Source: Candidatus Geohabitans tengchongensis
GTDB taxonomy: Bacteria > Sysuimicrobiota > Sysuimicrobiia > Sysuimicrobiales > Humicultoraceae
Length of the DNA stretch: 64,000 bases
Direction of reading: 5' to 3'
Assembly (NCBI GenBank): GCA_031459625.1
Contig: JAVKIH010000008.1
Location: 18,359 to 82,358, forward strand
Positions within the stretch are counted from its first letter, which is position 1; every line of letters starts with the position of its first letter. Of the stretch, positions 1 to 64,000 are shown one piece after another. The position numbers were made by a program, and so were the translations under genes. Under the pieces are notes generated by a model that was given only the letters and a program-made list of their open reading frames with translations, was not told the DNA's origin and searched no databases.

Positions 1-85
1 TGAACCCGTAGACGAAGACCCCCACTGCCACCACGGAGGGGACCAGGACCAGGACGGCCGGGAGGCGGTCGCGGGCGCGGCTCAC
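1..85 (-). CDS. ABC transporter permease, N-terminal part (continues beyond position 1)
   Basis: The minus-strand frame is open to the window edge. Reverse complement of ~1-85 reads VSRARDRLPAVLVLVPSVVAVGVFVYGF, a typical first TM segment of a sugar ABC permease, directly downstream of the solute-binding gene. GTG at ~83-85 is a candidate start but the frame stays open upstream. Confidence 0.4.
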   Translation of the reverse strand, partial: MSRARDRLPAVLVLVPSVVAVGVFVYGF

Positions 86-226
86 CGCGGGCGCAGGCTC
101 GGGCAGCCGCGGCGGCTCAGGGCGAGCACCAGCGGTCGGCGGGGGCGACGCATCGGGGCCGCAGCGGTGGGGGGGCGGGAGCGGTGGCCGGCTCCCGCCC
201 TTGGCAAGGCCGGACGCCGCCAGCAG

Positions 227-1489
227 CTACCGGCACATCTTGGCCCGCACGCAGGCCTGCTGCAGGGCGCGCTGGGCCGCGGCCACGTCGCGCCGGGTGA
301 CGAAGACGTTCACGATGTCGTTGAACTCGGTGGCGAAGGTCTCCGGCGCCGCCGAGCCGTGCACTTCGCTCGGGACCAGCGCGTTGCGGGAGAAGTCCCG
401 GGCCGAGGACTGCAGGTAGGCGTCGAACTTGCTCATGTCGCAGTCGGTGCGGGCGCAGATGGAGCCCTTGAGCGGGTTGAAGGCCTCCTGCCCCTCCTTC
501 GACCCGGCCACCCGCAGCCAGTTGATGGCGTTCTGCCGGTGGGGCGCCCGCTTGGGCAGCCCGAAGGTGTCGGTGACGACGACGAAGGTGCCGGCGGTCC
601 CCGGCGCCGGGGCAAAGCCATAGTGGACGTTGGGCTTCCACCCCTTGGAGGTGAAGTAGCCCGCCGCCCAGTCCCCCATGACGTTCATGGCGGCCTTCCC
701 GTCGATGAGCAGCTGCACCGCCTGGTCCCACACCAGCGCGGCGTGGTCCGTGTTGGCGAAGGAGAGGATGCGGGCCATCGTCTCCAGCGCGCGGCGCACC
801 CCCTCCCCGGTCCAGGGGGTCTGGCCGGTCCACAGCCCGCGGTAGCCGTTGGCACCCAGGCTGGCCAGGAGGACGTCCTCGAAGAGGTGGGCGGCCTCCC
901 ACTTGTTCTTGTCGCCCAGCGCCAGCGGGGTGATCCCCTTGCTGCGCAGCGTCTGGGCCACCTGGAAGAACTGCTCCCAGGTCGTCGGCGCGCGCAGACC
1001 GTTGTCGTCGAAGAGCTTCTTGTTGTACCAGAGGACGTTGCCGCGGTGGACGTTCACCGGGACGGAGTACATCTCGCCCTGGTAGCTGACGATCTGCACC
1101 AGGTCCCTGGGCATGACCCGCTGCCAGCCCTCCTCCCGGGCGATGGCCGTGATCGGCTCCATGAACCCCGTCTTCACCCAGGTGTCGATCAGCTCCGCAC
1201 CGCCGTGCACCTGGAAGGAGTCGGGCGGATTGCCCCCTTGCATGCGGGTCTTCAGCACCGCCTTGGCGTTGGTGCCGGCACCACCGGCGACGGTGGCGTT
1301 GATGATCTCGACCCCGGGGTACTTGCGCCGGTAGATCTGGAAGAGCGCGTTGAGCCCGTCGGCCTCGCCGCCGGCGGTCCACCAGGAGAAGATCTCCAGC
1401 TGGTTGGCGCCCGCCCCCTGGACGGTCAGGGTCGGTGCCAGCAACAGGGCGATCGCGAGGAGGATGGCCACATGCCCTCGCCGTGACAT
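227..1489 (-). CDS. ABC transporter substrate-binding protein, family-1 (sugar-type) lipoprotein
   Basis: Internal Met of ORF 227..1819 followed by signal peptide MSRRGHVAILLAIALLLAPTLTVQGAGA. Body has family-1 extracellular solute-binding features (FSWWTAGGEADGL, VLWYNKKLF, GDWAAGYF). The permease gene follows on the same strand. Confidence 0.85.
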   Translation of the reverse strand: MSRRGHVAILLAIALLLAPTLTVQGAGANQLEIFSWWTAGGEADGLNALFQIYRRKYPGVEIINATVAGGAGTNAKAVLKTRMQGGNPPDSFQVHGGAELIDTWVKTGFMEPITAIAREEGWQRVMPRDLVQIVSYQGEMYSVPVNVHRGNVLWYNKKLFDDNGLRAPTTWEQFFQVAQTLRSKGITPLALGDKNKWEAAHLFEDVLLASLGANGYRGLWTGQTPWTGEGVRRALETMARILSFANTDHAALVWDQAVQLLIDGKAAMNVMGDWAAGYFTSKGWKPNVHYGFAPAPGTAGTFVVVTDTFGLPKRAPHRQNAINWLRVAGSKEGQEAFNPLKGSICARTDCDMSKFDAYLQSSARDFSRNALVPSEVHGSAAPETFATEFNDIVNVFVTRRDVAAAQRALQQACVRAKMCR

Positions 1490-1722
1490 CGCTCTCGACC
1501 TCCTTTGCCGGGCTGTCGCGCGCAGGATTCGACCCCTGCGGACCTGGCCGTGGATTGTCGCCCGGGTGGCTCCACCGCTCGGGTTCTGCGGCCCGCAGCG
1601 GATCCCCTCCTCAACAGGCGATTGCGGCGCGGCGGGAGGTCCTCGCCCTTGCTCTGGAGCGGAGGGGTCCCGATCGCGCCGGCGGGCAGGAGGGCCTCCG
1701 CCCGCACAGGAAGGGAAGGGCG

Positions 1723-2919
1723 ATGGACGACGCTGCGGGGCCCACCACACCGCGGGCCGGGGCCGAGACCCTCCTGCGGGCCCGATACGGGCTCTCCCCC
1801 GCCGTCGTCGTCCGCGCACCCGGCCGGGTCAACCTGATCGGCGAGCACACCGACTACAGCGAGGGGTTCGTCCTCCCGGCGGCCACGGACGCGGCGCTGT
1901 GGGCCGCCGCCGCTCCCCTGCCCGAGCCCCTGGTGCGCGCCGTCTCCGCCGCGGAGGCCGAGGAGACGGTCTTCCCCACGTCCGCCCCGCGCCAAGGGCC
2001 GGTGCCGTCCTGGGGGCGCTATCTCCAGGGGATGGCGGCGGTGCTGGCGGAGGCGGGGGTGTCGCTGCGCGGGCTGGCCCTGGGCCTGGACGGTGACCTG
2101 CCGGTGGGGGCAGGGCTCAGCAGTTCCGCCGCCCTGGAGATCGCCGCGGGGCTGGCCTTCCTGGCCTGCGCCGGCCACCCCCTCGACCGGCGGTCCCTGG
2201 CCCGCCTGGCCCAGCGCGCCGAGGTGGAGCACGTGGGGGTCCGCTGCGGCATCATGGACCAGCTGGCGGTGACTCTGGCCCGGGCGGGCCACCTCCTCCT
2301 CATCGACTGCCGGAGTCTCGAGGTCGAGCCCGTGCCGCTGCCGGCGGAGGCGGTCCTGGTCGTGTGTGACACCGCCGTGCCGCGCCGTCTGGAGGAGTCG
2401 GGTTACAACACCCGGCGCGAGGAGGTGGAGGCGGCCGCGCGGGCGCTGGCGGCCGCCCGGCCCGGGGTGCGGTCGCTGCGCGACCTGGCGCTGCGCGACC
2501 TGCCTCTCGTCCACGCGCTGCCGGCACCGCTGGACCGGCGGGCCCGCCACGTCGTCACCGAGAACGCGCGGGTGCTGGAGGCGGTGCAGGCGCTGCGCCG
2601 GGGGGACCTGGCGGCGGTGGGGACGCTGCTGCGGGCCTCCCACCGCAGCCTGCGCGACGACTTCGAGGTGAGCACGCCCGAGCTCGAGGCGATGGTGGCC
2701 GCCGCCCAGGAGTCCCCCGGGTGCGTGGGCGCCCGGCTCGTGGGCGCGGGCTTCGGCGGAGCCGTGCTGGCGCTGGTGGAGCGCGGGCGGGAGGCGGCGT
2801 TCGTCGCGGCGGCGGGAGCGGCCTACCGCCGGCGCACCGGCCGCAGCGGCCGGTTCCTGGTCACCGGTGCGGCGGCGGGGGCGGAGGTCCTCACAGGGAG
2901 CCAGGACGGAACGTGGTGA
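1723..2919 (+). CDS. galK: Galactokinase
   Basis: Galactokinase signature RAPGRVNLIGEHTDYSEGFVLPAA, GHMP-kinase Gly-rich motif PVGAGLSSSAALE, and C-terminal GARLVGAGFGGAVLAL. Start taken at MDDAAG inside ORF 1435..2919. Confidence 0.9.
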   Translation: MDDAAGPTTPRAGAETLLRARYGLSPAVVVRAPGRVNLIGEHTDYSEGFVLPAATDAALWAAAAPLPEPLVRAVSAAEAEETVFPTSAPRQGPVPSWGRYLQGMAAVLAEAGVSLRGLALGLDGDLPVGAGLSSSAALEIAAGLAFLACAGHPLDRRSLARLAQRAEVEHVGVRCGIMDQLAVTLARAGHLLLIDCRSLEVEPVPLPAEAVLVVCDTAVPRRLEESGYNTRREEVEAAARALAAARPGVRSLRDLALRDLPLVHALPAPLDRRARHVVTENARVLEAVQALRRGDLAAVGTLLRASHRSLRDDFEVSTPELEAMVAAAQESPGCVGARLVGAGFGGAVLALVERGREAAFVAAAGAAYRRRTGRSGRFLVTGAAAGAEVLTGSQDGTW

Positions 2920-3424
2920 GGATCTCGTCGCAACTCTTCTGGGCCTGGCGCCACTCGCCCAGCGGCCGCGCGCAGACGACGTAGCGCACGCGCTCCCGCC
3001 CCGAGACGAGCAGGCCGACGGAGGCCCACTCGCCGCCCCGGCTCGCGCCGGTCACCTCGAAGCGGTGCCAGGCCACGCCACCGTCGTTGCGGAAGCGGCG
3101 GAAGCCGGAGACGCCGTGGATAGGCAGCAGGCTCAACCCCAGGCGTCGCGCCTCGTCGTCGCTGACCGGCCCCGGGACGTCCAGGGTGAAGACCGCAAGG
3201 AAGCTGGCCGTCTCGAGATGCGGGACCTCCCCCTCGCCGACCAGCCCCGGCGGGACGAACCACACCCGGCCCTCCTCGGGGCGCTCGACGACCTCCCATC
3301 CCCGCGGGTAGGCGATGGCGAAGCCCAGCTGCGGGTGGGTGTAGGTCTCGTAGGCGGGGCCGCGCTGGCCGCACCCGGCCAGGGGCGCCAGGAGGAGCAG
3401 GAGCCCGCACAGCAGCGGGCGCAT
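2891..3424 (-). CDS. Hypothetical lipoprotein (177 aa)
   Basis: Internal start MRPLLCGLLLLLAPLAGCGQ gives a lipoprotein signal peptide with LAGC lipobox. The upstream part of the long ORF 2891..4216 is GC-rich junk. Convergent 29-nt overlap with the galK end. Confidence 0.55.
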   Translation of the reverse strand: MRPLLCGLLLLLAPLAGCGQRGPAYETYTHPQLGFAIAYPRGWEVVERPEEGRVWFVPPGLVGEGEVPHLETASFLAVFTLDVPGPVSDDEARRLGLSLLPIHGVSGFRRFRNDGGVAWHRFEVTGASRGGEWASVGLLVSGRERVRYVVCARPLGEWRQAQKSCDEILTTFRPGSL

Positions 3425-3516
3425 CGGGCTCAGGCGGCGGGGCGGTGCAGAACCGTATCGGGGCGCGGCCCGGTGCACGGCGACGCGGCGGGGATGGCGC
3501 ACGGACCGGGCCGGGT

Positions 3517-4197
3517 TCATGGCGGGAAGGCCAGCGCCTCGGGGCGGAAGCGCAGTTCGAATTCCGGAAGCGCGCCCACCTGCCGCCGCCGCTCGAAGAG
3601 CCACAGCGGCCGGACGACCAGCTGGACGTCGCGCGCCGCCGGCTCGACCCGCGGAAAGGCGTAGGCACGCAGGAAGCGGCTCCGCGGCGGGATCTGCTCG
3701 ACCTCGCGGGGAGGGAGGAGGGAGGGGGCGAGGCGGGCCAGCGCCGCATCGGCGATGGGCCGCCGCAGCACCCCCTCGACGCGCAGGCGCACGTTCACCG
3801 ACAGGTACCCCTCCAGGGTGAGCGGGCTGACGTTGTCGACCTCGACCAGCATGACGGTGTAGAGACCTGCGGCACGGGCGTGCACCGTCCGCTCCCGTTC
3901 GTCCGGGACCCACGCTGCATAGTACGGATCGGCGGCAAGTCCCGCCGTCACCCACACCGCCGTGACCGTGACGAACCCCCCGCGCGCCAGGGCGACACCC
4001 GTGCTGGCCTCGTGCCCCGCCGGGGCCGCGGGCGGGGTGACTCTGGCCGATGCGGCGGTGGCCGCGTCCTTCCCGGGGGTCGGGGTCGGGGTCACGGCCG
4101 ACCGCCCTGTGGCCGGCGCGGCAGCCGCCCGCGGGGGGACCTGCGCGGTCGCCACACTCAGCAGGGCCATCAGGACGGCGAGCCACAGCGGTGCCAT
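3517..4197 (-). CDS. Hypothetical secreted protein (226 aa)
   Basis: Start at MAPLWLAVLMALLSVATAQV (signal peptide), then a Pro/Thr/Ala-rich linker and a globular C-terminal part. No recognisable family. Confidence 0.45.
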   Translation of the reverse strand: MAPLWLAVLMALLSVATAQVPPRAAAAPATGRSAVTPTPTPGKDAATAASARVTPPAAPAGHEASTGVALARGGFVTVTAVWVTAGLAADPYYAAWVPDERERTVHARAAGLYTVMLVEVDNVSPLTLEGYLSVNVRLRVEGVLRRPIADAALARLAPSLLPPREVEQIPPRSRFLRAYAFPRVEPAARDVQLVVRPLWLFERRRQVGALPEFELRFRPEALAFPP

Positions 4198-4296
4198 GCC
4201 CGACCACGCTCCCCACCAGGGTGGTTGTACACGGGTCCGGTCACACCCTTTAATGGTGACCGTCGCGGCGGTGTTCGGAGCGGATGGCGGAGGACG

Positions 4297-4986
4297 ATGC
4301 GCGAGGTGACGATCGCCCCGGAGGTGGTCCCCCTGGTGCGGGTGGGCCTGGTCGAGGTGGACGGGGTGCAGGTGGGCCCGCGCAGTCCCGAGCTGGCCGC
4401 CGAGATCGCCGTCCTGGTCAGCGCATTGCGCCGGCGCTACGCCGGCCGGGAGCCGGCCCAGATCGAGGCGCTCGCCCCGGCGCGGGAGCTGTACCACCGC
4501 ATCGGCATCGACCCCACCAAGCTCCGTCCCTCCTCCGAAGCGCTCCTGCGCCGCGTGCTGCGTGGCCAGGACCTCCCGGAGATCAACGCCGTCGTCGACA
4601 CGAGCAACCTCTGCTCGCTGGACTTCCTCCTCCCCATCGGCCTGCACGACCTGGAGGCCGCCGTCGGCCCGCTGGTCCTGCGGCGTGGGCGCCCCGGCGA
4701 GGGGTACGAGGCGATCGGCAAGGGGTGGTATTCGGTGGAGGGGCGCCTCACCCTGGCGGATGGGGCCGGGCCCTGCGGCACCCCCACCAGCGACTCCCGC
4801 CGCACGATGGTGACCGGGCGGACCCGCCGCGTCCTCATGGTGATCTACGCGCCGTCGGCGTTCCCGCTCCGCCAGTTGGAGGATCACGTGGCGCGCGCGG
4901 CCGAGCGGATGCGGCGGTTCGCTGGCGGGGAGCCCGTCGGGGTGGCCGTCCTGCCTGCGGCGGCGGACCGCCACGCGGACGCCTGA
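4297..4986 (+). CDS. B3/4 domain-containing protein (tRNA-binding-like)
   Basis: MREVTIAPEVVPLVRVGLVEV...LPEINAVVDTSNLCSLDFLLPIGLHDL matches the B3/B4 tRNA-binding domain fold as found in free-standing B3_4 proteins. Confidence 0.65.
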   Translation: MREVTIAPEVVPLVRVGLVEVDGVQVGPRSPELAAEIAVLVSALRRRYAGREPAQIEALAPARELYHRIGIDPTKLRPSSEALLRRVLRGQDLPEINAVVDTSNLCSLDFLLPIGLHDLEAAVGPLVLRRGRPGEGYEAIGKGWYSVEGRLTLADGAGPCGTPTSDSRRTMVTGRTRRVLMVIYAPSAFPLRQLEDHVARAAERMRRFAGGEPVGVAVLPAAADRHADA

Positions 4987-5000
4987 GGGAGGACGGAGCG

Positions 5001-6017
5001 ATGCCCGCCATGGTGCTCACCCGGCCGGCCCCCGTCGAGACGGACCCCCTGGCCGCCGCCGACCCGCCGCGCCCGGACCCCGGCCCGGGCGAGGTCCTGC
5101 TGCGGGTGCGGGCCTGCGGCGTCTGCCACACCGACCTGCACATCGTGGAAGGGGAGCTCGTACCGCACCGCCTGCCGGTGATCCCCGGCCACCAGGTGGT
5201 GGGCACCGTCGAGGCGGTGGGCCCGGACGGGCCAGCTGCGGGGCTCGCCCCCGGGCAGCGGGTAGGCGTCACCTGGCTCTTCCGGGCCTGCGGGGCCTGC
5301 GCGGCCTGCCGGCGCGGGGAGGAGAACCTCTGCCCCAGCGCCCAGTTCACCGGCTACGACGTGGACGGCGGCTACAGCACCTGGATGGTCGCCGACCGTC
5401 GCTTCGTCTTCCCGCTGCCCGAGCGCTTCGACGACGTCTCCGCCGCCCCGCTGCTGTGTGCGGGGGTGATCGGCTACCGGTCGCTGCGCCGGGCGGAGGT
5501 CCTCCCGGGTTCGACGGTGGGCCTGTACGGGTTCGGCGCCTCGGCCCACCTGGCCATCCAGGTGGCCCGCCACTGGGGGTGCCGGGTCTACGTCTTCACC
5601 CGCAGCGAGGCGCACCGCCGCCTGGCCGAGGACCTCGGCGCGGTGTGGACCGGGCCGGTGGACGCCGCCCCGCCCGAGCCGCTGGACAGCGCCGTCTCCT
5701 TTGCGCCCGCCGGTCAGGTCATCCCGCGCGCGCTGGCCGCCCTGCGCCCCGGCGGCACGCTGGCCGTGAACGCCGTCCACCTGGACCGCCTGCCGGAGAT
5801 GCCCTACGCGCTGCTCTACGGCGAGCGCACCCTGCGGTCCGTGGCCAACCTGACGGCGCGCGACGCCCGCGAGTTCCTGGCCCTGGCCGCAGAGATCCCG
5901 GTGCGCACCGAGGTGGAGCGCTACCCGCTCCGCGAGGCCAACGCCGCCCTGCGCCGCCTCAAAGCCCGGGCGGTGCAGGGGGCCGCGGTGCTGGAGGTGG
6001 CCTCGACCCCGGCGTGA
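5001..6017 (+). CDS. Zinc-dependent alcohol dehydrogenase
   Basis: ACGVCHTDLH catalytic zinc motif, second zinc site CGACAACRRGEENLC, and Rossmann LYGFGASAHLAIQVA. Length is 338 aa. Confidence 0.85.
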   Translation: MPAMVLTRPAPVETDPLAAADPPRPDPGPGEVLLRVRACGVCHTDLHIVEGELVPHRLPVIPGHQVVGTVEAVGPDGPAAGLAPGQRVGVTWLFRACGACAACRRGEENLCPSAQFTGYDVDGGYSTWMVADRRFVFPLPERFDDVSAAPLLCAGVIGYRSLRRAEVLPGSTVGLYGFGASAHLAIQVARHWGCRVYVFTRSEAHRRLAEDLGAVWTGPVDAAPPEPLDSAVSFAPAGQVIPRALAALRPGGTLAVNAVHLDRLPEMPYALLYGERTLRSVANLTARDAREFLALAAEIPVRTEVERYPLREANAALRRLKARAVQGAAVLEVASTPA

Positions 6018-6056
6018 GCGCCTGCCGCTCCACCGCCGGCGGCCTGATGGAGCCTC

Positions 6057-6596
6057 CTACCGCCACTTGATGGAGCAGCCTCGCGGCGGCGTCTCCGTGG
6101 TCTCGGGACGCCGGCCCGCCAGGACCGCCTCGAGGGCCTCGCGCAGGTAGTGGTGCCGGACCGCGGTGGGGTCCTCGACGTTGTCGTCCGGCGCGCCGTG
6201 GTAGACCAGCCGGCGCTCCCCGTCGAAGAGGAAGATCTCCGGCGTGCGGGTGGCCCCGTAGCGCCGGGCCACCTCCTGCGACTCGTCGTGCAGGTAGGGG
6301 AAGGGGTACCCCTTGGCCTCGGCGCGGGCGCGCATCTGGTCGAAGGAGTCCTCCGGGTACTTGGTGGCGTCGTTGCTGTTGATGAGGACGAAGCGCACGC
6401 CGCGGTCGGCGTACTCCCGCTGCAGGGCGATGATGCGGTCCTCCCAGGCGCGGACGTAGGGGCAGTGGTTGCACCAGAAGATGACCGCCAGCGCCCGGGC
6501 GTCGGCGAAGTCCTCCGGCCCGTAGGTCCGGCCGTCGGTGGCGGGCAGACGGAAGGGGATGAGGCGCTCATCGGTGGCGATGGCCATGGCGTTCAC
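6057..6596 (-). CDS. Thioredoxin-fold thiol-disulfide oxidoreductase (TlpA/AhpC-TSA-like)
   Basis: Active-site motif WCNHCPY, LINSND, RTPEIFLFD; typical of TlpA/ResA-like redoxins. Confidence 0.7.
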   Translation of the reverse strand: MNAMAIATDERLIPFRLPATDGRTYGPEDFADARALAVIFWCNHCPYVRAWEDRIIALQREYADRGVRFVLINSNDATKYPEDSFDQMRARAEAKGYPFPYLHDESQEVARRYGATRTPEIFLFDGERRLVYHGAPDDNVEDPTAVRHHYLREALEAVLAGRRPETTETPPRGCSIKWR

Positions 6597-6617
6597 CTCC
6601 GTGGCGAGGATGTGGGA

Positions 6618-6935
6618 TCAGGACACCCCCGCCGCCGCCCGGAGGGCCCGGCGGATCATCTCCACCGAGGGGAGCGGCGAGGGGCGACCATCCTCCAGGA
6701 TATACAACCGGCAGGTGAGGGCCGGTCGTCCCGCCGTCTCCGGCTGGATGTCCCGGCCCTCGATGCGGATCGTCGGCGAGCCGGGGAAGGCCCGCGCCCG
6801 GGCCTCCGCCTCGCTGGCCACGTGGACGACCTCGACCGCGGCCAGGATCCCCTCCTCGCGCAGCGCCTGCCGCAGCCGCTCCAGCGCCTCCGGGTGGGAG
6901 GGGCACCCCTCCCAGTACAGGAACTCCACCCGCAT
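6618..6935 (-). CDS. Small thioredoxin/glutaredoxin-like protein (105 aa)
   Basis: Starts MRVEFLYWEGCPSH (CPxH redox-like motif) inside ORF 6618..7709. The rest of that long ORF is not credible. Confidence 0.5.
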   Translation of the reverse strand: MRVEFLYWEGCPSHPEALERLRQALREEGILAAVEVVHVASEAEARARAFPGSPTIRIEGRDIQPETAGRPALTCRLYILEDGRPSPLPSVEMIRRALRAAAGVS

Positions 6936-7040
6936 CACGTCCAGTATAGCCAGCGAGGAGCGGTGGCCCGCCCGGCGCGCCCGGGGAGCGCGGAGGGAAC
7001 CTTGCGGCCGTCCGGGTATTATGGAGGTAGTACGGGCGTT

Positions 7041-7859
7041 ATGCTGACCGACGCCGACTATCGCTTCATCGTCGAGACGCTCGCCGCCACGCCCACCGAG
7101 CGGTCCCGGCTCCTGGCCGACCTGCGCCGCGACCCCGAGGCCCAGGACCGCCTCCTGGAGGACGAGCGCCTGATCAACCGGCTGCGGGAGGACGAAGAGC
7201 AGATCCTGCGCATCTCCCCGCGCCTGCTCTTCGCCATCCTCCTGCGCCAGGTGCGGCGCGACTTGGAGCAGCAGCGCTACACCCTGGAGCGGCTGGGCCT
7301 GACCGAGCGCGTGCCGGTCTTCGACGCGGGGGCCGTGCGCAACGTCCTGGCCGACCGGCGGCTGCTGGACTACCTGGTGGACATGCTCGCCTCCTTCGTC
7401 CGCACCGAGACGATCACGGTCCTGCGCCGGCGGGCCGGGCGGATGGAGCGGCGGCGGCTCAGCACGCTCAGCATCGACGACATGATCGAGCTGGCCGCGC
7501 TGCTGGACGAGGAGGCGCGCTTCCCCCTGTACAAGCGCATCGCCGACATCGCCCTCTTCACCTCCGGGATCTTCGCCGACCACGTCACCCGCGGGGCGGT
7601 GCGCACCGGGGCGCAGGCGCTGGGGCTGTGGATGGACGAGCGGCGGCTGCGGGGCCTGGACGAGTACGAGGAGGAGGGGCGGCGCTTCTACCGGTTGGCC
7701 GCCGCCCACAGCGTGGCGCGCGCGCTGCGGCTGGACCGCGTCCTCGACCGCCTGGCCGAGGAGTTCCCGCTCGTCCGCAAGCCGCTGGCGGTGATGGCGG
7801 ACCGGTACATGACCTGGACGCGGTTGCGCCTCTTCGAGGGCCCGGCCGCCGCGCAGTAG
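7041..7859 (+). CDS. Hypothetical protein (272 aa)
   Basis: Clean start MLTDADYRFIVETLAATPTER inside ORF 6150..7859. Acidic/Arg-rich helical protein, no recognisable domain. Confidence 0.45.
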   Translation: MLTDADYRFIVETLAATPTERSRLLADLRRDPEAQDRLLEDERLINRLREDEEQILRISPRLLFAILLRQVRRDLEQQRYTLERLGLTERVPVFDAGAVRNVLADRRLLDYLVDMLASFVRTETITVLRRRAGRMERRRLSTLSIDDMIELAALLDEEARFPLYKRIADIALFTSGIFADHVTRGAVRTGAQALGLWMDERRLRGLDEYEEEGRRFYRLAAAHSVARALRLDRVLDRLAEEFPLVRKPLAVMADRYMTWTRLRLFEGPAAAQ

Positions 7860-7876
7860 CGCTGGCCCGCCCCGGT

Positions 7877-9259
7877 CGCGGCGTGGCGTCGGCCCGACCC
7901 GCCCGCCCCCCGGCCCCGGGCGAGGAGGTGGTGGTGCGGGTCGACCGCCTCGCCTACGGCGGCGCCGGGGTGGGGCGGCTGGACGGCTTCGTTGTCTTCG
8001 TCGAGGGGGCCGCCCCCGAGGAGACCGTGCGTGCCCGCATCCGCCGCGTGCGCCGCCGCCACGCCGAGGCCGTGGTGGCGGCGGTGGAAGCGGCCTCCCC
8101 GGTGCGGGTCGAGCCGCGCTGCCCCCACGTCCGGGACGACTGCGGCGGGTGTCGCTGGCAGCACGTGGCCTATCCCGCCCAGGCGCAGGCCAAGGCGGCC
8201 ATCGTGCGCGAGTCGCTGGCCCACCTGGGCGGCTTCGGCGACGTCCCCCTGGCGCCGATCCTCACCCCGCCCGAGCCCTGGTACTACCGCAACAAGATGG
8301 AGTTCAGCTTCCATCCGGACGGCGTCCTCGGCCTCCACCGGCACGGGGCCTGGGACCGCATCGTCGCCCTGCAGACCTGCTTCCTCCAGTCCCCGCGCGC
8401 CGTCGCCCTGGTGCACGCCGCCCGGGCCTTCGCGCTGGAGCACGGGCTGAGCCTGTACGACCCGCGCACGCGTCAGGGGTTCCTGCGCCGGCTGGTGGTC
8501 CGGGAGGGGCGGCAGACCGGGGAGACCATGGTGGTGCTGGTCACGCGCAGCGGCCCCTTCCCGCAGGCGCAGGCCTTCGCCGAGCGGATGGCGGTCACGG
8601 ACCCCAGCGTCGTCAGCGTCGTGCGGGGGACGAGCGACGCCCCCTCCGACGGCGCCCCCCTCGAGGCGGTAGAAGTCCTGCACGGCCGCGAGGCCATCGC
8701 CGAACGGGTGGGGGAGCTCACCTTCCGCATCGGTCCGGAGACCTTCTTTCAGACCAGCACGTGGGGGGCGGAGCGGCTCACCGAGCTGGTCCTGCGCTTC
8801 GCCGAGCCGGCGCGGGGCGGCCTGGTCTTCGACCTGTACTGCGGGGTGGGCACCTTCACGCTGGCGCTGGCGCGCCTGGCCCGGCACGCGGCGGGGGTGG
8901 AGGTGGCCGCCGCGGCGGTGGCGGCGGCCCGCCAGAACGCGGCCCACAACGGCATCGGCAACGCCACCTTCCACGCCGGGGACGTGCGCCTGGTCCTGCC
9001 GGCCCTGCTGGAGCAGTTCGGCACGCCCCAGGTCATCGTGCTCGACCCCCCGCGGGCGGGGGCCGGCGCCAGGGTGATGCGCAAGATCGGCCGGGCAGGA
9101 GCGTCGCGCGTTGTCTACGTCTCCTGCAACCCCACCACGCTCGCCCCCGACCTGCGGGAACTGGCCGCCTTCGGCTACCGCATCGCCGCCGTCCAGCCGG
9201 TCGACCTCTTCCCGCAGACCTACCACGTGGAGACGGTCGTCGCCCTCGACCGCACCTGA
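7877..9259 (+). CDS. 23S rRNA (uracil-C5)-methyltransferase, RumA/RlmD family (TRAM + Fe-S + SAM methyltransferase)
   Basis: TRAM-like N-terminus EEVVVRVDRLAYGGAGVGRLDGFVVFVEG, Cys cluster CPHVRDDCGGCRWQH, SAM motif VFDLYCGVGTFTLALA, and catalytic ...VVYVSCNPTTLAPDL. Start is ambiguous (GTG 7877 or GTG 7928-7934 after GAGGAGG). Confidence 0.8.
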   Translation, partial: RGVASARPARPPAPGEEVVVRVDRLAYGGAGVGRLDGFVVFVEGAAPEETVRARIRRVRRRHAEAVVAAVEAASPVRVEPRCPHVRDDCGGCRWQHVAYPAQAQAKAAIVRESLAHLGGFGDVPLAPILTPPEPWYYRNKMEFSFHPDGVLGLHRHGAWDRIVALQTCFLQSPRAVALVHAARAFALEHGLSLYDPRTRQGFLRRLVVREGRQTGETMVVLVTRSGPFPQAQAFAERMAVTDPSVVSVVRGTSDAPSDGAPLEAVEVLHGREAIAERVGELTFRIGPETFFQTSTWGAERLTELVLRFAEPARGGLVFDLYCGVGTFTLALARLARHAAGVEVAAAAVAAARQNAAHNGIGNATFHAGDVRLVLPALLEQFGTPQVIVLDPPRAGAGARVMRKIGRAGASRVVYVSCNPTTLAPDLRELAAFGYRIAAVQPVDLFPQTYHVETVVALDRT

Positions 9260-9269
9260 CCGGCCCACC

Positions 9270-11300
9270 GTGGCGTCGCGCCTGCGGCTTCCGCTCGCCT
9301 GCCTGCTCCTGCTCCAGCTTGTTTCTGCCCCTCCGCCTGCCCGCTCCGGCGCGGCCGCCGGCTCGCAGACGGATGGAGAGCCCGCCGCCACTTACGCCCG
9401 GGGCCTGGAGTCGGCGGCGCGCGGCGAGTGGCAGGTGGCCGTCGCCGCCTTTGACGGGCTCGTGCGCGCGGGCTCGATGCTGCCCTATGCGCGGTTCCAC
9501 CGCGGGAGGGCCCGGCTGGCCGTGGGCGACGTCCGCGGTGGAGCGGAGGACCTGGCGGCGGTGGCGCGGGACCAGGCTCCTCCTGCGCTCCAACGTCGCG
9601 CCCGCCTGCGCCTGGCGGAGGCTCGGCTGCGGCTGGGGCGGACCGCGGAGGCCGCCGCAGGGCTGCGGGCGGAGGTGGCGCGTCCCGAGTACTACCCGCT
9701 CGTCGTCGACACCGCGCTGGCTCGCATGCCGGAGCGGGCTGACCTGGCGGAGGCGTGGTGGCTGCTGGCCCGGGCCCTCCGGGGGCCGGACCAGCGTGCG
9801 GCGGCGCGGGCGGCGATGGTGGCCGGATGGGGGTTCCCCGAGCAGGCCCGCGCCCCTCAGGCCCGCCGGGCCGCCACTGCCTGGCTCGGGCGTCATCCAC
9901 GCCCCGCCGACCTGCCCGCGGAGGCGCACCTGGCGCGGGCGGTGTGGCTGTGGGGACGGGGGAGCTTCGCCGAGGCGCGCACGGCCATCGTCCGTGCCGT
10001 GCGCCGCCCGCCCCGCGCGCCGGCCGCAGCGGCCCAGGCGTGGTTCGTCTGGGGCGTGCAGCACCTCGGCGCGGACCCGCGCGCGGCCGCCGGGGCGATC
10101 GCCCGTGCCGTGGCGCTGGCCGGTCGCCTGGGCATGGACCCGGGCACGGCACCCTACTGGCAGGCGCGGGCGCTGCTGCGCGGCGGCGACGAGGCCGGGG
10201 CCGCGCGGGTCGCCGAAGGGCTGCAGCGTCGCGACGCACGCCAGGCCGCGCGCATCGCCCTCGACCTCGCGCTGGCGGCGGAGCGGCGCGGCGACCTCAC
10301 CACTGCCGAGCGGTGGCTGCGGGTCGCTGCGCAGGCGCGGGAGGGCCTGAACGCCGAGGAGGCGCGCTGGCGCCTGGGGTGGGTGGCGTGGCGCGCCGGG
10401 CGGTCGGAGGAGGCGCGGGCGCGCTGGGTCCAGGCCGCGCAGACCGAGCCGCGCGTGGCCCGCGCGGCGGCCGCGCTCTACTGGGCGGCGCGGGCCACAC
10501 CCGACCGCAGCGAACGCCTCCGGCTCCTCCAATCCGCCGCGCAATCCCCTCCCTGGAGCCTCTACGCGGCGCTGGCCAGGGAGCGTCTGGGACTGGGGAC
10601 GACGCTGGTGCCGCCGGGCGCGCTGTCCGACAGCTCCTCCAGCCCCCCTGCGGGCAGCGCCGCCGAGCGCACGGCGCTGGCCCGTGCTCTTCTGGAGGCG
10701 CGGGCCTCCGGTGAGGCTGCGGAAGCCGCCGCCTGGGCGGGGGACCGGGTGACGCAGGCCACCGCCCTGCACGCCGCCGGCCGTCACCCCGAGGCCATCC
10801 GCATCGCCGAGGAGCTCCTCTTCGACGACCTTGCCGCACTCCACCTGGCCTATCCCCGCCTCTTCGCGCAGGCGGTGGCGGAGGAGGCCCGGCGCGCGGG
10901 CCTGCCGGCGGCGCTCCTCTTCGCGCTCGTCCGGGAGGAGAGCCGCTTCGACGCGCAGGCGGTCTCGCCGGCGGGCGCGGTAGGCCTCACCCAGGTCACG
11001 CCGGGCACGGCGGCAGGTCTGGCCGGCCGTCCGCTCCCGGTGGACGAGCTGCTGCGCCCGGCGGTGAACCTGCGCCTGGGCGCCACCTACCTGGCCCGCC
11101 AGCTCCGCCGCTTCCGCGGGAACGAGGTGCTGGCGCTCATCGCCTACAACGCGGGGCCGGGGGTGGCGGCACGCCTGGCCCGCACCCTCCCGCTGGACGA
11201 CCTCCCCGCCGCGCTCGAGACCATCCCCATCCGGGAGACCCGCGGGTACGTCTACCGGGTCTTGCAGGGCCGGCGGATCTACGCCGCCCTGGGGCGCTGA
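9270..11300 (+). CDS. Lytic transglycosylase (SLT domain) with N-terminal TPR-like superhelical region
   Basis: GTG start gives signal peptide VASRLRLPLACLLLLQLVSA. C-terminus ALVREESRFDAQAVSPAGAVGLTQVTPGTA...ALIAYNAGPG is the SLT catalytic domain (ES...GLMQ/AYNAG motifs). Confidence 0.75.
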   Translation: MASRLRLPLACLLLLQLVSAPPPARSGAAAGSQTDGEPAATYARGLESAARGEWQVAVAAFDGLVRAGSMLPYARFHRGRARLAVGDVRGGAEDLAAVARDQAPPALQRRARLRLAEARLRLGRTAEAAAGLRAEVARPEYYPLVVDTALARMPERADLAEAWWLLARALRGPDQRAAARAAMVAGWGFPEQARAPQARRAATAWLGRHPRPADLPAEAHLARAVWLWGRGSFAEARTAIVRAVRRPPRAPAAAAQAWFVWGVQHLGADPRAAAGAIARAVALAGRLGMDPGTAPYWQARALLRGGDEAGAARVAEGLQRRDARQAARIALDLALAAERRGDLTTAERWLRVAAQAREGLNAEEARWRLGWVAWRAGRSEEARARWVQAAQTEPRVARAAAALYWAARATPDRSERLRLLQSAAQSPPWSLYAALARERLGLGTTLVPPGALSDSSSSPPAGSAAERTALARALLEARASGEAAEAAAWAGDRVTQATALHAAGRHPEAIRIAEELLFDDLAALHLAYPRLFAQAVAEEARRAGLPAALLFALVREESRFDAQAVSPAGAVGLTQVTPGTAAGLAGRPLPVDELLRPAVNLRLGATYLARQLRRFRGNEVLALIAYNAGPGVAARLARTLPLDDLPAALETIPIRETRGYVYRVLQGRRIYAALGR

Positions 11301-11410
11301 CGCTCCTGGAACCCTGACGCCCCTGGAGCGCTAACGCCCTGGCGCGGTGACGCGCCCAGGAGCGCCCGACGGGCCCCGGAGCGCCGACGGGCCCCGGAAA
11401 GCGCGGACGC
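11298..11410. repeat. Degenerate tandem array (~6 units of ~18 bp, core TGACGC/CGACGG...GGAGCGC)
   Basis: tgacgctcctggaaccc / tgacgcccctggagcgc / taacgccctggcgcgg / tgacgcgcccaggagcgcc / cgacgggccccggagcgc / cgacgggccccggaaagcg, immediately after the SLT stop. Confidence 0.35.
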
Positions 11411-11570
11411 CGCCCGGACCTGGACGCGGTGTGACCTCCAGGCGCTAGAATGCCCGAGGCGGCCCGTTCCGGCCTCGTCCAGGGTGGTGGCGGTTGCCGT
11501 GCGCGCCGCCACCGCGGGTCGGGACGCCCACATCCGCCGGACACACCCGATCCCGGCACCGGAAGGAGGG

Positions 11571-12158
11571 ATGCCCGTGGCCTCGATGTCCGTCCTGGAG
11601 GCGATCCGCACCCGCCGCAGCATCGCCCGGCTGCGCCCCGACCCCGTCCCCCGCGAGGTGGTAGAGCGGGCGCTGGACGCCGCGGTGTGGGTGCCGAACC
11701 ACCGCCTCACCGAGCCCTGGCAATTCTTCGTCCTGCAGGGCGCGGCCAAGCGCCGCTTCGCGGAGATCCGCCGCGACTTCCGGCGCGCCTCCCTGCCCAA
11801 CCCCGACGCCCCGGAGGCCCAGCCGGCGCTGGAGAAGCTCTACGCGGACACGCTGGCCACCCCGCTCGTGATCGTCGTCACCGCGCACGTGGCCGAAGAC
11901 CCCGAGGTGCGCGAGGAGGACTTCTGGGCCACCTTCGCGGCGACGTACGCGCTGATGCTGGGGCTGTGGAGCGAGGGCGTGGGCAGCTACTTCCGGACGG
12001 GGCCGCTGCGCGACTACCCGCCGCTGCGGGAGCTGCTGGGCCTGCCGGCGGACCGGCGCATCACCGGCGTGCTCTACGTCGGCTACCCCGCCGACGTCCC
12101 GCAGAAGCGGCGCACGCCGGCGACGGAGAAGACGGTCTGGCTCGACGGCCAGGGGTAG
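11571..12158 (+). CDS. Nitroreductase family protein
   Basis: MPVASMSVLEAIRTRRSIARLRPDPVP is the classic nitroreductase N-terminus. ATG preceded by GGAAGGAGGG. Confidence 0.75.
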   Translation: MPVASMSVLEAIRTRRSIARLRPDPVPREVVERALDAAVWVPNHRLTEPWQFFVLQGAAKRRFAEIRRDFRRASLPNPDAPEAQPALEKLYADTLATPLVIVVTAHVAEDPEVREEDFWATFAATYALMLGLWSEGVGSYFRTGPLRDYPPLRELLGLPADRRITGVLYVGYPADVPQKRRTPATEKTVWLDGQG

Positions 12159-12277
12159 GAGACCACCCGCCACCAGGCGGCCGGCAGGGGCGCCTGGCGG
12201 ACCCGCCGAATGTCGCGAACGGTCCCGTCGGGGCCGGACGTCGCAGCCGCCCGGCAGTGGGGCCAGGGAGGGTGCGC

Positions 12278-12706
12278 GTGAGCGACACGGCCGCCTACGT
12301 GGCGTCGCTGCGGAAGGTCCCGCTCTTCGCCGGGCTCACCGCGGAGGAGCTGAGCCTCATCGCCCGCTCGGTGAAGGAGCGGGTCTACGAGCCCGGGGCC
12401 GTCATCGTCCGCCAGGGGGACCCGGGGGTGGGGTTCTACCTCATCGTCGACGGGCGGGTCGAGGTCACCCACGACGGCCACCGCATCCGGGAGCTGGGCC
12501 CGGGGGAGTTCTTCGGGGAGATGGCCCTCATGGAGGAGCGCGCCCGCACGGCCACGGTCACGGCGCGGGAGCGCACCCGCTGCCTGCAGCTGGTCCGCTG
12601 GGACTTCCGCGCTCTGCTGAAGGAGCACCCCGACCTGGCGGTGCGCCTGCTGGAAGTGGTGGTCCGGCGCCTCCGGGAGCACCCCCTCTCGCGCGAGCAG
12701 GAGTAG
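12278..12706 (+). CDS. Cyclic nucleotide-binding domain protein
   Basis: GTG start; LRKVPLFAGLTAEELSLIA...GEFFGEMALME...RTATVTA is a cNMP-binding (Crp-type effector) domain with no HTH. Confidence 0.7.
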   Translation: MSDTAAYVASLRKVPLFAGLTAEELSLIARSVKERVYEPGAVIVRQGDPGVGFYLIVDGRVEVTHDGHRIRELGPGEFFGEMALMEERARTATVTARERTRCLQLVRWDFRALLKEHPDLAVRLLEVVVRRLREHPLSREQE

Positions 12707-12755
12707 CCCCGCCGACCCGCGCCCTCACGCCACGTCGGGTCGGCTCACGCACCAT

Positions 12756-12784
12756 TTGACGAGCTCCGCGCGGTTCGCTACCAT
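12756..12784 (+). promoter_or_regulatory. Putative sigma-70-type promoter for the IclR gene
   Basis: TTGACG, 17 nt spacer, TACCAT, ~28 nt upstream of the ATG at 12812. Confidence 0.3.
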
Positions 12785-12811
12785 ACTCCAAATTCAGAAT
12801 CCTCTTCCGCC

Positions 12812-13663
12812 ATGCGAAATGGACACCCGGCCCCGCGACTGAACGGCGCTCGCGCCCTGGAGAAGGGCGTGCGCCTCCTCCTGCTCCTGGCGTCCCGCGA
12901 CGGCCCGCAGCCCCTCTCCGCGCTGGCCCTCCGCGGCGGGCTCCCGCCCAGTACGGCCCACCGCCTGCTGGCCACCCTGGTCCGCCTGGGCGTCGTGGAG
13001 CAGGAGCCGGAGACGCGGCGCTACCGGATCGGTCCGCGCACGGTGGCCTTCGCCGCCGACGTCCTGCAGCAGACCGACCTGACGCGGGAGGCGGCGCCGG
13101 TCCTCCACGCGTACGTGCGGGAGACCGGCGAGGCGATCTCCCTGGCCACCCTGCAGGAGGGCGAGGTGGTGCTCCTGGAGCAGGTCCGCGGCGTGGACGC
13201 CCCGCGCCTCTTCCTGCACATCGGCCGCCGGGCCCCGCTCCACAGCACGGCGCTCGGCAAGGTGCTGGCCGCCGGCCTGCCCGACGAGGAGGTGCGGCGG
13301 CTCCTCGGTCAGCGCGGGATGGCCCGGCTGACCCCGCGCACGATCACCTCGCCGCGGCGCTTCCTGGAGCACCTGGCAGAGGTGCGCCACCTCGGCTACG
13401 CCCTCGACGACGAGGAGACGGTGCAGGGCGCCCGCTGCCTGGCCGTCCCCGTCCGCGACCACCGCGGGCGCGTCGTGGCCGCACTCAGCAGTTCCGGGTC
13501 GACCGGCGCCTGGAGCGCCGGGCACATGGCCGCCGTGCGCGAGGCCCTGGTACGCGCCGGCAGCCGCCTGTCCGCGCGGCTCGGCTATCGCCCTGACGGC
13601 GTCGCCGCCGCGGGCGCGCGCGTGCCGGCCGGACCGCCGGGCCCGGGAAGGGAGGGACGATAG
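12812..13663 (+). CDS. IclR family transcriptional regulator
   Basis: N-terminal HTH (LSALALRGGLPPSTAHRLLATL) and C-terminal IclR effector domain (LHSTALGKVLAAGLPDEE, GYALDDEETVQGARCLAVPV). Confidence 0.85.
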   Translation: MRNGHPAPRLNGARALEKGVRLLLLLASRDGPQPLSALALRGGLPPSTAHRLLATLVRLGVVEQEPETRRYRIGPRTVAFAADVLQQTDLTREAAPVLHAYVRETGEAISLATLQEGEVVLLEQVRGVDAPRLFLHIGRRAPLHSTALGKVLAAGLPDEEVRRLLGQRGMARLTPRTITSPRRFLEHLAEVRHLGYALDDEETVQGARCLAVPVRDHRGRVVAALSSSGSTGAWSAGHMAAVREALVRAGSRLSARLGYRPDGVAAAGARVPAGPPGPGREGR

Positions 13664-14737
13664 ATGGCTCGAGTCACATCCACCACCCTCTGGCGGGGAG
13701 CCGCCCTGTGCCTGGTCGGCGTCCTCCTCCTCGGCCTGCTGGTCCTGCCGGCGGCGGTCGCGGCGCCCCGCGTGCGGCTCACGATGTTCATCTGGGCCGG
13801 CGCCAACCAGGGCGTGGTCCCCCGCGAGGTGGTCGCCCGCTACGTGCGGACCCACCCGCACGTCGAGGTGGAGTTCTGGGAGTCCAACAACACGGTGACC
13901 TACCCGCGCATGGTGGCGGCCAAGCAGGCCAACCCCAACAACCCGCTGATCCACTTCGGCTACTTCAACGTCGACGCCAGCAGCCGCGGGGACGTGGACG
14001 ACATGTGGCTGCCGCTCGACCCGGCGCGCATCCCCAACATGCGGGCGGTGCACGCCAGCCTGCGGCGCCCCGGGAACCGGGGCATCGGCTACGGGATCAG
14101 CGCCCTCGGGCTGATGTACAACAAGGACCTGGTCAAGGACCCGCCCGACTCGTGGACCGCCCTGTGGGACCCGAAGTGGCGGGGCAAGGTCACCTTCTTC
14201 GACAACAACTTCTTCCCCCTGGTGCTGGCGGCGCGGCTCAACGGCGGCTCCGAGCGGAACATCGACCCCGGGTTCCGGATCTGGGCCGAGAACGCCAAGA
14301 ACATCCGTGCCCTGGTGACCAGCAACGACCAGCTGAAGAACATGCTGGTGAGCGGCGAGGCCCTCCTGGCCCCCTGGTTCACCAGCATCTGGGCCTTCTG
14401 GGCGGCGGAGGGGGCCCCCCTCGGCTTCGTCAACCCCAAGGAGGGTGTGATCGCCTTCCCCATCTACCTCCAGATCGTCAAGGGCAGCACCCCCGAGCAG
14501 GTGCGGGTGGCCGAGGAGATCATCAACGAGCTGCTCGCCACCGAGAACAACGCCCGCTACGCCCGGCTGACCTACAGCATCCCGGCGATCCCCGGGGCGC
14601 CGCTGTCGCCGACCGTGGAGAAGATCCTCAACCCCCGCCTGCTCGACACGGCCATCTGGCTCGACTGGGCGACCATGGCGCAGCAGGCCAGCGTGTGGCG
14701 GCAGCGCTGGGAGCGCGAGGTGAAGTCCCGGCTGTAG
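13664..14737 (+). CDS. ABC transporter substrate-binding protein, PotD/PotF-like
   Basis: Signal peptide, then PotD-family body (YPRMVAAKQANPNNPLIHFGYFNVD, GISALGLMYNKDLV, WDPKWRGKVTFFDN). Confidence 0.8.
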   Translation: MARVTSTTLWRGAALCLVGVLLLGLLVLPAAVAAPRVRLTMFIWAGANQGVVPREVVARYVRTHPHVEVEFWESNNTVTYPRMVAAKQANPNNPLIHFGYFNVDASSRGDVDDMWLPLDPARIPNMRAVHASLRRPGNRGIGYGISALGLMYNKDLVKDPPDSWTALWDPKWRGKVTFFDNNFFPLVLAARLNGGSERNIDPGFRIWAENAKNIRALVTSNDQLKNMLVSGEALLAPWFTSIWAFWAAEGAPLGFVNPKEGVIAFPIYLQIVKGSTPEQVRVAEEIINELLATENNARYARLTYSIPAIPGAPLSPTVEKILNPRLLDTAIWLDWATMAQQASVWRQRWEREVKSRL

Positions 14738-14821
14738 GCCGGCGGAGGCAGGGCGCCGCGCCCGGGGGCGCGGTGGGGAAGCAGAGCGCCGCGCCCCCGG
14801 GGGCGCGGCGGGGAGGCAGGC

Positions 14822-16021
14822 GTGGACGCACAGGGAGCGGGAGTCCCGGCCGTCGAGGTGCGGGGGGTCACCAAGCGCTTCGGCGCCCTGGTGGCCGTGT
14901 GCGAGGTCTCGTTCGCCGTGGCCGAGGGGGAGTTCTTCTCCCTGCTGGGGCCCTCCGGGTGCGGCAAGACGACCACCCTGCGCCTCATCGGCGGGTTCGA
15001 GCTGCCCGACGCCGGCGAGGTCTGCATCGGCGGCCGGCCCATGGGCCGGACCCCGCCCAACCGCCGGGAGACGAACATGGTCTTCCAGCGCCTGGCCCTC
15101 TTCCCCCACTACACGGTCTACGAGAACGTCGCCTTTGGCCTGCGGATGCGGCGGGTCCCCGAGCGGGAGGTGCGGCGGCGGGTGGGCGAGGCGCTGGAGC
15201 TCGTGCGCCTGGAGGGGCTGGGGCCCCGCCGGGTGACGGAGCTCTCCGGCGGCCAGCAGCAGCGCGTGGCGCTGGCCCGCGCCCTCGTGACCCGCCCGCG
15301 CGTCCTCCTGCTGGACGAACCCCTCAGCTCGCTCGACCTCAAGCTGCGCCTGCAGATGCAGGAGGAGCTCAAGCGCCTGCAGCGCGAGGTGGGCACGACG
15401 TTCATCTACGTCACCCACGACCAGGGCGAGGCGCTGGCGATGAGCGACCGCGTCGGGGTCATGGCCGGCGGTCGCCTCTACCAGGTGGGCGACCCCCTGG
15501 AGATCTACGAGCGCCCCCGCACGCGCTTCGTCGCCGGCTTCATCGGGGATGCCAACCTCCTGGACGGTGTCGTGGAGGCGCTGGGGCCGACGTGGGTGAC
15601 GCTGCGCGTCGACGGGGTGCGCGTCCAGGGACGCCGCGGCGGGTGGGAGGCGGTGGGGCGACGGGCGACGCTGTGCCTGCGCCCCGAGCGCGTGCGGGTG
15701 GAGTCGCGGCCGCCGGTCGGCGGTGGCGCGCTGCGCGGCCGCGTGGAGGACCGGGCGTTCAGCGGGCACGTCGTGCGGTACCGGCTGCACGTCGGGCCGC
15801 TGCGGCTGCAGGCGACCCTGCCCTACGTGGCCGGGATGCCGCTCCACGCCCCCGGCGACGAGGTGTGGGCCACGTGGGACCCGGCGCAGGCGGTGACGGT
15901 GCCGCCCGACGATGAGGCGGGGGCGACGGTGGAGGCAGCAGGCCGGGTGCCCGGGCGCGCGGCCGCCCTGACCCGGTCCGAGGTCGCGGTGCCCGCCGCC
16001 CTGAGGGAGGGAAGGGGATGA
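14822..16021 (+). CDS. ABC transporter ATP-binding protein, PotA-like (with C-terminal TOBE-like domain)
   Basis: Walker A GPSGCGKTT, ABC signature LSGGQQQRVALARAL, Walker B LLLDEPLSSLD, H-loop YVTHDQ. Confidence 0.85.
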   Translation: MDAQGAGVPAVEVRGVTKRFGALVAVCEVSFAVAEGEFFSLLGPSGCGKTTTLRLIGGFELPDAGEVCIGGRPMGRTPPNRRETNMVFQRLALFPHYTVYENVAFGLRMRRVPEREVRRRVGEALELVRLEGLGPRRVTELSGGQQQRVALARALVTRPRVLLLDEPLSSLDLKLRLQMQEELKRLQREVGTTFIYVTHDQGEALAMSDRVGVMAGGRLYQVGDPLEIYERPRTRFVAGFIGDANLLDGVVEALGPTWVTLRVDGVRVQGRRGGWEAVGRRATLCLRPERVRVESRPPVGGGALRGRVEDRAFSGHVVRYRLHVGPLRLQATLPYVAGMPLHAPGDEVWATWDPAQAVTVPPDDEAGATVEAAGRVPGRAAALTRSEVAVPAALREGRG

Positions 16022-17004
16022 GGCGCACGCTGGACGTGGGCGGCGTCGCCGCCCTGCCGGGCACGCGCGCCCTGGGGGATGTCGTGGCCGGCGAGCTGCC
16101 GGACGGCACCCCGGTGCGGTTGCCGCTCCTGGTGCTCAACGGCGCCGACGACGGGCCGATCCTCTGGCTGGGCGCGGGCCTCCACGGCACGGAGGTCCCG
16201 GGCATGGAGGTGATCCGGCGGGTCGTGCGGGAGGCGGTCGACCCCGCCCGGCTGCGGGGCGCGGTCGTGGCCGCCCCGCTGCTCAACCCCTTCAGCTTCC
16301 ACCAGCACCAGATGCTCACCCCCCAGGACGGCTACAACCTCAACCGCGTCTTCCCCGGCGACCCCGAGATGCTCCTCAGCCACCGGCTCGCCGCCCTCAT
16401 CGCCCGGCTGGCGGCGGGGTGCGACGCCTACCTGGACTTCCACGCCAACCCCACCCCGGCGATGGAGTTCAGCATCATCCGCCATCCCGGCGACGAGGCG
16501 CTCTGGCGGCGCAGCCGCGCCCTGGCGGAGGCGTTCGGGATCACCACCATCGAGATGGCCCCCGTGCACGAGCGCCACCGCACCGGGACCTTCACCGACA
16601 TGGTGCAGGGGTGGGGGAAGCCCTGCCTGGTGCTGGAGCTGCTGGCCTGGCGGCGCGTGGACCCGCGCTCGCTCCAGACCGGCGTGCGCGGCACGCTCAA
16701 CGTCATGCGCCACCTGGGGATGCTCGACGGCGCGCCGGAGCCGCAGGTGGACGTTCCGGTGATCCCCGGCCCCCTCTCCCGGATCGAGCTCACCGCCAAC
16801 CGGGGCGGGCTGGTCCACCCCCTGCGGGACCCGGGGACGGCGGTGCGCGAGGGCGAGGTCATCGGGCTGATCCGGAATCCCTGGGGGGACGTGGTGGAGG
16901 AGGTTTGCAGCCCGCGGGACGGCTGGATTCTCGCCTGGCCACTGCTGGGGACCCAGGCGGTGGCCACCGGCGACATCCTCACCTTCATCGCCTTCCGGCC
17001 GTGA
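16018..17004 (+). CDS. Succinylglutamate desuccinylase/aspartoacylase (AstE/AspA) family zinc hydrolase
   Basis: LWLGAGLHGTEVPG (H-x-x-E zinc site), YLDFHAN, and overall M14-like AstE_AspA architecture. Embedded between the ATPase and the permeases of the Pot-like operon, with a 4-nt overlap. Confidence 0.65.
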   Translation: MRRTLDVGGVAALPGTRALGDVVAGELPDGTPVRLPLLVLNGADDGPILWLGAGLHGTEVPGMEVIRRVVREAVDPARLRGAVVAAPLLNPFSFHQHQMLTPQDGYNLNRVFPGDPEMLLSHRLAALIARLAAGCDAYLDFHANPTPAMEFSIIRHPGDEALWRRSRALAEAFGITTIEMAPVHERHRTGTFTDMVQGWGKPCLVLELLAWRRVDPRSLQTGVRGTLNVMRHLGMLDGAPEPQVDVPVIPGPLSRIELTANRGGLVHPLRDPGTAVREGEVIGLIRNPWGDVVEEVCSPRDGWILAWPLLGTQAVATGDILTFIAFRP

Positions 17005-17066
17005 GGGGCTGAGGCGGTCTCCCGGCCGTGAGGGGCTGAGGCGGTGTCCGGGGTGGCAGGCGCGCG

Positions 17067-17915
17067 ATGAGGCTCCGGGGGCCCCTGGCGATGGCGTTCC
17101 TCGCCCCGGCGCTGCTCGTCATGGCCGGGCTCTACGCCGTGCCGCTGGGCGTCTACCTGGTGAACAGCTTCCATCGCTTCGAGGCCGGGCGGATCCTCCC
17201 GGGCTGGACGTGGGAGACCTACGCGGCGTTCTTCACCGACCCGTTCGCCTATCGGGTCATCGGCCAGTCCCTCCGCCTGGCCGTCCTGGTCACGGGGCTG
17301 GCTCTGCTGCTGGGCTACCCGCTCGCCTACGCGCTGCACACCCGGGTGCGCCGCCCGGGCAGCCGCGCGGCGGTGGCGCTCCTCCTCTTCTCGCCGCTGG
17401 TGGTCAGCGTCGTGGTCCGGACCTACGGGTGGTTCATCCTCCTGGCCACCCGGGGGCTGGTGAACACGGCGCTGCGGGCGTCGGGCCTGGTCGACACGCC
17501 CCTGCCGCTGCTGTTCAACCTGCGCGGCGTGGTGGTCAGCCTGACCCACATCCTGCTGCCGTTTGCCGTCTTCCCCATCTACAGCGTGCTGGTCCGGCTG
17601 GACACCACGCTGAAGGACGCCGCCCGCGACCTGGGCGCCGGCCCCTGGGCGACCTTCACGCACATCACGCTGCCCCTGACCATGCCGGGGGTCGTCGCCG
17701 CGGCGTTGATCTGCTTCACGCTGGCCCTCAGCAGCTTCGTGACGCCGCAGCTGCTGGGCGGGGGGCGCGTCCAGGTCCTGCCGCTCGTGGTCTACCAGAG
17801 CACGGTGGAGATCAACTGGCCGCTGGGAGCCGTGGCCGGCCTCACCCTGCTCGTCCTGTCCCTCGCCGCCGTCTGGACCCTCAACGGCCTGCTGCGACGG
17901 CTGCCGAGCGTGTGA
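17067..17915 (+). CDS. ABC transporter permease, PotB-like
   Basis: 6-TM permease with EAA-like loop DAARDLGAGPWATFTHITLP. Confidence 0.85.
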   Translation: MRLRGPLAMAFLAPALLVMAGLYAVPLGVYLVNSFHRFEAGRILPGWTWETYAAFFTDPFAYRVIGQSLRLAVLVTGLALLLGYPLAYALHTRVRRPGSRAAVALLLFSPLVVSVVVRTYGWFILLATRGLVNTALRASGLVDTPLPLLFNLRGVVVSLTHILLPFAVFPIYSVLVRLDTTLKDAARDLGAGPWATFTHITLPLTMPGVVAAALICFTLALSSFVTPQLLGGGRVQVLPLVVYQSTVEINWPLGAVAGLTLLVLSLAAVWTLNGLLRRLPSV

Positions 17916-17934
17916 GGGCCGGGAGGTACCGGGG

Positions 17935-18783
17935 ATGAGCGTGCTGGCGCAGGACCTGCGGGCGGCGTCCCGGGAGGAGCGCGCCGAGGCGGTGCGCACG
18001 CTGGTGCTCCGGGCGGGCCTGGCCCTGGGCGTCGGGTTCGTCCTCCTGCCGCTGGCGATCGTGGTCGTCTACTCCTTCAGCAGCGTCGCCTACGGGGTCT
18101 TCCCGCCGCCGGGGCTGTCGCTCCGCTGGTACGGCCACCTCCTCGCCCAGGAGGCGTTCCGGGGCGCTTTCCTGCGCAGCGTGGGGATCGGGGTGTGCGC
18201 CACCGCGCTCGCCCTGGCCGTGGGGCTGCCCGCCGCCGTCGTGCTGGTGCGGGCGCGCTTCCCCGGCCGCGACCTGCTGCGTGCCTTCCTCCTCTCGCCC
18301 ATCGTCATGCCGAAGATCGTGCTCGGGGTGGGGTGGTTCATCTTCTTCGCCCGTCTGGGGCTGGAGGGGGGCGTGGGCCCCCTCGTCCTCGCCCACACCG
18401 TCGTCGTGCTGCCCTTCGTGGTGACGATCCTAGCGGCGAACCTGGTGGGGTTGGACCCCTCGGTGGAGGAGGCGGCCCAGGACCTGGGGGCGGGGGTGGC
18501 GACGGTGCTGTGGCGCATCGTCCTCCCGCAGATCCGCCCGGGGGTGGCGGTGAGCGCCGTGCTCGCCTTCATCGTCTCCTTCGATCAGGTGGAGAGCTCG
18601 ATCTTCTTGACCCGCGGCGCCAACAACACGCTGCCGGTCGAGATGTTCCTCTACATGGAGAAGTGGCAGGACCCGACCATCGCTGCGCTCTCCACGGTGC
18701 TGATCGGGTTCGCTGCGGCCCTGGTGGCGGCGGGCCTGGTCCTGGCGCGAGGCGCCGACCTGCGCCGGCTGCTGGGGCGCTGA
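17935..18783 (+). CDS. ABC transporter permease, PotC-like
   Basis: 6-TM permease with EAA loop EEAAQDLGAGVATVLWRIVLPQIRPG. Confidence 0.85.
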   Translation: MSVLAQDLRAASREERAEAVRTLVLRAGLALGVGFVLLPLAIVVVYSFSSVAYGVFPPPGLSLRWYGHLLAQEAFRGAFLRSVGIGVCATALALAVGLPAAVVLVRARFPGRDLLRAFLLSPIVMPKIVLGVGWFIFFARLGLEGGVGPLVLAHTVVVLPFVVTILAANLVGLDPSVEEAAQDLGAGVATVLWRIVLPQIRPGVAVSAVLAFIVSFDQVESSIFLTRGANNTLPVEMFLYMEKWQDPTIAALSTVLIGFAAALVAAGLVLARGADLRRLLGR

Positions 18784-18798
18784 CGGGGCACGCGGGCG

Positions 18799-19152
18799 GT
18801 GGGCGCGAACGAGGGGACGATGCCCGGGCGCACGGTGGAGTGGTTGGAGGTGAGCCGGCTCGCCAGTGGGATGCTCCTGCGCGTCCCGGTCTGGACGGTC
18901 CGGGGCACGGGCGCCGGGCCCGCCCTGGGCGTAACGGCGGCCATCCATGGCGATGAGATCGTCGGCATCGAGGTGGTCCGCCGCCTGCTCGACCGCCTGG
19001 AGCGGACGCCCTTCCGGGGGATGGTCCGGGCGGTGCCGGTGGCAACCCGCTGGCCCCCATCCTCTTCGTCTTTGCCTATGCCTTCAGCAGCGTCTCCTAC
19101 GCCGTCTTCCCGCCGCCGGGGTTCTCCCTGCGCTGGTTCGAGCGCCTCCTGA
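18799..19152 (+). pseudogene. Remnant: N-terminal ~82 codons of a second AstE/AspA-family gene
   Basis: VPVWTVRGTGAGPALGVTAAIHGDEIVGIEVVRRLLDRLER...VRAVPVA parallels residues ~35-90 of the intact copy at 16018. Similarity stops at ~19045 and the frame runs into unrelated sequence. Confidence 0.5.
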
Positions 19153-19799
19153 CCCAGCACGACCTGCTGCGGGCGGCGCTGAACTCCCTGCTCGTGGCGG
19201 CGGCGGCCACGGCCGGGAGTCTGGGGCTGGGGACCCTGGCCGCCCTGGGACTGGTGCGCTACCGCTTCGCCGGCCGGGAGGTGCTGCGCGCGGTCTTCCT
19301 GGCGCCGCTCATCGTGCCGCGGATCGCCTTCGGCGTAGCCATCATGGTCTACATGATCCTCCTGCGCCGCTTCGGCGGGCTGGACAGCCTCGTCCTGGCC
19401 CACCTGATGGTGACGCTGCCGTTCGCCATCTCGATCCTCTCGGCCAGCCTGGTGAGCGCGGAGCGGGTCCTGGAGGAAGCGGCCATGGACCTGGGAGTGA
19501 CGCCGCTGCAGACCTTCCTGCGGGTGACGCTGCCGCAGATCCGCACGGGGCTGGCCGTCAGCGCCTTCTTCGCCTTCATCATCTCCTGGGACCAGGTGGA
19601 GACCTCGCTCTTCCTCGTGAAGACCGACAACGTCACGCTGCCGGTGGCCATGTTCTACTACATCCAGCGCCACCAGGACCCGGTGATCGCCGCCCTCTCC
19701 ACCGTGCTGATCGCCGCGGCGGCCGTGGCCGGCGCGGCGGCGGTGGCCGCCACCGACCCCCGCGACCTCTCCCGCCTGCTGGGCGCCCGCGGGCGGTGA
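19046..19799 (+). pseudogene. Remnant: PotC-like permease paralog lacking its N-terminus and start codon
   Basis: From ~19046 the frame reads LAPILFVFAYAFSSVSYAVFPPPGFSLRW... through EAAMDLGVTPLQTFLRVTLPQIR, colinear with the intact PotC-like protein from its residue ~37. The frame opens at 18957 with no ATG/GTG/TTG before the GTG at 19194. Confidence 0.55.
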
Positions 19800-19979
19800 G
19801 CCGACCCACACCGGGACCAGCAGCCGGTCCAGATCGTCCCGGTGGATCCGCACCGGCCGGCCCAGCCGGATGGCCGGAAGCCGTCCCTGCCGGACGTAGG
19901 CGTACACCGTGAGGCGGTGGAGCTGCAGGTAGGCGGCCGCCTGCCGGACCGTGAGGAGCTCGGGCAGCTCGCGACGCAT
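19800..19979 (-). CDS. Excisionase/MerR-type helix-turn-helix DNA-binding ORF (probably 3' truncated)
   Basis: MRRELPELLTVRQAAAYLQLHRLTVYAYVRQGRLPAIRLGRPVRIHRDDLDRLL is an excisionase-family HTH. The frame has no stop and continues antisense through the potC-like remnant (ORF 18651..20051), so only the first ~60 codons are credible. Confidence 0.4.
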
Positions 19980-20176
19980 GCCGCCATGGTGGCAGAGCCC
20001 GCGGCGAGGATGGAGTGATGCGGCGCATCCCCGGCCGGTGACTGCGGTCACAGCCTTCCGCGGCCGCCGCCGGGAGCGTGTTTGGCGGCGAGGGGGAGGT
20101 GGCGGCGTGGAGGGTGAAAACCCCCTTCGAGGGCGGTCTGCCCCCAGACCGCGTCCGGCATCACGGAGGAGGTCCC

Positions 20177-21163
20177 ATGGCCCGACCCAAGGTCTACGTC
20201 ACGCGGCCGCTCCCCGAGCCCGCCCTGGCCCTCATCCGGGAGCGGACGGAGATGCGCCTGTGGGAGCAGGACGAGATCCCCCCGCCCCGCGACGTCCTGC
20301 TGCGCGAGGTCGCCGACGTCGACGGGCTGCTCGCCCTGCTCACCGACCGCATCGACGAGGAGCTGCTCGCGCGCGCCCCCCGCCTGCGTGTGGTGGCCAA
20401 CTATGCCGTCGGCTTCGACAACGTGGACGTGGCGGCGGCCACGCGGCGCGGCGTCGTCGTCACGAACACCCCGGGGGTCCTCACCGAGACCGTGGCGGAC
20501 TTCGCCATGGCCATGATCCTGGCGGCGGCGCGGCGCCTGGTCGAGGCCGACCGCTACACCCGCAGCAACCTGTGGCGCTCCTGGCAGCCGATGCTCTTCC
20601 TGGGGCAGGACGTGCACGGCGCCACCCTGGGGCTCGTCGGGCTGGGGCGGATCGGCAGCGCCGTGGCCCGGCGTGCCCGCGGCTTCGACATGCGCGTCCT
20701 CTACTACGACGTGGTGCGCCGGGAGGACCTGGAGCGGGAGATGGGCATCGTCTTCCGCCCCCTGGAGGAGGTGCTGCGCGAGAGCGACTTCATCAGCATC
20801 CACACGCCGCTGACTCCCGAGACCCGCCACCTCATCGGCCGCCAGCAGCTGCGGATGATGAAGCCGACGGCGGTGCTGGTGAACACGGCCCGCGGGCCCA
20901 TCGTCGACACCATGGCGCTGTACGAGGCCCTGCGCGACGGCGTCATCTGGGCGGCGGCCCTGGACGTCTTCGAGGTGGAGCCGGTCCCCCCGGACCACCC
21001 GCTGCTCACGCTCGACAACGTCACCGTCGCCCCGCACATCGCCAGCGCCTCGGTGCGGACGCGCACGCAGATGGCGCTCATGGCCGCGGAGAACCTGCTG
21101 GCGGTGCTGGAGGGGCGGCGGCCCCCCAATCCCGTCAACCCTGAGGTCCTGGAAGGACGGTAG
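20177..21163 (+). CDS. D-2-hydroxyacid dehydrogenase (glyoxylate/hydroxypyruvate reductase-like)
   Basis: NAD motif [16 protein letters not shown], catalytic region TARGPIVD and HIASAS. RBS GGAGGAGG before the ATG. Confidence 0.85.
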
Positions 21164-21167
21164 GGGG

Positions 21168-22175
21168 ATGGCCCTCCTCTACCTGGGGATGGAGGACGCC
21201 GTGGTGGTCGTCCGGGAGGGGAGGTCTGGGTGGGCCGTCGAGGAGCGCCTCACCGGCCAGCCGGTCCAGGGCGTGGCGGCGGACCCGCAGGATCCTGTGC
21301 GGGTCTACGCAGCCACCGCCGAGGGGCTGTGGCGCAGCGCCGACGGCGGCCGCACCTGGGAACGCGCGGCGGCCCCGGGACTGGACGACGTCACCGCGGT
21401 GGCGGTGGCTCCGGCCCACGACGGCGGTCCCGGCCCCGTGTACGCCGGCACCGAGCCGAGCCGCCTCTTCCGCTCCGACGACGGCGGGGTCACCTGGCGG
21501 GAGCTGCGCGGGCTTGTGGCCCTGCCCTCGGCCCGGACCTGGAGCTTCCCGCCTCGTCCGAAGACCCACCACGTCCGCTGGATCGCCCCCGACCCGGCGC
21601 GGCCGGGGCGCCTCTACGTGGCCATCGAGGCCGGGGCCCTGGTGCACTCCGCCGACGGCGGGGAGACCTGGCACGACCGCGTCCCCGGCGGGCCCTACGA
21701 CACCCACACGCTGGCCGTCCACCCCCACGCGCCCGACCGCCTCTACTCCGCGGCGGGGGACGGCTACTTCGAGAGCCTGGACGGCGGCGCGTCGTGGCGT
21801 TCACCCGAGGAGGGCCTGCGCCACGGCTACCTCTTCGGCGTCGCCGCGGATCCGGGCGATCCCGAGACCGTGGTGGTCTCGGCGGCGGCGGGACCGGGGA
21901 GTGCGTACGTGGCCGGGCGGGCGACCACCTACCTCTACCGGTGGCAGGGCCAGGGCCCGTGGGCGCTCCTCCGGGAGGGGCTGCCGGAGGCGCGCCGCAC
22001 CACGATCACGGTGCTGGCCACCCACCCGCAGGCACCCGGGGTGGTCTACGCCGCCAACAACCGGGGGATCTTCCGCTCGCGCGACGGGGGAGCGCGGTGG
22101 ACGGCGCTCGAGCTCCCCTGGCCGGCGCGCTTCCAGGACCACGCCGTCCAGGGGGTGGTGGTGATCGAGCCCTAG
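21168..22175 (+). CDS. BNR/Asp-box repeat beta-propeller protein (sialidase-like / Ycf48-like)
   Basis: Multiple S-x-D-G-G-x-T-W Asp-box repeats (SADGGRTWE, SDDGGVTWR, SADGGETWH, SLDGGASWR, SRDGGARWT). Confidence 0.6.
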   Translation: MALLYLGMEDAVVVVREGRSGWAVEERLTGQPVQGVAADPQDPVRVYAATAEGLWRSADGGRTWERAAAPGLDDVTAVAVAPAHDGGPGPVYAGTEPSRLFRSDDGGVTWRELRGLVALPSARTWSFPPRPKTHHVRWIAPDPARPGRLYVAIEAGALVHSADGGETWHDRVPGGPYDTHTLAVHPHAPDRLYSAAGDGYFESLDGGASWRSPEEGLRHGYLFGVAADPGDPETVVVSAAAGPGSAYVAGRATTYLYRWQGQGPWALLREGLPEARRTTITVLATHPQAPGVVYAANNRGIFRSRDGGARWTALELPWPARFQDHAVQGVVVIEP

Positions 22176-22270
22176 TGCGGGTGCTCCGTCTCGCCGCGGC
22201 GCGTCGCGGACCTCCCGCCGGGGGCCGGGGCCGCGGGCCCGCCGGGCGCGGCTCGCGACGGCCAGAGAGA

Positions 22271-22304
22271 GCGCAGGGCGCCGGAAGCTCCCGGCGCCCT
22301 GCGC
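22271..22304. terminator. Bidirectional hairpin between convergent genes
   Basis: gcgcagggcgccgg-aagctc-ccggcgccctgcgc: perfect 14-bp stem, 6-nt loop, between the BNR gene (+) and the family-5 binding-protein gene (-). No clear U-tract. Confidence 0.4.
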
Positions 22305-22324
22305 GAGTCGACGGGCGACGTCCC

Positions 22325-23908
22325 CTACTGCTTGCCGATCGTCCAGGTGCGGAACTGCATGTCCGGGCTCAGCTGGATGCCGGTGACGTTCTTCTGCGCG
22401 ACCGCGAAGGCCTGCAGGTTGTTCGTCCACATCGGCACCAGGATGGCCGACTCGGCCAGCAGCCGCTGGGTCTGCTGGTAGAGCTGGGTGCGCCGAGCCC
22501 GGTCGGTGGTCTGCTTGGCCTCGGTGAGGAGCTGGCGGAACTGCTGCGCGTACTGCTTGTCCCGCGCGCTGGTGGCCTTGTTGAGGAAGGTGCCCAGGCT
22601 CTCCGGCGACTCGATGAGCCAGGGGGCCAGGAAGTTGTCGGGGTCGACGAAGTCCGGGAACCACCCCAGGAAGAACATGCCGAACTGCCCGGCGGCCATC
22701 GACTTCGTGTAGGTGGCCCACTCCTGCGTCTTGATCTCCACCGTGGCCAGGCCCGTCTCCTCGATGGCCCGCTTCACCACCGCGCCCGCGTCCGGCTCGG
22801 TGTTACCGTAGCGGACCGGGGTGAGCCACAGGGTGAGGGCGAGCTTGCGGCCGGAGCTGTAGCCGGCCTCGCGCAGCAGCGCCCGGGCCTGCTCCAGGTT
22901 GCGGCGCGGGAAGGCCTCCACGTGGCTCCACAGCCCTGGCGGCACCATGCTGTAGAGCGCAGTGTTGAGGCCGCCGAAGACGTTGCGCACGATGCGGTCG
23001 CGGTCCAGCGCCAGCGCCACGGCGCGGCGGACGCGGACGTCGTCGAAGGGTTTCACCGTGACGTTGAAGACGATGTAGCGCACCGAGAGGCTGGGGCCGC
23101 GGATGACGGTCACCCGGGGGCTCTGCTGCAGCCGCCGCAGGTCCTCCGGGTTGAAGGTGCGGAACCCGACGTCCACCTGCCCCGACTCGACGGCGGCGGC
23201 CAGGGCCGAGGCGTCGGCCAGGAAGACGGTGATGACCCGACGGCTCTTGGGGGCGGGGCCCCAGTAGCCGCGGTAGGCCTCGTAGACCGTCCGCTGGTCC
23301 GGCACGTACTGGGCCAGCCGGTACGGTCCGGTGCCGGCGAAGCGCCCCTTGGCGAACTCGTTGGCCGGGGTGGAGCGGGGGCTGAAGACGTGGGCGGGCG
23401 CCACCCCGTGGGTCATGCGCGCCAGGAAGGTGGCGTCCCGCTCGCGCAGCCGGATGCGCACCGTCGTGGCGTCGACGACCTCGACGGGCAAGCGGATGTT
23501 CTTGATCAGCCCGACGCCGCCCTCGGGGCCGTCCAGCTTGAGGGCGCGCTCCAGCGAGAACTTCACGGCCGCGGCGTCGAAGGGTGTCCCGTCGGTGAAC
23601 GTCACCCCGCGGCGCAGCTTGAAGGTGTAGGTGAGCCCGTCATCGGAGACCTGCCAGGACTCCGCCAGCTGCCCCACGATGTCCGTGGTCCCGGGTTTGA
23701 ACTGCACGAGCGCCTCCGAGACCTGCGCGAAGACGTGCCAGGTCCAGTAGTCGTAGGAGTTCTCCGGAGAGAGCTCGGTGATCTTGTCGGTGGTTCCCAG
23801 GACCAGCGTGTCGCGCGGCGTGGCTGCGGGCGCCCGGGACGCCGGCGCCCCCAGGACGACCACGAGCCCCGCCACCAGCAGGACGGCACACAGGCGTGAT
23901 GCGGTCAT
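22325..23908 (-). CDS. ABC transporter substrate-binding protein, family 5 (peptide/nickel, DppA/OppA-like)
   Basis: Signal peptide MTASRLCAVLLVAGLVVVLGAPASRA; family-5 SBP length (527 aa) and motifs (TFKLRRGVTFTDGTPFDAAAVKFSLER). Confidence 0.85.
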   Translation of the reverse strand: MTASRLCAVLLVAGLVVVLGAPASRAPAATPRDTLVLGTTDKITELSPENSYDYWTWHVFAQVSEALVQFKPGTTDIVGQLAESWQVSDDGLTYTFKLRRGVTFTDGTPFDAAAVKFSLERALKLDGPEGGVGLIKNIRLPVEVVDATTVRIRLRERDATFLARMTHGVAPAHVFSPRSTPANEFAKGRFAGTGPYRLAQYVPDQRTVYEAYRGYWGPAPKSRRVITVFLADASALAAAVESGQVDVGFRTFNPEDLRRLQQSPRVTVIRGPSLSVRYIVFNVTVKPFDDVRVRRAVALALDRDRIVRNVFGGLNTALYSMVPPGLWSHVEAFPRRNLEQARALLREAGYSSGRKLALTLWLTPVRYGNTEPDAGAVVKRAIEETGLATVEIKTQEWATYTKSMAAGQFGMFFLGWFPDFVDPDNFLAPWLIESPESLGTFLNKATSARDKQYAQQFRQLLTEAKQTTDRARRTQLYQQTQRLLAESAILVPMWTNNLQAFAVAQKNVTGIQLSPDMQFRTWTIGKQ

Positions 23909-23988
23909 GCCTCACCCCCCGTGGTTGGGATCGCTTCTCCCGGTAGCGATTTCAGTGTAGCGCAGGGGGCATCCTGCCGCGCAGCGAC

Positions 23989-24864
23989 CTACTCGACGGC
24001 GCGGCGCCGGCGGGGGCTGAGCCGGTCGGCCAGCCCTTCCCCCAGCATCCCGAACCCCAGGGAGAGGAGGATGATCATCAGGCCGGGGAAGGTAATGAGC
24101 CACCAGTAGCCCGCCTGCAGGAACTTCTGGCCGTTCTGGATGTCGAAGCCCCAGTCCGGCGTGGGAGGCGGCAGCCCGAAGCCCAGGAAGGCCAGCGCCG
24201 CTTCGGTGAGGATGGCGTCGGCGATGTTGAAGGAAGGGACGGTCATCACCGCGCTCAGGGTGTTGGGGGCGATGTGCCGCAGGAGCACGCGGCTGCCGGA
24301 GGCCCCCACCGCCCGCGCCGCCTCGACGAACTCCTGCTCCCGCACCACCAGCACCTGCGCCCGCGCCACCCGGAAGTAGGCCGGGACGTAGACGAAGGCG
24401 ATGGCCGCCGTCATGTTGGTCAGCCCCGGGCCCAGCATGGCCACGATGGCGATGGCCAGGATGAGGGCGGGGAAGGAGTAGATCGCGTCCATCACCAGGG
24501 AGAGGACCCGATCCAGCCCGCCGCCGGCGGCCCCGGCCACCCACCCGAGCGCCGTCCCCGCGCTCAGCGAGATGGCCACCGAGAGCGCCGCCACCAGGAG
24601 CGGGACGCGCCCCCCGTACAGCACCCGGCTCAGCACGTCGCGCTGCAGCTGGTCCGTCCCCATGGGGTGGGCCGGCGACGGGGGCTGGAGGCGGTCCGCG
24701 CCCGTCGGGGCCGTGGGGTCGTAGGGGGCCAGGACGGGGGCGGCCAGCGTCACCAGCACCACCAGGGCGACGATGGCCGCGCCGCCCACGAGCAGGTACC
24801 CGCGGCGGACCGGGTGGCGCACGCGGCGGCCCGGGGGCACCGGCGCGCGGCGGACCCGGCGCAT
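23989..24864 (-). CDS. ABC transporter permease, DppC-like
   Basis: C-terminal 291 codons of ORF 23989..26610; EAA loop VEAARAVGASGSRVLLRHIAPN. ATG overlaps the dppB-like stop. Confidence 0.85.
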   Translation of the reverse strand: MRRVRRAPVPPGRRVRHPVRRGYLLVGGAAIVALVVLVTLAAPVLAPYDPTAPTGADRLQPPSPAHPMGTDQLQRDVLSRVLYGGRVPLLVAALSVAISLSAGTALGWVAGAAGGGLDRVLSLVMDAIYSFPALILAIAIVAMLGPGLTNMTAAIAFVYVPAYFRVARAQVLVVREQEFVEAARAVGASGSRVLLRHIAPNTLSAVMTVPSFNIADAILTEAALAFLGFGLPPPTPDWGFDIQNGQKFLQAGYWWLITFPGLMIILLSLGFGMLGEGLADRLSPRRRRAVE

Positions 24865-25874
24865 CAGAAGCGGATGCGCGGGTCCACCCGGGCGTAGAGG
24901 ACGTCCACCGCCAGGTTGACCGCCGAGATGAACAGCGCGATGAAGACCACGGCGCCCTGGATGGCGGCGAAGTCTCGCGAGGAGATCGCCTCCAGCAGGT
25001 AGCGGGCCACCCCGGGCCAGGAGTAGACCGTCTCGGTGAGGATGGCCCCGGCCATCAGCAGGGCGAACTGGAGCCCCACCACCGTGACGATGGGGATGAG
25101 GGCGTTGCGCAGGGCGTGGCGGCGGACCACCACCGGCTCGGGCAACCCCTTGGCCCGGGCCACGGTGACGTACTCGCGCTCCAGCACCTCCAGCATGCTC
25201 GTGCGGGTCATCCGCCCGATGAACCCCGACACGACCAGCCCGAGCGTGAGCGTCGGGAGCACCAGGTGGCGCAGGGCGCCGAGAAACAGGCGCAGGTCCC
25301 CGCGCAGCAGCGTGTCCACCGTGTAGAGGTGGGTGATCGGCTCGAAGAAGGCGGCGGCCACCGGGTCCAGGCGGCCCCCCGCCGGCAGCACCCGCCAGCG
25401 CACCGCGAAGAGCATCAGCAGCATGAGCCCGATCCAGAAGACGGGCATGGCGAAGGAGGCGATGTTGAACAGGCGGACCAGGTGGTCGGCGGGGCGGTCG
25501 CGGCGGACCGCGGCCACGAGGCCCGTCCCCACCCCGATGGCGGTGGCGGCGAGCATGCCGAAGACCGCCAGCTCCAGCGTGGCCGGAAGGCGCAGCAGCA
25601 GCTCCTGGGTCACCGGGAGCCCGGTGCGGACGGAGGTGCCGAAGTCCAGTCGGGCCACGTCGCCGAGGTAGTCCAGGTACTGCACCGGCAGGGGGCGGTC
25701 GAGCCCGAGCTGGGCGCGGCACCGTGCCAGGGTCTCCAGGGTGACGTTGCGCCCGCCCAGCAGCGCCAGGCACGGGTCGCCCGGCAACACCCGCAGGATG
25801 ACGAAGACGACCGTGAGCAGCACCAGCAGCATAGGCAGGGTGAGGGCCAGGCGGGTGAGGATGTAGCGCAGCAC
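24864..25874 (-). CDS. ABC transporter permease, DppB-like
   Basis: MLRYILTRLALTLPMLLVLLTVVFVILRVLPGDP is the canonical DppB/OppB N-terminus; EAA loop present. Confidence 0.85.
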   Translation of the reverse strand: MLRYILTRLALTLPMLLVLLTVVFVILRVLPGDPCLALLGGRNVTLETLARCRAQLGLDRPLPVQYLDYLGDVARLDFGTSVRTGLPVTQELLLRLPATLELAVFGMLAATAIGVGTGLVAAVRRDRPADHLVRLFNIASFAMPVFWIGLMLLMLFAVRWRVLPAGGRLDPVAAAFFEPITHLYTVDTLLRGDLRLFLGALRHLVLPTLTLGLVVSGFIGRMTRTSMLEVLEREYVTVARAKGLPEPVVVRRHALRNALIPIVTVVGLQFALLMAGAILTETVYSWPGVARYLLEAISSRDFAAIQGAVVFIALFISAVNLAVDVLYARVDPRIRF

Positions 25875-25877
25875 CGC

Positions 25878-26696
25878 TCAGGGGTGGGGGCGCACGCCCC
25901 GGCCGGCCCAGCGCTCCAGCGCCCGCACGCCGGCCGAGCCCACGAGCGTCATGAGCAGGTAGAGCAGCGCCACCATGTTGTAGGTCTCGAAGGCCCGGAA
26001 GGTCCGCGCGTTGAGCAGGTTGCCCGAGTAGGTGAGCTCCTGCACGGAGATCACCGAGGCCAGCGACGAGTCCTTCAGCATGGCCACGAAGTCGTTGCCC
26101 AGTGGCGGCAGGATGATGCGCAGCGCCTGCGGCAGGACGACGTAGCGCATCGTCTGCCCGTAGCTGAGCCCCAGCGAGCGGGCCGCCTCCACCTGGCCCC
26201 GCGGGATGGCCTCGATGCCCGCCCGGTAGATCTCCGCCAGGTAGGCCCCGTAGCCGATCCCCAGCGCCAGCACCGCCCGCACCACCGGGTCGCGCCACCA
26301 GCGCATCCCCGTGGCGTCGGCGATGGCCGGGGTGGCCACGAAGGCGACGTAGAGGAGGAAGACCAGCAGCGGGACCCCGCGCACCACCTCGATGTAGAGG
26401 ATCGCCGGCGTGTGCAGCCAGGGGTTGCGCGAGACCCGCGCCAGCCCGGCTACGAGCCCGACCACCAGCGCCAGCGCGTAGGAAGCCAGGGAGAGGTAGA
26501 GCGTCAGGAGGACGCCCTCGGCCAGGAAGGCGAGGGTCTCGCGGTAGACCGGGGAGCCGGCGACGCGCAGTGCCACCAGGATCCCCCCGATGGCCAGCAC
26601 CAGGGCCCACCAGGGGAGGCGCTCGAGCGGGAGGGGGAGGAGCCGCCCGGTCCCCGCCCGGCGGGCCTCGCTGGTCCCGACCGGGCCCAGGCTCAC
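25878..26696 (-). CDS. Polar amino acid ABC transporter permease (HisM/GlnP family)
   Basis: EAA loop GQVEAARSLGLSYGQTMRYVVLPQALRIILPPLGN typical of the polar amino-acid permease family. Confidence 0.8.
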   Translation of the reverse strand: MSLGPVGTSEARRAGTGRLLPLPLERLPWWALVLAIGGILVALRVAGSPVYRETLAFLAEGVLLTLYLSLASYALALVVGLVAGLARVSRNPWLHTPAILYIEVVRGVPLLVFLLYVAFVATPAIADATGMRWWRDPVVRAVLALGIGYGAYLAEIYRAGIEAIPRGQVEAARSLGLSYGQTMRYVVLPQALRIILPPLGNDFVAMLKDSSLASVISVQELTYSGNLLNARTFRAFETYNMVALLYLLMTLVGSAGVRALERWAGRGVRPHP

Positions 26697-26757
26697 CAGG
26701 AGCGGCGAGGGGACCGGGAGGGCGCTGCCCCCGGTCCCCTGGCGCCGCCGTCCTCCC

Positions 26758-27588
26758 CTACTGCGTGGGCTTCCACTCCTCGAACCACTTCTTCTGGAGC
26801 TGGGCCAGGGTGCCGTTGGCCTTGAGCTGGTCCAGCGCGGCGTTGAAGGCGTTGCGCAGCTCCGTGTTGCCCTCGCGCACCACGATCCCCAGCTGGTCCC
26901 GCGTCAGCTTCTCCCCGACGGTCTTCAGCTTCCCGGGGTTGGTCCCCATGTACCCGAGCGCGGCCACGCTGTCGATGATCACCGCGTCCACGTCCCGGTT
27001 GAGCAGGGCCTGCACCGCCAGGTCGAAGGTGCGGTAGCGCTTGACCTCCTTGACCTTCCCCTCCTTCTGCATCTGGGTGGCCAGCTCGTCGTTGGTGGTG
27101 CCGATCTGGACGGCCACCGTCTTGTCGGCCAGGTCCTCGGCCCCGCGGATGCGCGTCTCGTCCTGGCGCACCAGGACCTGCTGCCCCACCTCGATGTAGG
27201 GCTGGGTGAAGTCGACGGTCTTGTCCCGCTCCGCGGTGATGGTGATGCCGGAGATGGCCACGTCGAAGTCGCCCTTCTGGACGCCGGCCAGCACGCCCTC
27301 CCAGGCCACGCTCTGGATCTGGGGCTTGCAGTTGGCCAGCTTGCAGATCTCGGTGATCAGGTCGACGTCGAAGCCGATGATGTTCTTGTTCGGGTCGAGC
27401 ATCTCGAAGGGCGGGTAGGTAGCGTCGGTGGCGACGCGAAGCGTCCGGCCGCCCAGGTCGGGGACCTGCCCTGCCGCCGGCGAGGCCTGGCCGGGCGGAG
27501 CCTGCTGCGCTTGCCGCTGGCAGCCGGCCGCGACCAGCACGGCCACCAGCAGGGCCACCAGCACGATGCCTCGCGGAGTTCTCCTCAT
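26758..27588 (-). CDS. Amino acid ABC transporter substrate-binding lipoprotein (family 3)
   Basis: Lipobox LVAAGCQ, family-3 SBP body (TLRVATDATYPPFEM, GFDVDL, DVAISGITIT). ATG at 27586-27588 preferred over the GTG at 27594 because of the GGAGGGGGGAGGG RBS. Confidence 0.8.
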   Translation of the reverse strand: MRRTPRGIVLVALLVAVLVAAGCQRQAQQAPPGQASPAAGQVPDLGGRTLRVATDATYPPFEMLDPNKNIIGFDVDLITEICKLANCKPQIQSVAWEGVLAGVQKGDFDVAISGITITAERDKTVDFTQPYIEVGQQVLVRQDETRIRGAEDLADKTVAVQIGTTNDELATQMQKEGKVKEVKRYRTFDLAVQALLNRDVDAVIIDSVAALGYMGTNPGKLKTVGEKLTRDQLGIVVREGNTELRNAFNAALDQLKANGTLAQLQKKWFEEWKPTQ

Positions 27589-27638
27589 GGGCACCCTCCC
27601 CCCTCCGGGGCGTTCATCCTGCGCCGTCTACCAGGGAC

Positions 27639-27644
27639 TATAAT
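27639..27644 (+). promoter_or_regulatory. TATAAT -10-like hexamer in the divergent intergenic region
   Basis: Exact TATAAT in an otherwise >70% GC context, ~105 nt upstream of the ECF S-component start. No convincing -35. Confidence 0.3.
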
Positions 27645-27749
27645 CTAGTTTGCACGTCACCGCCGGTTTTCCTGGCGTGGGGGCGGCGCGGTCGTCCGCC
27701 GGCGAGGCCGGCCGCCGTGACACCCGCTCCTGGCAGGAGGGAGGGACCT

Positions 27750-28265
27750 GTGAGGACGCGTGACCTGGCTGCCGCCGGGATCTTCATCGCCCTGGTCTTC
27801 GTCATCACCCGGTACACGGTGATGCCCATCCCGGCGACGAAGGGCTACTTCAACCTGGGCGAGGTGGCCATCTACATCGCGGCCATCGCCTTCGGCCCGC
27901 TGGTGGGGCTGCTCGCCGGAGGCCTGGGGTCGGCGCTGGCGGACCTGCACGCCGGGTACCAGCACTACGCCCTCTTCACGCTGATCATCAAGGGGGTGGA
28001 AGGGTACCTGGTGGGCCGCCTGGCTGGCGCCACGCTGGGGAGCCGCCTGCGGGGGCTCGTCGTGGGCGGGGCGTGGATGGTGCTGGGCTACTTCCTGGCC
28101 CAGACTGTCTTCTTCCGGTTCCTGGGCTTCGCGGACACGCGCAGCGCGGCCCTGACGGCGGCCCTCACCGAGCTGCCCTTCAACGTGGTGCAGGCGGTGG
28201 TGGGGATCGTCGTGGCCCTGCCGGTGACGCTGCGCCTGCGGGCGCTGGCGGGGCAGGCGTCCTAG
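27750..28265 (+). CDS. ECF transporter S component (substrate-capture subunit)
   Basis: GTG start after GGAGGGAGGGA. Small 5-6 TM protein RDLAAAGIFIALVFVITRYTVMPIP...GEVAIYIAAIAFGPLVGLLAGGLGSALADL typical of ECF S components. Substrate class not assignable. Confidence 0.65.
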   Translation: MRTRDLAAAGIFIALVFVITRYTVMPIPATKGYFNLGEVAIYIAAIAFGPLVGLLAGGLGSALADLHAGYQHYALFTLIIKGVEGYLVGRLAGATLGSRLRGLVVGGAWMVLGYFLAQTVFFRFLGFADTRSAALTAALTELPFNVVQAVVGIVVALPVTLRLRALAGQAS

Positions 28266-28322
28266 GACGCCGGGCGGCCGACCCGCCGGCCGCGCTCGGT
28301 TCCCTCCCCGGTGTAGCTCCGG

Positions 28323-28328
28323 TATACT
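28323..28328 (+). promoter_or_regulatory. Putative -10 (TATACT) for tRNA-Val
   Basis: TATACT 15 nt upstream of the tRNA 5' end. Confidence 0.3.
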
Positions 28329-28343
28329 GAGGGTGTCTGCCGC

Positions 28344-28418
28344 GGGCGCTTAGCTCAGAGGTAGAGCGCCTCTCTGACGCAGAGGAGGTCGGAGGTTCAA
28401 GTCCTCCAGCGCCCACCA
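28344..28418 (+). tRNA. tRNA-Val (anticodon GAC)
   Basis: Hand-folded cloverleaf: acceptor GGGCGCT/AGCGCCC, D arm GCTC-AGAGGTA-GAGC, anticodon arm CCTCT-CTGACGC-AGAGG (U33, anticodon GAC), variable loop AGGTC, T arm GGAGG-TTCAAGT-CCTCC, discriminator A, encoded CCA. 75 nt. Confidence 0.9.
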
Positions 28419-28431
28419 CTCGAAAATGTAG

Positions 28432-28462
28432 ACGGGACGCGGGGTTTCGCACCGCGTCCCGT
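28432..28462 (+). terminator. Hairpin immediately downstream of tRNA-Val
   Basis: acgggacgcgg-ggtttcgca-ccgcgtcccgt: perfect 11-bp stem followed by GTTACGCTT (weak U tract). Confidence 0.45.
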
Positions 28463-28602
28463 TACGCTTCCTTCCCGCCGGAGGCCCTGACTACAGCTTA
28501 ATTACAGCCATTCTAAGGGAATCACCGAGTGCACGCGGCGCAGCCAGTCTTCTGCGAACTCCCCGAACCGCGCCGTCCGCGAGGCGGCAGGTTCGAGATC
28601 CC

Positions 28603-28754
28603 TAGGCGCGTTTGGCCTCGCGCTGCGCGAGCACCTTCCGGGCCAGGCGCCGGCCCTCGTCCCCTTCCCCGATGGTCTGTCGGATCCGCTGGCCGCTCGC
28701 CGCGATGTTGTCGATGAAGAACACGACACGGCTCCGCCACGTACGCTTGTGCAT
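28603..28754 (-). CDS. Small hypothetical ORF (50 aa) in a lower-GC stretch
   Basis: MHKRTWRSRVVFFIDNIAASGQRIRQTIGEGDEGRRLARKVLAQREAKRA; basic C-terminus. Could be a small DNA-binding or antitoxin-like protein, but no family match by eye. Confidence 0.25.
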
Positions 28755-28884
28755 AAATCCCCCTCCCCGGGGTACGTCGCAGGTTCTGAGAGCGGGCCCC
28801 AGGGAGCTGAGGTACCCGCTCCGAGAAGGACAGCGATCCCCAGTCCTGTGAAGATCGCGACCAGCAGCCATACAGCGAAAACGC

Positions 28885-29343
28885 CTAGCGCGGGATCTTC
28901 CGGCGCAGCGTCAGCTCGCTGCGCCCACTGTCCTTGTCGAGGACGACCTCGTCGACGAAGGTGCGGATGAGGAAGAAGCCCAGTCCCGGGCGGCTGAGGC
29001 TGCTCGGCCGGCCCGGCGGGGGCAGCTCCCAGGCCAGGTGGCGGCTCGTGGTGCGGCACTCGAAGACGCCGCGGCGCACGCGGTGCTGCACCCGCACCAG
29101 GTCCTCCTGGCGGCTGGGGGAGCCGTGGGTGGCGGCATTCGCGACCGCCTCGTGGACGGCCATCGCCAGGTCCCAGGCGGCCTGCTCGGCGAAGCCGGCC
29201 TCCCGCGCCCGTCGGTAGATCTCGGCCCGGATGGCCTGAAAGGGGACCTGCCCGGCCACGTCCTCGAAGATGGTCGTCCATTCGTTGTCGGAGCCAACGG
29301 AGGGGTGGGAGTGCGTCGGCGTGCCGTTGGCGGGACCTTCCAC
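28885..29343 (-). CDS. Anti-sigma regulatory factor Ser/Thr kinase (RsbW/SpoIIAB-like, HATPase_c)
   Basis: N-box-like AVHEAVANAATHG and G-box-like RPGLGFFLIRTFVDEV, plus ~150 aa size, typical of partner-switching anti-sigma kinases. Confidence 0.7.
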   Translation of the reverse strand: MEGPANGTPTHSHPSVGSDNEWTTIFEDVAGQVPFQAIRAEIYRRAREAGFAEQAAWDLAMAVHEAVANAATHGSPSRQEDLVRVQHRVRRGVFECRTTSRHLAWELPPPGRPSSLSRPGLGFFLIRTFVDEVVLDKDSGRSELTLRRKIPR

Positions 29344-29367
29344 CAGCGCCTCCTCCTGGCCCGGGGG

Positions 29368-29730
29368 TCAGTTCCCGCGCGGGTCCTCCATCAGGAAGGC
29401 CGTCGCCGCGGCCACGCTGTCACAGACCTGAATGCGCTCGTCGAGCCGGACGATGTTCAGCAGTCGCCGAATGGACGACCGCTCCGGCGCCACCAGCGCC
29501 AGGCGGGTGCCGTGCTCGCTGGCCAGCACGGCGATCTGGTCCAGCACGCGCAAACCGCTGGCATCGAAGAACTCCGCCTCCGACAGATACACCACGAGAT
29601 CCCGCCCCCGCCGCGCGGCCTCGGCCAGCCTGGTGCGGAGCGCCGGCGCGGTCAGGATGTCCACCTCACCCCGCACGCGGACGATCGTGACTGCATTCCC
29701 TTCCACGATGACCTCCAACGTGTCCGGCAT
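29368..29730 (-). CDS. Anti-sigma factor antagonist (STAS domain, RsbV/SpoIIAA-like)
   Basis: MPDTLEVIVEGNAVTIVRVRGEVDILTAPALR...LSEAEFFDASGLRVL is the STAS-domain pattern including the phosphorylatable Ser in DASGL. Strong RBS GGGGGAGGG. Confidence 0.8.
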   Translation of the reverse strand: MPDTLEVIVEGNAVTIVRVRGEVDILTAPALRTRLAEAARRGRDLVVYLSEAEFFDASGLRVLDQIAVLASEHGTRLALVAPERSSIRRLLNIVRLDERIQVCDSVAAATAFLMEDPRGN

Positions 29731-30012
29731 GGCCCTCCCCCTTGCCAGGCCGACACTCCGACCACCAGGTGCCCTCGGCCAGTGGTGGGAAGGCTTCACC
29801 GTGGCTGCCCTGTCCCCTGCCCTGCAGGCCGCCGTCACCGGCAGGGCGCGCATGCGCATCCGCCAGGCGGGACATTTCCCCTCGAGACCGTACATTCTGT
29901 GGTAGACGTCGCCGGGTGGGTCGCTGCTCGGCTACCGGCAGCAGCCCCCCGGGGAGGGATGCCTCGTCCCTGTCCCGGAGCGGGGCGCCCCCTGCGCTGT
30001 TCGGGAACGGGC

Positions 30013-30639
30013 ATGGAGCTGGCCACCGTCATCAAGAACCGCTCGATGTGCCGGCGCTACCACGACCGTGACGTGGAACCGGAGAAGCTGGCGCGCATCC
30101 TCGACCTGGCCCGCCGCTTCCCCTCGGCCGGACACACCCAGCCCCAGGAGTTCATCGTCGTGCGGGACCAGGCGGTGAAGGACGCCCTGGCCCAGGCGGC
30201 GCTGGCACAGACCTTCCTCGCCGAGGCGCCCGTGGTGATCGCCGTCGTCGCCGACACCCGCCGCTCGGCCGCCCGCTACGGTCAACGGGGCGTCCACTTC
30301 TACAGCCTCATCGACGGGGCGTTTGCCGCCATGCTCGTCTTGCTCGCCGCGGTCGACCAGGGGCTGGGGGCCGCCTTCGTCGGGGCGTTCGACGACCGGG
30401 AGGTCCAGCGGGTCCTCGGGGTGCCGGCCCCCGTGCGGCCGATCGGCCTCATCGCGCTCGGTTACTGCCGGGAGGGCGGGCGGCGGCGGCTCCCTCGGCG
30501 CCGGCCGGACGAGATCCTCCACTACGATCGCTACGGCCGCCGGGGGGCCGCGGTGGGAGGCCGGGCTGGCGCTCCTCGGCCTGACCGGGTTCAGCGACGC
30601 ACGGGCGAGGGCGGTGCGGTCACGGCGTCAGTTCCATGA
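30013..30639 (+). CDS. Nitroreductase family protein
   Basis: MELATVIKNRSMCRRYHDRDVEPEKLARILDLARRFPSAGHTQPQEFIVV is a nitroreductase N-terminus. The C-terminal tail is probably over-extended by the lack of stops in GC-rich DNA. Confidence 0.75.
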   Translation: MELATVIKNRSMCRRYHDRDVEPEKLARILDLARRFPSAGHTQPQEFIVVRDQAVKDALAQAALAQTFLAEAPVVIAVVADTRRSAARYGQRGVHFYSLIDGAFAAMLVLLAAVDQGLGAAFVGAFDDREVQRVLGVPAPVRPIGLIALGYCREGGRRRLPRRRPDEILHYDRYGRRGAAVGGRAGAPRPDRVQRRTGEGGAVTASVP

Positions 30640-31645
30640 CCTGCTGCTCCGGGTCCCAGCGGGTGCGCGTGCCGAAGGGGTGGCACAGCCTGGCCAGCAG
30701 CCCGGCGATCGCCTCCGCCTCCGCCGGGTCGGCCCGGGAGGCCTGCATGGCCCGGATCACCGTCGGGTAGAGCCGCACCCGCCGCACCGCCCCCGCCGCC
30801 CACTCGACGATGCAGATCACCGACTGGTCGTTCCGCTCGACCTCGTCGACCGCGTAGTCGTCGACGAAGTCCCCCAGGCAGTAGAGGATCGGGCGACCGC
30901 GGTAGAACTCGACGCCGCGGACCACGTGGCCGGAGTGGCCGAAGATGATGTCCGCGCCCGCGTCGACCAGCGCCCGGGCGAAGGGCGGGTGCTCGGGCGG
31001 CGGGCGGTAGCCCCAGTTCGGTCCCCAGTGGGCGGAGACGACGAGCACGTCCACCTCGGCCTTCGTCCGGGCGACCACCTCCAGGAGGTGCACCGCCCGC
31101 GGGTCCTCGAGGGTGACGGGGACGTACCACACCCCCGGACGGTCGTCCCCGGCCTCCCAGTCGGGCTCGTTGTCCGTGAAGGCGAGCACCCCGACGCGCA
31201 GCCCGCCGCGGACGACCACCGCCGGGCGCGTCGCCTCGGCGAGGGTGCGCCCCGCCCCGGCGTGGGCGATCCCCGCGCGGTCGAGCCGGTCGAGCATCTC
31301 CAGGAGGGCGTCCGCCTCGAAGTCGAAGGTGTGGTTGTTGGCCAGGGCGACGACGTCGATCCCGGCGACCTGGAGCACCTGTACGTTCTTCCCGTCGGAC
31401 CGGAAGTGGAAGACCTTGGGCGTGGCGCTCCACGGCCGGCCGCGGTCGGCGATGACGCACTCCAGGTTGCAGCAGCGGACGTCGGCGGTGCGCACGAGGT
31501 CGAGGGTGTCGCCCCACGGGTAGTCCGGGGGGACCCGCCGCAACAGGTCGTTCACCAGGCGGCCCAGCATGACGTCGCCGACGAAGAGGAGCTGGATCCC
31601 ACCCACGCTTCTATTGTCGACCACCCTGAGCCGCCCGCGGGCCAT
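30620..31645 (-). CDS. CapA family protein (poly-gamma-glutamate biosynthesis-type metallophosphoesterase)
   Basis: [43 protein letters not shown]: CapA/YwtB metallophosphatase signature. Confidence 0.8.
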
Positions 31646-31769
31646 GAGGGATCCCGGAGGAATCCCGGCGGTCGCCGCCGACGTTGTTCCTTATGAGCCC
31701 CGGGAACCGGTCTGGCCGGACCGAGGGTGCACGGAGGCCGTCCGGCCGCAGCGGCGAGAGGAGGCCGAG

Positions 31770-32942
31770 ATGCTTCACAACCGTCCTACCGCCCACCTGG
31801 CGCACATCATCGTCCTGACCGTGGTGACCTGGGCGCTGGGCGTCCTCGTCGCCACGGTGCCGGTGGCCGGGCAGGCGCCGCGCTCACCCACGCCCGAGCC
31901 CACCGACGCTCCCGTCCGCGTCGAGACCGTCGCGCGCGGCCTGGAGCACCCGTGGGGGCTGGCCTTCCTGCCGGACGGGCGAATGCTGGTCACGGAGCGG
32001 CCGGGCCGGCTACGCCTGGTGGAGCGGGACGGACGGCTCTCGGAGCCGCTGTCCGGCGTCCCCCCGGTGTACGCCCGGGGCCAGGGCGGGCTGCTGGACG
32101 TGGCCCTCAGCCCGACCTTCGCGCAGGACCGCCTCGTCTACCTCTCGTTCGCGGAGCCGGGGGCCGGGGGTGCCGGAACCGCCGTCGCCCGCGGCCGGCT
32201 CGGGGAACGGGGCCTGGACGGGACCCAGGTGATCTGGCGGCAGCAGCCCAAGGTCGAAGGCCCCAACCACTGGGGGTCCCGCCTGGTCTTCCGGCGCGAC
32301 GGGACGCTCTTCGTCACGCTGGGCGACCGCTTCGCCTACCGGGAGCGGGCCCAGGACCTCTCCACCACCATCGGCAAGATCGTGCGCCTCAACGCCGACG
32401 GATCGGTGCCGCGCGACAACCCCTTCGTGGGCCGCCCGGGCGCGCGTCCCGAGATCTGGTCCTACGGGCACCGGAACGTCCAGGCCGCCGCCCTCCACCC
32501 GCAGACGGGACAGCTGTGGACCGCAGAGCACGGCCCGCGCGGGGGCGACGAGCTGAACCACCCGGAGGCCGGCAAGAACTACGGCTGGCCGGTGATCACC
32601 TACGGGGTCGACTACTCCGGCGCCCGCATCGGCGAGGGGACGGCGAAGCCGGGCATGGAGCAGCCGGTCTACTACTGGGATCCGGTCATCGCGCCGTCAG
32701 GGATGACCTTCTACACCGGCCAGGTCTTCCCCGACTGGCGGGGGAGCCTCTTCATCGGCTCGCTGCGTCCGGGGCTGCTGGTGCGGTTGACGCTGGCCGA
32801 CGGCCGCGTGACCCGGGAGGAGCGCTACCTGGCGCACCTACGGGAGCGCATCCGCGACGTCCGGCAAGGGCCGGACGGCCTGCTCTACCTGCTCACGGAC
32901 AGCCCCGAGGGGCGCATCCTGCGGGTGGCCCCGGCGCGCTAG
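31770..32942 (+). CDS. PQQ-dependent sugar dehydrogenase (soluble glucose/sorbosone dehydrogenase family)
   Basis: Signal/TM N-terminus, then GSDH-family motifs ([48 protein letters not shown]). Confidence 0.8.
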
Positions 32943-32991
32943 CGCCGGGCGCCGCCATCGCACACCAGACGACGGGGAAGGGGGTGGTCTC

Positions 32992-33411
32992 ATGACTCCA
33001 GTGGATTGGGGGTTGCTGGTCCTGCGCGTCGGGCTGGGGGTGACGTTCCTGCCTCACGGCTGGAACAAGATCACCCCCCGGGGCCCGATGAGGGGGCCGG
33101 CGGGGTTTGCTGGCTGGCTGCGGCAGCTGGGGGTGCCGGCGCCGCTCTTCTTCGCCTGGGTCGTGGCGCTGATGGAGTCGGTGGGGGCGGTGCTGCTCAT
33201 CCTGGGGCTGCTCACGCGCCTGATCGCGCTGGGCCTGGCCATCAACATGCTCGTGGCCATCACGCTGGTCAAGCGGGGGATGGCCAAGAAGCGCTTCATA
33301 GAGGCGGACGGGACCGGATGGGAGTTGGAGTTCGCCCTGCTGGTGGCGGCGCTGGCGCTGGTGCTGGCGGGGGCTGGGCGGATCGCCCTCGACCCGATGG
33401 TCGGGCTGTAG
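32992..33411 (+). CDS. DoxX family membrane protein
   Basis: MTPVDWGLLVLRVGLGVTFLPHGWNKI is the DoxX N-terminal signature; 139 aa, 4 TM. Confidence 0.75.
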   Translation: MTPVDWGLLVLRVGLGVTFLPHGWNKITPRGPMRGPAGFAGWLRQLGVPAPLFFAWVVALMESVGAVLLILGLLTRLIALGLAINMLVAITLVKRGMAKKRFIEADGTGWELEFALLVAALALVLAGAGRIALDPMVGL

Positions 33412-33636
33412 CATGAAGGGTACGGCACTCCCTCTTCCAGTCCTTTCTTCCAGTGAAGGGGAATCCCCCGACCGCCAGATTGCCAGCTCCATGGATCCAC
33501 CCGCCATCGTCACTGAGGGGGGAGTGTCCGTGCGCGGCATCGAGATCCGGGACCGGGGAGCGTACCTGACCAGGCGTCACGCCGATGCTCCGTCGGCGCG
33601 GCAGGCCTTTCAGGTTCGGGAGTAGAACACCCCCTC

Positions 33637-34290
33637 GTGTTCCTGGGTCACTACGGGGCGGCCTTCGCCGTCAGGCCTGCCGCGCCGCGTCTCCCGTTGG
33701 GGACCTGCGTGCTGGCGGCGCAGTGGGCCGACCTGCTGTGGCCCGCGCTGCTGCTGGCGGGGGTCGAGCGGGTGCGCATCACCCCGGGCACGACCGTCCT
33801 GAACCCCCTCGAGTTCATCCACTACCCCGTGAGTCACAGCCTCCTGGCCCTGGTCGGTTGGGGAGTCGCGCTGGGCGGGCTCACCTGGTGGCGCCGGCGG
33901 GCCCTGGCGGACGGGGTCGTGATTGCCGCCCTGGTAGTCAGCCACTGGGTTCTCGACCTGTTCGTCCACCGGCCCGACCTGCCGGTCTGGCCCGGCAGTC
34001 CGCCAGCAGGCCTGGGCCTATGGAACTCCCCACTCGCCACGTACCTGCTCGAGGCCGGCACCCTGCTCGTGGGGCTGGTGCTCTACCTGCGCGCCACCGT
34101 CCCCCGTGACCGCGTGGGGGCTCTGGCGCTGTGGGGGGTCGTCCTGGTGCTCGCGGCGGCGTACCTCGCGGGCGTCCTGGGCCCGCCCCCGGCTTCCGTC
34201 CAGGGGGTGGCGGTGACCGCGCTGGTGGGCGGCTGGGCGCTCGTGGCCTGGGCCTACTGGATCGACCGGCACCGCAGGGCGGCCTCGTAG
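33637..34290 (+). CDS. Membrane-bound metal-dependent hydrolase (YdjM/DUF457-like)
   Basis: His-rich membrane protein (GHYGAAF, HYPVSHS, SHWVLDLFVH) with 5-6 TM segments. Confidence 0.5.
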   Translation: MFLGHYGAAFAVRPAAPRLPLGTCVLAAQWADLLWPALLLAGVERVRITPGTTVLNPLEFIHYPVSHSLLALVGWGVALGGLTWWRRRALADGVVIAALVVSHWVLDLFVHRPDLPVWPGSPPAGLGLWNSPLATYLLEAGTLLVGLVLYLRATVPRDRVGALALWGVVLVLAAAYLAGVLGPPPASVQGVAVTALVGGWALVAWAYWIDRHRRAAS

Positions 34291-34400
34291 CACCGACCCA
34301 CCTTCGCTCGGGTGGCTACACTCGGGGACAGGCGGCCACCCAGGACGACCAGGAGCACGGTTACGGCCAGCGGGCCGGGAGGCGCAGCACCAGACCGCGG

Positions 34401-34434
34401 GCGCCCTCGACCCGCACGCGCCCTCGACTCGCAC
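34401..34434. repeat. 17-bp tandem direct repeat x2 upstream of the efflux operon promoter
   Basis: gcgccctcgacccgcac / gcgccctcgactcgcac (one mismatch). Confidence 0.35.
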
Positions 34435-34451
34435 GCGCATACCGTCGCTAC

Positions 34452-34497
34452 TTGACAGTGGACCCCGACCCCGACTATTGATTGATCGATCAATCAA
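34452..34497 (+). promoter_or_regulatory. Promoter (-35 TTGACA) overlapped by a 20-bp perfectly palindromic operator
   Basis: TTGACA at 34452-34457. TTGATTGATCGATCAATCAA (34478-34497) is a perfect 20-bp palindrome positioned over the -10/TSS region. A TetR-family repressor gene lies inside the downstream operon. Confidence 0.5.
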
Positions 34498-34547
34498 TTT
34501 CTTCCCCGTCGATGGTCGTTCGGCGTGTGGGACTGCGGGGTGGCAGG

Positions 34548-35963
34548 ATGCGCGTGGGGGGCAGGGGGTCGACGTCGGGCAGGGGGTGGGACGGCGGCCG
34601 GCGGCACGGACGTCGTCCGCAAGGGCGACCGGGCTCCCTGGCGGTCTCCCTGGTCCTGGGCCTCGTGCTCGTGAGCCAGCCCATGCCGGCGGCGGCCCAG
34701 CCGGCACCGGCGGAGCGGTCGCTGACCTTCGCCGAGGTGGCGACGGTGGCGCTGCGGGACAGCCTGCAGCTGCGCGCGGCTGCCTTCGAGGTGGCCGTGG
34801 CGCAGGCGCAGCTCGCCCAGGCCCGCGCCGGGCGCGGGCCTCAGCTCACCGTGACGGGCAGCTACACCCGCATCCAGGAGCGCCCCGGCCAGCAGATGAC
34901 CATCCCCAACCCGTTTGGCGATCCGCCCACCGTGACCATCACCCTGCCGCCGCCCGACCCCAACGTCCTGGCGGTGCGGGTGGCCCTGCAGTACCCGCTC
35001 TACACGGGAGGACGGCTGGAGGCGCAGGTGGCCCTGGCGGAGGCCAACCTGCGCGGGGCGGAAGCCGTCTTCGCCCGCGTCCAGCAGCAGGTCGTCTCCG
35101 CGGCCCAGCAGCTCTACCTGCGCGGCCTGGCCGCCCAGGCCAACCTGCGGGCGGCGGCGAACGCGCTGGCGCAGGCGGAGGAGGGCCTGCGCGTGGCGCG
35201 TGCGCGCGAGCGGGCGGGGGTCGCGGCGCGCGTCGACGTCGTGCAGGCGGAGGTGGCGGTGGCGGGCGCGCGCCAGGGCGTGGCGCGCGCAGACGCCACG
35301 GTGCGCAGCGTGGAGGCCGAACTGAACGCTGCCCTCAACCTCCCCCTGAGCACCCCGCTTCGCCTGACGGAGGCCCTCGTCCCCCGCCCGGTCTCTATCA
35401 CATTGGAGGCCGCCGTGCCGCGGGCCCTGGAGGCCCGGCCCGAGCTGCGCGAACTGCGCGCCCGCCAGGACGCCGCCCGGGCGGCCATCGAGCTGGCGCG
35501 GAGCGGGGCGCGACCCAACGTCACCGCCGCCGTGAACTACGACGTGGGCGGGGGCGGGCTGACGAACCTGAGCGGCGCCTGGTCGGTGACGTTCGCGGTG
35601 ACGCTGCTCCTCTCCGACGGGGGCGTTACTCGCGAGCGCGTCCGGGAAGCCGAACTGCGGCTGGAGCAACTCGGCGTCCAGGAGGCGCAGGTGCGCCAGC
35701 GGATCGAGCTGGAGGTGCGGCAGGCCTTCCTGGCGCTGCGGCAGGCGGCGGTGCAGATCGAGGCCGCACAGCAGGGGGTGGAGCAGGCGCGCGAAGCGCT
35801 CCGGCTGGCCCGGGTGCGCTACGAGGCCGGCGTGGGGACGGTGCTGGAGGTCCTGGCGGCTCAGACGGCGCTGGCGCAGGCGGAGGCACAGCACGCGGCG
35901 GCGCTCTTCGAGCAGAACCAGGCGCGGCTGGCGCTCCTCCTGGCCATGGGCGGCGCGTTCTGA
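34548..35963 (+). CDS. TolC-family outer membrane efflux protein
   Basis: Signal peptide ...LAVSLVLGLVLVSQPMPAAA; two repeats of the outer-membrane-factor helical/beta pattern (LYTGGRLEAQV, ...RYEAGVGTVLEVLAAQTAL). Start ambiguous (34512 or 34548). Confidence 0.7.
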   Translation: MRVGGRGSTSGRGWDGGRRHGRRPQGRPGSLAVSLVLGLVLVSQPMPAAAQPAPAERSLTFAEVATVALRDSLQLRAAAFEVAVAQAQLAQARAGRGPQLTVTGSYTRIQERPGQQMTIPNPFGDPPTVTITLPPPDPNVLAVRVALQYPLYTGGRLEAQVALAEANLRGAEAVFARVQQQVVSAAQQLYLRGLAAQANLRAAANALAQAEEGLRVARARERAGVAARVDVVQAEVAVAGARQGVARADATVRSVEAELNAALNLPLSTPLRLTEALVPRPVSITLEAAVPRALEARPELRELRARQDAARAAIELARSGARPNVTAAVNYDVGGGGLTNLSGAWSVTFAVTLLLSDGGVTRERVREAELRLEQLGVQEAQVRQRIELEVRQAFLALRQAAVQIEAAQQGVEQAREALRLARVRYEAGVGTVLEVLAAQTALAQAEAQHAAALFEQNQARLALLLAMGGAF

Positions 35964-36007
35964 GGGCGGGATGCGGAGGTGGCGGCGGTGCGCCACGGGG
36001 GTGAGCG

Positions 36008-36697
36008 GTGAGCCGGGGAGGGCGGACGCAGGAGCGACGGGCCGGAGGGACGGGACGGGGAAGGAAGGCGTCGGGAGACCGGCGCGAGCAGATCCTGGAA
36101 GCCGCCTTCCGCGTCTTCAGCCGCAAGGGCTTCACCGGCGCCACCAACCGGGAGATCGCCGAAGCCGCCGGGATCACACCGGGCCTGATCTACTGGTACT
36201 TCCCCACCAAGGAGGCCCTCTTCCTGGAGACCGTGTACGCGAAGTCCCCGGTCCTGGCCGTCGTGCGCCTGACGGACGAGCTGCTGGAGGCCCCGCCGCG
36301 GGCGTTCTTCTCCCGGGTGGCGTCGATGATCTTCGAGCACATCTACGAGCAGCCGCGGATGATCGCGACGCTGCGGTTCCTCCTGGCCGAGGCCCTCCGC
36401 ACGCCGGCCGTGCGACGGCTGTTCCGGGAGCACGCCCTCCGGCGTGGGCTGGAGGCCCTGGCCCGGTACATCGCCCACCAGGTCGAACGCGGGACGCTGC
36501 GTCCCGTGGATCCCCAGATGGCCGGACGGCTCTTCCTGGGGATGGTGATGTCCCAGGTGCTGCTGGGCCGCCTGCTCGAGTTCCCCCCACCCGGGCCGAC
36601 GCGGGTGCTGGTGGACGAGCTGGTGGAGACCTACCTGCGCGGCGTGCTGCGGATGCCGGAAAGGCCTGGAGCGGGAGGAGGGCGGGGGAGCTCATGA
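36008..36697 (+). CDS. TetR/AcrR family transcriptional regulator
   Basis: HTH EQILEAAFRVFSRKGFTGATNREIAEAAGITPGLIYWYFPTKEALF. Confidence 0.85.
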   Translation: MSRGGRTQERRAGGTGRGRKASGDRREQILEAAFRVFSRKGFTGATNREIAEAAGITPGLIYWYFPTKEALFLETVYAKSPVLAVVRLTDELLEAPPRAFFSRVASMIFEHIYEQPRMIATLRFLLAEALRTPAVRRLFREHALRRGLEALARYIAHQVERGTLRPVDPQMAGRLFLGMVMSQVLLGRLLEFPPPGPTRVLVDELVETYLRGVLRMPERPGAGGGRGSS

Positions 36698-38034
36698 GGC
36701 GCGTGCGGATCGCCGTCGTGCTGGTCGGGCTGGTCGGCGCGGCCGTCGCCTACGTGGTCTGGCCGCGGGCGCGCCCCGACCCCACCCGGCTGGAGGCCTC
36801 GGGGACGATCGAGGTCGCGCACGTGGACGTGGCCCCCAAGGTGGCCGGCCGTGTGGCAGCGCTCCACGTCCGCGAAGGGGACCAGGTGGCGGCAGGTCAG
36901 GTGGTGGCCGAGTTGGAGCGCGAGGAGCTGGAGGCGCAGGTCCGTCAGGCCGAGGCCAGCCTGGCGGCGGCCCGCGCGCGGTTGCGCCTGGCCGAGGCCG
37001 GGGTGGCGCTCGCCCGAGCGCAGACCGAAGCGTCGGTGGCACAGGCCCGGGCCGCCGAGCAGGGCGCGCGCACCCGCGTGCCCCAGGCCGCGGAGGCGGC
37101 GGCGTTGCAAGGCGAGGCCGTGGCGGCGCAGGTGGGCCAGGCCCGGGCGCAGGTGACCGCTGCCGGGGCGGTGTTGCGGGCGGCCGAGGCCGCCCTGCGC
37201 GGGGCCGAGGCCCGCGTGCGGGCCGCGCAGGCCGCGCTCGATGGGGCCAGGGACGAGGCCCGCCGGGCAGAGCTCCTGTTCCGGGAGGGGGCCATGGCGG
37301 CCCAGCAGGCGGAGGCGGCGCAGACGGCGGCCCTCGCCGCCGCGGCGCAGCTCGACGCCGCACGGGCCGAGCGGGACGCCCTCCGCCAGCAGCGCGTGGC
37401 GGCGGATGCGGCCCTGCGCCAGGCCCGGGCAGCGTTGGCGGCCGCGGAGGCCAACCAGCGCACGGTGAGCGTGCGCCGCCTCGACGTGGCGGCGGCGCAG
37501 GCGCAGGTCCGGCAGGCTGAGGCCGCCACCATGGGCGCCCGCGCCGGCCTGGTGGCCCTCCGGCAGCGGGAGCAGGAGGTGGCGGCGGCTCGGGCCGCCG
37601 TGGCGCAAACCGAGGCCGCCCTGGCCCTGGCCCTGGCTGTCCGTGACCAGACCGTGCTGCGCGCGCCGCTCCCCGGCACGATCATCTCGCGCCAGCTCGA
37701 GGTCGGCGACTTCGCCGCACCCGGCACCCCCGTCCTGACAATCGCGGATCTGACCCGGGCCTACCTGCGCGTCTTCGTCCCCGAGACGGCCATCGCGCGG
37801 GTGCGGCTGGGGCAGCCCGTGGAGGTGCGGGTCGACGCCTTCCCCGACCGCGTCTTCCGGGGACGGGTCCAGGAGGTGGCCAGCCGGGCCGAGTTCACCC
37901 CCGGCAACGTGCAGACCCGGGAGGAACGCACGAAGCTGGTCTTCGCCGTCCGCGTCGAGGTCCCCAACTCCCACGGCCTGCTCAAGCCGGGCCTGCCGGC
38001 CGACGCCGTGATCCTGACCGCCGTCGAGCCCTGA
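36694..38034 (+). CDS. HlyD-family membrane fusion / periplasmic adaptor protein
   Basis: N-terminal TM (IAVVLVGLVGAAVAYVVW), long Ala/Gln-rich coiled coil, C-terminal beta-barrel (GQPVEVRVDAFPDRVFRGRVQEVASRAE). ATGA overlap with the tetR stop. Confidence 0.8.
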   Translation: MRRVRIAVVLVGLVGAAVAYVVWPRARPDPTRLEASGTIEVAHVDVAPKVAGRVAALHVREGDQVAAGQVVAELEREELEAQVRQAEASLAAARARLRLAEAGVALARAQTEASVAQARAAEQGARTRVPQAAEAAALQGEAVAAQVGQARAQVTAAGAVLRAAEAALRGAEARVRAAQAALDGARDEARRAELLFREGAMAAQQAEAAQTAALAAAAQLDAARAERDALRQQRVAADAALRQARAALAAAEANQRTVSVRRLDVAAAQAQVRQAEAATMGARAGLVALRQREQEVAAARAAVAQTEAALALALAVRDQTVLRAPLPGTIISRQLEVGDFAAPGTPVLTIADLTRAYLRVFVPETAIARVRLGQPVEVRVDAFPDRVFRGRVQEVASRAEFTPGNVQTREERTKLVFAVRVEVPNSHGLLKPGLPADAVILTAVEP

Positions 38035-38037
38035 GCC

Positions 38038-39009
38038 GTGCAGTCCCCCGAGCTCGCCGTCACCTGCGCGGCCCTCACCCGACGCTTCGGGCCGGTCGTG
38101 GCCGTGGACGGCGTAGACCTGCAGGTCCCCCGGGGCGAGATCTTCGCGCTGGTGGGCCCCGACGGGGCAGGGAAGACGACGCTCATGCGACTGCTGTGCG
38201 GCCTCCTCCGCCCCGACGGCGGCACGGCCGCGGTGGCCGGGATCGACGTCCTCGCCGACCCCGAAGCCGCAAGACGGCGCCTCGGGTACATGCCGCAGCG
38301 CTTCAGCCTCTACGGCGACCTCACCGCGGTGGAGAACCTGCGCCTCTACGCCGGCCTCTACCAGGTCCCTGCGGCGGTCTTCCGGGAGCGCGCCGAGCGC
38401 CTGCTCGGGGAGTTCCGCCTCCTCCCCGTTGCCGACCGGCTCGCCCAGCACCTCTCCGGCGGCATGCGGCAGAAGCTGGCCCTGGCCTGCACGCTGGTCC
38501 ACGCCCCCGAGGTCCTGCTCCTCGACGAGCCGACGACGGGCGTGGACCCGGTCTCCCGGCGGCTGTTCTGGCGCATCCTCTACGACCTCAACCGCGCCGG
38601 CCTCACTGTGTGCGTGAGCACGCCCTACATGGACGAGGCGGAGCGGTGCTCCCGCGTGGGCCTGATGGACCGGGGGCGGCTCATCGCCTGCGACGCGCCG
38701 GGGGCGCTGCGGGCGGCCATGGGCGGCGAGATCCTCGAGGTGGTGGCCGAGCCCCGCGCGCAGGCCAGGCGCCACCTCCGCCACCACCCGCTCGTGCGCA
38801 GCCTGGAGGTGTTCGGGGATCGCCTGCACGTGCTCGTCGACTCGGCCCGGGCGGCGGCCCCCGTCTTGCGGGCCGCGCTGGAGGCGGAGGGTGTCGCGGT
38901 GCGGGGCCTCCACCCCGTGCGGCCGACGCTGGAGGACGTCTTCGTGGCCCGCCTCACGGCCCCGGGCGCAGGCGGCGCCCGGGGCGCCCCATGCCGCTGG
39001 GAGGCGTAA
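38038..39009 (+). CDS. ABC transporter ATP-binding protein (efflux, first of two)
   Basis: Walker A GPDGAGKTT, signature LSGGMRQKLALA, Walker B LLLDEPTTGVD. Confidence 0.85.
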   Translation: MQSPELAVTCAALTRRFGPVVAVDGVDLQVPRGEIFALVGPDGAGKTTLMRLLCGLLRPDGGTAAVAGIDVLADPEAARRRLGYMPQRFSLYGDLTAVENLRLYAGLYQVPAAVFRERAERLLGEFRLLPVADRLAQHLSGGMRQKLALACTLVHAPEVLLLDEPTTGVDPVSRRLFWRILYDLNRAGLTVCVSTPYMDEAERCSRVGLMDRGRLIACDAPGALRAAMGGEILEVVAEPRAQARRHLRHHPLVRSLEVFGDRLHVLVDSARAAAPVLRAALEAEGVAVRGLHPVRPTLEDVFVARLTAPGAGGARGAPCRWEA

Positions 39010-39010
39010 C

Positions 39011-39949
39011 GTGGCGGTTTCGGTCCGCGCCGAGGGCCTGACGAGACGCTTCGGCGCGTTCGTCGCCGTCGACCACGTCTCGTTCGAGATCGCGCCGGGG
39101 GAGATCTGGGGATTCCTCGGGCCCAACGGCGCGGGGAAGTCGACGACCATCCGCATGCTGTGCGGCGTCCTGGCGCCCTCAGGGGGCCGGGCGGAGGTCC
39201 TCGGCTACGACGTCCGACGCCACCCCGAGGCGGTCAAGGCGCGCATCGGCTACATGTCGCAGCGCTTCGCCCTCTGGTCCGACCTGACCGTGCGTGAGAA
39301 CCTGGCGTTCTACGCCGGGGTCTACGGGCTGCGCGGGCGGGAGGCGCACGAGCGCATCGCCCTCTGGCTGGCGCGGGTCGGGCTGCTCGACCGGCAGCAT
39401 GCGCTGGCGGGGACGTTGTCCGGCGGGTCCCGCCAGCGCCTGGCGCTGGCGGCCGCCGCGCTCCACCGGCCGCCGGTGGTCTTCCTGGACGAGCCCACCG
39501 CGGGCATGGACCCGCTCTCGCGCCGGCAGTTCTGGGAGCTGATCGGCGGGTTCGCCGAGGACGGGACGACCGTCATGGTCACCACGCACTACATGGACGA
39601 GGCCGAGCACTGCGACCGCCTGGCCTTCATCCACCAAGGGCGGATCATCGCTCAGGGCCCCCCGGTGGAGATCAAGGCGCGCCAGATGGTGGGGCAGGTG
39701 CTGGAGGTGCGGGTGGAGCCCCTCATCGAGGCCCTGGGGGTGGTGGAGGGGCACCCTGCCGTGCGGGAGGCCGCGCTCTACGGGGCGGCGATCCACGCCA
39801 CGGTGGACCAGCGCGAGGCCGGGCCGGCGCTGGCCGCGGCGCTGGCGGCCCGCGGCTTCGCGGTGGAGGGCGTGGAGCCGATCCTGCCGTCGCTGGAGGA
39901 CGTCTTCGTCGCGCTGGTGGAGGCGCGGGAGCGGGAGGCGGCCGCGTGA
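39011..39949 (+). CDS. ABC transporter ATP-binding protein (efflux, second of two)
   Basis: GTG directly after the preceding TAA. Walker A GPNGAGKST, signature LSGGSRQRLALA, Walker B VFLDEPTAGMD. Confidence 0.85.
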   Translation: MAVSVRAEGLTRRFGAFVAVDHVSFEIAPGEIWGFLGPNGAGKSTTIRMLCGVLAPSGGRAEVLGYDVRRHPEAVKARIGYMSQRFALWSDLTVRENLAFYAGVYGLRGREAHERIALWLARVGLLDRQHALAGTLSGGSRQRLALAAAALHRPPVVFLDEPTAGMDPLSRRQFWELIGGFAEDGTTVMVTTHYMDEAEHCDRLAFIHQGRIIAQGPPVEIKARQMVGQVLEVRVEPLIEALGVVEGHPAVREAALYGAAIHATVDQREAGPALAAALAARGFAVEGVEPILPSLEDVFVALVEAREREAAA

Positions 39950-41073
39950 GCTGGCAGCGGCTGGTGAGCATCGTCCGCAAGGAGGTGGCCCAGCTCCTCC
40001 GCGACCGCCGCACCCTGGGGAGCATGATCAGCCTCCCCGTCATCCAGCTGGTGCTCTTCGGCTACCTGAGCAGCCAGGTGCTGCACCAGCCGACGGTGGT
40101 GTGGGACCAGTCGACCTCGGCGGAGAGCCGCGCGCTCATCCAGGCCTTCGAGAACACGCGCTACTTCACGGTGCGCTACGCTGCCCGCACCCTCCCCGAG
40201 GTCGAGCGGCGCCTGGACGCCGGCCAGGCCCGGGTGGGGGTGGTGATCCCGCCCGACTACGCCCGGCGCGTGCGGGCGGGGGAGCCGGCGCAGGTGATGG
40301 TGGTGGTGGACGCCTCCGACGCCACCAGCGCCCAGGTCCTGATGTCCGTGGCCGCGGGCGTCGGGGCGCGTCTTGCCCAGGATCTCACCGCGCGGGCCCT
40401 GGCCCGCCGCGGCCAGCGCCCGCCGGCACCGCCCGTGGAGGTGCGCACGCGCGCCTGGTACAACCCGAACCTGGAGAGCCGGGTCTTCATCGTCCCCGGG
40501 GTGCTGGGGTTGATCATGATGTTCACGACCACCTTCATGACGATGGGGACCATCGTGCGGGAGCGCGAGCTGGGGACGCTGGAGCAGATCGTCGTCACGC
40601 CGCTGCGCCCCGCCGAGCTGATGCTGGGCAAGATCCTCCCGCTGGTCGCTCTCGGCTACCTGAACCTGACCTTCATCCTGGTGCTGGCCTGGCTCTGGTT
40701 CGGCGTGGCCGTGCGGGGCAGCCTCGTCCTGCTCTACGCGGTCACCCTGGCGTTCTTCTTCTCGTCGCTGGGGGTGGGCGTCCTCATCTCCACCGTCTCC
40801 CGGACGTTCAACCAGGCGACCCAGCTGGCCCAGCTCGTCCTGCTGCCCAGCATCCTCCTCTCGGGCTTCCTCTTCCCGCGCGAGTCGCTCCCTCTGCTGC
40901 TGCAGTGGATCGGCTACGGCGTCCCGCTCACCTACTTCATCACCGTGCTGCGGGGGATCATCGTGAAGGGAGCGGGGCTCGCCGACCTCTGGCCGCAGAT
41001 CCTGGCCCTGGTGGGGCTCGGGAGCCTCGTCTTCACCCTGGCCATCGTACGCTTCCAGAAGCGGGTCGACTGA
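39946..41073 (+). CDS. ABC-2 type transporter permease
   Basis: N-terminal cytoplasmic/TM1 (VRKEVAQLLRDRRTLGSMISLPVIQLVLFGY), large extracytoplasmic loop, and C-terminal ABC-2 TM bundle. Confidence 0.85.
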   Translation: MSWQRLVSIVRKEVAQLLRDRRTLGSMISLPVIQLVLFGYLSSQVLHQPTVVWDQSTSAESRALIQAFENTRYFTVRYAARTLPEVERRLDAGQARVGVVIPPDYARRVRAGEPAQVMVVVDASDATSAQVLMSVAAGVGARLAQDLTARALARRGQRPPAPPVEVRTRAWYNPNLESRVFIVPGVLGLIMMFTTTFMTMGTIVRERELGTLEQIVVTPLRPAELMLGKILPLVALGYLNLTFILVLAWLWFGVAVRGSLVLLYAVTLAFFFSSLGVGVLISTVSRTFNQATQLAQLVLLPSILLSGFLFPRESLPLLLQWIGYGVPLTYFITVLRGIIVKGAGLADLWPQILALVGLGSLVFTLAIVRFQKRVD

Positions 41074-41460
41074 CGATTCACCTTCATCGAGCTGTGCACC
41101 GCAGGTTGAGCCCAGCTGGACGTCGGCCTGATCCGGGGGGCGCAGCGGACGGGCCGGGGAATCCCCTCCCTCGTCATCCCCGGACGCTCCTCCGGCCACC
41201 GGAGGGCGGCATGGCTCTCCACGGCGCGCTGGGGGCCGGCCCGGGAGGACACGGAGACAATGGGCGGGCGTCCCACCCGACCCCGCAGTAGGCGCTCCCG
41301 GACGGCTCCGGCGCTCCAGAATGGTCAGGTGCTGGCGGAGCGCGGACCTGGAGGGGGGAAGGGTTGACGATCGGTTCCCTCTCCCCGGGGAGAAGGACCA
41401 TGGAAGAGGGGCAGGCCATCCGGCGTTGAGACAGGGGAAGTGAGGGAGGAGGGGAGAGAC

Positions 41461-42438
41461 ATGGAGACGGGCCCGGCACGGCACCTCGGCGGGATCCACC
41501 ACGTCACCGCCATCGCGGGGCACCCGCAGGAGAACGTGGACTTCTACATGGGGCTCCTGGGGATGCGCCTCGTGAAGCGCTCGGTGAACCAGGACGACCC
41601 GCAGACCTACCACCTCTTCTACGCCGATGGGGTGGGCAGCCCGGGCACCGACCTGACCTTCTTCGCCTGGCCCGGCGGGCCGGTGGGGCGCCGCGGCGCG
41701 GGGCAGGCCATCAGCGTGGCGCTGGCGATCCCACAGGGGGCGGTGGCCTTCTGGCTGCGCCGGTTGACCGAGGCCGGGATCACCGTGGAAGGGCCGACGC
41801 CGCGCGGGGCAGAAGAAGCCCTCGCCTTTGCCGACCCGCACGGCCTGGCGCTCGAGCTAGTGGCCGGGCCCGACACGGGCGAGCGCGATCCCTGGGTGCC
41901 CTGGACCGCCGGTCCCGTCCCGGTGGAGTACGCCATCCGCGGCATCCACCGCGTCACCCTGGCGGTGGCGCGGTTGGAGCCGACGCGCGCCTTCCTGGAG
42001 TCGCCGCTGCGCTTCCGTCTCCTGGAAGAAGGGGACGGCCGCCTGCGCTTCGCCACCGGGCCCGGCGGTTCAGGAGCGCAGGTGGAGGTGGTGCGCGCCA
42101 CGGGATGGGGACGCATCGCCGTCGGCACCGTGCACCACGTGGCCTGGCGCACGCCCGACGACGCTGCGCACCAGGCCTGGCAGCGGGAGCTGCACGGACT
42201 GGGGGTGGGCGTGACCCCCATCATCGACCGCTTCTGGTTCCGCTCGATCTACTTCCGCGAGCCCGGTGGGGTGCTCTTCGAAATCGCCACCGACGGTCCG
42301 GGGTTTGCGGTGGACGAGGCGGTGGAGCGCCTCGGCGAGCACCTGGTCCTGCCCCCCTGGCTCGAACCCGAGCGGGCGCAGATCGAGCAGGCTCTCCTCC
42401 CGATCCGGCTGCCGGTGCCGGCGCCGGGGCGCGCATGA
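41461..42438 (+). CDS. Ring-cleaving dioxygenase / VOC (glyoxalase) family protein, two-domain
   Basis: GIHHVTAIAGHPQENVDFY and GIHRVTLAV...GTVHHVAW: duplicated VOC modules. RBS GGGAGGAGGGGAGAG. Confidence 0.75.
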   Translation: METGPARHLGGIHHVTAIAGHPQENVDFYMGLLGMRLVKRSVNQDDPQTYHLFYADGVGSPGTDLTFFAWPGGPVGRRGAGQAISVALAIPQGAVAFWLRRLTEAGITVEGPTPRGAEEALAFADPHGLALELVAGPDTGERDPWVPWTAGPVPVEYAIRGIHRVTLAVARLEPTRAFLESPLRFRLLEEGDGRLRFATGPGGSGAQVEVVRATGWGRIAVGTVHHVAWRTPDDAAHQAWQRELHGLGVGVTPIIDRFWFRSIYFREPGGVLFEIATDGPGFAVDEAVERLGEHLVLPPWLEPERAQIEQALLPIRLPVPAPGRA

Positions 42439-42740
42439 GGGAATCGACAAAGGGCAAAGACGTCGGTCCCACGACGGCCCCGTCGGAGGCGTTGGGATTC
42501 GTCCTGCCCCTGGGCTTTGACCCGCGCCGCGTGGTGGCGGCCAGCTACCCGAACGGCGCCAACATCTGCGCCGGCCGGCACGATCCCCTGGTCCCTATCG
42601 AGCTGGCCGAGCGCCTGGCCGACCTCCTGCGCCACGCCGGCGCCCACCTCACGCTCCTCTGGAACGAGGTGGGCCACGGGCTGACCGCGGCAGAGATCGC
42701 CGCCGCGCGTGCGTGGCCGGCGGAGGCGGTGCCTTCGTGA
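42435..42740 (+). pseudogene. C-terminal fragment of a phospholipase/carboxylesterase-family hydrolase (101 codons)
   Basis: ANICAGRHDPLVPIELAERLADLLRHAGAHLTLLWNEVGHGLT resembles the C-terminal Asp/His region of PF02230-type esterases. There is no room upstream for the Ser-nucleophile half, because the dioxygenase ends at 42438. Confidence 0.4.
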
Positions 42741-43606
42741 GCGGGCGCCGGGCCCCTGCTCCAGCTCCCGCGCCAGCCGCGCTGCGGCCCTTCGGGCCGA
42801 CCGGCCGCGACGTTCCGGTCATCGGCCAGGGGACATGGATGATGGAGCGCACGCCGCGCGCCTCCGTCACCGCGCTGCGGCGCGGCCTCGACCTGGGGCT
42901 CACCCACATCGACACGGCGGAGTCCTACGGGCGCGGCGCGGTGGAGGAGCTGGTGGGCCGGGCCATCGCCGGGCGGCGCGCCGAGGTCTTCCTGGTCTCG
43001 AAGGTCCACCCCCGCCACGCCTCGCGCGCGGGGACCGTGGCCGCCTGCGAGCGCAGTCTGCGCCGGCTGGGGACCGACTACCTGGACGTCTACCTGCTGC
43101 ACTGGCCCAGCGACCACCCGCTGGAGGAGACCGTCGCCGGGTTCGAGCACCTGGTGCGGGCGGGGAAGATCCGGGCCTGGGGGGTCTCCAACTTCGACGA
43201 GGAGCTGCTGGAGGAGGTGGTGCACCTGGCCGGGCCGGGGCGCGTCGCCTGCAACCAGGTGTACTACGCCCTGGAGGAACGGGCGGTGGAGCACTTCGTC
43301 CTGCCGGCCTGCGCGCGCCACGGGATCGCGCTGGTGGGCTACAGCCCCTTCGGGCAGGGCCGCTTCCGCTCCCACCCGGTGCTGGAGGCGGTGGCCCGCG
43401 CCCGGGGCGCCACGCCCCGGCAGGTGGCGCTGGCCTTCCTCACGCGCCACCCGCACGCCTTCACGATTCCGAAGGCGGCACAGGTGGCGCACGTGGAGGA
43501 GAACGCCGGCGCGCTGGGGCTGCGCCTCACCGACGAGGAGGTGGCGCGCATCGACGCCACCTTCCCGGTGGGTCCGCCCCGCCCCGGCGACGTGCCGGTT
43601 CTGTGA
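42737..43606 (+). CDS. Aldo/keto reductase
   Basis: IGQGTWMM, HIDTAESYG, DYLDVYLLHWP, NQVYYAL: AKR family signatures. GTG start overlapping the preceding stop. Confidence 0.85.
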   Translation: MSGRRAPAPAPAPAALRPFGPTGRDVPVIGQGTWMMERTPRASVTALRRGLDLGLTHIDTAESYGRGAVEELVGRAIAGRRAEVFLVSKVHPRHASRAGTVAACERSLRRLGTDYLDVYLLHWPSDHPLEETVAGFEHLVRAGKIRAWGVSNFDEELLEEVVHLAGPGRVACNQVYYALEERAVEHFVLPACARHGIALVGYSPFGQGRFRSHPVLEAVARARGATPRQVALAFLTRHPHAFTIPKAAQVAHVEENAGALGLRLTDEEVARIDATFPVGPPRPGDVPVL

Positions 43607-43643
43607 CGCGAAGCGCGGTGACCGGTCTCGAGGGTGGACAGCG

Positions 43644-44354
43644 ATGGTCCGCAGCAGGACGGAGCCAGCCAGGCGAGCCTTCACCAGGGTGTCATACCTG
43701 AGGAGTAGGGTCGGGCTCGTACGGGCGGCACTCCTGCTCCTCCTCGGCGCCCTCCTGGCGACCGGACCGGGGAGCGTGGTCCCCGCCTCCGCTGCGGCGC
43801 CGACCGTCCAGCGCTACGTCATCGTCCCGGAGGAGTCCGAGGTGCTCTACCGGGTCGGCGAAGTGCTCTTCCGGGAGGGCAACCGCTTCAACGTGGCTGT
43901 GGGGCGGACGAACGCCGTGCGCGGCGAGGTGCTCATCGACCGGGCGAGGCCGCGCAACAGCCGCATCGGGCCCATTACGGTGGACATCAGCACCTTCCGC
44001 TCCGACCGGGAGCGGCGCGACCAGGCGATCCGCGAGCGCTGGCTGGAGTCGGCACGCTTCCCCACCGCGACTTTCACCTCGACCGCCATCGAGGGGCTCC
44101 CCCAGACCTACGAGGAGGGACAGGAGCTGACCGTGCAAGTCACCGGTGACCTGCGCGTGCGCGACGTCACGCGGCGGACCACCTTCGCCACGGTCGTGAC
44201 GCTCTCCCGGGGTGTCCTGCGCGGCACCGCCACCACCACGGTGCGGATGACCGACTTCGGCTTCGACCCCCCCGTGATCCTGGGGATCCTCCGCGCCGAG
44301 AACGAGGTGCGGCTGGAGTTCCGGTTCACGGCGCGACCGGCAAATGGTAACTGA
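43644..44354 (+). CDS. YceI family periplasmic protein
   Basis: Signal peptide, then the YceI-like pattern (YVIVPEESEVLYRV, FPTATFTSTAIEG, GDLRVRDVTRRTTF). Confidence 0.8.
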   Translation: MVRSRTEPARRAFTRVSYLRSRVGLVRAALLLLLGALLATGPGSVVPASAAAPTVQRYVIVPEESEVLYRVGEVLFREGNRFNVAVGRTNAVRGEVLIDRARPRNSRIGPITVDISTFRSDRERRDQAIRERWLESARFPTATFTSTAIEGLPQTYEEGQELTVQVTGDLRVRDVTRRTTFATVVTLSRGVLRGTATTTVRMTDFGFDPPVILGILRAENEVRLEFRFTARPANGN

Positions 44355-44881
44355 GGTGCCGGGAGGGGTGAGGGGCATGGGCGCGGTCTGCTTCCTCCGG
44401 TGGGTGACGACGCTCCTCGTCGCCCTCGCCCTCGGCCTCTCCCCCTCGCTGGCACCGGCCGCCTCCGCCCCCACCCTCGACGAGCGCGCCGTCTACGAGC
44501 GGGCCGCGCCCGCCGTGGTCGTAGTGCGCGCCGTCGCCGACGGGCGCAGCGGGGTCGGCACCGGTTTTCTCGTCGACCCCGGAGCGCAGCGCGCCGGCCG
44601 GGCTCCCGCCGGGACGGAGGCGCTGGTCCTGACCGCCGCACACGTGGTGCGGGGCGCAGAACGGCTGCTCGTGGAGTTCCCGGAGGACCGTGCGCTGCCG
44701 GCGGAGCTGGTGGGCTACGACGCCCGGCGCGACGTGGCGCTCCTGCGCATCTACACCCGAGCGGCCGCTCCCGGCGCTCCCCCTGGCCTCGACGGCGGGG
44801 CTGCGGCCGGGTGAGCCGGTGCTCGTCATCGGCACGCCGCGCGGCCGCCCCGGTGTCCCCGGGACCACCAGTCCCTGCTGA
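44344..44881 (+). pseudogene. HtrA/DegP-family (S1C) serine protease remnant, frameshifted and 3' truncated
   Basis: Frame 1 (ORF 44344..44814) carries the signal peptide and catalytic-His region (GTGFLV, LVLTAAHVV, RDVALLRI). After a +1 shift near ~44755, frame 2 (ORF 44690..44881) continues RPLPALPLASTAGLRPGEPVLVIGTPRG and then stops. The Ser-containing half and PDZ domains are absent. Confidence 0.6.
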
Positions 44882-44966
44882 CGTGGACCACGAAGATATG
44901 TCCTTGTCATCACCTTGCTCGTTGTCGTCGCGCCGCAGGCGAAGACGTGACGAAAGGAGGGAGGCC

Positions 44967-45905
44967 ATGACCGACCTGGAACGGTACATCCTCGAGGAGT
45001 GGCGGGAAGACTACCAGGCGGGGCGCCTGCCGCGCCGGGAGTTCCTGCGCCGCGTGGCGGTCTTCAGCGGCGGGACGGCGCTCGCCGCCACGGTGCTGGC
45101 CCAGCTCGGCATCGTCTTCACCCCCGGCGAGCTGGCCGAGGCGGCCGCCGCGCCCTCGCCAGCCGAACCGGCGGCGCCCGGGGGCACGGTGCCGCCCACC
45201 GACCCGGCCATCACCGTCCGCAACGTCTCCTTCCCGTCGGGGACGGTCACCGTCCTGGGCTACCTGGCCCTGCCGCGCACCGGGACGCCGGCGCCCGGCG
45301 TGGTCGTCGTCCACGAGAACCGCGGCCTCGTCGAGCACATCAAGGACGTCGCCCGCCGCCTGGCCAAGGCCGGGTACGTCGCCCTGGCGCCGGACCTGGC
45401 CTCGGCGGAGGGCGGCACGGAGCGCTATACCGACCCGGCCCAGGTGACGGCGATCCTCGGGCGCACCCCGCCGGACCAGCTCGTGGCCATGCTCAACGCG
45501 GCGGTGCGCCACCTGCAGGGACTGCCCGAGGTGCGACGCGACCGCATCGGGGCGATCGGCTTCTGCTTCGGCGGCGGGATGGTGTGGCGGCTCATCACCC
45601 AGAACCCCGACGTGCGCGCCGCGGCGCCCTTCTACGGTCCATCACCCGACCTGGATGCCGTGCCCCGCATCCGCGCGGCGGTGCTGGCCATCTACGGCGA
45701 GCGGGACGAGCGCATCAACGCCGGCATCCCGGCGCTGCGCGAGCGGCTCCAGCGGGCCAACGTCGTCCACGAGATCGTCATCTACCCCAACGCTGACCAC
45801 GCCTTCTTCAACGACACCGGCCAGCGCTACAACGCCGAGGCCGCGCGGGATGCGTGGAGCCGGGTGCTGGTGTGGTTCGAGCGGTACCTCAAGGCCGGCG
45901 GATGA
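44967..45905 (+). CDS. Dienelactone hydrolase family protein (Tat-type signal)
   Basis: RREFLRRVAVFSGGTALAA twin-arginine-like signal; DLH motifs (VVVVHENRGL, GAIGFCFGGG, IYPNADHAF). RBS GAAAGGAGGGAGG. Confidence 0.85.
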   Translation: MTDLERYILEEWREDYQAGRLPRREFLRRVAVFSGGTALAATVLAQLGIVFTPGELAEAAAAPSPAEPAAPGGTVPPTDPAITVRNVSFPSGTVTVLGYLALPRTGTPAPGVVVVHENRGLVEHIKDVARRLAKAGYVALAPDLASAEGGTERYTDPAQVTAILGRTPPDQLVAMLNAAVRHLQGLPEVRRDRIGAIGFCFGGGMVWRLITQNPDVRAAAPFYGPSPDLDAVPRIRAAVLAIYGERDERINAGIPALRERLQRANVVHEIVIYPNADHAFFNDTGQRYNAEAARDAWSRVLVWFERYLKAGG

Positions 45906-45967
45906 TCGCCCGGCGGTGAACGTCCTCGTCGTCGAGGACGCGCGGGAGATCGCCGACCTCCACGCTT

Positions 45968-45997
45968 TTGACACCCGTCACACCCCGCGCCTATAAT
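45968..45997 (+). promoter_or_regulatory. Near-consensus sigma-70 promoter for the thrS leader
   Basis: TTGACA, 18 nt spacer, TATAAT. Confidence 0.55.
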
Positions 45998-46004
45998 CGC
46001 CCCA

Positions 46005-46276
46005 CGGGCGAAGACGAGGACGAGTAGGCCGGTCCGGCTGCGCAGAGAGGGAGCGCCCGATTCGGGCTGCGAGCGCTCCTGCAGTGTGGACGGCTGAAGA
46101 CCCCCTCGGAGCCCGCCGCCGAGACCCTGCCGGGCAGCCGTCCCGCCAGGGAGAAGGCGGCCGGTCCCGCCGCCGAGACCGGCGGGGACGAGCGCCGGGC
46201 CGAGGAGGCCCGGAAGCCGGGTGGAACCACGGAGGCAACCCTCCGTCCCGCAAGGGGGCGGAGGGTTTGCGATTTC
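46005..46276 (+). promoter_or_regulatory. T-box riboswitch leader (threonine-type) of thrS
   Basis: ~290-nt leader with an AGAGAG element in the stem I region, candidate ACC specifier codons, and the T-box sequence GGGTGGAACCACGG (46219-46232; consensus GGGUGGNACCGCGG). It is followed by a terminator: ccctccg-t-ccc-GCAA-ggg-g-cggaggg plus TTTGCGATTT. Confidence 0.6.
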
Positions 46277-46301
46277 ATCGGCCGATGTCGGGAGGGACGC
46301 C

Positions 46302-48230
46302 ATGAGGGAGGCACGGACGGGCGAGGTGGAGGTGCGGCTCCCGGAGGGCGAGGTGCGCCGGGTCCCGCGGGGCACGACGCTCTTGAGCCTGGCGGAGGCG
46401 CTGGGGCGGAGCGACGCCCTGGTGGCCCGGGTGAACGGCCGGCTCACCGACCTGCGCGCGCCGCTCACCGAGGACGCCGCGGTCGAGTTCCTCACCTTCG
46501 CCGACGCGGAGGGGCGCGAGGTCTACTGGCACTCCTCGGCGCACCTGCTGGCCCAGGCGGTGAAGGAGCTCTTCCCCCACGCCAGGCTGGCCATCGGGCC
46601 CCCCATCGCCGAGGGGTTCTACTACGACATCGACATCGGGCGGCCATTCACGCCCGAGGACCTGGAGCGCATCGAGGCGCGCATGCGCGAGCTGGCCGCG
46701 CGCGACCAGCCCATCGAGCGGATCGAGCTGCCCCGCGACGAGGCCATCGCCCTCTACACCCGGGCGGGGGAACGCTACAAGCTCGAGCTGCTGGACGACA
46801 TCCCCGACGCCCGTGTCTCCTTCTACCGGCAGGACGGCTTCCTGGACATGTGCCGCGGCCCCCACCTGCCCAGCACCGGGCGGATCAAGGCCATCAAGCT
46901 CCTCTCCACCTCGGGGGCGTACTGGCGGGGCGACGAACGGCGGCCCCAGCTCGCCCGCATCTACGGGGTCACCTTCCCGGATGAGGCGCAGCTCGAGGCG
47001 CACCTGCGCCTGCTCGAAGAGGCCAAGCGGCGGGACCACCGGCGCCTGGGCCCGCAGCTCGAGCTCTTCCTCTTCCACGAGACGGCCCCCGGGATCCCCT
47101 ACTGGCTCCCCCGCGGCCTCAAGGTGCTGCACACGCTGATCGACTTCTGGCGCGCCGAGCACGAGGCCCGCGGCTACCAGGAGATCCGGGCCCCGCTGAT
47201 CAACCGCCGCGAGCTCTACGAGATCTCGGGGCACTGGGAGCACTACCGGGAGCACATGTTCATCGCCGACATGGGCGAAGGCGAGGTCTACGCCCTCAAG
47301 CCGATGAACTGCCCCAACGCCATGGTGGTCTTCCAGAGCCGCACCCGCAGCTACCGCGACCTGCCGCTGCGGCTGGCCGACACCGACATCCTGCACCGCT
47401 ACGAGCGCTCCGGCACCCTCACCGGGCTTTTGCGCGTGCGCGGATTCGTGCAGGACGACGCCCACATCTTCCTCACCGAGGAGCAGATCGCCGACGAGTT
47501 CCGGGAGCTGTTCGCGCTGACGGAGCGGTTCTACGCCATCTTCGGCCTGGCATACCACTTCCGGCTGAGCACGCGACCGCCGGACTTCATCGGCGACCCG
47601 GCGGTGTGGGACCGGGCCGAGGCGGAGCTGCGGCAGATCCTGGAGGCGAGCGGCCGCCCGTTCACCGTCGCCCCCGAGGGCGTCTTCTACGGCCCCAAGA
47701 TCGACATCCTCATGCGGGACTCGCTGAACCGCGAGTGGCAGATGGGGACGCTGCAGCTCGACTTCCAGCTCCCGCGCCGCTTCGGCCTGCGCTACAGCGC
47801 GCCGGACGGCAGCGAGCGCACGCCAGTGGTCATCCACCGCGTCATCTACGGGTCGCTGGAGCGGTTCGTGGGGATTCTCATCGAGCACTTCGCCGGGGCG
47901 CTCCCGCTGTGGCTGGCGCCGGAGCAGGTGCGCGTCCTCTCCATCGCCGACCGCCACGCCCCTTACGCCCGCGAGGTGGCCCAGCGCCTGCGGGCGCAGG
48001 GGCTGCGCGTCCAGGTGGACGACACGAACGAGCGCATCGCCTACAAGATCCGCCAGGCGCAGGTGATGAAGGTCCCGTACATGCTCGTGGTGGGCGACCG
48101 GGAGGTGGAGACGGGGCAGGTGGCCGTGCGCCACCGCGAGACGGGCGACCTGGGCCCGATGGACGTGGACGCCTTCGCCCGGCGCGCCCTGGAGGAGGCC
48201 TCGGCTCCCCTCCGCGGCACCTCCTCCTAA
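46302..48230 (+). CDS. thrS: Threonine--tRNA ligase
   Basis: TGS N-domain, editing-domain motifs (HSSAHLLAQAV, GRPFTPEDLERIE), class II core (FHETAPGIPYWLPRG, RVRGFVQDDAHIF) and anticodon-binding domain. Confidence 0.95.
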   Translation: MREARTGEVEVRLPEGEVRRVPRGTTLLSLAEALGRSDALVARVNGRLTDLRAPLTEDAAVEFLTFADAEGREVYWHSSAHLLAQAVKELFPHARLAIGPPIAEGFYYDIDIGRPFTPEDLERIEARMRELAARDQPIERIELPRDEAIALYTRAGERYKLELLDDIPDARVSFYRQDGFLDMCRGPHLPSTGRIKAIKLLSTSGAYWRGDERRPQLARIYGVTFPDEAQLEAHLRLLEEAKRRDHRRLGPQLELFLFHETAPGIPYWLPRGLKVLHTLIDFWRAEHEARGYQEIRAPLINRRELYEISGHWEHYREHMFIADMGEGEVYALKPMNCPNAMVVFQSRTRSYRDLPLRLADTDILHRYERSGTLTGLLRVRGFVQDDAHIFLTEEQIADEFRELFALTERFYAIFGLAYHFRLSTRPPDFIGDPAVWDRAEAELRQILEASGRPFTVAPEGVFYGPKIDILMRDSLNREWQMGTLQLDFQLPRRFGLRYSAPDGSERTPVVIHRVIYGSLERFVGILIEHFAGALPLWLAPEQVRVLSIADRHAPYAREVAQRLRAQGLRVQVDDTNERIAYKIRQAQVMKVPYMLVVGDREVETGQVAVRHRETGDLGPMDVDAFARRALEEASAPLRGTSS

Positions 48231-48438
48231 CTGGTCGCGCGTCCCGCCGACCGTTCCCTGGCCCTCAGACGAAGCGGCGGGCCTCCGTCGCGCTGGCGAG
48301 GATCCCCAGGTCTTCCAGACAGGGGATGACGGCCAGACCGAGGATGACGGCCGCGGCCAGCGGACGGGCGTCCACGCTGCCTCTCTCCCACCACGCCGGC
48401 GTCCCCCCGAAAAACCACGAACCGTGCCGATTCCTTGA

Positions 48439-50988
48439 GTGTGGGAGATCCTGTGGAACCGTCCGCTCGTCTGGGCCGCCGTCACCTTTGCTGCCGGCGT
48501 CCTCTGGGCCGAGCACCGCCCGTTGCCGGGCCCCCTCCTCGTCCTCAGTGCGCTCGCTGCCGGTACGGCGTGGGGGGTGCTCCTCTGGCAGCAGCGGGGT
48601 GACTCCACCTCGCGATCGCCGCCCGCAGGGCCCTTCGGCCTGGCTGCGGTCGTCTTCGCCCTCCTCGGCCACCTGACAGCGCTCACCGACCCCGTCCGCA
48701 CTGAGGCCAAGGCGGTCGCACCCTGGCTCGGTCGCCGCGTCCAGGTCGAGGCCCTCGTCGCCGCCGCCCCGGAGTGGCACGGCCGCCGCCAGTCCGTTCA
48801 CCTGCGGCTGCGACGGCTGGCTGGTCGGCCGATGGCGGCCACGGTGGTGGCAACCCTGCCCGCCGGCGCACCTGCGGTCGCCTACGGGGACGTGGTGGCC
48901 CTCCATGGGCGGCTGGAGCTGCCGCCGGACGGCGGGAATCCGGGAGAACCCAACCGGCGGCTGGCTCTCCGGCGCCGCGGGGTCGTGGCGGTGCTCCGTG
49001 CTTCGGGCGGGACGGCGCTCCGCATCGTCCGGCGAAGCGAGGGCCGTGCGCCCGTCCGCTGGATCCTGGCCTGGCGCGACCGCATCGTGCGCCCTCTCCT
49101 GGCGCTCCCCGAGCCCTACGGGCGCGTGCTCGCCGGGCTGCTGCTGGGGGCTTCGGTCGGCATTCCCCCGGAGGTCGAGGAGGCCTTTCAGCGTGCCGGC
49201 CTGCTGCACGTGCTGGTCGTCTCGGGGACGCAGGTGGGCCTCGTCGGCGCGGCGGCGCTGGCCGTGGCGGGCGCGATGCGTCTGGGTGTGACGGCGCGTG
49301 TTGCGGTGGCGGCGCTGGCGGTCCTGGTCTTCGCCACCATGGTCGGCTGGAGCGCTTCGGTCGGGCGGGCGGCGGTCATGGCGTGGCTCGCCCTCGCCGC
49401 GCTGGCCCTGCGGCGGCAGACCGACTGGCCGAGCGCGCTGGCGGCTGCGGCCCTGATCTGGCTGGCGGCCTCGCCGCAGGCGCTCTTCAGCCTGAGCTTC
49501 CAGCTCTCGTTCGCGGCCACGTGGGGGTTGCTGGCGCTGGCGCCGCTCCTGACCCTTCCCCTGCGGCCCCGCTGGCTGGCCCACCTGGCGGCCGCCACGC
49601 TGGGGGCCCAGGTGGCGGTGCTCCCGCTGCTGGCGGCGGCCTTCCAGTGGGTGTCGTTGGCGGCGTTCCCCGCCAACCTGCTGGTCCTACCAATGGTCAC
49701 CGTGCTCGTCCCGGCGGGGTTTGCGCTCACGGTGCTGGCCGGCCTCCTGCCGCCGCTTGCCGCCCTGCTCGTGCCGGCCTTCCTGCCGCCGGTCTGGCTG
49801 GTCGTCCACCTGGCCCGGTTCTTCGCTCGGGCCCCGGGCAGTGAGGTGTGGTTGCCGCCGGTGGCCTGGTGGCAGGCCGCGCTGGCCTATGCGGTGCTGC
49901 TCGCCGTGCCCGCGCTCCACCGGGCAAGGCCCCTTCGCCCGATCGTCGCGGTCGCCGGTGCGGCCGCGCTCCTGCTCGGGGCGGTGCCGGTCCCGGCGGC
50001 CGGCCCCCCGACCATGCTCCTGGCGGTGCTGGACGTGGGGCAGGGCGACGCCATCCTGCTGCGCGGGCCCGGGGGGCGGTCGGTGCTGGTGGACGGCGGG
50101 GGAGAGGTGGAGTACGGCGACGCCCAGCGCGGTGCCGACGCCCCGCCGGGGTTGATGGACCGGGTGGCAGCGAACGCCGTGCCGGTGACCGCCTCGCGCT
50201 TCGACGTCGGGCGGCGCCGCGTCATCCCTGCGCTGCGGCACCTGGGCGTGCGCCGGCTCGACGCCGTCGTCCTCACCCATGCGCACGAGGACCACGTGGG
50301 CGGTCTGCCGGCCGTGCTGGCGCACTTCCCCGTCGGCGTCTTCCTCGACCCCGGAGTGCCGCACCCGAGCCCCTCCTACGTGCGCGTCCTCGACCTGGTC
50401 CGCGAGCGGCGCGTCGCCTATGTGACGGCGCGGCGCGGGCACCGGCTCCTCCTCGGGGAGGGGGCGGAGGCCGAGGTCCTGTGGCCGCCCGCGGGGTTCG
50501 TGGAGCAGCACCGCAGCGCCACCGGCGCCGGGCCAGGCGCGGACGAGGACCTGACCAATGCGGCGTCGGTGGTGCTGCAGGTGCGGTTCGCCGCCTTCAC
50601 GGCCCTGCTCACCGGGGATATCGAGGCGGAGACCGAGGAGGCGCTGGTGCGCCTGGGGCTGGTCCCCAGCCTCGTGTTGAAGGTGGCCCACCACGGCAGC
50701 CGCACCTCCACGACCCCCGGGCTGCTCACCGCCGTGCGCCCCCGCGTGGCCGTGATCTCCGTGGGCGCGGACAACCTCTTCGGCCACCCGCACCCCTCGG
50801 TGGTGCGCCGCCTGGAGGACGCCGGCGTGGCCACCTATCGCACCGACCTGGACGGGGCGGTGCTGCTGCGCAGCGACGGCGCCCGGGTGTGGGTGGGGAC
50901 GGTGCGGCGTCGGGCGGGGTGCGTGCGCTACACTGGGCGGGGCGTATGCGCGGGCTCGTCGACCGGATCGAGGATGGGGTCGCCGTGA
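48439..50988 (+). CDS. comEC: DNA internalization competence protein ComEC/Rec2 (with metallo-beta-lactamase domain)
   Basis: N-terminal DUF4131-like TM region, competence domain (HVLVVSGTQVGL), C-terminal MBL fold (LDVGQGDAILL, VLTHAHEDHVGGL, KVAHHGS). The 3' end may be over-extended. Confidence 0.8.
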   Translation: MWEILWNRPLVWAAVTFAAGVLWAEHRPLPGPLLVLSALAAGTAWGVLLWQQRGDSTSRSPPAGPFGLAAVVFALLGHLTALTDPVRTEAKAVAPWLGRRVQVEALVAAAPEWHGRRQSVHLRLRRLAGRPMAATVVATLPAGAPAVAYGDVVALHGRLELPPDGGNPGEPNRRLALRRRGVVAVLRASGGTALRIVRRSEGRAPVRWILAWRDRIVRPLLALPEPYGRVLAGLLLGASVGIPPEVEEAFQRAGLLHVLVVSGTQVGLVGAAALAVAGAMRLGVTARVAVAALAVLVFATMVGWSASVGRAAVMAWLALAALALRRQTDWPSALAAAALIWLAASPQALFSLSFQLSFAATWGLLALAPLLTLPLRPRWLAHLAAATLGAQVAVLPLLAAAFQWVSLAAFPANLLVLPMVTVLVPAGFALTVLAGLLPPLAALLVPAFLPPVWLVVHLARFFARAPGSEVWLPPVAWWQAALAYAVLLAVPALHRARPLRPIVAVAGAAALLLGAVPVPAAGPPTMLLAVLDVGQGDAILLRGPGGRSVLVDGGGEVEYGDAQRGADAPPGLMDRVAANAVPVTASRFDVGRRRVIPALRHLGVRRLDAVVLTHAHEDHVGGLPAVLAHFPVGVFLDPGVPHPSPSYVRVLDLVRERRVAYVTARRGHRLLLGEGAEAEVLWPPAGFVEQHRSATGAGPGADEDLTNAASVVLQVRFAAFTALLTGDIEAETEEALVRLGLVPSLVLKVAHHGSRTSTTPGLLTAVRPRVAVISVGADNLFGHPHPSVVRRLEDAGVATYRTDLDGAVLLRSDGARVWVGTVRRRAGCVRYTGRGVCAGSSTGSRMGSP

Positions 50989-51152
50989 TCCTCCTGGAGG
51001 GCGGGGGACGGGCCTACGTCCCCGCCACGCACCTCCCCGCCGGCGCGGGTGTCGGGACGGTCCTGCGGCTGCACTGGGAGGTCGAGGGGGTCGCGGACGC
51101 CGCGGAGGTGGCGGCACGCATCGAGGCGCTGCGCCGGGAGGAGCACTGGTGA
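50946..51152 (+). CDS. DUF3006-like small protein (68 aa)
   Basis: MRGLVDRIEDGVAVILLEGGGRAYVPATHLPAGAGVGTVL fits the DUF3006 pattern. Overlaps the annotated comEC 3' end. Confidence 0.5.
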   Translation: MRGLVDRIEDGVAVILLEGGGRAYVPATHLPAGAGVGTVLRLHWEVEGVADAAEVAARIEALRREEHW

Positions 51153-52162
51153 CCGGCTCGGGCACGCCCCCGACCGGCCGGGCGGCACCGTCGCCCGCCC
51201 CGGGGGTGCACCTCTTCGTGGGCGAGGAGGACCTGCTCGTCGAGGAGGGGGTGCGGGCGCTGGTGGACGCGGCGCTCCCCCCCGACGAGCGCGCGCTCAA
51301 CCTCGACGTCCTCGAGGCCGCGGAGACCCCCCTGCCCGACCTCCTGGCCCGGCTCGACACCCTGCCGTTCTTCGGCGCCCTGCGCGTGGTCGTGGTCCGC
51401 GACCTCGACGCCATGCCGCTCGACGCGCAGCGGACGCTGGCCGACTACCTGGAGCGCGGCACCCCGCCGGTGCTCGCCATCTTCACGGCCCGCGCCCTGG
51501 ACCGGGGCGGCCGGCTCTTCAGGGCGCTGCAGGCGGTCGGGCGGATCCATGCCTGCGATCCGCTCACCTGGCGGGAGCTCCCCGCCTGGCTCAGGAGCGA
51601 GGCCGCACGGTTGGGGAAGCGGCTCACGCCCGGGGCCGTGGAAGCGCTGGCGGCGGGCGCCGGCGCCGGGCTGCGGGCCCTGCGGCTGGAGCTGGAAAAG
51701 CTGGCGGCGTACGTCGATGCCCGGGCCCAGATCACCGAGGAGGACGTGCGGGCGGTGGGGGCGCTGGAGAGCGACCCGCGGCTGTTCGCCCTCGCCGACG
51801 CCATCGGGGAACGGCACGTCGGGCGGGCCACCCAGCTGCTGCAGAGCATCCTGGCGCGCGAGCACCCGCTGCCGGTCCTGGGGATGATCGCCCGCCAGTT
51901 CCGCCTGCTGGTGCGCGCCCGGGAGGCGGGGCGCAGCCAGGCGGCCGTAGCCAGGGCGGCGGGCGTCACGCCGTATGTCGCCGGCAAGTTGCTGCGGCAG
52001 GTGACCCGCTATCGAGCCGAAGACTTCCCCGCGATCTTCGCCCTGCTGGAAGAGGCCGACCGGGCTATCAAGTCGACGGGCCAGCCGGAGCTGGCCCTGG
52101 AGACGCTGGTCGTGCAGCTGTGCGCCGGCCCCGGGCGCCGGGGCGACACGGGCGCAGGTTGA
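51149..52162 (+). CDS. holA: DNA polymerase III subunit delta
   Basis: VHLFVGEEDLLVEE...LNLDVLEAAE...LPFFGALRVVVVRD is the HolA N-terminus. Conserved position downstream of comEC and facing rpsT. Confidence 0.8.
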   Translation: MTGSGTPPTGRAAPSPAPGVHLFVGEEDLLVEEGVRALVDAALPPDERALNLDVLEAAETPLPDLLARLDTLPFFGALRVVVVRDLDAMPLDAQRTLADYLERGTPPVLAIFTARALDRGGRLFRALQAVGRIHACDPLTWRELPAWLRSEAARLGKRLTPGAVEALAAGAGAGLRALRLELEKLAAYVDARAQITEEDVRAVGALESDPRLFALADAIGERHVGRATQLLQSILAREHPLPVLGMIARQFRLLVRAREAGRSQAAVARAAGVTPYVAGKLLRQVTRYRAEDFPAIFALLEEADRAIKSTGQPELALETLVVQLCAGPGRRGDTGAG

Positions 52163-52210
52163 GCGGCCGGGATCCGGAGCGGCCGGCCTCCGCGGGTCGG
52201 CAGCGCGGGG

Positions 52211-52498
52211 TCAGGACGCAGAGGCGGCGGTGGCGGCGGCCAGGGCCTCGCGGTGGCGCCGCACCAGTCGGGCCTTGCGGCGGGCGGCGGTGTTCTTGTG
52301 GATGATCCCGCGCGCCGCCGCCTTGTCGATGGCCTTGATCGCCAGCAAGAGCGCCTCCGTATCCCCGGCGCGCGCCCTGCGGGAGAGCGTCTTGATGCGC
52401 GAGCGGACGGCGCGGTTGTGCTCGGCGCGCCGCAGCGACTGCCGGAGCCGCTTGAGACCTGACTTGATGCGCTTGGCCACCGTACACCTCACTGCCAT
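52211..52498 (-). CDS. rpsT: 30S ribosomal protein S20
   Basis: VAKRIKSGLKRLRQSLRRAEHNRAVRSRIKTL...AIDKAAARGIIHKNTAARRKARL; 95 aa. Confidence 0.9.
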   Translation of the reverse strand: MAVRCTVAKRIKSGLKRLRQSLRRAEHNRAVRSRIKTLSRRARAGDTEALLLAIKAIDKAAARGIIHKNTAARRKARLVRRHREALAAATAASAS

Positions 52499-52591
52499 GT
52501 CGGGGTTGCGTTCAGCGCATTGTACCATCGCCCCCGCCCGAGTAGCCACCGCCCCCGCCCGTGCAGCCACCTGGGGGCGGCGGACGCCGCG

Positions 52592-54238
52592 GTGACCCCC
52601 GTCCCCGCCCCACCGGCCAGGGCCCCGTCGGCCACCGGGCACCGCCTGGCCCGGGCCGCCGTCCTCCTGGCCGTGGCCACGGTGTTGAGCCGCCTGCTCG
52701 GGCTCGTCCGCGAGATCGTCACCGCCGCCCTGTTCGGGGCCTCCAACGCCAAGGCCGCCTACGTCATCGGCTACTACCTCCCGTTCTTCATCCAGCGGCT
52801 GCTCCTGGGCGGCACGCTGAGCATCGTCTTCATCCCGACCATCACCGAGTACCTGGCCCGCGGCGACCGGCGGGAGACGGTGCGGGTAACCGCCATCCTC
52901 TTCAACCTGGTCCTCCTCCTGGGCGTGGGGATGGTGCTGGCGGGCCAGGTCCTCGCTCCGCTCCTGGTGCCGGTGGCGGCCCCGGGCTTCCACGCCCAGC
53001 CGGGGCTCGTGCCGCTGGCGGTGGCGCTGATGCGCATCATCTTCGTGGCCATGCTCTTCCTGGCGCTGGCGGTCTTCGCCACCGGCTTCCTGCAGGCGCA
53101 CCAGCGCTTCACCGTGCCGGCGCTGGCGCCGCTCCTCTTCAACGTGGTGATCATCCTGGGGACGCTGTGGCTGGGGCCGCGCGTGGGCATCCACGGCCTG
53201 GCCGTGGCCTGGGTGCTCGGGACGGCGGCGCAGTTCCTCGTCCAGCTGCCGGCCATGGCGCGGAGCGGCTTTCGCTGGCTGCCGCTCCTGGACCTGCGCC
53301 ACCCGGCGGTGCGCCAGCTGGGGCGGCTGGCCGCCCCGGCGATGCTGGGGCTGGCCATCGTGGAGATCAACGCCTACGTGGCCCGCTTCTTCGCCTCCTT
53401 CCTGCCGGTGCAACCCGGCGTGAACGCCGTGGCCGTCCTCGACTACGCCTACGAGGTGATGCAGGCGCCGGTGGGTATCATCGCCATCTCCATCGCCACC
53501 GCCCTCTTCCCCACGCTGGCCCGCCAGGCGGCGGCCCGGGACCGCGGGGCCCTGGCCGCCACCACGGCGCTGGGGCTGCGGATGACGCTCCTCCTCATGC
53601 TCCCGGTGGCCGCGCTCCTCCTGGCGCTGGCGCCCCAGGTGGTGCGGGTGCTCTTCGAGCGCGGCGAGTTCACCCCGGCGGCTACCGCGGCGGTGGCGGC
53701 GGCCCTGCGCGGCTACGCCGTCGGCATGAGCGCCGTCGGCGCCTACTACGTCGTCACGCGCGCCTTCTACGCCCTGCACGACATGGCCACCCCGGTGCGG
53801 GTGGGCGCGCTGGCCGTCCTCCTCAACGCCGTCCTGAACGCGGGGCTCATGCGGGTGCTGGGCGCCACGGGGATCGCGCTAGCGGCGTCCCTGGTGAACC
53901 TGACCAACGTGGGGCTGCTGCTGTGGCTGCTGCGCGCGCGCCTGGGGGCGCTGGAGGGGCGGCGCACCGCCTCGAGCCTGCTGCGCGGCGCGGGGGCGGC
54001 GGCGGCGGCGGCCCTGCTGGCCGCGGCGGTGGCGGTCGCGGCGGACGGCCCGGCGGGAGAGGGCCCGGCCGGAGCGCTGCTGGTCCTGGCGGCCTCCGGT
54101 GGGGTGGGGGTGGTCGCCTACCTCGGGGCGGCCTGGCTGCTGCGCCTAGAGGAGCTGCGCCAGGTGCCCGCGCTGCTGCGGGGCGCGCGCCCGGGCCGTC
54201 TGGAGGCGCGTTTGACAGGGAATTCGGACGTTTGCTAG
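52592..54238 (+). CDS. murJ: Lipid II flippase MurJ
   Basis: VLSRLLGLVREIVTAALFGAS, FLPFFIQRLLLGGTLSIVFIP, and 14-TM MVF architecture. Start ambiguous (TTG 52520 or GTG 52592). Confidence 0.8.
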   Translation: MTPVPAPPARAPSATGHRLARAAVLLAVATVLSRLLGLVREIVTAALFGASNAKAAYVIGYYLPFFIQRLLLGGTLSIVFIPTITEYLARGDRRETVRVTAILFNLVLLLGVGMVLAGQVLAPLLVPVAAPGFHAQPGLVPLAVALMRIIFVAMLFLALAVFATGFLQAHQRFTVPALAPLLFNVVIILGTLWLGPRVGIHGLAVAWVLGTAAQFLVQLPAMARSGFRWLPLLDLRHPAVRQLGRLAAPAMLGLAIVEINAYVARFFASFLPVQPGVNAVAVLDYAYEVMQAPVGIIAISIATALFPTLARQAAARDRGALAATTALGLRMTLLLMLPVAALLLALAPQVVRVLFERGEFTPAATAAVAAALRGYAVGMSAVGAYYVVTRAFYALHDMATPVRVGALAVLLNAVLNAGLMRVLGATGIALAASLVNLTNVGLLLWLLRARLGALEGRRTASSLLRGAGAAAAAALLAAAVAVAADGPAGEGPAGALLVLAASGGVGVVAYLGAAWLLRLEELRQVPALLRGARPGRLEARLTGNSDVC

Positions 54239-54250
54239 GGTGGGAGCGGG

Positions 54251-54277
54251 TTAGCACTCAACAAGGGAGAGTGCTAA
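54251..54277 (+). promoter_or_regulatory. CIRCE operator (HrcA binding site)
   Basis: TTAGCACTC-aacaaggga-GAGTGCTAA: exact consensus inverted repeat with 9-nt spacer, ending 3 nt before the hrcA ATG. Confidence 0.85.
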
Positions 54278-54279
54278 CG

Positions 54280-55314
54280 ATGATGCCGGCGCTCGACGAC
54301 CGCAAGCGGCGCATCCTCCAGGCCGTGGTCCGCGAGTACATCCACTCCGCCGAGCCGGTCTCGTCCGAGGTAGTGTTGCGCCGTACCAACCTGCCGGTGA
54401 GCCCGGCCACGGTCCGCAACGAGATGGCTGCGCTGGAAGAGCTGGGGTACCTGCAGCAGCCCCACACCTCCGCCGGCCGCATCCCCACCGACCGGGCCTA
54501 CCGCCTCTACATCGAGGCCCTCCTGGAGGAGGCGGAGCTGCGGCCGGAGGAGCGGCAGCGGCTGCGCCGGCAGCTGCGGGCGCTGGCCGAGGAGGCTGAC
54601 CGGTTGATCCAGCGCGCCGCGCGGGCGCTGGCCGAGGAAGCCCACTACGCCTCCCTGGCCGCCACTCCGCGGCGGGGTGAGCAGGTCTTCCGTCACCTGC
54701 ACCTGGTGCCGCTGGAGCGCGCGCGGGTCCTGCCCGTCCTGATCACCGACGCCGGCACCTACCAGGGCTACCCGGTGGACCTGGGGGAGCCGGTCGACCC
54801 CGACCAGGTCGAGCAGTTCTCCCGCTGGCTGAGTGCCCGCCTGGCCGGGCTGACGCTCGGAGAGCTCACCCGCGACCGGCTGTGGGCGACCATCGGTGCG
54901 GTGGCGCACTTCCAGCGCCTGCTCGAGCAGCTGCGCCGGTGGCTCGACCGGGGGGTGCGCCGCCGGGTCGGACGAGTGATCGTGGAGGGGGCCCCGCACC
55001 TGCTGGAGCAGCCGGAGTTCCGGCAGATCGACGCGGCTTCGGCGGTGCTGGCGGCCCTCGAGCGGGAGGAGGTGCTGCTGGAGCTGCTGCGTCCCGCGGC
55101 CGGTCACCGGGTGTGGGTGGCCATCGGCAGCGAGCTCCCCTTCCCGGCGATGCGGGAGTGCAGCATCGTGGCCGCCACCTACTCGGTGGGAGACCGGGTG
55201 GCGGGGACGCTGGCCCTGCTCGGCCCGCGCCGCATGCACTACGACCGGACCCTGCCGCTGGTGCGCTTCCTCGCGGACTCCCTCAGCGAGGCCTTGACGG
55301 ACCTGGGGGGCTGA
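54280..55314 (+). CDS. hrcA: Heat-inducible transcription repressor HrcA
   Basis: MMPALDDRKRRILQAVVREYIHSAEPVSSEVVLRRTNLPVSPATVRNEMAALEELGYL is the canonical HrcA N-terminus. Confidence 0.9.
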   Translation: MMPALDDRKRRILQAVVREYIHSAEPVSSEVVLRRTNLPVSPATVRNEMAALEELGYLQQPHTSAGRIPTDRAYRLYIEALLEEAELRPEERQRLRRQLRALAEEADRLIQRAARALAEEAHYASLAATPRRGEQVFRHLHLVPLERARVLPVLITDAGTYQGYPVDLGEPVDPDQVEQFSRWLSARLAGLTLGELTRDRLWATIGAVAHFQRLLEQLRRWLDRGVRRRVGRVIVEGAPHLLEQPEFRQIDAASAVLAALEREEVLLELLRPAAGHRVWVAIGSELPFPAMRECSIVAATYSVGDRVAGTLALLGPRRMHYDRTLPLVRFLADSLSEALTDLGG

Positions 55315-55366
55315 CGTACTCAGAGGGCCGAAGCGCGGGGCCCCGTCCCGCGCCCCGCCCACGGCC

Positions 55367-56491
55367 ATGGCGAAGGACTACTACGCGACCCTGGGCATCC
55401 GCCGCGACGCCTCGCAGGAGGAGATCAAGCAGGCCTACCGCCGCCTGGCGCGCGAGTACCACCCCGACGTGCGCCGGGACGACCCCCAGGCCAACGAGCG
55501 CTTCAAGGAGATCAACGAAGCCTACGCCGTCCTCAGCGACCCGGCGCGGCGGGCGCAGTACGACCGCTTCGGCCGGGTGGACGAGGTGCCGGCCGTCGAC
55601 CCCACCGACCTCTTCGGCTCCTTCGACGACCTCTTCGACATGTTCTTCGGCGGCGGGCCGCGGCGGACCCGGACGCGCGTGCGCCCGGTCGAGGAGGAGG
55701 AGGCGGTCGCCGGCGCGGACCTGCGGGCGGAGGTGGAGGTCACCCTCGAGGAGGCCGCCAGCGGGGTGGAGAGAACCCTCACCCTCACCCGCCTGGAGAC
55801 CTGCCCCGTCTGCTTCGGCACCGGCCGCGAGCCCAACACCAGCGTGGAGACCTGTCCCACCTGCGCGGGGACGGGACAGGTGCGCTACCACCACCAGACG
55901 GTCTTCGGCTACCTGACCCAGGTCGTCACCTGCCGGCAGTGCGGCGGGCGGGGCCGGGTGGTGCGGCACCCCTGCCGCGCCTGCGGCGGCGCCGGGCGGC
56001 GCGAGGCGGAGCGCCAGGTGACCGTCCGCATCCCGCCGGGAGTGGAGACGGGCACCCGCCTGCGCGTCCCGGAGGAGGGGGAGGCGGGCGTGCGCGGGGG
56101 CCCGCGCGGGGACCTCTACGTGGTGGTCCGCGTGCTGCCGCACCCGCGCTTCACCCGGCAGGGGCGCGACCTGATCTGTGAGGTCCCGGTCTCCATGCTG
56201 CAGGCGGCCCTGGGGGACGAGATCGAGATCCCGGCGCTGGGCGAGACGCTACGCATCGCCATCCCGCCGGGGACGCAGCCCGGCGCCGCGCTGCGCCTGC
56301 GGGGGCAGGGGATGCCCGACCTGCAGGGCGGCCGGGGGGACCTGTACGTGCGCCTGCGCGTGGAGATCCCGCGGGACCTCACGCCGGAGCAGCGCCGGCT
56401 GCTGAAGCAGGTGGCGGACCTGCGCGGCGAGCGGGTCCAGCCCCAGCGCCCCTCTCTATGGAAGAAAATGAAGGACCTCTTCACGGCCTGA
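55367..56491 (+). CDS. dnaJ: Molecular chaperone DnaJ
   Basis: J domain (DYYATLGIRRDASQEEIKQAYRRLAREYHPD), G/F region, four CxxCxGxG zinc-finger repeats, and C-terminal domains. Confidence 0.9.
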   Translation: MAKDYYATLGIRRDASQEEIKQAYRRLAREYHPDVRRDDPQANERFKEINEAYAVLSDPARRAQYDRFGRVDEVPAVDPTDLFGSFDDLFDMFFGGGPRRTRTRVRPVEEEEAVAGADLRAEVEVTLEEAASGVERTLTLTRLETCPVCFGTGREPNTSVETCPTCAGTGQVRYHHQTVFGYLTQVVTCRQCGGRGRVVRHPCRACGGAGRREAERQVTVRIPPGVETGTRLRVPEEGEAGVRGGPRGDLYVVVRVLPHPRFTRQGRDLICEVPVSMLQAALGDEIEIPALGETLRIAIPPGTQPGAALRLRGQGMPDLQGGRGDLYVRLRVEIPRDLTPEQRRLLKQVADLRGERVQPQRPSLWKKMKDLFTA

Positions 56492-57465
56492 CCGCGGGCG
56501 CAGCGCCGGCAGAGCCGGCGTCTGTCCTCCCCCGCTTCGTGGTGGTACGGGTGCGGGCGGCGCCGGCGGCGGCCGAGGCGGCGGCGGCTCTCCTGCACGA
56601 GGCGGCCCCTCCGGGCGTGGAGGAGCGGCGCCAGGGGGACGACGTGGTCCTGGTCGCCTATCTGCCCGCAGAGCTCGCGCCCCGCCTGGTGTCCGGCCTG
56701 CGCGCGCGCCTCGAGGCCCTCCCGCGCTACGGGCTCGGGGAGGCGCCCACCGTGGCGGTGGAGCCGCTGGCCGAGGAGGAGTGGGCCACGGCCTGGCGCC
56801 GCCACTTCCACCCCTTCCCGGTCGGCCGGCGCCTCTGGATCGCGCCCTCGTGGGCGCCCGGGGACCCGCCCGACGGACGGCTGGCCGTCCGCATCGACGC
56901 CGGATTGGCCTTCGGCAGCGGCCTGCACGCCTCGACGCGTCTGTGCCTGGAGCTCCTCGAGGACCTGGTCCGGCCCGGCGTCACCGTAGTGGATGTGGGC
57001 ACCGGCTCCGGCATCCTGGCGGTGGCGGCGGCGAGGCTGGGAGCGGCGCGGGTGGTGGCCACCGACCTCGACCCGGTGGCGGCCCAGGCCGCGGCGCAGG
57101 CGGTCCGGGCGAACGACCTGCGCGGTGTCGTCGCCGTCGTGGTGGCCGACCTGCTCGCTCCGGTACGTCGCCCCATGGACCTGATCGTGGCCAACCTCAC
57201 CGCGGACCTGCTCGAGCGCCTGGCGCTGCACGTGCCCGCGGCGCTCTCCCCGGAGGGCCGGTTCATCGCCTCGGGGATCGCCGCCGCGCAGGCCGCGCGG
57301 GTCCGGGAGGCGCTCGCCGCGGCGGGGCTGGCAGTGGTGCGCGAGCGCGTGCGAGAAGGGTGGCACGCGCTGGTGGCGCAGCTGTTGCCCGAGGGGCGGG
57401 CGTCGATGGCGCAGCCGCAGTCGGACGGATCAGCGTGGGCAGAGTCGTCGTCCGTCGCGCGGTGA
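56458..57465 (+). CDS. prmA: Ribosomal protein L11 methyltransferase
   Basis: WRRHFHPFPVGRRLWIAPSW, LAFGSGLHASTRLCLELLE, VVDVGTGSGILAVAAARLGA, ANLTADLL. Only ATG available, overlapping the dnaJ end. Confidence 0.85.
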   Translation: MEENEGPLHGLTAGAAPAEPASVLPRFVVVRVRAAPAAAEAAAALLHEAAPPGVEERRQGDDVVLVAYLPAELAPRLVSGLRARLEALPRYGLGEAPTVAVEPLAEEEWATAWRRHFHPFPVGRRLWIAPSWAPGDPPDGRLAVRIDAGLAFGSGLHASTRLCLELLEDLVRPGVTVVDVGTGSGILAVAAARLGAARVVATDLDPVAAQAAAQAVRANDLRGVVAVVVADLLAPVRRPMDLIVANLTADLLERLALHVPAALSPEGRFIASGIAAAQAARVREALAAAGLAVVRERVREGWHALVAQLLPEGRASMAQPQSDGSAWAESSSVAR

Positions 57466-58208
57466 CCGTGACCCGGCGCTTCCTCGTGCCGTCCGAAGCC
57501 CTCGAGGCCGACGAGGTGCGGCTGCCGCCCGAGGAGTCGCACCACGCCGCCGTGGTGCTGCGGCTGCGGCGGGGGGAGCGCGTCGTCCTCTTCGACGGGC
57601 GCGGGGTAGAGGCGCTGGTGGAGCTCACCCGGGTCGAGCCCCGCGAGGTGCGCGCGCGGGTGGTCGCCCGGTCGGCGGCGTCGGCGCGCGGACCGACGGT
57701 GCAGGTAACGCTGGCGCAGGGGATCCCCAAGGGCGGCAAGATGGACGACGTGATCCGCATGGGGACCGAGGTGGGCGTGGCCCGCTTCGTCCCGCTCCTC
57801 ACGCGCCGCGCGCTGGCCCGGCCCTCGGCGGCGCGCCTGGCCCGGTGGCGGCGCATCGCGGCCGAGGCGGCCAAGCAGTCGCGTCGGCTCACCGTCCCGG
57901 AGGTGACCGACCCGCTGCCGCTGCCGGCCCTGTGGGCCGGGGAGCGGGCGGGTCCCCTGCTCATGCCCTGGGAGGAGGAACGGGCCGGGATCGGCGAGGT
58001 GCTGCCGCGCCTGGGACCGGTGCGCGCGGTGACGGTGGCGGTGGGGCCGGAGGGGGGCTTCGCCCCCGAGGAGGTGGCGGAGGCGCGCGCGCACGGGGCG
58101 GTGACGGTCTCGTTGGGGCCGACGATCCTGCGGACTGAGACGGCGGGGGTAGTGACGGTGGCCATGGTGCTCTACGAGTTGAGCCTGCGCCGGATCGAGG
58201 AGCGCTGA
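57462..58208 (+). CDS. rsmE: 16S rRNA (uracil1498-N3)-methyltransferase
   Basis: TRRFLVPSEALEADEVRLPPEESHHAAVVLRLRRGERVVLFDGRG and C-terminal SPOUT fold (VAVGPEGGFAPEEV, SLGPTILRTETA). GTG overlapping the prmA stop (alternative GTG at 57468). Confidence 0.85.
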   Translation: MTVTRRFLVPSEALEADEVRLPPEESHHAAVVLRLRRGERVVLFDGRGVEALVELTRVEPREVRARVVARSAASARGPTVQVTLAQGIPKGGKMDDVIRMGTEVGVARFVPLLTRRALARPSAARLARWRRIAAEAAKQSRRLTVPEVTDPLPLPALWAGERAGPLLMPWEEERAGIGEVLPRLGPVRAVTVAVGPEGGFAPEEVAEARAHGAVTVSLGPTILRTETAGVVTVAMVLYELSLRRIEER

Positions 58209-58287
58209 TGCGTGCGGGGCGGCCGGGTTCCCGTTACACCGGTGTGACGGCGGCCGTCGTATAGTGAGGGGTGGAGGTGAGGACCCG

Positions 58288-58743
58288 ATGCGCTTCGTCA
58301 CCGTGCTCGGTGTGGTCGGCCTGCTGCTCCTGGGGCTGGCCGGCGTGGGCTATCCGGAATACAACTACCAGCAGCAGACCCCCGCCGCGCCTGCCGCGGG
58401 GGTGAAGCAGCAGATCCAGACGGCGGCCACCCACTCCGGGTTCGCCGCCGGCGGGCAGTCGCTGGCCTACGTGCAGCAGCACCTGGGCCATGCCCTCAAC
58501 TGCATCGAGGGCAAGGGCGGGCGGAACTTCAACGCGGCCTGGGGGCACGTCTGCGAGGGGCAGGGGAACGGCATCCTCAACGACCTCCGGGGGGTCTCCG
58601 GCGGTGCGGCCGTGCGCCCGCTGGTGGAGCACGCCGACGGCCTGGCTGTCACCGGGGTCAAGACCCGCGACCTGGCCACGGCGCGGGCCGCAGCGGCGGG
58701 CGTCAGCGCTCTGCTCAAGGTGGCCGCGGAGTACCTGAAGTAA
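58288..58743 (+). CDS. Hypothetical secreted protein (151 aa, two Cys)
   Basis: MRFVTVLGVVGLLLLGLAGVG signal/anchor; mature part Gln/Ala/Gly-rich with CIEGKGGRNFNAAWGHVCEGQGNG. No family recognisable. Convergent overlap with the nucleotidyltransferase gene. Confidence 0.4.
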   Translation: MRFVTVLGVVGLLLLGLAGVGYPEYNYQQQTPAAPAAGVKQQIQTAATHSGFAAGGQSLAYVQQHLGHALNCIEGKGGRNFNAAWGHVCEGQGNGILNDLRGVSGGAAVRPLVEHADGLAVTGVKTRDLATARAAAAGVSALLKVAAEYLK

Positions 58744-59827
58744 CGGCCCCCCACAGCCGACGGAGCCAGCGGCGGCGTCCTGCGGCGAGCGGCTGGGGGA
58801 TCCACACCAGCCGGCCCACCCACCGCAGGAAGTCCGCAGGGGCCTCTCCTCCCAGCCACCGCAGGAGCCCCACCTGCACGATAGCGCTGAGGGCAGCCTC
58901 CTCCCGCAGGAGGCGGGCCTGCAGGCGGGCGGTCAGGCGGCGCGCCAGATAGGGCCACCGTCCCCCCTCCAGCACCGCCAGGGCCTCTGCCGGCACCGGT
59001 GCGCCGAACAGGTCGGCCGCCAGCGCCACCGCCACCTGGACGGTGCGGCGCGCCTCCACGCAGACGGCACCGGCGAAGGTCCAGTCCACGCCGCCGCGCG
59101 CCGCCACTTCGGCGATGTCGCGGATGTAGCGGGCGCGGGGGCGGCCGTACCACAGCTCGCGCATCCAGAAGACGGCCAGCCCCACGATCAGGTCGGCGGG
59201 CGCGGGGAGGAGGGCCTGGGCGCCGGCCACGTCTACCGGTCTCGCCCGGCAGGCCACGGCGTCGTGGTCGAGCGGCAGGAGGTGCGGGTAGCCGGCATAG
59301 CGCCAGTGCAGGTCCACCGGCAGGGTCAGGCCTGACGGCGGCATGTACCCGCGGGCGCTACGCCAAGTGCGGTCGGCCGCGCTGGGGGCTCCGCCGGCGA
59401 TGCGGTAGCCCAGCGCGCAGAGCGCCCGGTGCGCGGCGTTGACCGTCTCCGGGGCGACGAGGAGGTCCAGGTCGTGCATGGGGCGCAGCGCGGGATCGGG
59501 GTAGGTTGCCCGCGCCAGCGCCGCGCCCTTCAGCAGGAGCGGGCGGACCCCTTCACGGTTCAGGGCCGAGAGCACCGCGGCCAGCTCCATCTCCACCCGG
59601 ACCGCCCGCTGCGCGGCCCGCTCGGACGCGGAGGCCAGCTCGCGCGCCACCGGCCCGGGCACGGTCACCCCGGCCCGCCGGATGCCGTCCCAGAGCAGCG
59701 GGATGACCTGTTCCCGCCTCGCCAGGCGATGCACGGCGTCCCAGTCGGTGGGGAGGTCCGGCGGGAGGGGCTCGAGGTGCAGCAGCCGGAGGAAGGTCCG
59801 CTCGAACGGGTAGAGGCGCGGCGGCAT
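58715..59827 (-). CDS. Nucleotidyltransferase family protein (PF14907-like, as found in kinase-containing lasso-peptide-type clusters)
   Basis: MPPRLYPFERTFLRLLHLEP...LLKGAALARATYPDPALRPMHDLDLLVAPETVNAAHRALCALGY; the hG..R...DLDLLV nucleotidyltransferase core and ~370-aa size match the 'uncharacterised nucleotidyltransferase' family. Confidence 0.6.
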   Translation of the reverse strand: MPPRLYPFERTFLRLLHLEPLPPDLPTDWDAVHRLARREQVIPLLWDGIRRAGVTVPGPVARELASASERAAQRAVRVEMELAAVLSALNREGVRPLLLKGAALARATYPDPALRPMHDLDLLVAPETVNAAHRALCALGYRIAGGAPSAADRTWRSARGYMPPSGLTLPVDLHWRYAGYPHLLPLDHDAVACRARPVDVAGAQALLPAPADLIVGLAVFWMRELWYGRPRARYIRDIAEVAARGGVDWTFAGAVCVEARRTVQVAVALAADLFGAPVPAEALAVLEGGRWPYLARRLTARLQARLLREEAALSAIVQVGLLRWLGGEAPADFLRWVGRLVWIPQPLAAGRRRWLRRLWGAVTSGTPRPP

Positions 59828-59856
59828 CAGGGCCGGACGCGGCCACGGCGCCGTGC

Positions 59857-60663
59857 TCAATAGGCGCTGAGCGTGCCGGACCGCCGGGCCTCCGCAAAGC
59901 TCCAGTGCAGGGCGAGCAAGCCCAGCGGGACGAGCGCGGCGGCAAAGGCGGCCAGGACGAGCACCTCGCCGCGCAGGCCGGCCGCCCCTGTCCCCTCCAG
60001 CAGGACGAGCCGCATGGCGCGCAGCGCGTGGGTCATCGGCAGCCACTCCCCCAGCCGCTGCAGGGGTGCCGGGAGGACGGTGGTGGGATAGAAGAGGCCG
60101 CCCACCAACGCCGAGGCGGCGGCGATCGGCGCGGTCAGCGGATCGGGCTGGCGGGTGAGGAGGACGTAGGCTGCGGCGAGCCAGCCCACGGCCAGGAAGG
60201 TCGCCCCCGAGAGCCCCAGGACCACGAGGGCGGCGGCCAGGTTGGCTCGAGCGATCGGCAGGCCGAAGAAGACCTCCCCCACCCACAGGGAGAGGGCCGC
60301 CTGCCCGAGGCCCAGCAGGACCGGCCACAGCGACAGGCCCAGCGCCAGCGTCCCCACTGCACAGGGCGTGGCGGCCAGGCTCTCCAGCGTGCCGGCCACC
60401 TGCTCCTGGCGCAGCGCGGCCGGGCAGGCGCGCATCACCGCGGTGAGGAAGCCGAAGAAGGCCACGCCGACGAGCGCGAAGGCGAAGTAGCCCGCCGGGC
60501 GCCCCGATGCCGGATCCGGTGCGGGGACCAGGCGTCCCAGGTAGTAGAGGGTGGCGGCGGTGAACCCCACGCCCGCGGCCTGCCAGGCCGGCGCCAGGCG
60601 CGCCGTCCCCGCGGCGATGCTGTCACGCCGGAGAAACGCCCACAACTGGAAGAGCAGGGCCAC
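59857..60663 (-). CDS. ABC-2 type transporter permease (exporter membrane subunit)
   Basis: 268-aa 6-TM ABC-2 permease starting VALLFQLWAFLRRDS (GTG) inside ORF 59857..61053. Downstream of, and overlapping, its ATPase partner. Confidence 0.75.
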   Translation of the reverse strand: MALLFQLWAFLRRDSIAAGTARLAPAWQAAGVGFTAATLYYLGRLVPAPDPASGRPAGYFAFALVGVAFFGFLTAVMRACPAALRQEQVAGTLESLAATPCAVGTLALGLSLWPVLLGLGQAALSLWVGEVFFGLPIARANLAAALVVLGLSGATFLAVGWLAAAYVLLTRQPDPLTAPIAAASALVGGLFYPTTVLPAPLQRLGEWLPMTHALRAMRLVLLEGTGAAGLRGEVLVLAAFAAALVPLGLLALHWSFAEARRSGTLSAY

Positions 60664-61408
60664 GCGTCTCCTCCACGGCCGCCTCGTAGCACGCCCGCAC
60701 GCGCGCCGCTCCACCCTCCCCGACGGCCACCACCTCGCGCAGGCGCCCGCCTGCGAGGATGCCCACACGGTCGCACACGCCGGCCGCCTCCTCGAAGTCG
60801 TGCGTCGCCAGCAGAACGGTGCGGCCCTCTGTGCTGGCCAGGTGGCGTACCAGCGCCCGGAAGGCGTCAGCCGCCTGGGGGTCGAGGCTGCGCGTCGGCT
60901 CGTCGAGGCAGAGGACGGGCTGGCCGCCCACGAGCGCCCGGGCGAGCAGGAGCCGCTGGCGCATCCCCGTCGAGTACCGGGCCACGACCTGGTCGGCCGC
61001 CTCGGTGAGTCCCACCTGCCCGAGCGCCGCTTCGGCCCGCCGGCGCGCTTCACCCGGCGCGCAGCCGAGCAGGCCCGCGAAGAAGATCAGGTTGTCCCGC
61101 CCGGAGAGCCGCCAGTAACAGGCGCGCTCGTCCCCCGTGACCAGCGCCACGCGCCGCCGCACCAGCGTCGGCTCCCGCACCACGTCCGCGCCCAGGATGC
61201 GGGCCGTGCCGCCGGACGGGAGGAGGAGGGTGGTCAGGATCTTGAGCAGAGTGGTCTTGCCGGCGCCGTTCGGACCCAGCAGGCCGAAGATCTCTCCCGC
61301 CTCGACCTGCAGGGTCACGTCCCACAGGGCGTCCACCGGGCGATGGGCCCCGAGCGGCCAGCGCCCGCGGAAGCGCTTGGTCAGGGAGGAGGTCTCGACC
61401 GCCGCCAC
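60623..61408 (-). CDS. ABC transporter ATP-binding protein (exporter)
   Basis: Walker A GPNGAGKTT, Q-loop, signature YSTGMRQRLLLARAL, Walker B LCLDEPTRSLD, H-loop LATHD. Start taken at GTG (VAAVETSSLTKRF); further in-frame GTGs lie upstream within a tandem repeat. Confidence 0.8.
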   Translation of the reverse strand: MAAVETSSLTKRFRGRWPLGAHRPVDALWDVTLQVEAGEIFGLLGPNGAGKTTLLKILTTLLLPSGGTARILGADVVREPTLVRRRVALVTGDERACYWRLSGRDNLIFFAGLLGCAPGEARRRAEAALGQVGLTEAADQVVARYSTGMRQRLLLARALVGGQPVLCLDEPTRSLDPQAADAFRALVRHLASTEGRTVLLATHDFEEAAGVCDRVGILAGGRLREVVAVGEGGAARVRACYEAAVEETRGPALPVVGVSPA

Positions 61409-61473
61409 GACCCATTCAGTACCGGGGAGGACCGGAGACTTCCTGTCTACGGTGCGTGCCGTCGGCCGCCGCT

Positions 61474-61560
61474 GTTCCCCGCCGGTCTTGCGCCCTCGGG
61501 CCGCCACCGTTCCCGCGCCGGTCTTGCGCGCCCTCGGCCGCCACCACCCTCGGCCGCCAC
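61474..61560. repeat. Tandem direct repeat (~36 bp x 2.4) in the 5' region of the exporter ATPase gene
   Basis: gttccccgccggtcttgcgccctcgggccgccacc / gttcccgcgccggtcttgcgcgccctcggccgccacc / accctcggccgccac. On the coding strand each unit supplies an in-frame GTG-GCG-GCC (VAA) codon run. Confidence 0.45.
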
Positions 61561-61666
61561 GGCTCCTGTGTCGTTTGCACGATGGTACTCCTGCATTCGA
61601 CGGATAGGCGGTGCGTGCTGCCGTCCATACACTGGAAAGGCGCCAGGAACACCCAGGGGGTCATCA

Positions 61667-62311
61667 ATGTGGTGGCGAGGGGGGATTCGCTCGGCAAGCA
61701 TCCCACTCGCGGGAGGGGTCGAGTCGATCTCTCCTCGCGTCCCTCCACCGCCACCACCTCCACCGCCAGCACCGCCCCCCGGCGGCGGGCCTCCCGGCGC
61801 CATCCTGATCCCCCTCATCCCGCTGATCCTGCTGATCATCGGCGCTCCACCGGTGGTGGAGCAGCCACCTCCGCCGGTGGTCCAGGTCACCCCGACGCCT
61901 CCCCCTGAGGCCGCCCCGACACCGTCACCCGCGGCCGAAGCGCCCCCGTCGCCTCCTCCGCCTTCCCCGGCGCCGACTCCAGGTGTCCTCCCGCCCACCG
62001 TGGCGCCCACAGCGCCGCCGGCGCCGCCCGCTGCCGCTGTGACGCCCGGCCCGCCCGCGCGCCCCCGGCCCACGCCGATCGTCCTCGGCCCCCCCGCACC
62101 GGCGCCCGCACCTGCCGCGCCTGCACCGCCTGCTCCTGCGGCTGCAGCGCCGCCACCGGTCCGGGCGGTGGCCACGCCACCCCCCGCCGCCCCGCCGCCC
62201 GGGGCGGTGCTTCCCTTCGGAGGCGCCCGCCTGTGGATCCCGGTGGCGCTGGGCCTGGGCCTGGTGGGCACGGGGTACCTCCTCCTCCGCCGGAACGCCA
62301 GGGCGGGGTGA
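61667..62311 (+). CDS. Pro/Ser/Thr-rich membrane protein with C-terminal sorting-signal-like tail
   Basis: MWWRGG..., poly-Pro tract, TM (AILIPLIPLILLIIGA), ~120-aa Pro/Ala/Thr/Ser-rich extended region, then ...GAVLPFGGARLWIPVALGLGLVGTGYLLLRRNARAG (motif, hydrophobic segment, basic tail). Stop overlaps the sortase GTG (GTGA). Confidence 0.5.
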   Translation: MWWRGGIRSASIPLAGGVESISPRVPPPPPPPPPAPPPGGGPPGAILIPLIPLILLIIGAPPVVEQPPPPVVQVTPTPPPEAAPTPSPAAEAPPSPPPPSPAPTPGVLPPTVAPTAPPAPPAAAVTPGPPARPRPTPIVLGPPAPAPAPAAPAPPAPAAAAPPPVRAVATPPPAAPPPGAVLPFGGARLWIPVALGLGLVGTGYLLLRRNARAG

Positions 62312-62937
62312 GCGCCCTGCGGACGCTGGGTCTTGTCCTGATGGTGGTGGGCGGGCTGCTACTGGCGGCACCCGCCTTCTGGTCGGTCTACACGGGGCGG
62401 GGGGCCGAAGCGGCGCAGACCGCGGCCCTGGCCGAGTGGGAGCGCGCCCTGACCGACGGCCAGACGGTAGCGGAGGAACGGACGACCCAGGTGGATCGCA
62501 GGGCGGCTGCCGGCACCCTGCGCCCGGCCGAAGGGCTCGTCCTCACCATCCCGCGTCTGGGGTTGCGCCGCTTCGTCCCAGAAGGGGCCCGGCCCGAACA
62601 CCTGCGCCGCTTCGGCCTGGGACGCATCTCCTGGACGGCCCGGCCCGGCCAGGCCGGTGTGGTCGGCATCGCCGGTCACCGCACCACGCATGGGGCGCCC
62701 TTCTTCCGCCTGCCCGCCCTGCGGCCCGGCGACGAGGTGCTGCTCGAGGACGGGCGGCAGCGCTATCTCTACCGCGTGGCGGAGCAGCGCACCGTCCGCC
62801 CGACCGCGGTGGAGGTCCTGCGCGGTGAGGCCGGCCGCCGTCGCCTCGCCCTGGTCACCTGTACCCCGGCCTACAGCGCCGCCTACCGCCTCGTGGTGCT
62901 GGCCGACCTGCAGCGCGTCCAGGTGGCGGCCCCGTGA
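62308..62937 (+). CDS. Sortase (class E-like transpeptidase)
   Basis: N-terminal TM anchor, catalytic His (VVGIAGHRTTHGAPFFRL), and active-site Cys in LALVTCTP (TLxTC motif). Confidence 0.8.
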   Translation: MSALRTLGLVLMVVGGLLLAAPAFWSVYTGRGAEAAQTAALAEWERALTDGQTVAEERTTQVDRRAAAGTLRPAEGLVLTIPRLGLRRFVPEGARPEHLRRFGLGRISWTARPGQAGVVGIAGHRTTHGAPFFRLPALRPGDEVLLEDGRQRYLYRVAEQRTVRPTAVEVLRGEAGRRRLALVTCTPAYSAAYRLVVLADLQRVQVAAP

Positions 62938-62947
62938 CCGCGGTCGC

Positions 62948-63280
62948 GTGACTGGCCCCGTGACCGGCGGTCCCGTAACCGCTCCGTCCAGTGCGCCGGG
63001 CGACTCGGGCCCCAGGCTGGCCGCCCGCTTTGCCACGGAGGCCGCCCGCTTTGCCGCGGAAGTCGTCCTCTTCGACCCGGAAGACGGCCGGCTGGTCGTC
63101 CTCTCGGGCGCTGCCGCCAGCGTCTGGACCGCGTGCGACGGCCGGGCCACCGACGAGGTGGCCCGGGCGGCGGGCCTGGGGGTGGGCCGCGTGCGCCGGA
63201 TCCTGCGCGACCTCGAGCGCGCAGGTGCCGTGGCCCGCGAGGGCGCAGGGTGGCGCCGGCGGGTGTGCGTGGAGGTCTGA
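62948..63280 (+). CDS. PqqD-family protein (RiPP recognition element-type peptide-binding chaperone)
   Basis: EVVLFDPEDGRLVVLSGAAASVWTACDGRATDEVARAAGLGVGRVRRILRDLERAGAV is a textbook PqqD/RRE domain. ~35-aa Gly/Pro/Thr-rich N-terminal extension; GTG start (62948 or 62960) just after the sortase stop. Confidence 0.7.
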   Translation: MTGPVTGGPVTAPSSAPGDSGPRLAARFATEAARFAAEVVLFDPEDGRLVVLSGAAASVWTACDGRATDEVARAAGLGVGRVRRILRDLERAGAVAREGAGWRRRVCVEV

Positions 63281-63282
63281 GC

Positions 63283-64000
63283 GTGAGCGCGCATGCGGGC
63301 CTGCGTGTGGCGCAGCACGAGGCCCGGGGCTCCGAGGGCGAGCGGGAGGGCGTGGCCGCTCTTTCGGGCGCGCCCGGTCTTGCGGGCGCGCCTGCGGAGG
63401 CCGGGTCTCGCAGCGGGTGGCGCAAAACCGGCTGGACCGTACGGGTGCACGCGGCGCCGGGCTCACCGCAGGGCTTGAGGGGAGCCCGGCTGCAGACACT
63501 GCTCGCCGCGCTGGACCTCTGCGGGCTCCGCCTGCCTGCCCTCGAGGTGGAGCTGGGCGCTGACGGGTGGGCCGTCGGCCGCGTCGGGGGAGAGGCCCTG
63601 TGGCGCATCCGCCTGCCGGAGACGCGAGCGCTCTCGGTGCTGCTCGGGCAGTGCACCGCCACCGCCCTCCACTTGGCCGACCGTCTCTTCCTGCACGCCG
63701 GCGTGGTGGCGGTGCGCGGACGGGCGGTGGTGCTGGCCGGCCCGAGCGGGGCGGGGAAGACCAGCCTGGTGGCCGCGCTGCTGGCGCAGGGGGCGACCTA
63801 CCTCTCCGACGAGGTGGCCTGGCTCCCCCTGCCGGACAGTGTGCCGACCAGTGTGCAGGTGCCGGACGGCGTGCGGGCGCCGGACCGTGTACAGAGCCGG
63901 CACGACGGTGGCCCGTTCAAGGGAGCGCCGTGCGCCTTCCCCTTCGCCCTGCCGCTCGCCATCAAACCGTGGACGTTGCGCGCTCTCGGGACCCTGCCCT
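63283..64000 (+). CDS. HprK-related P-loop Ser kinase (3' partial; continues beyond window end)
   Basis: Hand translation of + frame from GTG 63283 is stop-free to the window edge and contains LFLHAGVVAVRGRAVVLAGPSGAGKTSLVAALLAQGATYLSDEVAW. This is the HPr kinase/phosphorylase C-terminal P-loop domain, as in the HprK-like kinases of lasso-peptide-type clusters. It is not in the ORF track because no stop lies in the window. Confidence 0.6.
   Translation, partial: MSAHAGLRVAQHEARGSEGEREGVAALSGAPGLAGAPAEAGSRSGWRKTGWTVRVHAAPGSPQGLRGARLQTLLAALDLCGLRLPALEVELGADGWAVGRVGGEALWRIRLPETRALSVLLGQCTATALHLADRLFLHAGVVAVRGRAVVLAGPSGAGKTSLVAALLAQGATYLSDEVAWLPLPDSVPTSVQVPDGVRAPDRVQSRHDGGPFKGAPCAFPFALPLAIKPWTLRALGTLP

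What the first reader, a model, noticed from the sequence alone, without database searches (positions are those of the whole stretch)
18799..19979. Decayed partial duplicate of the upstream AstE-potB-potC segment fused at a single deletion junction, next to an orphan excisionase-type HTH
Directly after the intact Pot-like operon (potD-like, potA-like, AstE/AspA-like, potB-like, potC-like; 13664-18783) there is a diverged second copy of the AstE/AspA-like N-terminus (~82 codons). At ~19045 (...VRAVPVA | (N)PLAPILFVFAYAF...) it joins the middle of a diverged PotC-like permease (from its residue ~37 to its natural stop). In the intact copy these two points are ~1.8 kb apart. That indicates an internal deletion removing the rest of the hydrolase, a whole PotB-like gene and the PotC start. 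The fused frame has no start codon before GTG 19194. Abutting it on the other strand is a 60-codon excisionase/MerR-type HTH ORF that has no stop and reads on antisense into the permease remnant. The 1.2 kb therefore looks like a scar of duplication, deletion and possibly mobile-element activity. Alternatively it is an assembly mis-join.
Basis: seen in the sequence. Interest (0 to 1): 0.55.

Follow-up and report, generated by a model that had tools for sequence, protein, structure and literature searches.

The report
Deletion scar of a second transporter operon
This 1.2 kb stretch is what remains of a second nutrient-uptake operon after one roughly 4 kb deletion in a hot-spring bacterium; it is an ordinary dead-gene scar, and close relatives still carry the operon whole.

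Summary
Window 18799-19043 is the N-terminus of an AstE/AspA-type deacylase, and it runs at about 19048-19055 into a PotC-like permease that lacks its first ~39 codons. A no-stop HTH_17 ORF sits antisense next to it.

The fragments are not a decayed copy of the upstream genes (35% and 51% aa identity). They are the two ends of a separate paralogous operon, AstE2-SBP2-ATPase2-PotB2-PotC2. That operon is intact at exactly this position in relatives that are ~96% identical in DNA (L003-L006). The permease remnant is 95-96% aa identical to their PotC2.

Relative to L003 the window lacks 3,982 bp. The junction lies in a 5-8 nt microhomology (CGCTGGCC). The fusion would be in frame, but one base is missing 4 nt upstream.

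A sister lineage (L011/L035/L036) lost the same operon through a different deletion, so the two losses are independent.

A mis-assembly is unlikely. The same truncated gene is on 11 contigs, and a contig assembled from the study's metatranscriptome run matches across the junction at 100%.

The HTH ORF has no integrase or att sites near it. It sits at the edge of a block that more distant relatives lack.

The source is a Sysuimicrobiota (CSP1-3) MAG, genus SpSt-190. Overall this is ordinary gene loss and of low interest.

The parts
13664..18783 (+). Intact operon 1 (SBP1, ATPase1, AstE1, PotB1, PotC1). It is the old paralogue of the lost operon, not its parent.
   Evidence: Pfam hits. Operon 1 is 97.5-99.1% aa identical to L003 with dN/dS 0.06-0.24. 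Operon 1 versus operon 2 proteins within L003 are only 37-57% identical.
18799..19043 (+). AstE2 remnant: the GTG start plus 81 codons and 2 nt of an AstE/AspA-family deacylase gene. The gene is 321 aa in L003.
   Evidence: PF24827 at E 6.7e-7, profile positions 2-43 of 192. The region aligns to L003 at 96% nt as part of one continuous match, L003 1-6138 = window 12879-19055. It is 97.4% aa identical to L003 AstE2.
19043..19044 (+). Site of a 1-nt deletion. The window reads GGC-AAC where L003, L007 and L009 read GGCCAAC or GGCGAAT. It shifts the deacylase frame 4 nt before the junction.
   Evidence: Alignment A1 and the sequence print-out. The AstE2 frame then runs out of frame to a stop at 19152, giving the 117-aa ORF.
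19048..19055 (+). Junction of the 3,982-bp deletion. The 8 nt CGCTGGCC align to both parental sites: AstE2 codons 83-85 and PotC2 codons 38-40 of L003.
   Evidence: The two blastn segments overlap: L003 ...6138 = window ...19055 and L003 10113... = window 19048.... The parental sites read CCCTGGCC and CGCTGGCG. In L007 and L009 the AstE2 site reads CCGCTGGC.
19056..19799 (+). PotC2 remnant: codons ~41-287 plus the stop of the second permease gene. The first transmembrane region is missing, and the first start codon in frame is GTG 19194.
   Evidence: 93% nt to L003 10113-10910. 96%/95% aa to the full-length proteins P0001 and P0002 by BLASTP (codon alignment gives 95.2% to L003). PF00528 hit. 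The alignment with three full-length orthologues shows the missing N-terminus.
19194..19799 (+). 201-aa ORF that annotators call 'ABC transporter permease subunit'. It is a truncated gene call inside the remnant.
   Evidence: protein accessions MDQ7827983.1 and others; seen on 11 contigs.
19800..19979 (-). HTH_17 / excisionase-family DNA-binding domain ORF, starting at ATG 19979. It has no stop codon and reads on antisense through the permease remnant to 18651.
   Evidence: PF12728 at E 6.6e-16. TIGR01764 at 60.5 bits against a cut-off of 28.8. ORF 18651-20051 on the minus strand. The only close homologue is the same ORF in L011 (P0121, 89% aa).
19847..20090 (.). 244-nt segment holding the HTH start, its first 44 codons and the upstream DNA. 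It is present in the window and L011 and absent from L003-L006.
   Evidence: blastn gap between L003 10910 and 10912. L011 aligns straight through it. L003 keeps ...GTCCACCGGGACGACCTG (VHRDDL) at the breakpoint, which suggests L003 lost the segment.
12707..20173 (.). Block IclR + operon 1 + operon 2 remnant + HTH. It is absent from more distant relatives, where the cNMP-binding gene directly abuts the 2-hydroxyacid dehydrogenase gene.
   Evidence: Gene orders of L031-L034. blastn: L034 3212-3587 = window 12309-12684, and then L034 3670-4649 = window 20174-21153.

Best explanation
Window 18799-19799 is a dead remnant of a second ABC-importer operon, AstE2-SBP2-ATPase2-PotB2-PotC2. In close relatives that operon lies intact between operon 1 and the 2-hydroxyacid dehydrogenase gene.

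In this lineage one 3,982-bp deletion was resolved within a 5-8 nt microhomology (CGCTGGC[C]). It removed the last three quarters of AstE2, all of SBP2, ATPase2 and PotB2, and the first ~39 codons of PotC2. The deletion on its own would give an in-frame AstE2(1-85)::PotC2(40-287) chimera. One base missing 4 nt upstream breaks that frame.

Nothing functional should remain. No binding protein, ATPase or partner permease is left, the permease piece lacks its N-terminal membrane segment and a start codon, and the deacylase piece covers less than a quarter of its catalytic domain.

The deletion mechanism is inferred, not shown. Short-homology illegitimate recombination or replication slippage, independent of any element, is the most likely cause.

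The loss is recent, because the remnants show almost no extra decay. The operon appears dispensable, because a sister lineage deleted it independently.

The adjacent HTH_17 ORF is an orphan excisionase-family DNA-binding gene at the edge of the block. It has a complete domain and no natural stop. It is probably decaying or at best a small regulator. Its long tail is an antisense shadow frame, as is typical of 73% GC DNA.
For: Shown:
- L003, L004 and L005 have the same genes in the same order as the window on both sides, and they hold the five-gene operon 2.
- blastn gives L003 1-6138 = window 12879-19055 at 96.0% and L003 10113-10910 = window 19048-19846 at 93.1%. That is 3,982 bp missing, with an 8-nt overlap of the two segments.
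- The frame arithmetic shows an in-frame junction and a separate 1-nt loss.
- The permease remnant's best hits are full-length proteins of 96%, 95% and 85% identity. Its identity to the upstream PotC1 is 51%.
- Operon 2 is intact in three lineages at different distances: L003, L007/L008 and L009. The window state is therefore the derived one.
- L011, L035 and L036 (95.5% nt identical to the window) have different breakpoints. AstE2 codon ~13 is joined to the last ~13 codons of PotB2, with further 37-nt and 202-nt deletions inside PotC2. They keep PotC2 codons 1-37, which the window lacks, and lack AstE2 codons 14-82, which the window keeps.
- Reality of the junction. The truncated 201-aa product is on 11 contigs, with four NCBI protein accessions.
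- Logan contig L002, assembled from SRR27732999, is 100% identical over window 18654-25992. The source paper lists that run as the metatranscriptome.
- No integrase, recombinase or transposase domain is among the called genes within about 10 kb on either side in the window type, L003 or L011.
Against: - No reads were available, so coverage across the junction and possible coexistence with an intact allele in the same spring are untested.
- Signs of relaxed selection on the remnants are weak. dN/dS is 0.16-0.19. The window branch has 6 nonsynonymous and 12 synonymous changes against 2 and 6 on the L003 branch.
- The GC-to-AT synonymous bias first seen in the remnant turned out to be lineage-wide.
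- The microhomology is short, with 5 nt exact in L003 and 7-8 nt depending on the ancestral base. The mechanism is therefore an inference.
- The direction of the 244-nt HTH difference rests on a 6-residue relic and on the Pfam match spanning the breakpoint. No outgroup supports it.
- The MAG is about 89% complete, so an intact copy of operon 2 elsewhere in the genome cannot be excluded.
Confidence: 0.9

Rival explanations
1. A partial tandem duplicate of the upstream AstE-potB-potC segment diverged by decay and then lost ~1.8 kb.
For: The fragments are homologous to the upstream genes, 35% and 51% aa identity. Direct repeats of 75-83% nt lie 1,007 nt apart.
Against: - Intact orthologues 95-97% identical sit at the same position in relatives.
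- The parent operon has a different gene order and includes SBP2 and ATPase2.
- The missing DNA is 3,982 bp.
- The remnant keeps an open frame over 251 codons with dN/dS 0.16, which is not neutral decay from the upstream copy.
- Operon 2 also occurs alone in another family (L007).
Confidence: 0.02
2. Assembly mis-join: a chimeric contig joins two unrelated places.
For: The source is a metagenome-assembled genome. The NCBI MAG copy of this region (L001) has two breaks or overlaps elsewhere in it.
Against: - The two sides share only 5-8 nt, far below any assembler k-mer, so there is no repeat to collapse.
- The same truncated gene is on 11 contigs and in several MAG protein records.
- A Logan assembly of a different library (SRR27732999) gives the identical junction.
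- Both flanks are collinear with L003 and L011 for more than 6 kb each.
Confidence: 0.02
3. Mobile-element scar. An integrative element marked by the excisionase-type HTH sat here, and its integration or imprecise excision removed the operon core.
For: - The HTH_17/TIGR01764 domain lies at the right edge of a block that outgroups lack.
- Both lineages that lost operon 2 carry the full HTH, while the lineage with the intact operon lacks its 5' part.
- Operon 2 shows signs of transfer between families.
- The HTH has distant similarity (43%) to mycobacteriophage excisionases.
Against: - The deletion end points lie 750 nt or more from the HTH, and the PotC2 3' part separates them.
- The two deletions have different end points, each with microhomology, which does not look site-specific.
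- There is no integrase, transposase or nearby tRNA gene; the only tRNA is at 28344.
- No flanking direct repeat was found.
- The nearest single-domain homologues whose contigs were read (P0151, P0159; 57-58% identity) lie among ordinary chromosomal genes.
Confidence: 0.05
4. The chimera is functional. The fused AstE2-PotC2 frame would be expressed by ribosomal frameshifting, or the 201-aa permease piece would work with operon 1.
For: The large deletion is in frame. The region appears in an assembly of the run the paper lists as the metatranscriptome. The permease piece has low dN/dS.
Against: - No slippery-site motif was searched for. Rfam found no RNA family in 17500-21500.
- The piece lacks the first membrane segment and its partner proteins.
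- The sister lineage L011 has further out-of-frame deletions of 37 and 202 nt in the same gene, so the gene is not being maintained.
- The low dN/dS is expected if the loss is recent.
Confidence: 0.01

Closest known systems
Deletion-derived pseudogenes formed by short-homology (illegitimate) recombination in bacteria
   Same: There is a single junction within a few shared bases. Truncated ends of two genes that are far apart in relatives are joined. A small frame-breaking lesion lies beside the junction. Related lineages have lost the same locus independently.
   Different: Nothing essential differs. This is a new instance in an uncultured hot-spring phylum, and the mechanism is inferred from the junction sequence only.
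PotABCD-type ABC importer (E. coli spermidine/putrescine system)
   Same: The intact form in relatives has one ATPase with a TOBE domain, two BPD_transp_1 permeases and a periplasmic binding protein of the SBP_bac_6/8 type.
   Different: The binding proteins score 21-25 bits against the PotD equivalog, whose cut-off is 582. The operon carries an AstE/AspA-family deacylase, so the substrate is probably an N-acylated compound rather than free polyamine. In the window only a 5'-truncated PotC-like piece is left.
AstE/AspA zinc deacylase family (succinylglutamate desuccinylase, aspartoacylase, DoeB)
   Same: The N-terminal catalytic-domain signature is present, including the conserved ...HGDE... 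region (PF24827). The nearest NCBIfam model is DoeB.
   Different: The scores, 66-75 bits, are far below the DoeB equivalog cut-off of 403. The window copy stops after about 85 residues.
Excisionase-family HTH proteins (PF12728 / TIGR01764; phage and ICE Xis proteins, and the small regulator BldC)
   Same: There is a complete domain of about 47 residues, above the curated cut-offs.
   Different: There is no integrase partner, no att sites and no own stop codon. The BldC and MAD1 models score below their cut-offs. The closest phage and plasmid relatives are only 42-57% identical.

Membership tests
Deletion-derived pseudogene remnant | An intact orthologue at the same syntenic position in close relatives | tested here: met
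   L003, L004 and L005 carry AstE2-SBP2-ATPase2-PotB2-PotC2 between PotC1 and the 2-hydroxyacid dehydrogenase gene. The flanks are 94-97% nt identical.
Deletion-derived pseudogene remnant | Fragments truncated relative to full-length family members, with a broken frame or no start codon | tested here: met
   About 85 of 321 codons of AstE2 are kept, and PotC2 lacks its first ~39 codons. There is a 1-nt loss at 19043/19044, and the first start codon in the permease frame is 19194.
Deletion-derived pseudogene remnant | Relaxed selection on the remnant | tested here: inconclusive
   dN/dS is 0.16-0.19 against 0.05-0.24 in the neighbours. The branch counts are small. The GC-to-AT bias is lineage-wide. 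L011 does show further deletions in the same gene.
Tandem duplicate of the upstream AstE-potB-potC segment | The upstream copy is the closest relative of the remnant | tested here: not met
   Identity to the upstream genes is 51% and 35%. Identity to operon 2 proteins of relatives is 95-97%.
Tandem duplicate of the upstream AstE-potB-potC segment | The deleted interval corresponds to the upstream gene order (about 1.8 kb) | tested here: not met
   The parent order is AstE2-SBP2-ATPase2-PotB2-PotC2, and 3,982 bp are missing.
PotABCD spermidine/putrescine importer | The binding protein reaches the PotD equivalog score | tested here: not met
   SBP1 scores 20.7 bits and SBP2 of L003 scores 24.9 bits, against a cut-off of 582.
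PotABCD spermidine/putrescine importer | A complete set of ATPase, two permeases and a binding protein | tested here: not met
   This feature fails for operon 2 in the window, where only a 5'-truncated PotC2 remains. It is met in L003, L007 and L009.
AstE/AspA deacylase | A full catalytic domain (PF24827) | tested here: not met
   The remnant covers profile positions 2-43 of 192. The full domain is present in AstE1 and in L003 AstE2.
Excisionase / recombination directionality factor | An excisionase-family HTH domain | tested here: met
   PF12728 scores 58.7 bits (cut-off 27) and TIGR01764 scores 60.5 bits (cut-off 28.8).
Excisionase / recombination directionality factor | A partner integrase nearby | tested here: not met
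   No integrase, recombinase or transposase Pfam family is among the called genes of window 9091-29572 (L001), L003 or L011. The rest of the 64 kb window was not screened.
Excisionase / recombination directionality factor | Flanking att-type direct repeats around an element | tested here: not met
   No direct repeat of 9 nt or more is shared between 12680-12830 and 19795-20180. There is only one 12-nt inverted match, and it is not conserved in L003 or L011.
Excisionase / recombination directionality factor | Excision activity | not testable with these tools
   This needs an experiment, and the organism is uncultured.

The most novel reading that the evidence does not exclude
The whole block IclR + operon 1 + operon 2 + HTH_17 would be an integrase-less genomic island that has moved within and between Sysuimicrobiota families. 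The excisionase-type HTH would be its surviving directionality factor or regulator. The repeated, independent deletions in the window, L011 and L007 would be streamlining after transfer.

The evidence does not exclude this:
- The block is absent from outgroups.
- Operon 2 of a different family is 87-96% aa identical to that of L003.
- That copy still carries a decayed PotC1 tail.
Probability: 0.12. Interest if true: 0.35.

Novelty: new member of a known kind. Interest (0 to 1): 0.15.

Why it matters
The main value is for annotation. The 201-aa 'ABC transporter permease subunit' in the public MAG records (for example MDQ7827983.1) is a pseudogene fragment. The 172-aa and 466-aa minus-strand ORFs are an HTH domain fused to antisense shadow frames.

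The locus is also a clean small example of recent, independent loss of a paralogous uptake operon in sister populations of an uncultured hot-spring phylum. All three states, intact and two different deletions, are available for comparison. It does not reveal a new kind of system.

Tried and rejected
- A GC-to-AT synonymous bias as a sign of pseudogene decay. It was seen in the remnant (6 of 12 changes). The intact operon 1 genes show the same bias on the window branch (15 of 25, against 3 of 28 on the L003 branch). It is lineage-wide, so I rejected it.
- Word-index protein search with the HTH. It found nothing.
- Genome contigs and metagenome-contig scans with the HTH. They returned only distant relatives of 37-53% identity and not the window's own species, so they give no outgroup for the 244-nt difference.
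- The C-terminal motif GNP(L/V)(E/D)W(V/I)I(R/K)GL of the 126-141-aa HTH homologues. It is not present in any frame of the window.
- Contexts of two of those homologues (L029, L030). They lie among ordinary chromosomal genes, which is uninformative.
- Promoter and terminator scan and Rfam search of the region. Neither found anything.
- tRNA integration site. The only tRNA in the window is at 28344.
- Look-up of the left flank of the L009 block.
- att-like repeats. There is only a 12-nt inverted match, and it is not conserved in the sister lineages.
- Extra HTH copies in the window or the fetched loci. There are none.
Full report
**1. What is in the window**

The DNA is about 73% GC. From 12812 to 18783 there is an IclR-type regulator gene followed by a complete five-gene importer operon, here called operon 1. 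Its genes are:
- a binding protein at 13664-14737
- an ATPase with a TOBE domain at 14822-16021
- an AstE/AspA-family deacylase at 16018-17004
- two BPD_transp_1 permeases at 17067-17915 and 17935-18783

Directly after it, 18799-19044 translates to a second deacylase N-terminus. It is 35% identical over 62 aa to the upstream deacylase (E 3e-9) and hits PF24827 profile positions 2-43 of 192.

In another frame, 19044-19799 encodes a permease. It aligns to residues 37-281 of the upstream PotC-like protein at 51% identity (E 1e-74).

The first start codon in that frame is GTG 19194.

On the minus strand, ATG 19979 opens an HTH_17 / TIGR01764 'excise' domain. Its frame has no stop until 18651.

**2. 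What the fragments come from**

A protein search with the permease remnant returned full-length permeases of 96%, 95% and 85% identity (P0001-P0003). That is far closer than the 51% to the upstream copy.

The contigs that encode P0001 (L003, L004, L005) have the same genes in the same order as the window on both sides. Between PotC1 and the 2-hydroxyacid dehydrogenase gene they hold an intact second operon:
- AstE2, 321 aa
- SBP2, 391 aa
- ATPase2, 374 aa
- PotB2, 300 aa
- PotC2, 287 aa

L006, a shorter contig for the same protein, covers the PotB2-PotC2 end and the same right flank.

The same operon is intact in L009, again next to operon 1, and in L007/L008, where it stands alone.

Within L003, operon 1 and operon 2 proteins are only 37-57% identical. 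They are old paralogues.

The remnants are therefore the two ends of operon 2, not a decayed copy of operon 1.

**3. The lesion**

blastn gives these matches:
- L003 1-6138 = window 12879-19055, 96.0%
- L003 10113-10910 = window 19048-19846, 93.1%
- L003 10912 onward = window 20091 onward

So 3,982 bp are missing from the window. The two matches overlap by the 8 nt CGCTGGCC. The parental sites read CCCTGGCC in AstE2 and CGCTGGCG in PotC2. The AstE2 site reads CCGCTGGC in L007 and L009. This is a 5-8 nt microhomology.

In L003 coordinates the CTG codon at 6133 (AstE2 Leu84) and the CTG codon at 10115 (PotC2 Leu39) are 3,982 nt apart. The junction is therefore in frame.

The window also lacks one base 4 nt upstream. 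It reads GGC-AAC where all three relatives have an extra base. This puts the deacylase start in a frame that ends at 19152, giving the 117-aa ORF.

Whether this 1-nt loss was part of the same repair event or came later cannot be told.

**4. Direction and timing**

Three lineages at different distances have whole AstE2 and PotC2 genes. The window has truncated pieces of each. The window state is therefore a deletion, not an insertion in the others.

Against L003, the remnants have dN/dS of 0.19 (AstE2 piece) and 0.16 (PotC2 piece). The neighbouring live genes range from 0.05 to 0.24.

Polarised with L007 and L009, the window branch of the PotC2 piece has 6 nonsynonymous and 12 synonymous changes. 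The L003 branch has 2 and 6. This suggests slight relaxation at most, so the loss is recent relative to the ~4% divergence of these lineages.

A GC-to-AT synonymous bias in the remnant looked like decay at first. The intact operon 1 genes show it too, so it is lineage-wide.

**5. An independent second loss**

An HMMER search with the HTH found one close homologue, P0121, at 89% aa identity. Its contig L011 is 95.5% identical to the window and collinear with it. L035 and L036 are 99.7% identical to L011 in this region.

In L011, AstE2 codon ~13 is joined to the last ~13 codons of PotB2. The junction lies at a C(G/C)GTGG(C) microhomology. PotC2 carries further deletions of 37 nt and 202 nt.

L011 keeps PotC2 codons 1-37, which the window lacks. 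It lacks AstE2 codons 14-82, which the window keeps. Neither state can be derived from the other, so operon 2 was lost twice.

This argues that the operon is dispensable in these populations. It also argues that such deletions arise without any site-specific machinery.

**6. Is it an assembly artefact?**

The two sides of the junction share only 5-8 nt, so there is no repeat that an assembler could collapse.

The exact 201-aa truncated product is on 11 contigs and has four NCBI protein accessions.

L002, a Logan assembly of run SRR27732999, is 100% identical to window 18654-25992, which spans the junction. The source paper lists that run as the study's metatranscriptome (PMC11604079).

This suggests that the scar is also transcribed. 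DNA carry-over cannot be excluded, because the contig spans convergent genes.

Reads themselves could not be examined.

**7. The HTH ORF**

The domain is complete, matching profile positions 1-47 of 49-51.

The only close relative is the same ORF in the L011 lineage. The next single-domain hits are 54-62% identical. They include proteins of about 70-80 aa and a group of 126-141-aa proteins with a conserved C-terminal motif. That motif is absent from the window. The two homologues of that group whose contigs were read (57-58% identical) lie among ordinary chromosomal genes.

Phage and plasmid relatives are only 42-57% identical.

The 244 nt at 19847-20090 hold the start codon and the first 44 codons. 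They are absent from L003-L006 and present in L011. L003 retains codons for VHRDDL at the breakpoint, and the Pfam match in the window spans that point. L003 therefore most likely lost the segment. No outgroup confirms this.

Between the window and L011, the 55-codon domain has 4 nonsynonymous and 3 synonymous differences. That is about 90% aa identity, against 97-99% for most neighbouring genes between the window and L003.

The missing stop codon has a simple explanation. The ORF runs codon-aligned antisense to a high-GC gene, where stop codons are rare. The PotC2 stop TGA reads as the Ser codon TCA on the HTH strand.

There is no integrase, transposase or nearby tRNA gene, and no flanking direct repeat.

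I read this ORF as an orphan, probably decaying, excisionase-family DNA-binding gene. A role as a small regulator is not excluded.

**8. Wider context**

More distant relatives (L031-L034, whose 2-hydroxyacid dehydrogenase is 83-86% aa identical) have this gene order: nitroreductase, cNMP-binding protein, 2-hydroxyacid dehydrogenase, SBP_5. In L031-L033 a DUF3307 gene lies between the second and third of these. They have no IclR, operon 1, operon 2 or HTH block. The block at window 12707-20173 is therefore lineage-specific, and the HTH lies at its right edge.

L007/L008 belong to a different family (13-1-40CM-64-14). L009 belongs to the window's own family. Yet operon 2 of L007 is 87-96% aa identical to that of L003, which is closer than L009 at 74-88%.

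L007 also carries a decayed PotC1-like tail just upstream of AstE2 (PotC1 residues 214-268, 45% identity, E 1e-6, with stop codons, in AT-richer DNA). This points to transfer of operon 2 from a donor that had the operon 1-operon 2 arrangement, followed by loss of operon 1.

The locus as a whole is thus prone to gain and piecemeal loss. That keeps a weak mobile-element reading alive but does not demonstrate one.

**9. Source organism**

The window is 100% identical, over the aligned stretches, to GCA_031459055.1. That is MAG JZ-2_202007_bins_156 from a Tengchong hot spring. It is 88.6% complete and 73.4% GC, and GTDB places it in p__CSP1-3 (Sysuimicrobiota), genus SpSt-190 (supplement of PMC11604079). 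The supplement's description of Ca. Geohabitans canadensis names the MAG Firmicutes_bacterium_SpSt-190 as its type material, so I take SpSt-190 to correspond to Geohabitans.

**10. Function of the lost operon (inference only)**

The operon combines an ABC importer with an AstE/AspA-family deacylase. This suggests uptake of an N-acylated amine or amino acid followed by deacylation inside the cell. The IclR regulator gene of the block lies upstream of operon 1.

In L007 the operon lies among gltB, amt and glnA, which hints at nitrogen scavenging.

The binding proteins and deacylases score far below every equivalog cut-off, so no substrate can be named.

**11. Verdict**

This is a real but ordinary deletion scar. 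Interest is low.

Noticed in passing
L007 4887-5862 (especially 5602-5769): Upstream of the stand-alone operon 2 in a different Sysuimicrobiota family lies a 976-nt stretch with no gene call, lower in GC. It holds a decayed PotC1-like C-terminal remnant (45% aa identity, with stop codons). Operon 2 there is 87-96% aa identical to that of L003, closer than the same-family L009. Together these suggest transfer of operon 2 between families, followed by loss of operon 1.
   Followed up: partly
window 12707-20173 and 21164-22327: Relative to the outgroup contigs L031-L034, the whole block IclR + operon 1 + operon 2 + HTH is absent. The BNR/sortilin-like gene (21168-22175) is also absent. That gene is the most diverged one against L003 (90.7% aa, dN/dS 0.22).
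   Followed up: partly
window 14750-14819: There is a 35-nt tandem duplication, with each unit containing a GC-rich palindrome (GCGCCCCCGGGGGCGC), in the SBP1-ATPase1 spacer. L003 has a single unit. The palindrome is not enriched elsewhere in the window (4 matches against 2.2 expected).
   Followed up: partly
window 16986-17046: A 27-nt spaced direct repeat (CCGGCCGTGAGGGGCTGAGGCGGT) spans the AstE1 stop codon and the spacer before PotB1. It was not compared with relatives.
   Followed up: no
window 12737-12748 and 19796-19807: There is an exact 12-nt inverted match, GGGTCGGCTCAC / GTGAGCCGACCC. One copy lies just after the cNMP-binding gene and the other at the PotC2 stop codon, so they sit near the left edge of the block and beside the HTH near its right end. 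About 0.03 such matches are expected by chance. It is not conserved in L003 or L011, so it is probably chance.
   Followed up: partly
window 22176-22317: About 142 nt between the BNR-like gene and the SBP_5 gene are present in the window and absent from L003.
   Followed up: no
L001 3813-3912 and 16393-16490 (window 12903-13105 and 25457-25585): The NCBI MAG contig has two breaks or overlaps relative to the window. They shorten its IclR gene call to 185 aa and split an OppB-like permease into 239 + 139 aa. The window and the contig assembled from SRR27732999 (L002) are continuous there, with a 336-aa gene. These MAG gene calls are scaffolding artefacts, not pseudogenes.
   Followed up: partly
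window 13664-19799, against L003 and L009: On the window branch, 15 of 25 polarised synonymous changes in the intact operon 1 genes are GC-to-AT. On the L003 branch the figure is 3 of 28. The window lineage seems to be drifting toward lower GC at silent sites.
   Followed up: partly
window 12794-15847 (-), 18651-20051 (-), 21230-23899 (+): There are very long ORFs, up to 1017 aa, antisense to or out of frame with real genes. These are shadow frames typical of 73% GC DNA. The 172-aa and 70-aa proteins in public collections (P0121, P0394) are such calls.
   Followed up: yes

Follow-up and report, generated by a model that had tools for sequence, protein, structure and literature searches.

The right end of the 64,000-nt stretch of Candidatus Geohabitans tengchongensis DNA analysed here (the window) carries a nucleotidyltransferase, an ABC-2 exporter, a PqqD-family protein and an HprK-like kinase, with a sortase and a Pro-rich protein among them. 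This gene content raises the question of whether the locus is a fragment of a peptide-modification cluster that runs off the window, as a preliminary description had supposed, or a system of its own and, if so, which protein it acts on. The features are as follows.

58715..59827, minus strand: PF14907 (NTP_transf_5) nucleotidyltransferase, 370 aa (Pfam E=5e-44, 151 bits, cut-off 31)
59857..60663, minus strand: ABC-2 permease, 268 aa (PF01061, 38.9 bits, cut-off 26.9)
60623..61408, minus strand: DrrA-like ABC transporter ATPase, 261 aa (PF00005, E=6e-30)
61409..61666, no strand: divergent intergenic region (sequence, direct repeats, alignment with L004 and L066)
61667..62311, plus strand: Pro-rich protein of 214 aa (34% Pro, no Lys), a proposed substrate for sortase and RRE-kinase pair alike
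62308..62937, plus strand: sortase, 209 aa, with N-terminal membrane anchor (PF04203, E=3e-28)
62960..63280, plus strand: PqqD-family RRE protein, about 86-106 aa (PF05402, 28.7 bits, cut-off 23.4)
63283..64000, plus strand, cut by the window edge: HprK/PEPCK-fold P-loop kinase (motifs, profiles, fold model)

Gene content and limits of the island

The five genes singled out in the preliminary description are found at the positions listed above, and its assignments to the PqqD/RRE, HprK-like kinase, PF14907 and split ABC-2 exporter families were correct. The match of the nucleotidyltransferase covers the full length of the PF14907 profile (positions 3-249 of 249) and includes a catalytic-type hDLDLLV motif at 59456-59476; sequence searches with this protein found neither an NCBIfam model nor a relative in the PDB. 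The best NCBIfam match of the ATPase is drrA (TIGR01188), at 217 bits (cut-off 312). The sortase is class E-like, scoring 114 bits with NF033747 where the cut-off is 160, and its closest solved structures are the class E sortases 5go6 and 5cuw; the catalytic His (in the block 62674-62688), Cys (TCTP, 62857-62868) and Arg (in the block 62884-62898) are all present. The PqqD gene may start at 62948 or 62960, and a profile of 12 orthologues has as its best PDB match the lasso RRE TbiB1 (5v1u, E=6e-4), in the beta-strand region that binds the leader. A single-sequence structure model of the RRE was of poor quality, with a pLDDT of 47.

Placement by HMM held for the nucleotidyltransferase and the PqqD protein, both above cut-off, and did not hold for the kinase, which falls under the curated threshold of every HprK family model. 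PF07475 gives 18-24 bits against a cut-off of 33.3 (18-19 bits for the window kinase, truncated or full-length). The best curated model, HprK_rel_A (TIGR04352), matches it with E=1e-12 and 46 bits; scores with this model are 46-65 bits, about a quarter of the cut-off of 200. The fold nevertheless agrees with the assignment: the kinase profile matches HprK/P (1jb1, E=2e-3) with the His, Walker A and SDE motifs aligned, and Foldseek matches the AF2 model (pLDDT 75.9) to PEPCK and HprK/P with probability 1.0, albeit with low TM-scores (0.2-0.45). The motifs themselves are LHAG with its His (63691-63702), GPSGAGKTS (Walker A, 63739-63765) and YLSDE (63799-63813), followed by a lineage-specific disordered insertion of 37 aa (63826-63936). 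The first ~48 aa are also disordered, and the true start may be further downstream.

The system had been thought very probably to continue past the window, an expectation contradicted by two related contigs. The first (L001) matches the window at 100% identity along 5,446 nt and reaches 1,190 nt past its edge; there the kinase ends 306 nt beyond the window with a stop after 341 aa, and argC begins 145 bp further downstream. In the second (L004), a 94% relative with a 21-kb locus, the island is bounded by rsmE and argCJBD-argG-argR, and only housekeeping genes lie outside it. Because argC directly follows the kinase in L001 and rsmE and argC border the island in L004, the cassette is complete and self-contained, not cut off. 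The gap between kinase and argC holds one promoter-like and one terminator-like site. A lasso cyclase, a protease, a second kinase and a small precursor are all absent from the L004 island, and we agree with the earlier finding that the window, too, lacks the cyclase, the protease and any short precursor.

Conserved operon and accessory module

For this kinase subfamily we recovered 17 loci from genomes and 80 from metagenomes. Co-occurrence was scored in 39 kinase clusters (MAGs and metagenomes), in each case where the flank sufficed. PqqD adjoins the kinase in 34/34 clusters, the sortase adjoins the PqqD-kinase pair in 27/27, and a Pro-rich orthologue with an LP[FY][GT]G sorting signal precedes the sortase gene in all 20 that could be scored. 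Every subfamily locus whose flank reaches far enough has sortase, PqqD and kinase in this order without interruption; identities are 38-60%, and the flanking genes differ (rsmE and argC in the lineage of the window, CAP and amidase genes in others). Frames within the core overlap or nearly abut, the stop of the Pro-rich gene overlapping the sortase start by 4 nt, and four clusters or lineages (L014, L020, L022, L029/L053) encode Pro-rich protein and sortase as one in-frame fusion. The invariant core is one rightward four-gene operon encoding a Pro-rich LPXTG-type membrane protein, a class-E-like sortase, a PqqD RRE and an HprK/PEPCK-fold kinase. The sortase and Pro-rich genes, which had been taken to lie merely between two modules, accompany PqqD and the kinase invariably. 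All subfamily members stem from MAGs or metagenomes of uncultured, high-GC lineages (MAG labels: CSP1-3, Armatimonadota or Bacillota).

The divergent ABC-2 exporter and nucleotidyltransferase operon, in contrast, is an accessory module. It begins with the ATPase gene, which overlaps the permease gene by 41 nt, and ends with the nucleotidyltransferase. Among clusters with enough flank the ATPase is found in 12/15, the permease in 11/14 and the nucleotidyltransferase in 5/11; the permease is 48-62% identical in L012, L013, L017, L029, L033, L043 and L060, among others, and the ABC pair is missing from L015, L021, L051, L052 and L055, which retain the core. The conserved unit therefore differs from the four components first proposed for it, two of which are often absent.

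Between the two operons, a GGGGG ribosome-binding site stands 6 nt 5' of the Pro-rich ATG and is kept in 93-94% relatives, as are the ~110 nt upstream of it. The middle of the region (~61450-61560) is a hot spot of repeats and indels, and no sigma-70 consensus was found in 61409..61666.

The Pro-rich protein as candidate substrate

No Pfam or NCBIfam family matches the Pro-rich protein. Four segments of it bear on its possible role.

61685..61735, plus strand: conserved N-terminal leader-like motif IRSASIPLAGGVESISP (alignment of 18 N-termini, motif scans)
61730..61732, plus strand: Ser22 codon (N-terminus alignment, n=18)
61796..61858, plus strand: first hydrophobic segment GAILIPLIPLILLIIGAPPVV, conserved in all orthologues
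62210..62308, plus strand: C-terminal sorting signal (LPFGG 62210-62224, hydrophobic stretch 62231-62287, basic tail RRNARAG 62288-62308)

The family consensus of the N-terminal motif is [RK]IAxIP[LIF]xxG[VI]xx[LIFV]SP. In the 18 aligned sequences, which include short paralogues, Ser22 is the only invariant residue inside the motif, with a Pro as the next residue in at least 90%; one Pro of the poly-Pro tract after the motif is also invariant. Short paralogues with the motif and without the sorting signal occur in L014, L019, L020 and L060. By its sequence, this pattern of a conserved putative leader with variable bodies resembles RiPP precursors, and no other conserved small ORF was found at related loci. 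The Pro-rich protein, with its leader-like N-terminus, could thereby fill the role of the precursor reported as missing. We propose Ser22 as the phospho-acceptor by analogy with LppK, which acts on Ser3, and with PsmK/PadeK (PMC13381572, PMC6993621, PMC8498205).

The hydrophobic segment at 61796..61858 is a predicted N-in membrane anchor, and the topology of the fused ORFs is consistent with this orientation. At the other end, the sorting motif LP[FY][GTA]G..LW with a TM segment and a basic tail recurs in 31 loci; Gly often replaces Thr (LPFGG, LPYGG), which counts against the predicted anchoring.

The explanation that we favor, at about an even chance as a whole, is that an RRE-guided kinase and a sortase act on the same Pro-rich protein. 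The RRE would bind the N-terminal motif (IAxIPLxxGVxx-SP), which is predicted to face the cytoplasm ahead of the first membrane helix, and hand it to the kinase, which would phosphorylate Ser22, possibly more than once; where present, the nucleotidyltransferase may decorate the phosphate, for example with a hexose as PsmN does. The Pro-rich spacer would be extracytoplasmic, and the sortase would cut the LP[FY][GT]G signal and join the C-terminus to the cell wall. Several observations count against this explanation, among them the sub-threshold HprK scores and low TM-scores of the kinase, the Gly in the sorting motif, and the relatedness of most source lineages, through which part of the synteny could be inherited. 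In addition, the aromatic that lasso and LPP leaders have in their canonical [Y/W]xxP motif is missing from the N-terminal motif, and any role of the ABC-2 exporter is hard to place if the product stays cell-attached.

Known systems and alternative explanations

Among known systems, the LPP family and the paeninodin-type lasso clusters come closest to this cassette. LPP denotes the linear polyphosphorylated peptide clusters of Bacillota, in which an RRE, an HprK-like kinase and an NTP_transf_5 protein phosphorylate Ser beside the leader, LppK targeting Ser3 just past it (Popov et al., Nat Commun 2026, PMC13381572). Both LPP and the present cassette have a discrete PqqD-type RRE, an HprK-like kinase, NTP_transf_5, an ABC exporter and a membrane-bound peptidase in a cell-envelope context, and neither has a macrolactam cyclase. 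Their substrates are 35-200 aa with variable C-termini and a conserved N-terminal region that contains an invariant Pro, the kinase target Ser lying (here by proposal) a few residues past the leader motif. The two differ in that a sortase would act on a C-terminal LPXTG-type signal here, whereas a SipW-like signal peptidase removes the leader in LPP; the domain tables of the LPP study (PMC13381572 supplement) list no sortase. Furthermore, the exporter is a split ABC-2 type here and MsbA-like in LPP, the leader motif is IAxIPLxxGVxxxSP as opposed to YxxPxVLxHQxIxFETxxS, the substrate here is a Pro-rich membrane protein with two helices and a predicted wall anchor, many loci do without the nucleotidyltransferase and the exporter, and the hosts are uncultured high-GC lineages.

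The likeness to paeninodin-type gene sets drawn in the preliminary description is apt, since the trio of PqqD, HprK-like kinase and NTP_transf_5 defines paeninodin, pseudomycoidin and LPP (PMC8498205, PMC6993621, PMC13381572). Paeninodin and pseudomycoidin clusters combine a PqqD-like B1 RRE, an HprK-like kinase of a precursor Ser, an 'uncharacterised NTP transferase' and an ABC exporter (PMC8498205, PMC6993621); in pseudomycoidin PsmK phosphorylates a Ser and the NTP transferase PsmN then adds a hexose to the phosphate (PMC6993621). The nearest solved structure to the RRE here, TbiB1, is likewise a lasso B1 protein. Unlike those clusters, the present one has no Asn-synthetase-like cyclase, B2 cysteine protease or short precursor with a C-terminal Ser, and its proposed acceptor Ser is N-terminal. 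HPr-rel-A (TIGR04352/TIGR04353) and SynChlorMet-type cassettes also place PqqD directly upstream of the kinase, often with PF14907 near (e.g. L023). They have radical SAM/SPASM genes beside XrtA-type exopolysaccharide genes, not sortases, and membership of the HPr-rel-A group fails on the low HprK_rel_A scores and on a search with PqqD_rel_X (TIGR04353) that gave no match. Class E sortases of Actinobacteria (5cuw, 5go5, 5go6; LAxTG/LPXTG substrates) share with ours the catalytic His/Cys/Arg, the N-terminal membrane anchor and a substrate built of motif, hydrophobic stretch and basic tail. Ours differs in its score below the class E cut-off, in a motif (LP[FY][GT]G) whose Thr position is often Gly, and in its operon with RRE and kinase and occasional fusion to its own substrate. 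Taken together, the gene content, families and paeninodin-type link of the preliminary description stand, while continuation, HPr-rel-A membership, the conserved unit, the in-between status of the sortase pair and the missing precursor do not.

An alternative that we consider unlikely, though worth weighing, is that the sortase with its substrate and the PqqD-kinase pair (with or without nucleotidyltransferase and ABC exporter) are two merely syntenic modules, the latter acting on an unrecognised small peptide, a polysaccharide or a lipid-linked intermediate, or the kinase being a regulator. Most loci come from a limited set of related uncultured lineages, one sub-lineage of which also keeps a CAP-domain protein and an amidase syntenic, and the synteny could be partly inherited, not selected. 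Related PqqD-HprK-nucleotidyltransferase cassettes lie in exopolysaccharide loci (L023), LPP and paeninodin clusters lie near capsule loci, and transporters of the ABC-2 type typically export glycopolymers or drugs. However, the four core genes remain contiguous and overlapping or nearly abutting while flanks vary and the ABC and nucleotidyltransferase genes are present at some loci and missing from others. The leader-like N-terminus with its invariant Ser is common to the Pro-rich protein and its short paralogues, and no other small ORF is conserved.

Rather improbable, in our estimate, is a secreted RiPP-like product, in which the N-terminal motif would be a true leader. Some further protease, or the sortase in a processing or ligating role, would then set free a phosphorylated (perhaps glycosylated) peptide for export through the ABC-2 transporter, in parallel to leader removal by the signal-peptidase-like enzyme of LPP. 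The LPP-like architecture, the short paralogues without sorting signal and the divergent linkage of the ABC operon in most loci are in its favor. It is opposed by the five loci that keep the core without the ABC pair, by the extracytoplasmic catalytic domain of the sortase as against a cytoplasmic RRE and kinase, by a sorting signal at the far C-terminus and not at the leader junction, and by the hydrophobic segment after the motif, which has no consistent signal-peptidase site and in many orthologues a Pro at +1 or +2.

A truncated RiPP cluster of the lasso or HPr-rel-A type, with precursor, cyclase, protease or second kinase past the edge and the sortase and Pro-rich genes as unrelated inserts, would suit the paeninodin-typical PqqD, HprK-like, PF14907 and ABC set and the best NCBIfam match of the kinase, but is highly improbable: the extended contigs refute it at this locus, no cyclase or protease family recurs at related loci, and the supposed inserts adjoin the PqqD-kinase pair in all clusters with enough flank.

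If the RRE-guided kinase and the sortase do act on the same Pro-rich protein, the product would be an N-terminally phosphorylated envelope protein, membrane-tethered and wall-anchored. The cassette looks like an undescribed relative of the lasso-peptide phosphorylation machinery that is aimed at a surface protein.

Gene content and limits of the cassette

The window has a G+C content of ~74%, and gene models were built from the ORF listing combined with GC3 frame analysis and inspection of start codons. Eight genes lie between rsmE and the window edge.

Genes from rsmE to the window edge (position, strand, product)
58288-58743, +, secreted protein of 151 aa (ORF analysis), with a 29-nt overlap with the 3' end of the nucleotidyltransferase gene
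58715-59827, -, PF14907 nucleotidyltransferase, leftward operon (NTP_transf_5, E=5e-44)
59857-60663, -, ABC-2 permease, leftward operon (passes ABC2_membrane)
60623-61408, -, ABC ATPase, DrrA-like, leftward operon (passes ABC_tran)
61667-62311, +, Pro-rich protein, rightward operon
62308-62937, +, sortase, rightward operon (Sortase HMM, E=3e-28)
62960-63280, +, PqqD protein, rightward operon (Pfam, 28.7 bits)
63283 to past the window edge, +, P-loop kinase, rightward operon

The preliminary description had recognized a nucleotidyltransferase, an ABC-2 exporter, a PqqD protein and an HprK-like kinase in this region, and HMM scans bear these assignments out. The nucleotidyltransferase scores 151.1 bits against PF14907 (NTP_transf_5, cut-off 31.2), covers profile positions 3-249 of 249 and carries the hDxD metal-binding motif as MHDLDLLV at residues 117-124; a sequence search of solved structures returned no relative of it. 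The Rfam scan of the 64-kb window gave a tRNA at 28344-28415 (+) as the sole match at gathering score. A promoter scan found none within the island and is uninformative at 74% GC.

It had also been predicted that the system would continue downstream with a second kinase, a precursor and modifying enzymes. This prediction is refuted by two related contigs in which argC comes next. Specifically, a Logan contig holding the exact nucleotidyltransferase sequence (L001) matches 5,446 nt of the window at 100% identity and reaches 1,190 nt further; here the kinase stops after 341 aa and argC starts 145 bp on, with one promoter-like and one terminator-like site in the gap. On the 64-kb contig of a 94%-identical relative (L004), the same eight genes are bounded by housekeeping genes, lying between murJ-hrcA-dnaJ-prmA-rsmE and argCJBD-argG-argR, and the Pfam list for the 21 kb examined contains nothing RiPP-like. 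A search for a hidden small precursor among the ORFs of the PqqD-kinase junction and the divergent intergenic region returned only Arg-rich off-frame ORFs.

Imperfect direct repeats occur in the divergent intergenic region (61450-61560), one of them being CC(C/G)CGCCGGTCTTGCGC, with two copies 36 nt apart. This region is an indel hot spot, being shorter by ~40 and ~110 nt in L004 and L066, respectively (93-94% relatives), while the ~110 nt adjoining the start of the Pro-rich gene are nearly identical between the window and both relatives.

The Pro-rich protein and its sortase

Gene callers either missed the Pro-rich gene or placed a Gly-rich antisense ORF over it. On identical Logan contigs the automatic calls give a 274-aa Gly-rich antisense ORF at 61447-62271 (-), and in the ENA calls the region is left empty. 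A codon-position test for the coding strand was dropped because the sense and antisense ORFs have their third codon positions in common. The strand is instead settled by four features: a GGGGG ribosome-binding site 6 nt 5' of the ATG that is kept in relatives, a 4-nt overlap of the Pro-rich gene with the sortase start codon, conservation of both protein termini in all loci, and four independent clusters in which the ORF is fused in frame with that of the sortase. The real gene is thus the Pro-rich plus-strand ORF at 61667-62311.

No curated model in the Pfam and NCBIfam scans covers the Pro-rich protein. Its architecture is constant. It starts with an N-terminal motif (hereafter N-motif), [RK]IAxIP[LIF]xxG[VI]xx[LIFV]SP, followed by a poly-Pro and Gly-rich stretch, a Pro-containing hydrophobic helix and a Pro-rich spacer of 100-150 aa, and it ends with LP[FY][GTA]G..LW, a second hydrophobic stretch and a basic tail. 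The window protein is 34% Pro and lacks Lys. In an alignment of 18 N-termini, Ser22 (61730-61732) is the sole invariant residue within the N-motif, and Pro is the next residue in at least 90% of the sequences. A short motif of the form (R)xTPIV[LI] is also conserved mid-spacer, where the sequence is otherwise of low complexity, in the window (62072-62086) and in three distant orthologues (L010, L013 and L019), with TTIVL in a fourth (L020).

When all loci and the whole window were scanned with the N-motif, the matches were confined to the Pro-rich gene and to short paralogues present in 4 loci. These paralogues, of ~90-107 aa, are encoded just upstream of the long substrate gene (L014:~750-1040, L019:~8070-8390, L060:~6050-6350 and L020:~453-770). 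They consist of the N-motif, a Gly-rich stretch and one hydrophobic helix, without the Pro-rich spacer or a sorting signal; the motif ends in Ser-Pro in three of the four and in Ser-Gly in L014. The paralogues and the Pro-rich protein thus show a conserved "leader" carried on variable bodies.

The neighboring sortase scores 98.6 bits against PF04203 (cut-off 26.6) and has the catalytic His, Cys and Arg in GHRTT, TCTP and YRLVV. Class E is its best sortase class and the nearest solved structures are likewise class E, although the window sortase (114 bits) and that of a related locus, L013 (99 bits), are both under the cut-off of 160 of the class E model NF033747. The Pro-rich protein of the window ends in LPFGG, then LWIPVALGLGLVGTGYLLL, then RRNARAG, and LP[FY][GTA]G was found in 31 loci. 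The elements of an LPXTG-type signal are therefore all recognizable, namely a pentapeptide, ~20 hydrophobic residues, a basic tail and an adjacent sortase, and we predict a canonical sortase sorting signal except for the frequent Gly at the Thr position. Many lineages have LPFGG or LPYGG as the pentapeptide, other lineages LPFTG or LPYTG, and x-x-LW always comes next (window 62210-62224).

In the four clusters with fusions, the Pro-rich protein and the sortase form one in-frame ORF, joining substrate and enzyme.

Loci with a fused Pro-rich protein and sortase
L014: 1206-2387
L020: ~970-2178
L022: ~1290-2471
L029/L053: from 3858 and from 752, respectively

The fused ORF is ordered N-motif, first transmembrane helix, spacer, LPxGG, second transmembrane helix, short basic loop, sortase anchor and sortase domain. 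This order is topologically consistent only with an N-motif in the cytoplasm, where the PqqD-family RRE and the kinase sit.

The RRE, the kinase and the conserved unit

The window PqqD protein matches PF05402 with 28.7 bits (cut-off 23.4) over profile positions 1-38 of 67, while its orthologue in L013 scores 21.4 bits, slightly under the cut-off; a scan of the PqqD proteins with TIGR04353 (PqqD_rel_X) gave no match. A profile built from 12 PqqD orthologues has as its top PDB match the lasso RRE TbiB1 (5v1u, E=6e-4), in the leader-binding beta-strand region. A single-sequence AF2 model has the order beta-beta-beta-alpha-alpha, but at a pLDDT of 47 it is too poor to use.

The best matches of the window kinase are HprK_rel_A (46 bits, cut-off 200) and Hpr_kinase_C (18 bits, cut-off 33). 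Across the related kinases, PF07475 gives 17.4-23.6 bits, under its cut-off of 33.3 and matching only in the His/P-loop/acidic segment, and the HPr-rel-A model TIGR04352 gives 46-65 bits against a cut-off of 200. In a profile alignment with HprK/P (1jb1), the kinase LHAG, GPSGAGKTS and YLSDE align with the His, Walker A and acidic motifs. The AF2 model of the kinase has a pLDDT of 75.9, and in Foldseek it retrieves PEPCK and HprK/P with a probability of 1.0 and E of 3e-5 to 3e-3, with TM-scores of only 0.2-0.45. Profile alignment, AF2 and Foldseek collectively point to an HprK/PEPCK-like fold with its catalytic motifs, and we consider the enzyme a putative HprK-like kinase, yet one outside every curated family. 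The model shows the first 48 aa of the annotated protein as disordered, so the true start may lie downstream of 63283. Also disordered is a 37-aa insertion after YLSDE (PLPDSVPTSVQVPDGVRAPDRVQSRHDGGPFKGAPCA, 63826-63936), which is present in the window lineage and in no other subfamily member.

A word-indexed search for kinase homologues gave only 4 proteins, and a profile search was therefore needed. Run against 1.84 billion representatives, it returned a superfamily of 22,023 proteins (E<=1e-3), inside which lies a tight subfamily with the common motifs YLSDEVALLD, KPWT and RQPSSF. Its loci, 11 from GTDB genomes and ~41 from JGI metagenomes, all come from MAGs labelled Bacillota, Armatimonadetes CSP1-3, Armatimonadota or "bacterium". 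Wherever a locus has sufficient DNA upstream, sortase, PqqD and kinase are contiguous (tBLASTn, with 38-60% identity to the window).

Neighbors in 39 kinase clusters (90% identity); the denominator is the clusters with sufficient flank
PqqD: 34/34
Sortase: 27/27
Pro-rich ORF with sorting signal: 20/20
ABC ATPase: 12/15
ABC-2 permease: 11/14
Nucleotidyltransferase: 5/11

The flanks vary by lineage, with rsmE and argC in the window lineage and a CAP-domain protein and an amidase in others. Since the flanks change while the core is constant, a four-gene core is kept independently of context and the ABC-2/nucleotidyltransferase operon is an accessory insertion. The conserved core is made up of the Pro-rich protein, sortase, PqqD protein and kinase.

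Several variations at the edges of the unit were also observed. The 151-aa secreted protein (58288-58743) was rejected as a part of the cassette, being restricted to the window lineage and without a family match. It occupies the position that in most other lineages is held, at the outer edge of the cassette, by an unrelated CAP/SCP-domain secreted protein (PF00188; L013 at 4228-4803, L017, L019, L021, L029, L043, L051 and L055-L060); in loci lacking the ABC genes, the CAP/SCP-domain gene immediately precedes the Pro-rich gene. In L019 the ABC-2 permease is detectable only as its C-terminal third (7522-7815), no ATPase was found and the nucleotidyltransferase is intact, as if the exporter were decaying in this one lineage.

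Relation to known systems and proposed function

The HprK homologue of paeninodin-type lasso clusters phosphorylates a Ser of the precursor (PMC8498205), and in pseudomycoidin biosynthesis the "uncharacterised NTP transferase" PsmN puts one or two hexoses on the phosphate (PMC6993621). In the linear polyphosphorylated peptide (LPP) family of Popov et al., LppK polyphosphorylates Ser3 directly after the leader (PMC13381572). The characterized lasso and LPP systems are located in capsule or exopolysaccharide loci. The PqqD, HprK-like and NTP_transf_5 families of the LPP clusters, the names of which are confirmed in the supplement (PMC13381572), are represented in the window, with NTP_transf_5 in only 5 of 11 related clusters, and the conserved leader and variable bodies of the Pro-rich protein and its paralogues match the LPP precursor pattern (PMC13381572). 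The LPP and pseudomycoidin enzymes (LppK, LppB, LppN, PsmK and PsmN) are likened here by description rather than by sequence. By this analogy the cassette is probably a relative of the known RRE-guided peptide phosphorylation systems. Several features differ. The LPP supplement lists no sortase (PMC13381572), whereas here a sortase stands instead of the signal peptidase, and no SipW-like signal peptidase I gene of the LPP kind is present in the window island or the L004 locus. The exporter is MsbA-like in LPP clusters but a split ABC-2 pair here, and the LPP precursor motif YxxPxVLxHQxIxFETxxS is different from the N-motif. A full-text search of the literature found no paper in which a sortase is connected to an RRE plus HprK-like kinase.

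A further association was seen in a distant cassette of a Desulfobacterales MAG (L023:2778-9011). Along with a PqqD protein, this cassette encodes a radical SAM/SPASM protein, a PF14907-like protein and a kinase resembling HprK_rel_A (135 bits), and it is followed immediately by an XrtA/PEP-CTERM-type polysaccharide chain-length determinant and a tyrosine autokinase. This locus suggests that the PqqD/HprK-like/PF14907 trio is more widely tied to envelope and sorting systems.

We tentatively propose, as one reading that may yet give way to another, that an HprK-like kinase system guided by an RRE has been recruited for a Pro-rich protein that is anchored by a sortase, reaches from membrane to wall and in some lineages is fused to its sortase; the part modified would be the N-terminal tail of this protein, in the cytoplasm. 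By analogy with the paeninodin-type, pseudomycoidin and LPP precedents, from which we infer every step, the RRE would bind the N-motif, the kinase would phosphorylate Ser22, the nucleotidyltransferase, where present, would decorate the Ser22 phosphate, and the sortase would link the C-terminus of the Pro-rich protein to the wall. The ABC-2 pair could be functionally coupled to the nucleotidyltransferase. Alternatively it could export a released product, and a secreted peptide is a possible output of the cassette. That modification and sorting are two independent modules, merely syntenic, is unlikely given their co-occurrence in 27 of 27 clusters despite changing flanks, the closely spaced or overlapping genes and the leader-like motif on the Pro-rich protein. 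The extended contigs, together with the family tests that failed, rule out a truncated lasso or HPr-rel-A cluster; the lasso markers (Asn-synthetase-like cyclase, transglutaminase-like B2 protease and short YxxP precursor) are absent from the window island and from 21 kb of L004, and the cyclase, protease and precursor do not recur as families in related loci.

To our knowledge, RRE-guided HprK-like kinase systems have previously been found only with small secreted RiPPs, that is, phosphorylated lasso peptides and LPPs. Modification of the Pro-rich protein would thus take RiPP-type leader recognition to a cell-wall-sorted protein for the first time and would link intracellular phosphorylation or phosphoglycosylation to a covalent wall tether outside. 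The RRE, HprK-like and PF14907 trio is here hard-wired to a sortase and gains a recognizable, concrete candidate substrate, in which just one Ser is invariant and which has two membrane helices as well as a wall-sorting signal. If confirmed, the natural substrate-sortase fusions and the unusual LP[FY]GG motif would be of interest in sortase engineering, and a gene now missed or wrong-stranded by automatic callers would be annotated in poorly known uncultured bacteria. Confirmation would also mean that RRE-dependent modification goes beyond peptides and includes a bona fide surface protein, and the association points to a role in envelope building rather than to an antibiotic.

Follow-up and report, generated by a model that had tools for sequence, protein, structure and literature searches.

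A conserved cassette of a class-E-like sortase, its LPx[G/T]G substrate, a PqqD-like protein and an HprK-like kinase that probably fixes a chemically modified tether protein onto the cell wall

The window, by which we mean the whole 64,000-nucleotide stretch of DNA that was analyzed, harbors a cassette bounded by rsmE and argC. In this cassette, a gene for a Pro-rich membrane protein (the putative substrate) is followed on the same strand by genes encoding a sortase, a PqqD-like protein with an RRE and an HprK-like kinase, and an operon on the opposite strand encodes an ABC exporter and a nucleotidyltransferase (NTase). The features, with the evidence behind each in parentheses, are as follows:

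58715..59860, minus strand: NTP_transf_5 nucleotidyltransferase, last gene of the divergent operon, accessory (PF14907, 1.4e-43)
59857..60663, minus strand: ABC-2 type permease, accessory (Pfam ABC2_membrane; gene call in L001)
60623..61408, minus strand: ABC transporter ATPase of the divergent operon, accessory (Pfam ABC_tran, 7.9e-30; gene call in L001)
61409..61666, no strand: intergenic region between the divergent operons, with a 110-nt insert at 61453-61562 that contains repeats (direct repeats)
61667..62311, plus strand: substrate gene, 214 aa (ORF; homologs 5' of the sortase in every clade locus)
61685..61735, plus strand: N-terminal motif IRSASIPLAGGVESISP, residues 7-23, with invariant Ser22-Pro23 (homolog alignment)
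61796..61846, plus strand: TM1 or signal-anchor GAILIPLIPLILLIIGA, residues 44-60 (mean Kyte-Doolittle hydropathy 2.68)
61847..62209, plus strand: Pro/Ala-rich spacer of 121 aa, predicted extracytoplasmic stalk (composition)
62210..62224, plus strand: sorting pentapeptide LPFGG, residues 182-186 (aligned homolog tails)
62225..62308, plus strand: ARLWIP after the motif, then TM2, whose Gly spacing is conserved, and the basic tail RRNARAG (homolog alignment)
62308..62937, plus strand: class-E-like sortase, anchored by an N-terminal TM segment (Pfam PF04203)
62677-62679, 62860-62862 and 62887-62889, plus strand: sortase catalytic codons for His124, Cys185 and Arg194, respectively (homolog alignment)
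62942..63280, plus strand: PqqD-like RRE protein, domain at about 63017-63277 (Pfam PqqD)
63283..64000, plus strand: HprK-like P-loop kinase, truncated where the window stops, 341 aa at full length (TIGR04352 HprK_rel_A)
63739-63765, plus strand: kinase Walker A, GPSGAGKTS (12 orthologs)

The substrate gene starts at an ATG (61667) preceded by a Shine-Dalgarno-like AGGGGG run and ends with a TGA (62309-62311), which overlaps the GTG start codon of the sortase at 62308 in the sequence GTGA. The ORF is kept in about 14 distinct related loci, and the plus-strand frame is the only one open across all of them, the antisense frames being interrupted by stops in L009, L094, L096 and L100. The N- and C-terminal motifs of its product are also kept among loci whose sortases share only about 50% identity. 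A closer comparison with L093, which is 95% identical, placed 23 of the 32 substitutions at codon position 3, a pattern that one antisense frame fits equally, and the GC3 of the ORF (0.77 vs 0.87-0.97 in the neighboring genes) is matched by an identical GC profile in the mirror antisense frame. Public annotations systematically shorten this gene or place it on the wrong strand, and the window locus exhibits both: NCBI retains the last 47 aa only (62168-62311), and the Logan call over the gene is an antisense Gly-rich ORF of 274 aa. No record matches the 214-aa product exactly because no annotator called the full gene of the window; full-length plus-strand genes are present in the gene calls of L007, L009 and L011. 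On this comparative evidence, the Pro-rich ORF represents a genuine gene. The hosts of the cassette are all uncultured and represented by MAGs.

The substrate homologs span 160-240 aa. In every locus that includes the 5' end, the motif [IVL][KRT][IV][AQ]x[IL]P[LF]xxG[VA]xxxSP is found 3-7 residues after the start codon; in the window protein it is followed by a poly-Pro/Gly stretch (residues 24-43) and by TM1, which has a counterpart in every homolog, is succeeded by Pro-Pro and bears no signal-peptidase site. The spacer is composed of 44% Pro, 24% Ala, 10% Val, 7% Thr and 2% Ser, and its equivalents in the homologs, ranging from 68 to 122 aa, exhibit no sequence conservation (Ser 0-8%, Thr 1-12%). 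From hydropathy and charge only, the substrate is predicted to be a hairpin membrane protein with its N-terminus inside, followed by TM1, an external Pro/Ala stalk, TM2 and a basic C-terminus inside. An earlier note on this DNA had described a poly-Pro N-region, which is confirmed, and a single TM helix, which gives way to two hydrophobic segments (TM1 and the TM2 of the tail); the region it had taken as Ser/Thr-Pro-rich is Pro/Ala-rich and poor in both hydroxylated residues.

The C-terminus has a tripartite organization common to all homologs; in the window protein, LPFGG is followed by 22 residues that include a hydrophobic segment of about 19 aa, and then by the basic RRNARAG. The aligned pentapeptides read LPFGG, LPYGG, LPRGG, LPFTG or LPYTG, with the Leu, the Pro and the final Gly invariant, and the TM2 region adds further invariant positions, namely a Trp at +4, Gly, Leu, Gly and a basic residue. 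The window pentapeptide is not the canonical LPxTG, and the window protein had no match to the TIGR01167 LPXTG-anchor model, which the LPYTG ortholog P0274 passes with 18.4 (cutoff 15.9) and on which the LPYGG ortholog of L009 reaches 11.5. Since the window tail aligns with LPFTG/LPYTG at the same position in six relatives, LPx[G/T]G is regarded as a true variant of the sorting signal, and the alignment identifies the substrate tail as such a signal, in agreement with the earlier note, which had read the LPFGG tail as a non-canonical one. When all six frames of the 64-kb window were considered, no other ORF of 60 aa or longer had a tail of this kind. A search of 5.8 billion proteins with a 43-aa profile of the family tail, LPx[GT]GxxLWxP, matched this substrate family only, and no multidomain cargo was retrieved. 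No characterized sortase class is known to have Gly as the scissile P1 residue.

The adjacent sortase matches PF04203 with 2.9e-28 and 98.6 bits (gathering score 26.6), and its AF2 model (pLDDT 84) adopts the sortase beta-barrel. The His and Cys motifs read from the window sequence in the earlier note are borne out, as His124, Cys185 and Arg194 are invariant among 21 sortase homologs, LPxGG lineages included. Class E is the nearest class, both by profile, where NF033747 is the top-scoring model at 114.1 bits and nevertheless falls short of its cutoff of 160, and by the closest PDB entries, which are class E sortases in sequence and in fold; TIGR03784 yields 50 bits (cutoff 158). By sequence comparison, the enzyme belongs to a class-E-like clade of its own in which the catalytic triad is intact. 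One sortase, that of L101, has an intermediate score (170 bits) and lies on a 1.4-kb fragment, apparently truncated or chimeric, behind a sigma/anti-sigma pair; it was left unclassified.

Tyr229 of SrtE1, located in the beta3/beta4 loop (MVGHY), is tied to LAxTG recognition and favors Ala at P3; it aligns with Ile107 of the window sortase (GLGRI), and the position is occupied by Ile or Met across the clade, with GPGHY in the outgroups. Loss of this Tyr is consistent with Pro at P3, and the cognate tails read LP[FYR][GT]G rather than the class E LAxTG. Additionally, the residue at Cys+3 is Ala or Val where the substrate P1 is Gly and Phe, Trp or Pro where P1 is Thr, a correspondence that extends to the sister pair L100/L011, and P1 switched between Thr and Gly at least twice on the sortase tree.

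Contextual analysis revealed that the genes for the substrate, the sortase, the PqqD-like protein and the HprK-like kinase lie in a tight operon in 25 of the 25 sufficiently long loci of the sortase clade, and that this combination occurs in none of the 146 class-E-type comparison loci. The 25 loci do not count as 25 independent events because they descend from one ancestral cassette; the genes flanking it differ between loci, in neighborhoods that are unrelated. The PqqD-like gene is located 3' of the sortase in all clade loci, and translational coupling runs from the substrate to the kinase in most of them. Coupling of enzyme and substrate, already proposed in the earlier note, is supported by the GTGA overlap of the window, by gaps of no more than 60 nt in the relatives and by fusion of the two into a single ORF in L017 and L097, whereas only 3 of 120 class E control loci carry any upstream ORF with a sorting signal. 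No other conserved small ORF was found within the operon across the clade loci; an 82-aa ORF upstream in L007, considered as an alternative precursor, was rejected for its lack of conservation. An apparent 227-nt insertion in L001 proved to be a scaffolding artefact caused by a run of Ns. At the level of sequence, the four genes are a conserved operon, always linked in the clade, and are often joined by the divergent ABC-2 exporter and NTP_transf_5 operon and by a CAP-domain protein. The searched literature offered nothing relevant on sortases in connection with PqqD, HPr kinase, RRE or Armatimonadetes, and the four-gene cassette is not known to have been described before.

The PqqD-like protein scores 26.7 bits against PF05402 (gathering score 23.4) and its L009 ortholog 23.9, the other orthologs falling below the cutoff. 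The kinase fragment in the window matches TIGR04352 with 2e-12 and 46.8 bits, missing the equivalog cutoff of 200; the Gly, Lys and Thr of its P-loop and the Asp of an SDE motif are invariant in 12 orthologs. Foldseek, run with the AF2 model, pointed to PEPCK and HprK/P at probabilities of 0.97-1.0 with low TM scores (0.15-0.37), and the HprK structure 1KO7 was reached by profile at E=0.015. An exhaustive profile search placed the sortase-linked kinases in a small separate subfamily, with nine representatives at E<=1e-30 followed by a gap; 1836 relatives were found at E<=1e-10, and the next 30 outside the clade all match TIGR04352. Pairs of PqqD and HprK-like genes are widespread without a sortase, as in L173 and L174. 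No description of the function of the TIGR04352 system was found in the searched literature.

The divergent operon is less constant. The NTase matches PF14907 with 149.7 bits (gathering score 31.2), and a PDB sequence search with it returned nothing; it is present in L001, L009, L015, L093, L094, L096 and L098, weak or partial in L016 and absent from L007, L011 and L100. The ABC transporter ATPase is likewise found in most cassettes, not in all. The earlier note had suggested that the NTase, like PqqD and the kinase, might act on the substrate; a core role for it is not supported, as both the NTase and the exporter are lacking in several cassettes and are accessory. The 110-nt insert of the intergenic region is absent in L093, and the 100 nt ahead of the substrate ATG are conserved. 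Neither an Rfam scan of the 5' region and the substrate gene nor a promoter and terminator scan of 61300-64000 yielded a match. The window also contains a TolC-type efflux operon, which suggests a diderm host.

Together, these observations led us to a model in which the cassette probably fixes a chemically modified tether protein onto the cell wall. The substrate would insert as a hairpin, leaving its N-terminal 40 residues in the cytoplasm, TM1 as an uncleaved signal-anchor and the basic tail inside. The dedicated sortase would then cut LPFGG between its two Gly residues and transfer the new C-terminus of the stalk onto an amine of peptidoglycan or lipid II, so that one end of the protein would be covalently bound to the wall and its opposite end would stay embedded in the cytoplasmic membrane. 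As for the modification, the PqqD-type recognition element may bind the strand-like N-terminal motif ending in the invariant Ser-Pro, a step that we purely infer, and the HprK-like kinase would phosphorylate this motif. Where the NTase is present, the phosphate may gain a further decoration, in analogy to lasso peptides that undergo phosphorylation and glycosylation, with the ABC exporter and the NTase serving as accessory partners of the PqqD/kinase pair. The motif is the only conserved part of the substrate with predicted cytoplasmic exposure, and it appears a better candidate for modification than the Pro-rich region favored in the earlier note, which is predicted to be extracytoplasmic, is unconserved and contains few Ser and Thr residues. 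The more general proposal of that note, that PqqD and HprK act on this protein and not on a small RiPP precursor, gains strong comparative support from the strict linkage in the clade, its absence from the 146 controls and the lack of another conserved small ORF. For the complete reading, with anchoring by a dedicated sortase and modification of the cytoplasmic N-terminus by PqqD and kinase (optionally with the NTase), we would put the chances at about even.

The most serious competitor, which we consider clearly less probable yet worth keeping in view, accepts the sortase and the substrate as cognate and assigns PqqD and HprK (and the NTase and ABC genes) to another target, such as a peptide encoded elsewhere, the sortase or an envelope component other than a protein, so that linkage would reflect a shared envelope function or regulation. 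The pair is an autonomous module, since it is widespread without any sortase, and the known lasso kinases need a C-terminal Ser that is not conserved in the substrate family. Against this, the operon leaves no room for another conserved ORF, the extra ORF of L007 being unconserved; coupling extends from substrate to kinase in most loci; and the strongly conserved cytoplasmic N-terminal peptide of the substrate has no other obvious role.

Two further explanations concern the sortase, and we hold each of them to be improbable. The enzyme could be a general housekeeping sortase with the Pro-rich protein as one of many substrates, as its proximity to class E housekeeping sortases in sequence and fold might imply. 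However, conservation of the tail continues past the pentapeptide (LWxP and the Gly pattern of TM2), as is typical of private recognition, multidomain cargo was missing from the hits of the tail-profile search, all of which belong to this family, two loci encode enzyme and substrate as a fusion, the cassette travels as a unit among neighborhoods, and an upstream substrate of such kind is rare in class E loci. Alternatively, the LPxGG proteins could remain uncleaved, as pseudo-substrates or membrane partners that occupy or regulate the sortase, or the sortase could be a maturation protease without wall attachment. Here the replacement of Thr by Gly, which removes the P1 residue that forms the acyl-enzyme in all characterized sortases (PMC5148588), and the failure of the LPXTG_anchor model on LPxGG members are what would be expected, but the catalytic His, Cys and Arg are invariant in the LPxGG lineages as well, and the repeated interchange of Thr and Gly together with the co-changing neighboring active-site residue looks like retuning instead of loss of function. 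Finally, the idea that the 214-aa ORF arises as an artefact from the composition of the genome (74% GC), with the antisense Gly-rich ORF or the 47-aa piece as the true gene, draws on the low GC3, the public annotations and the ambiguous L093 comparison and is by now largely refuted, with hardly any probability left to it, by the antisense frames broken in several relatives, the full-length genes called in three loci and the protein-level conservation of the N-terminal motif, which lies 500 nt 5' of that piece and has its start codon 3-7 codons ahead.

If the preferred reading of a dedicated sortase and a modified tether is true, it would provide the first concrete candidate substrate for the widespread HprK-related kinase A/PqqD module, which counts thousands of relatives, and would show that PqqD-type elements and HPr-kinase homologs act on a substrate of protein size that is embedded in a membrane, and not on a small peptide. 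Sortase specificity would extend to Gly at the scissile P1, and the natural Thr/Gly switches with their co-varying active-site residue might guide the engineering of sortase ligation tools. For a little-studied and probably diderm lineage, it would also add a new envelope component, a Pro-rich stalk that covalently links wall and cytoplasmic membrane. The boldest form of the proposal, in which modification would control a covalent inner membrane-wall tether in a diderm, built by a private sortase using LPxGG with the cut between its Gly residues, and in which RiPP-type machinery and sortase anchoring would be combined for the first time, is offered tentatively and is in our estimation rather unlikely.

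Several known systems share parts of this organization. A precedent for an HPr-kinase homolog and a nucleotidyltransferase modifying ribosomal peptides exists in lasso peptide tailoring (paeninodin, pseudomycoidin), which resembles the cassette by enzyme type, with a PqqD-type RRE, an HprK-like P-loop kinase, a nucleotidyltransferase and an ABC exporter devoted to a ribosomal product (PMC8498205). The substrates differ, a membrane protein of 160-240 aa here vs a peptide of about 40 aa, as does the presence of a sortase. The characterized lasso kinases target a C-terminal Ser (PMC8498205), and the analogy is loose because the substrate family conserves no such residue, its C-termini varying among Gly, Ser, Arg, Glu and Pro. 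A lasso-peptide cluster was rejected because both the lasso cyclase (Asn-synthetase-like C) and the B2 leader peptidase were absent from L001, L002, L007, L009 and L011. The HprK-related kinase A system (TIGR04352) supplies the nearest kinase profile and has a PqqD-family neighbor in L173 and L174; it differs in that the window fragment reaches 46.8 bits where 200 are required and in that the sortase-linked kinases form a subfamily apart.

The proposed architecture recalls Braun lipoprotein Lpp and TonB, which have one end in a membrane, a second end attached to the wall or extending to it, and between them an extended Pro-rich spacer without an enzymatic domain. This is a functional analogy only, with no homology to the substrate, and here a sortase, not an L,D-transpeptidase, would perform the attachment and the anchor would reside in the cytoplasmic membrane. 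The class GN "marine" sortase (TIGR03784), which occurs in some Gram-negative bacteria, is a dedicated enzyme with a single cognate target, and it is not known to have PqqD or kinase partners. It shares with the cassette the pairing of one sortase with a private substrate next to it that bears a variant motif, in a probably diderm host, and differs in that the substrate described here carries no globular passenger domain and keeps its N-terminal membrane anchor. The closest relatives remain the class E SrtE enzymes (S. coelicolor SrtE1, S. avermitilis, T. fusca), which gave the best sequence and fold matches at 30-39% identity and share the N-terminal TM anchor, the His-Cys-Arg triad and the motifs GHRTT(Y/H)GAPF and (T/S)C(T/A/S)PxYSA. 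In place of their loop Tyr (GxGHY), the clade has Ile, within G(V/L)GRI(S/T)WT, and in place of their LAxTG signal it has LPx[G/T]G, and whereas class E loci are without PqqD and HprK, the sortase of the clade is always linked in an operon to one substrate and to the PqqD/HprK pair.

The neighborhood analysis covered 172 loci carrying a homolog of the window's sortase gene, collected by exact-protein lookups and two collection scans, whose six-frame ORFs were scanned using small HMMs derived from four cassettes. In all 25 loci whose sortase reaches 236 bits or more, which represent about 14 distinct sequences, and wherever the contig reaches, a homolog of the 214-aa Pro-rich membrane protein (hereafter the substrate) lies directly upstream, and a PqqD-like gene, encoding a RiPP recognition element (RRE) protein, lies directly downstream, followed by an HprK-like kinase gene. 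Neither a PqqD-like nor an HprK-like ORF was found within 5-6 kb in the 146 loci with a sortase of 145 bits or less, and an upstream sorting-signal ORF of any kind occurred in only three of 120 control loci; L101, a 1.4-kb fragment with a sortase of 170 bits, belongs to neither group. The four cassette genes overlap or are spaced by at most 60 nt, and no further conserved ORF fits between them. On contigs L017 (874-2175, 434 aa) and L097 (1-882), no stop codon separates the substrate and sortase frames as assembled, giving one fused, topologically consistent polypeptide, although L097 also has a good Shine-Dalgarno sequence and ATG for a separate sortase start. Because the flanking genes are wholly unlike between loci (rsmE/argC, SDR/amidase, MFS/HU, TRAP/formamidase), the cassette is maintained as a unit, and its linkage traces to one ancestral cassette.

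Two accessory sets are present in some loci and missing in others, namely a divergent operon of ABC ATPase, ABC-2 permease and NTP_transf_5 nucleotidyltransferase, and a CAP-domain secreted protein; the window has the nucleotidyltransferase and ABC genes and no CAP gene. The position held by the CAP-domain (PF00188) protein in L007, L009, L011, L015, L094, L096, L098 and L100 is taken in the window by a predicted secreted protein of 151-159 aa (58264-58743, forward strand), which has no Pfam or NCBIfam match and is not a CAP homolog by HMM. In the window's species the kinase is the last cluster gene, followed directly by argC-argJ-argB-argD (order from the related loci L001 and L002), and neither a lasso cyclase nor a protease is present at the cluster. 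Directly upstream lie thrS, comEC, holA, rpsT (minus strand), murJ, hrcA, dnaJ, prmA and rsmE (46221-57465), and the cassette gives the impression of an insertion between conserved blocks of housekeeping genes.

The GC content of 70-78% along the whole window produces many long spurious ORFs, and the gene calls at the substrate conflict.

61667-62311, forward strand: substrate ORF, its ATG preceded by an AGGGGG run
61447-62271, reverse strand: antisense Gly-rich ORF of 274 aa, a Logan gene call
62308-62937, forward strand: sortase gene

The earlier note had described an ORF with a sorting-signal-like tail adjoining a sortase, and this was confirmed, its product reading MWWRGGIRSASIPLAGGVESISPRV-P9-APPPGGGPP-GAILIPLIPLILLIIGA-(121-aa Pro/Ala spacer)-LPFGG-ARLWIPVALGLGLVGTGYLLL-RRNARAG; when every six-frame ORF of 60 aa or more in the window was examined, only this C-terminus combined motif, hydrophobic segment and basic tail. 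The stop/start overlap claimed for the pair is likewise present (TGA 62309-62311, GTG 62308). In NCBI records the gene is reduced to its final 47 aa, Logan calls the opposite strand, an exact-protein lookup returned no record of the 214-aa product, and a tail-profile search found C-terminal fragment calls of 36-77 aa in many assemblies (protein records P0274-P0281); the family is systematically miscalled in public annotations, as C-terminal fragments or as an antisense ORF. Composition is uninformative on gene status (GC3 of 0.77 vs 0.87-0.97 for neighboring genes), and the comparison with L093, a 95%-identical relative, in which codon position 3 takes 23 of 32 substitutions, has no power between strands because the mirror antisense frame has the same third position. 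Distant relatives decide the matter: the forward frame has no stop in all nine loci with a full 5' end, every antisense frame is broken in L009, L094, L096 and L100, and the N-terminal motif and C-terminal tail are common to substrate homologs though sortase identity is only about 50%, which identifies the Pro-rich forward-strand ORF as the genuine gene. The L009 ortholog (7278-7991) runs on for about 55 aa beyond the basic tail, an extension that contains a third hydrophobic segment and another basic tail. Between the divergent ABC ATPase and substrate genes, the promoter region includes a GC-rich stretch of 110 nt (61453-61562) that contains direct repeats in copies of 17-22 nt; this stretch is missing in L093 (95-97% identical), where the 100 nt preceding the substrate ATG are kept.

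The 13 aligned tails yielded the consensus xVLPx[G/T]GAxLWxP-x3-G-x2-L-x3-G-x4-R(R), in which L, P and the last G of the pentapeptide, W, two TM glycines and one leucine are invariant. The pentapeptide occurs in the following forms.

LPFGG: window, L093, L100
LPYGG: L007, L009, L014, L094, L096, L097
LPRGG: L017
LPFTG: L011, L013, L015, L016, L098
LPYTG: L095

The NCBIfam LPXTG_anchor model is passed by an LPYTG member and failed by LPxGG members. Since that member passes and Thr and Gly alternate at one site among related loci, LPFGG, flagged earlier as a non-canonical sorting signal, is indeed a natural LPxTG variant with Gly for Thr at P1, the residue at the scissile site; the neighbor-joining sortase tree has at least two T/G changes at P1. 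The residue three positions after the sortase Cys (Ala188 in the window, 62869-62871) is Ala or Val in every LPxGG locus and Phe, Trp or Pro in every LPxTG locus, including the sister pair L100/L011, and the residue six after the catalytic Arg (Leu200 in the window) is L/V vs F. These patterns possibly reflect enzyme-substrate co-variation, a hint and not proof, given few and phylogenetically related loci.

The sortase (209 aa, with an N-terminal TM helix) matches Pfam Sortase at 2.9e-28 and carries invariant His124, Cys185 and Arg194, in agreement with the His and Cys motifs first reported. The profile search proposed there gave class E as the top NCBIfam model, at 114 bits under a cutoff of 160, and the closest PDB entries, whether compared by sequence or by the predicted fold (pLDDT 84), are class E enzymes of Streptomyces and Thermobifida. 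In class E, the LAxTG preference has been ascribed to Tyr229, a residue of the beta3/beta4 loop, which reads MVGHY (Kattke et al., PMC5148588). Ile107 of the window sortase (GLGRI) aligns with this Tyr, the loop reading G(V/L)G(R/H)(I/M)(S/T)WT in the whole clade vs GPGHY in actinobacterial outgroups, and the replacement fits Pro, not Ala, at P3. The score under the cutoff and Ile for Tyr229 together mark a class-E-like but distinct clade. On L101 (297-1046), a short metagenome contig with an ECF sigma factor upstream, an anti-sigma-like zinc-finger N-terminus is fused to a sortase fragment that has the clade-specific GLGRISWT and lacks the catalytic Cys region; this fusion may be chimeric.

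The PqqD-like protein scores over the Pfam threshold (26.7 vs 23.4), and the alignment of its orthologs shows the typical beta-beta-helix-helix-helix-beta unit. The kinase carries GPSGAGKTS followed by LSDEVA, with the P-loop Gly/Lys/Thr and the Asp invariant in 12 orthologs; a search with its AF2 model (pLDDT 69.5) brings up HprK/P and ATP-dependent PEP carboxykinases, and the strongest meaningful match in the PDB profile search is HprK 1KO7. In an exhaustive profile search, 1.84 billion representatives yielded only nine relatives at E<=1e-30; after a gap, the count reaches 1836 at E<=1e-10, and the 30 relatives next in rank all match TIGR04352 (HprK-related kinase A) under its cutoff. PqqD is adjacent and the sortase lacking in two of three sampled outgroup kinase loci. 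This gap and these sortase-free pairs show that the PqqD/HprK-like pair is a widespread autonomous module, of which one small branch is tied to this sortase. In the kinase of the window's species, SDEVA is followed by about 30 inserted aa (PLPDSVPTSVQVPDGVRAPDRVQSRHDGGPFKG; about 63823-63922), which orthologs lack and which are modeled at pLDDT <50. An apparent insertion between the PqqD and kinase genes of L001 (about 10987-11182), which shifts the NCBI gene call, was rejected as a scaffolding artefact (N run, duplicated flanks).

Hydropathy and charge place substrate residues 1-43 (Arg4, Arg8, Arg24) in the cytoplasm, followed by TM1, a stalk outside, TM2 back and RRNARAG inside; with Pro-Pro after TM1, no signal peptidase cut is expected. 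The sortase would cut in LPFG|G and move the substrate onto a wall amine, leaving it held in the membrane by TM1 with its C-terminus covalently on peptidoglycan. ATP-dependent kinases act in the cytoplasm. The Pro-rich region, put forward in the earlier note as the modification target, finds no support in that role, being predicted extracytoplasmic, variable in length (68-122 aa) and sequence, and low in Ser (0-8%) and Thr (1-12%). Within the operon's membrane proteins, conservation on the cytoplasmic side is confined to [IVL][KRT][IV][AQ]x[IL]P[LF]xxG[VA]xxx-S-P, which starts 3-7 residues past the start codon in every locus, and we therefore propose this N-terminal motif as the modification site. 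Its alternating hydrophobic pattern suits putative capture as a beta-strand by the RRE, and its invariant Ser-Pro is a plausible candidate phospho-acceptor.

The source records name the MAGs Armatimonadota, some Bacillota, or plain "bacterium". The window also encodes the following.

34482-41073, forward strand: tripartite efflux operon (TolC-like outer membrane efflux protein, HlyD-type adaptor, two ABC ATPases, ABC-2 permease)
35971-38034, forward strand: HlyD-type adaptor

This TolC-type operon, whose TolC-like protein matches PF02321 at 203 bits, implies an outer membrane in the host, so that the sortase may act in the periplasm, which would be unusual for a sortase and alters the meaning of wall anchoring here.

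The evidence throughout is comparative, drawn from genomes of uncultured organisms, and the significance of the cassette is wholly predictive. In the literature searched, we found no description of obligate coupling between a sortase-substrate pair and a PqqD/HprK module, of Gly occupying P1 in a sorting motif, or of a substrate consisting of anchor, stalk and sorting signal alone with a conserved cytoplasmic N-terminus. Dedicated sortase-target pairs are already known, and the parts are each of a known kind: sortase, LPxTG-type signal, RRE, HprK-like kinase and NTP_transf_5.
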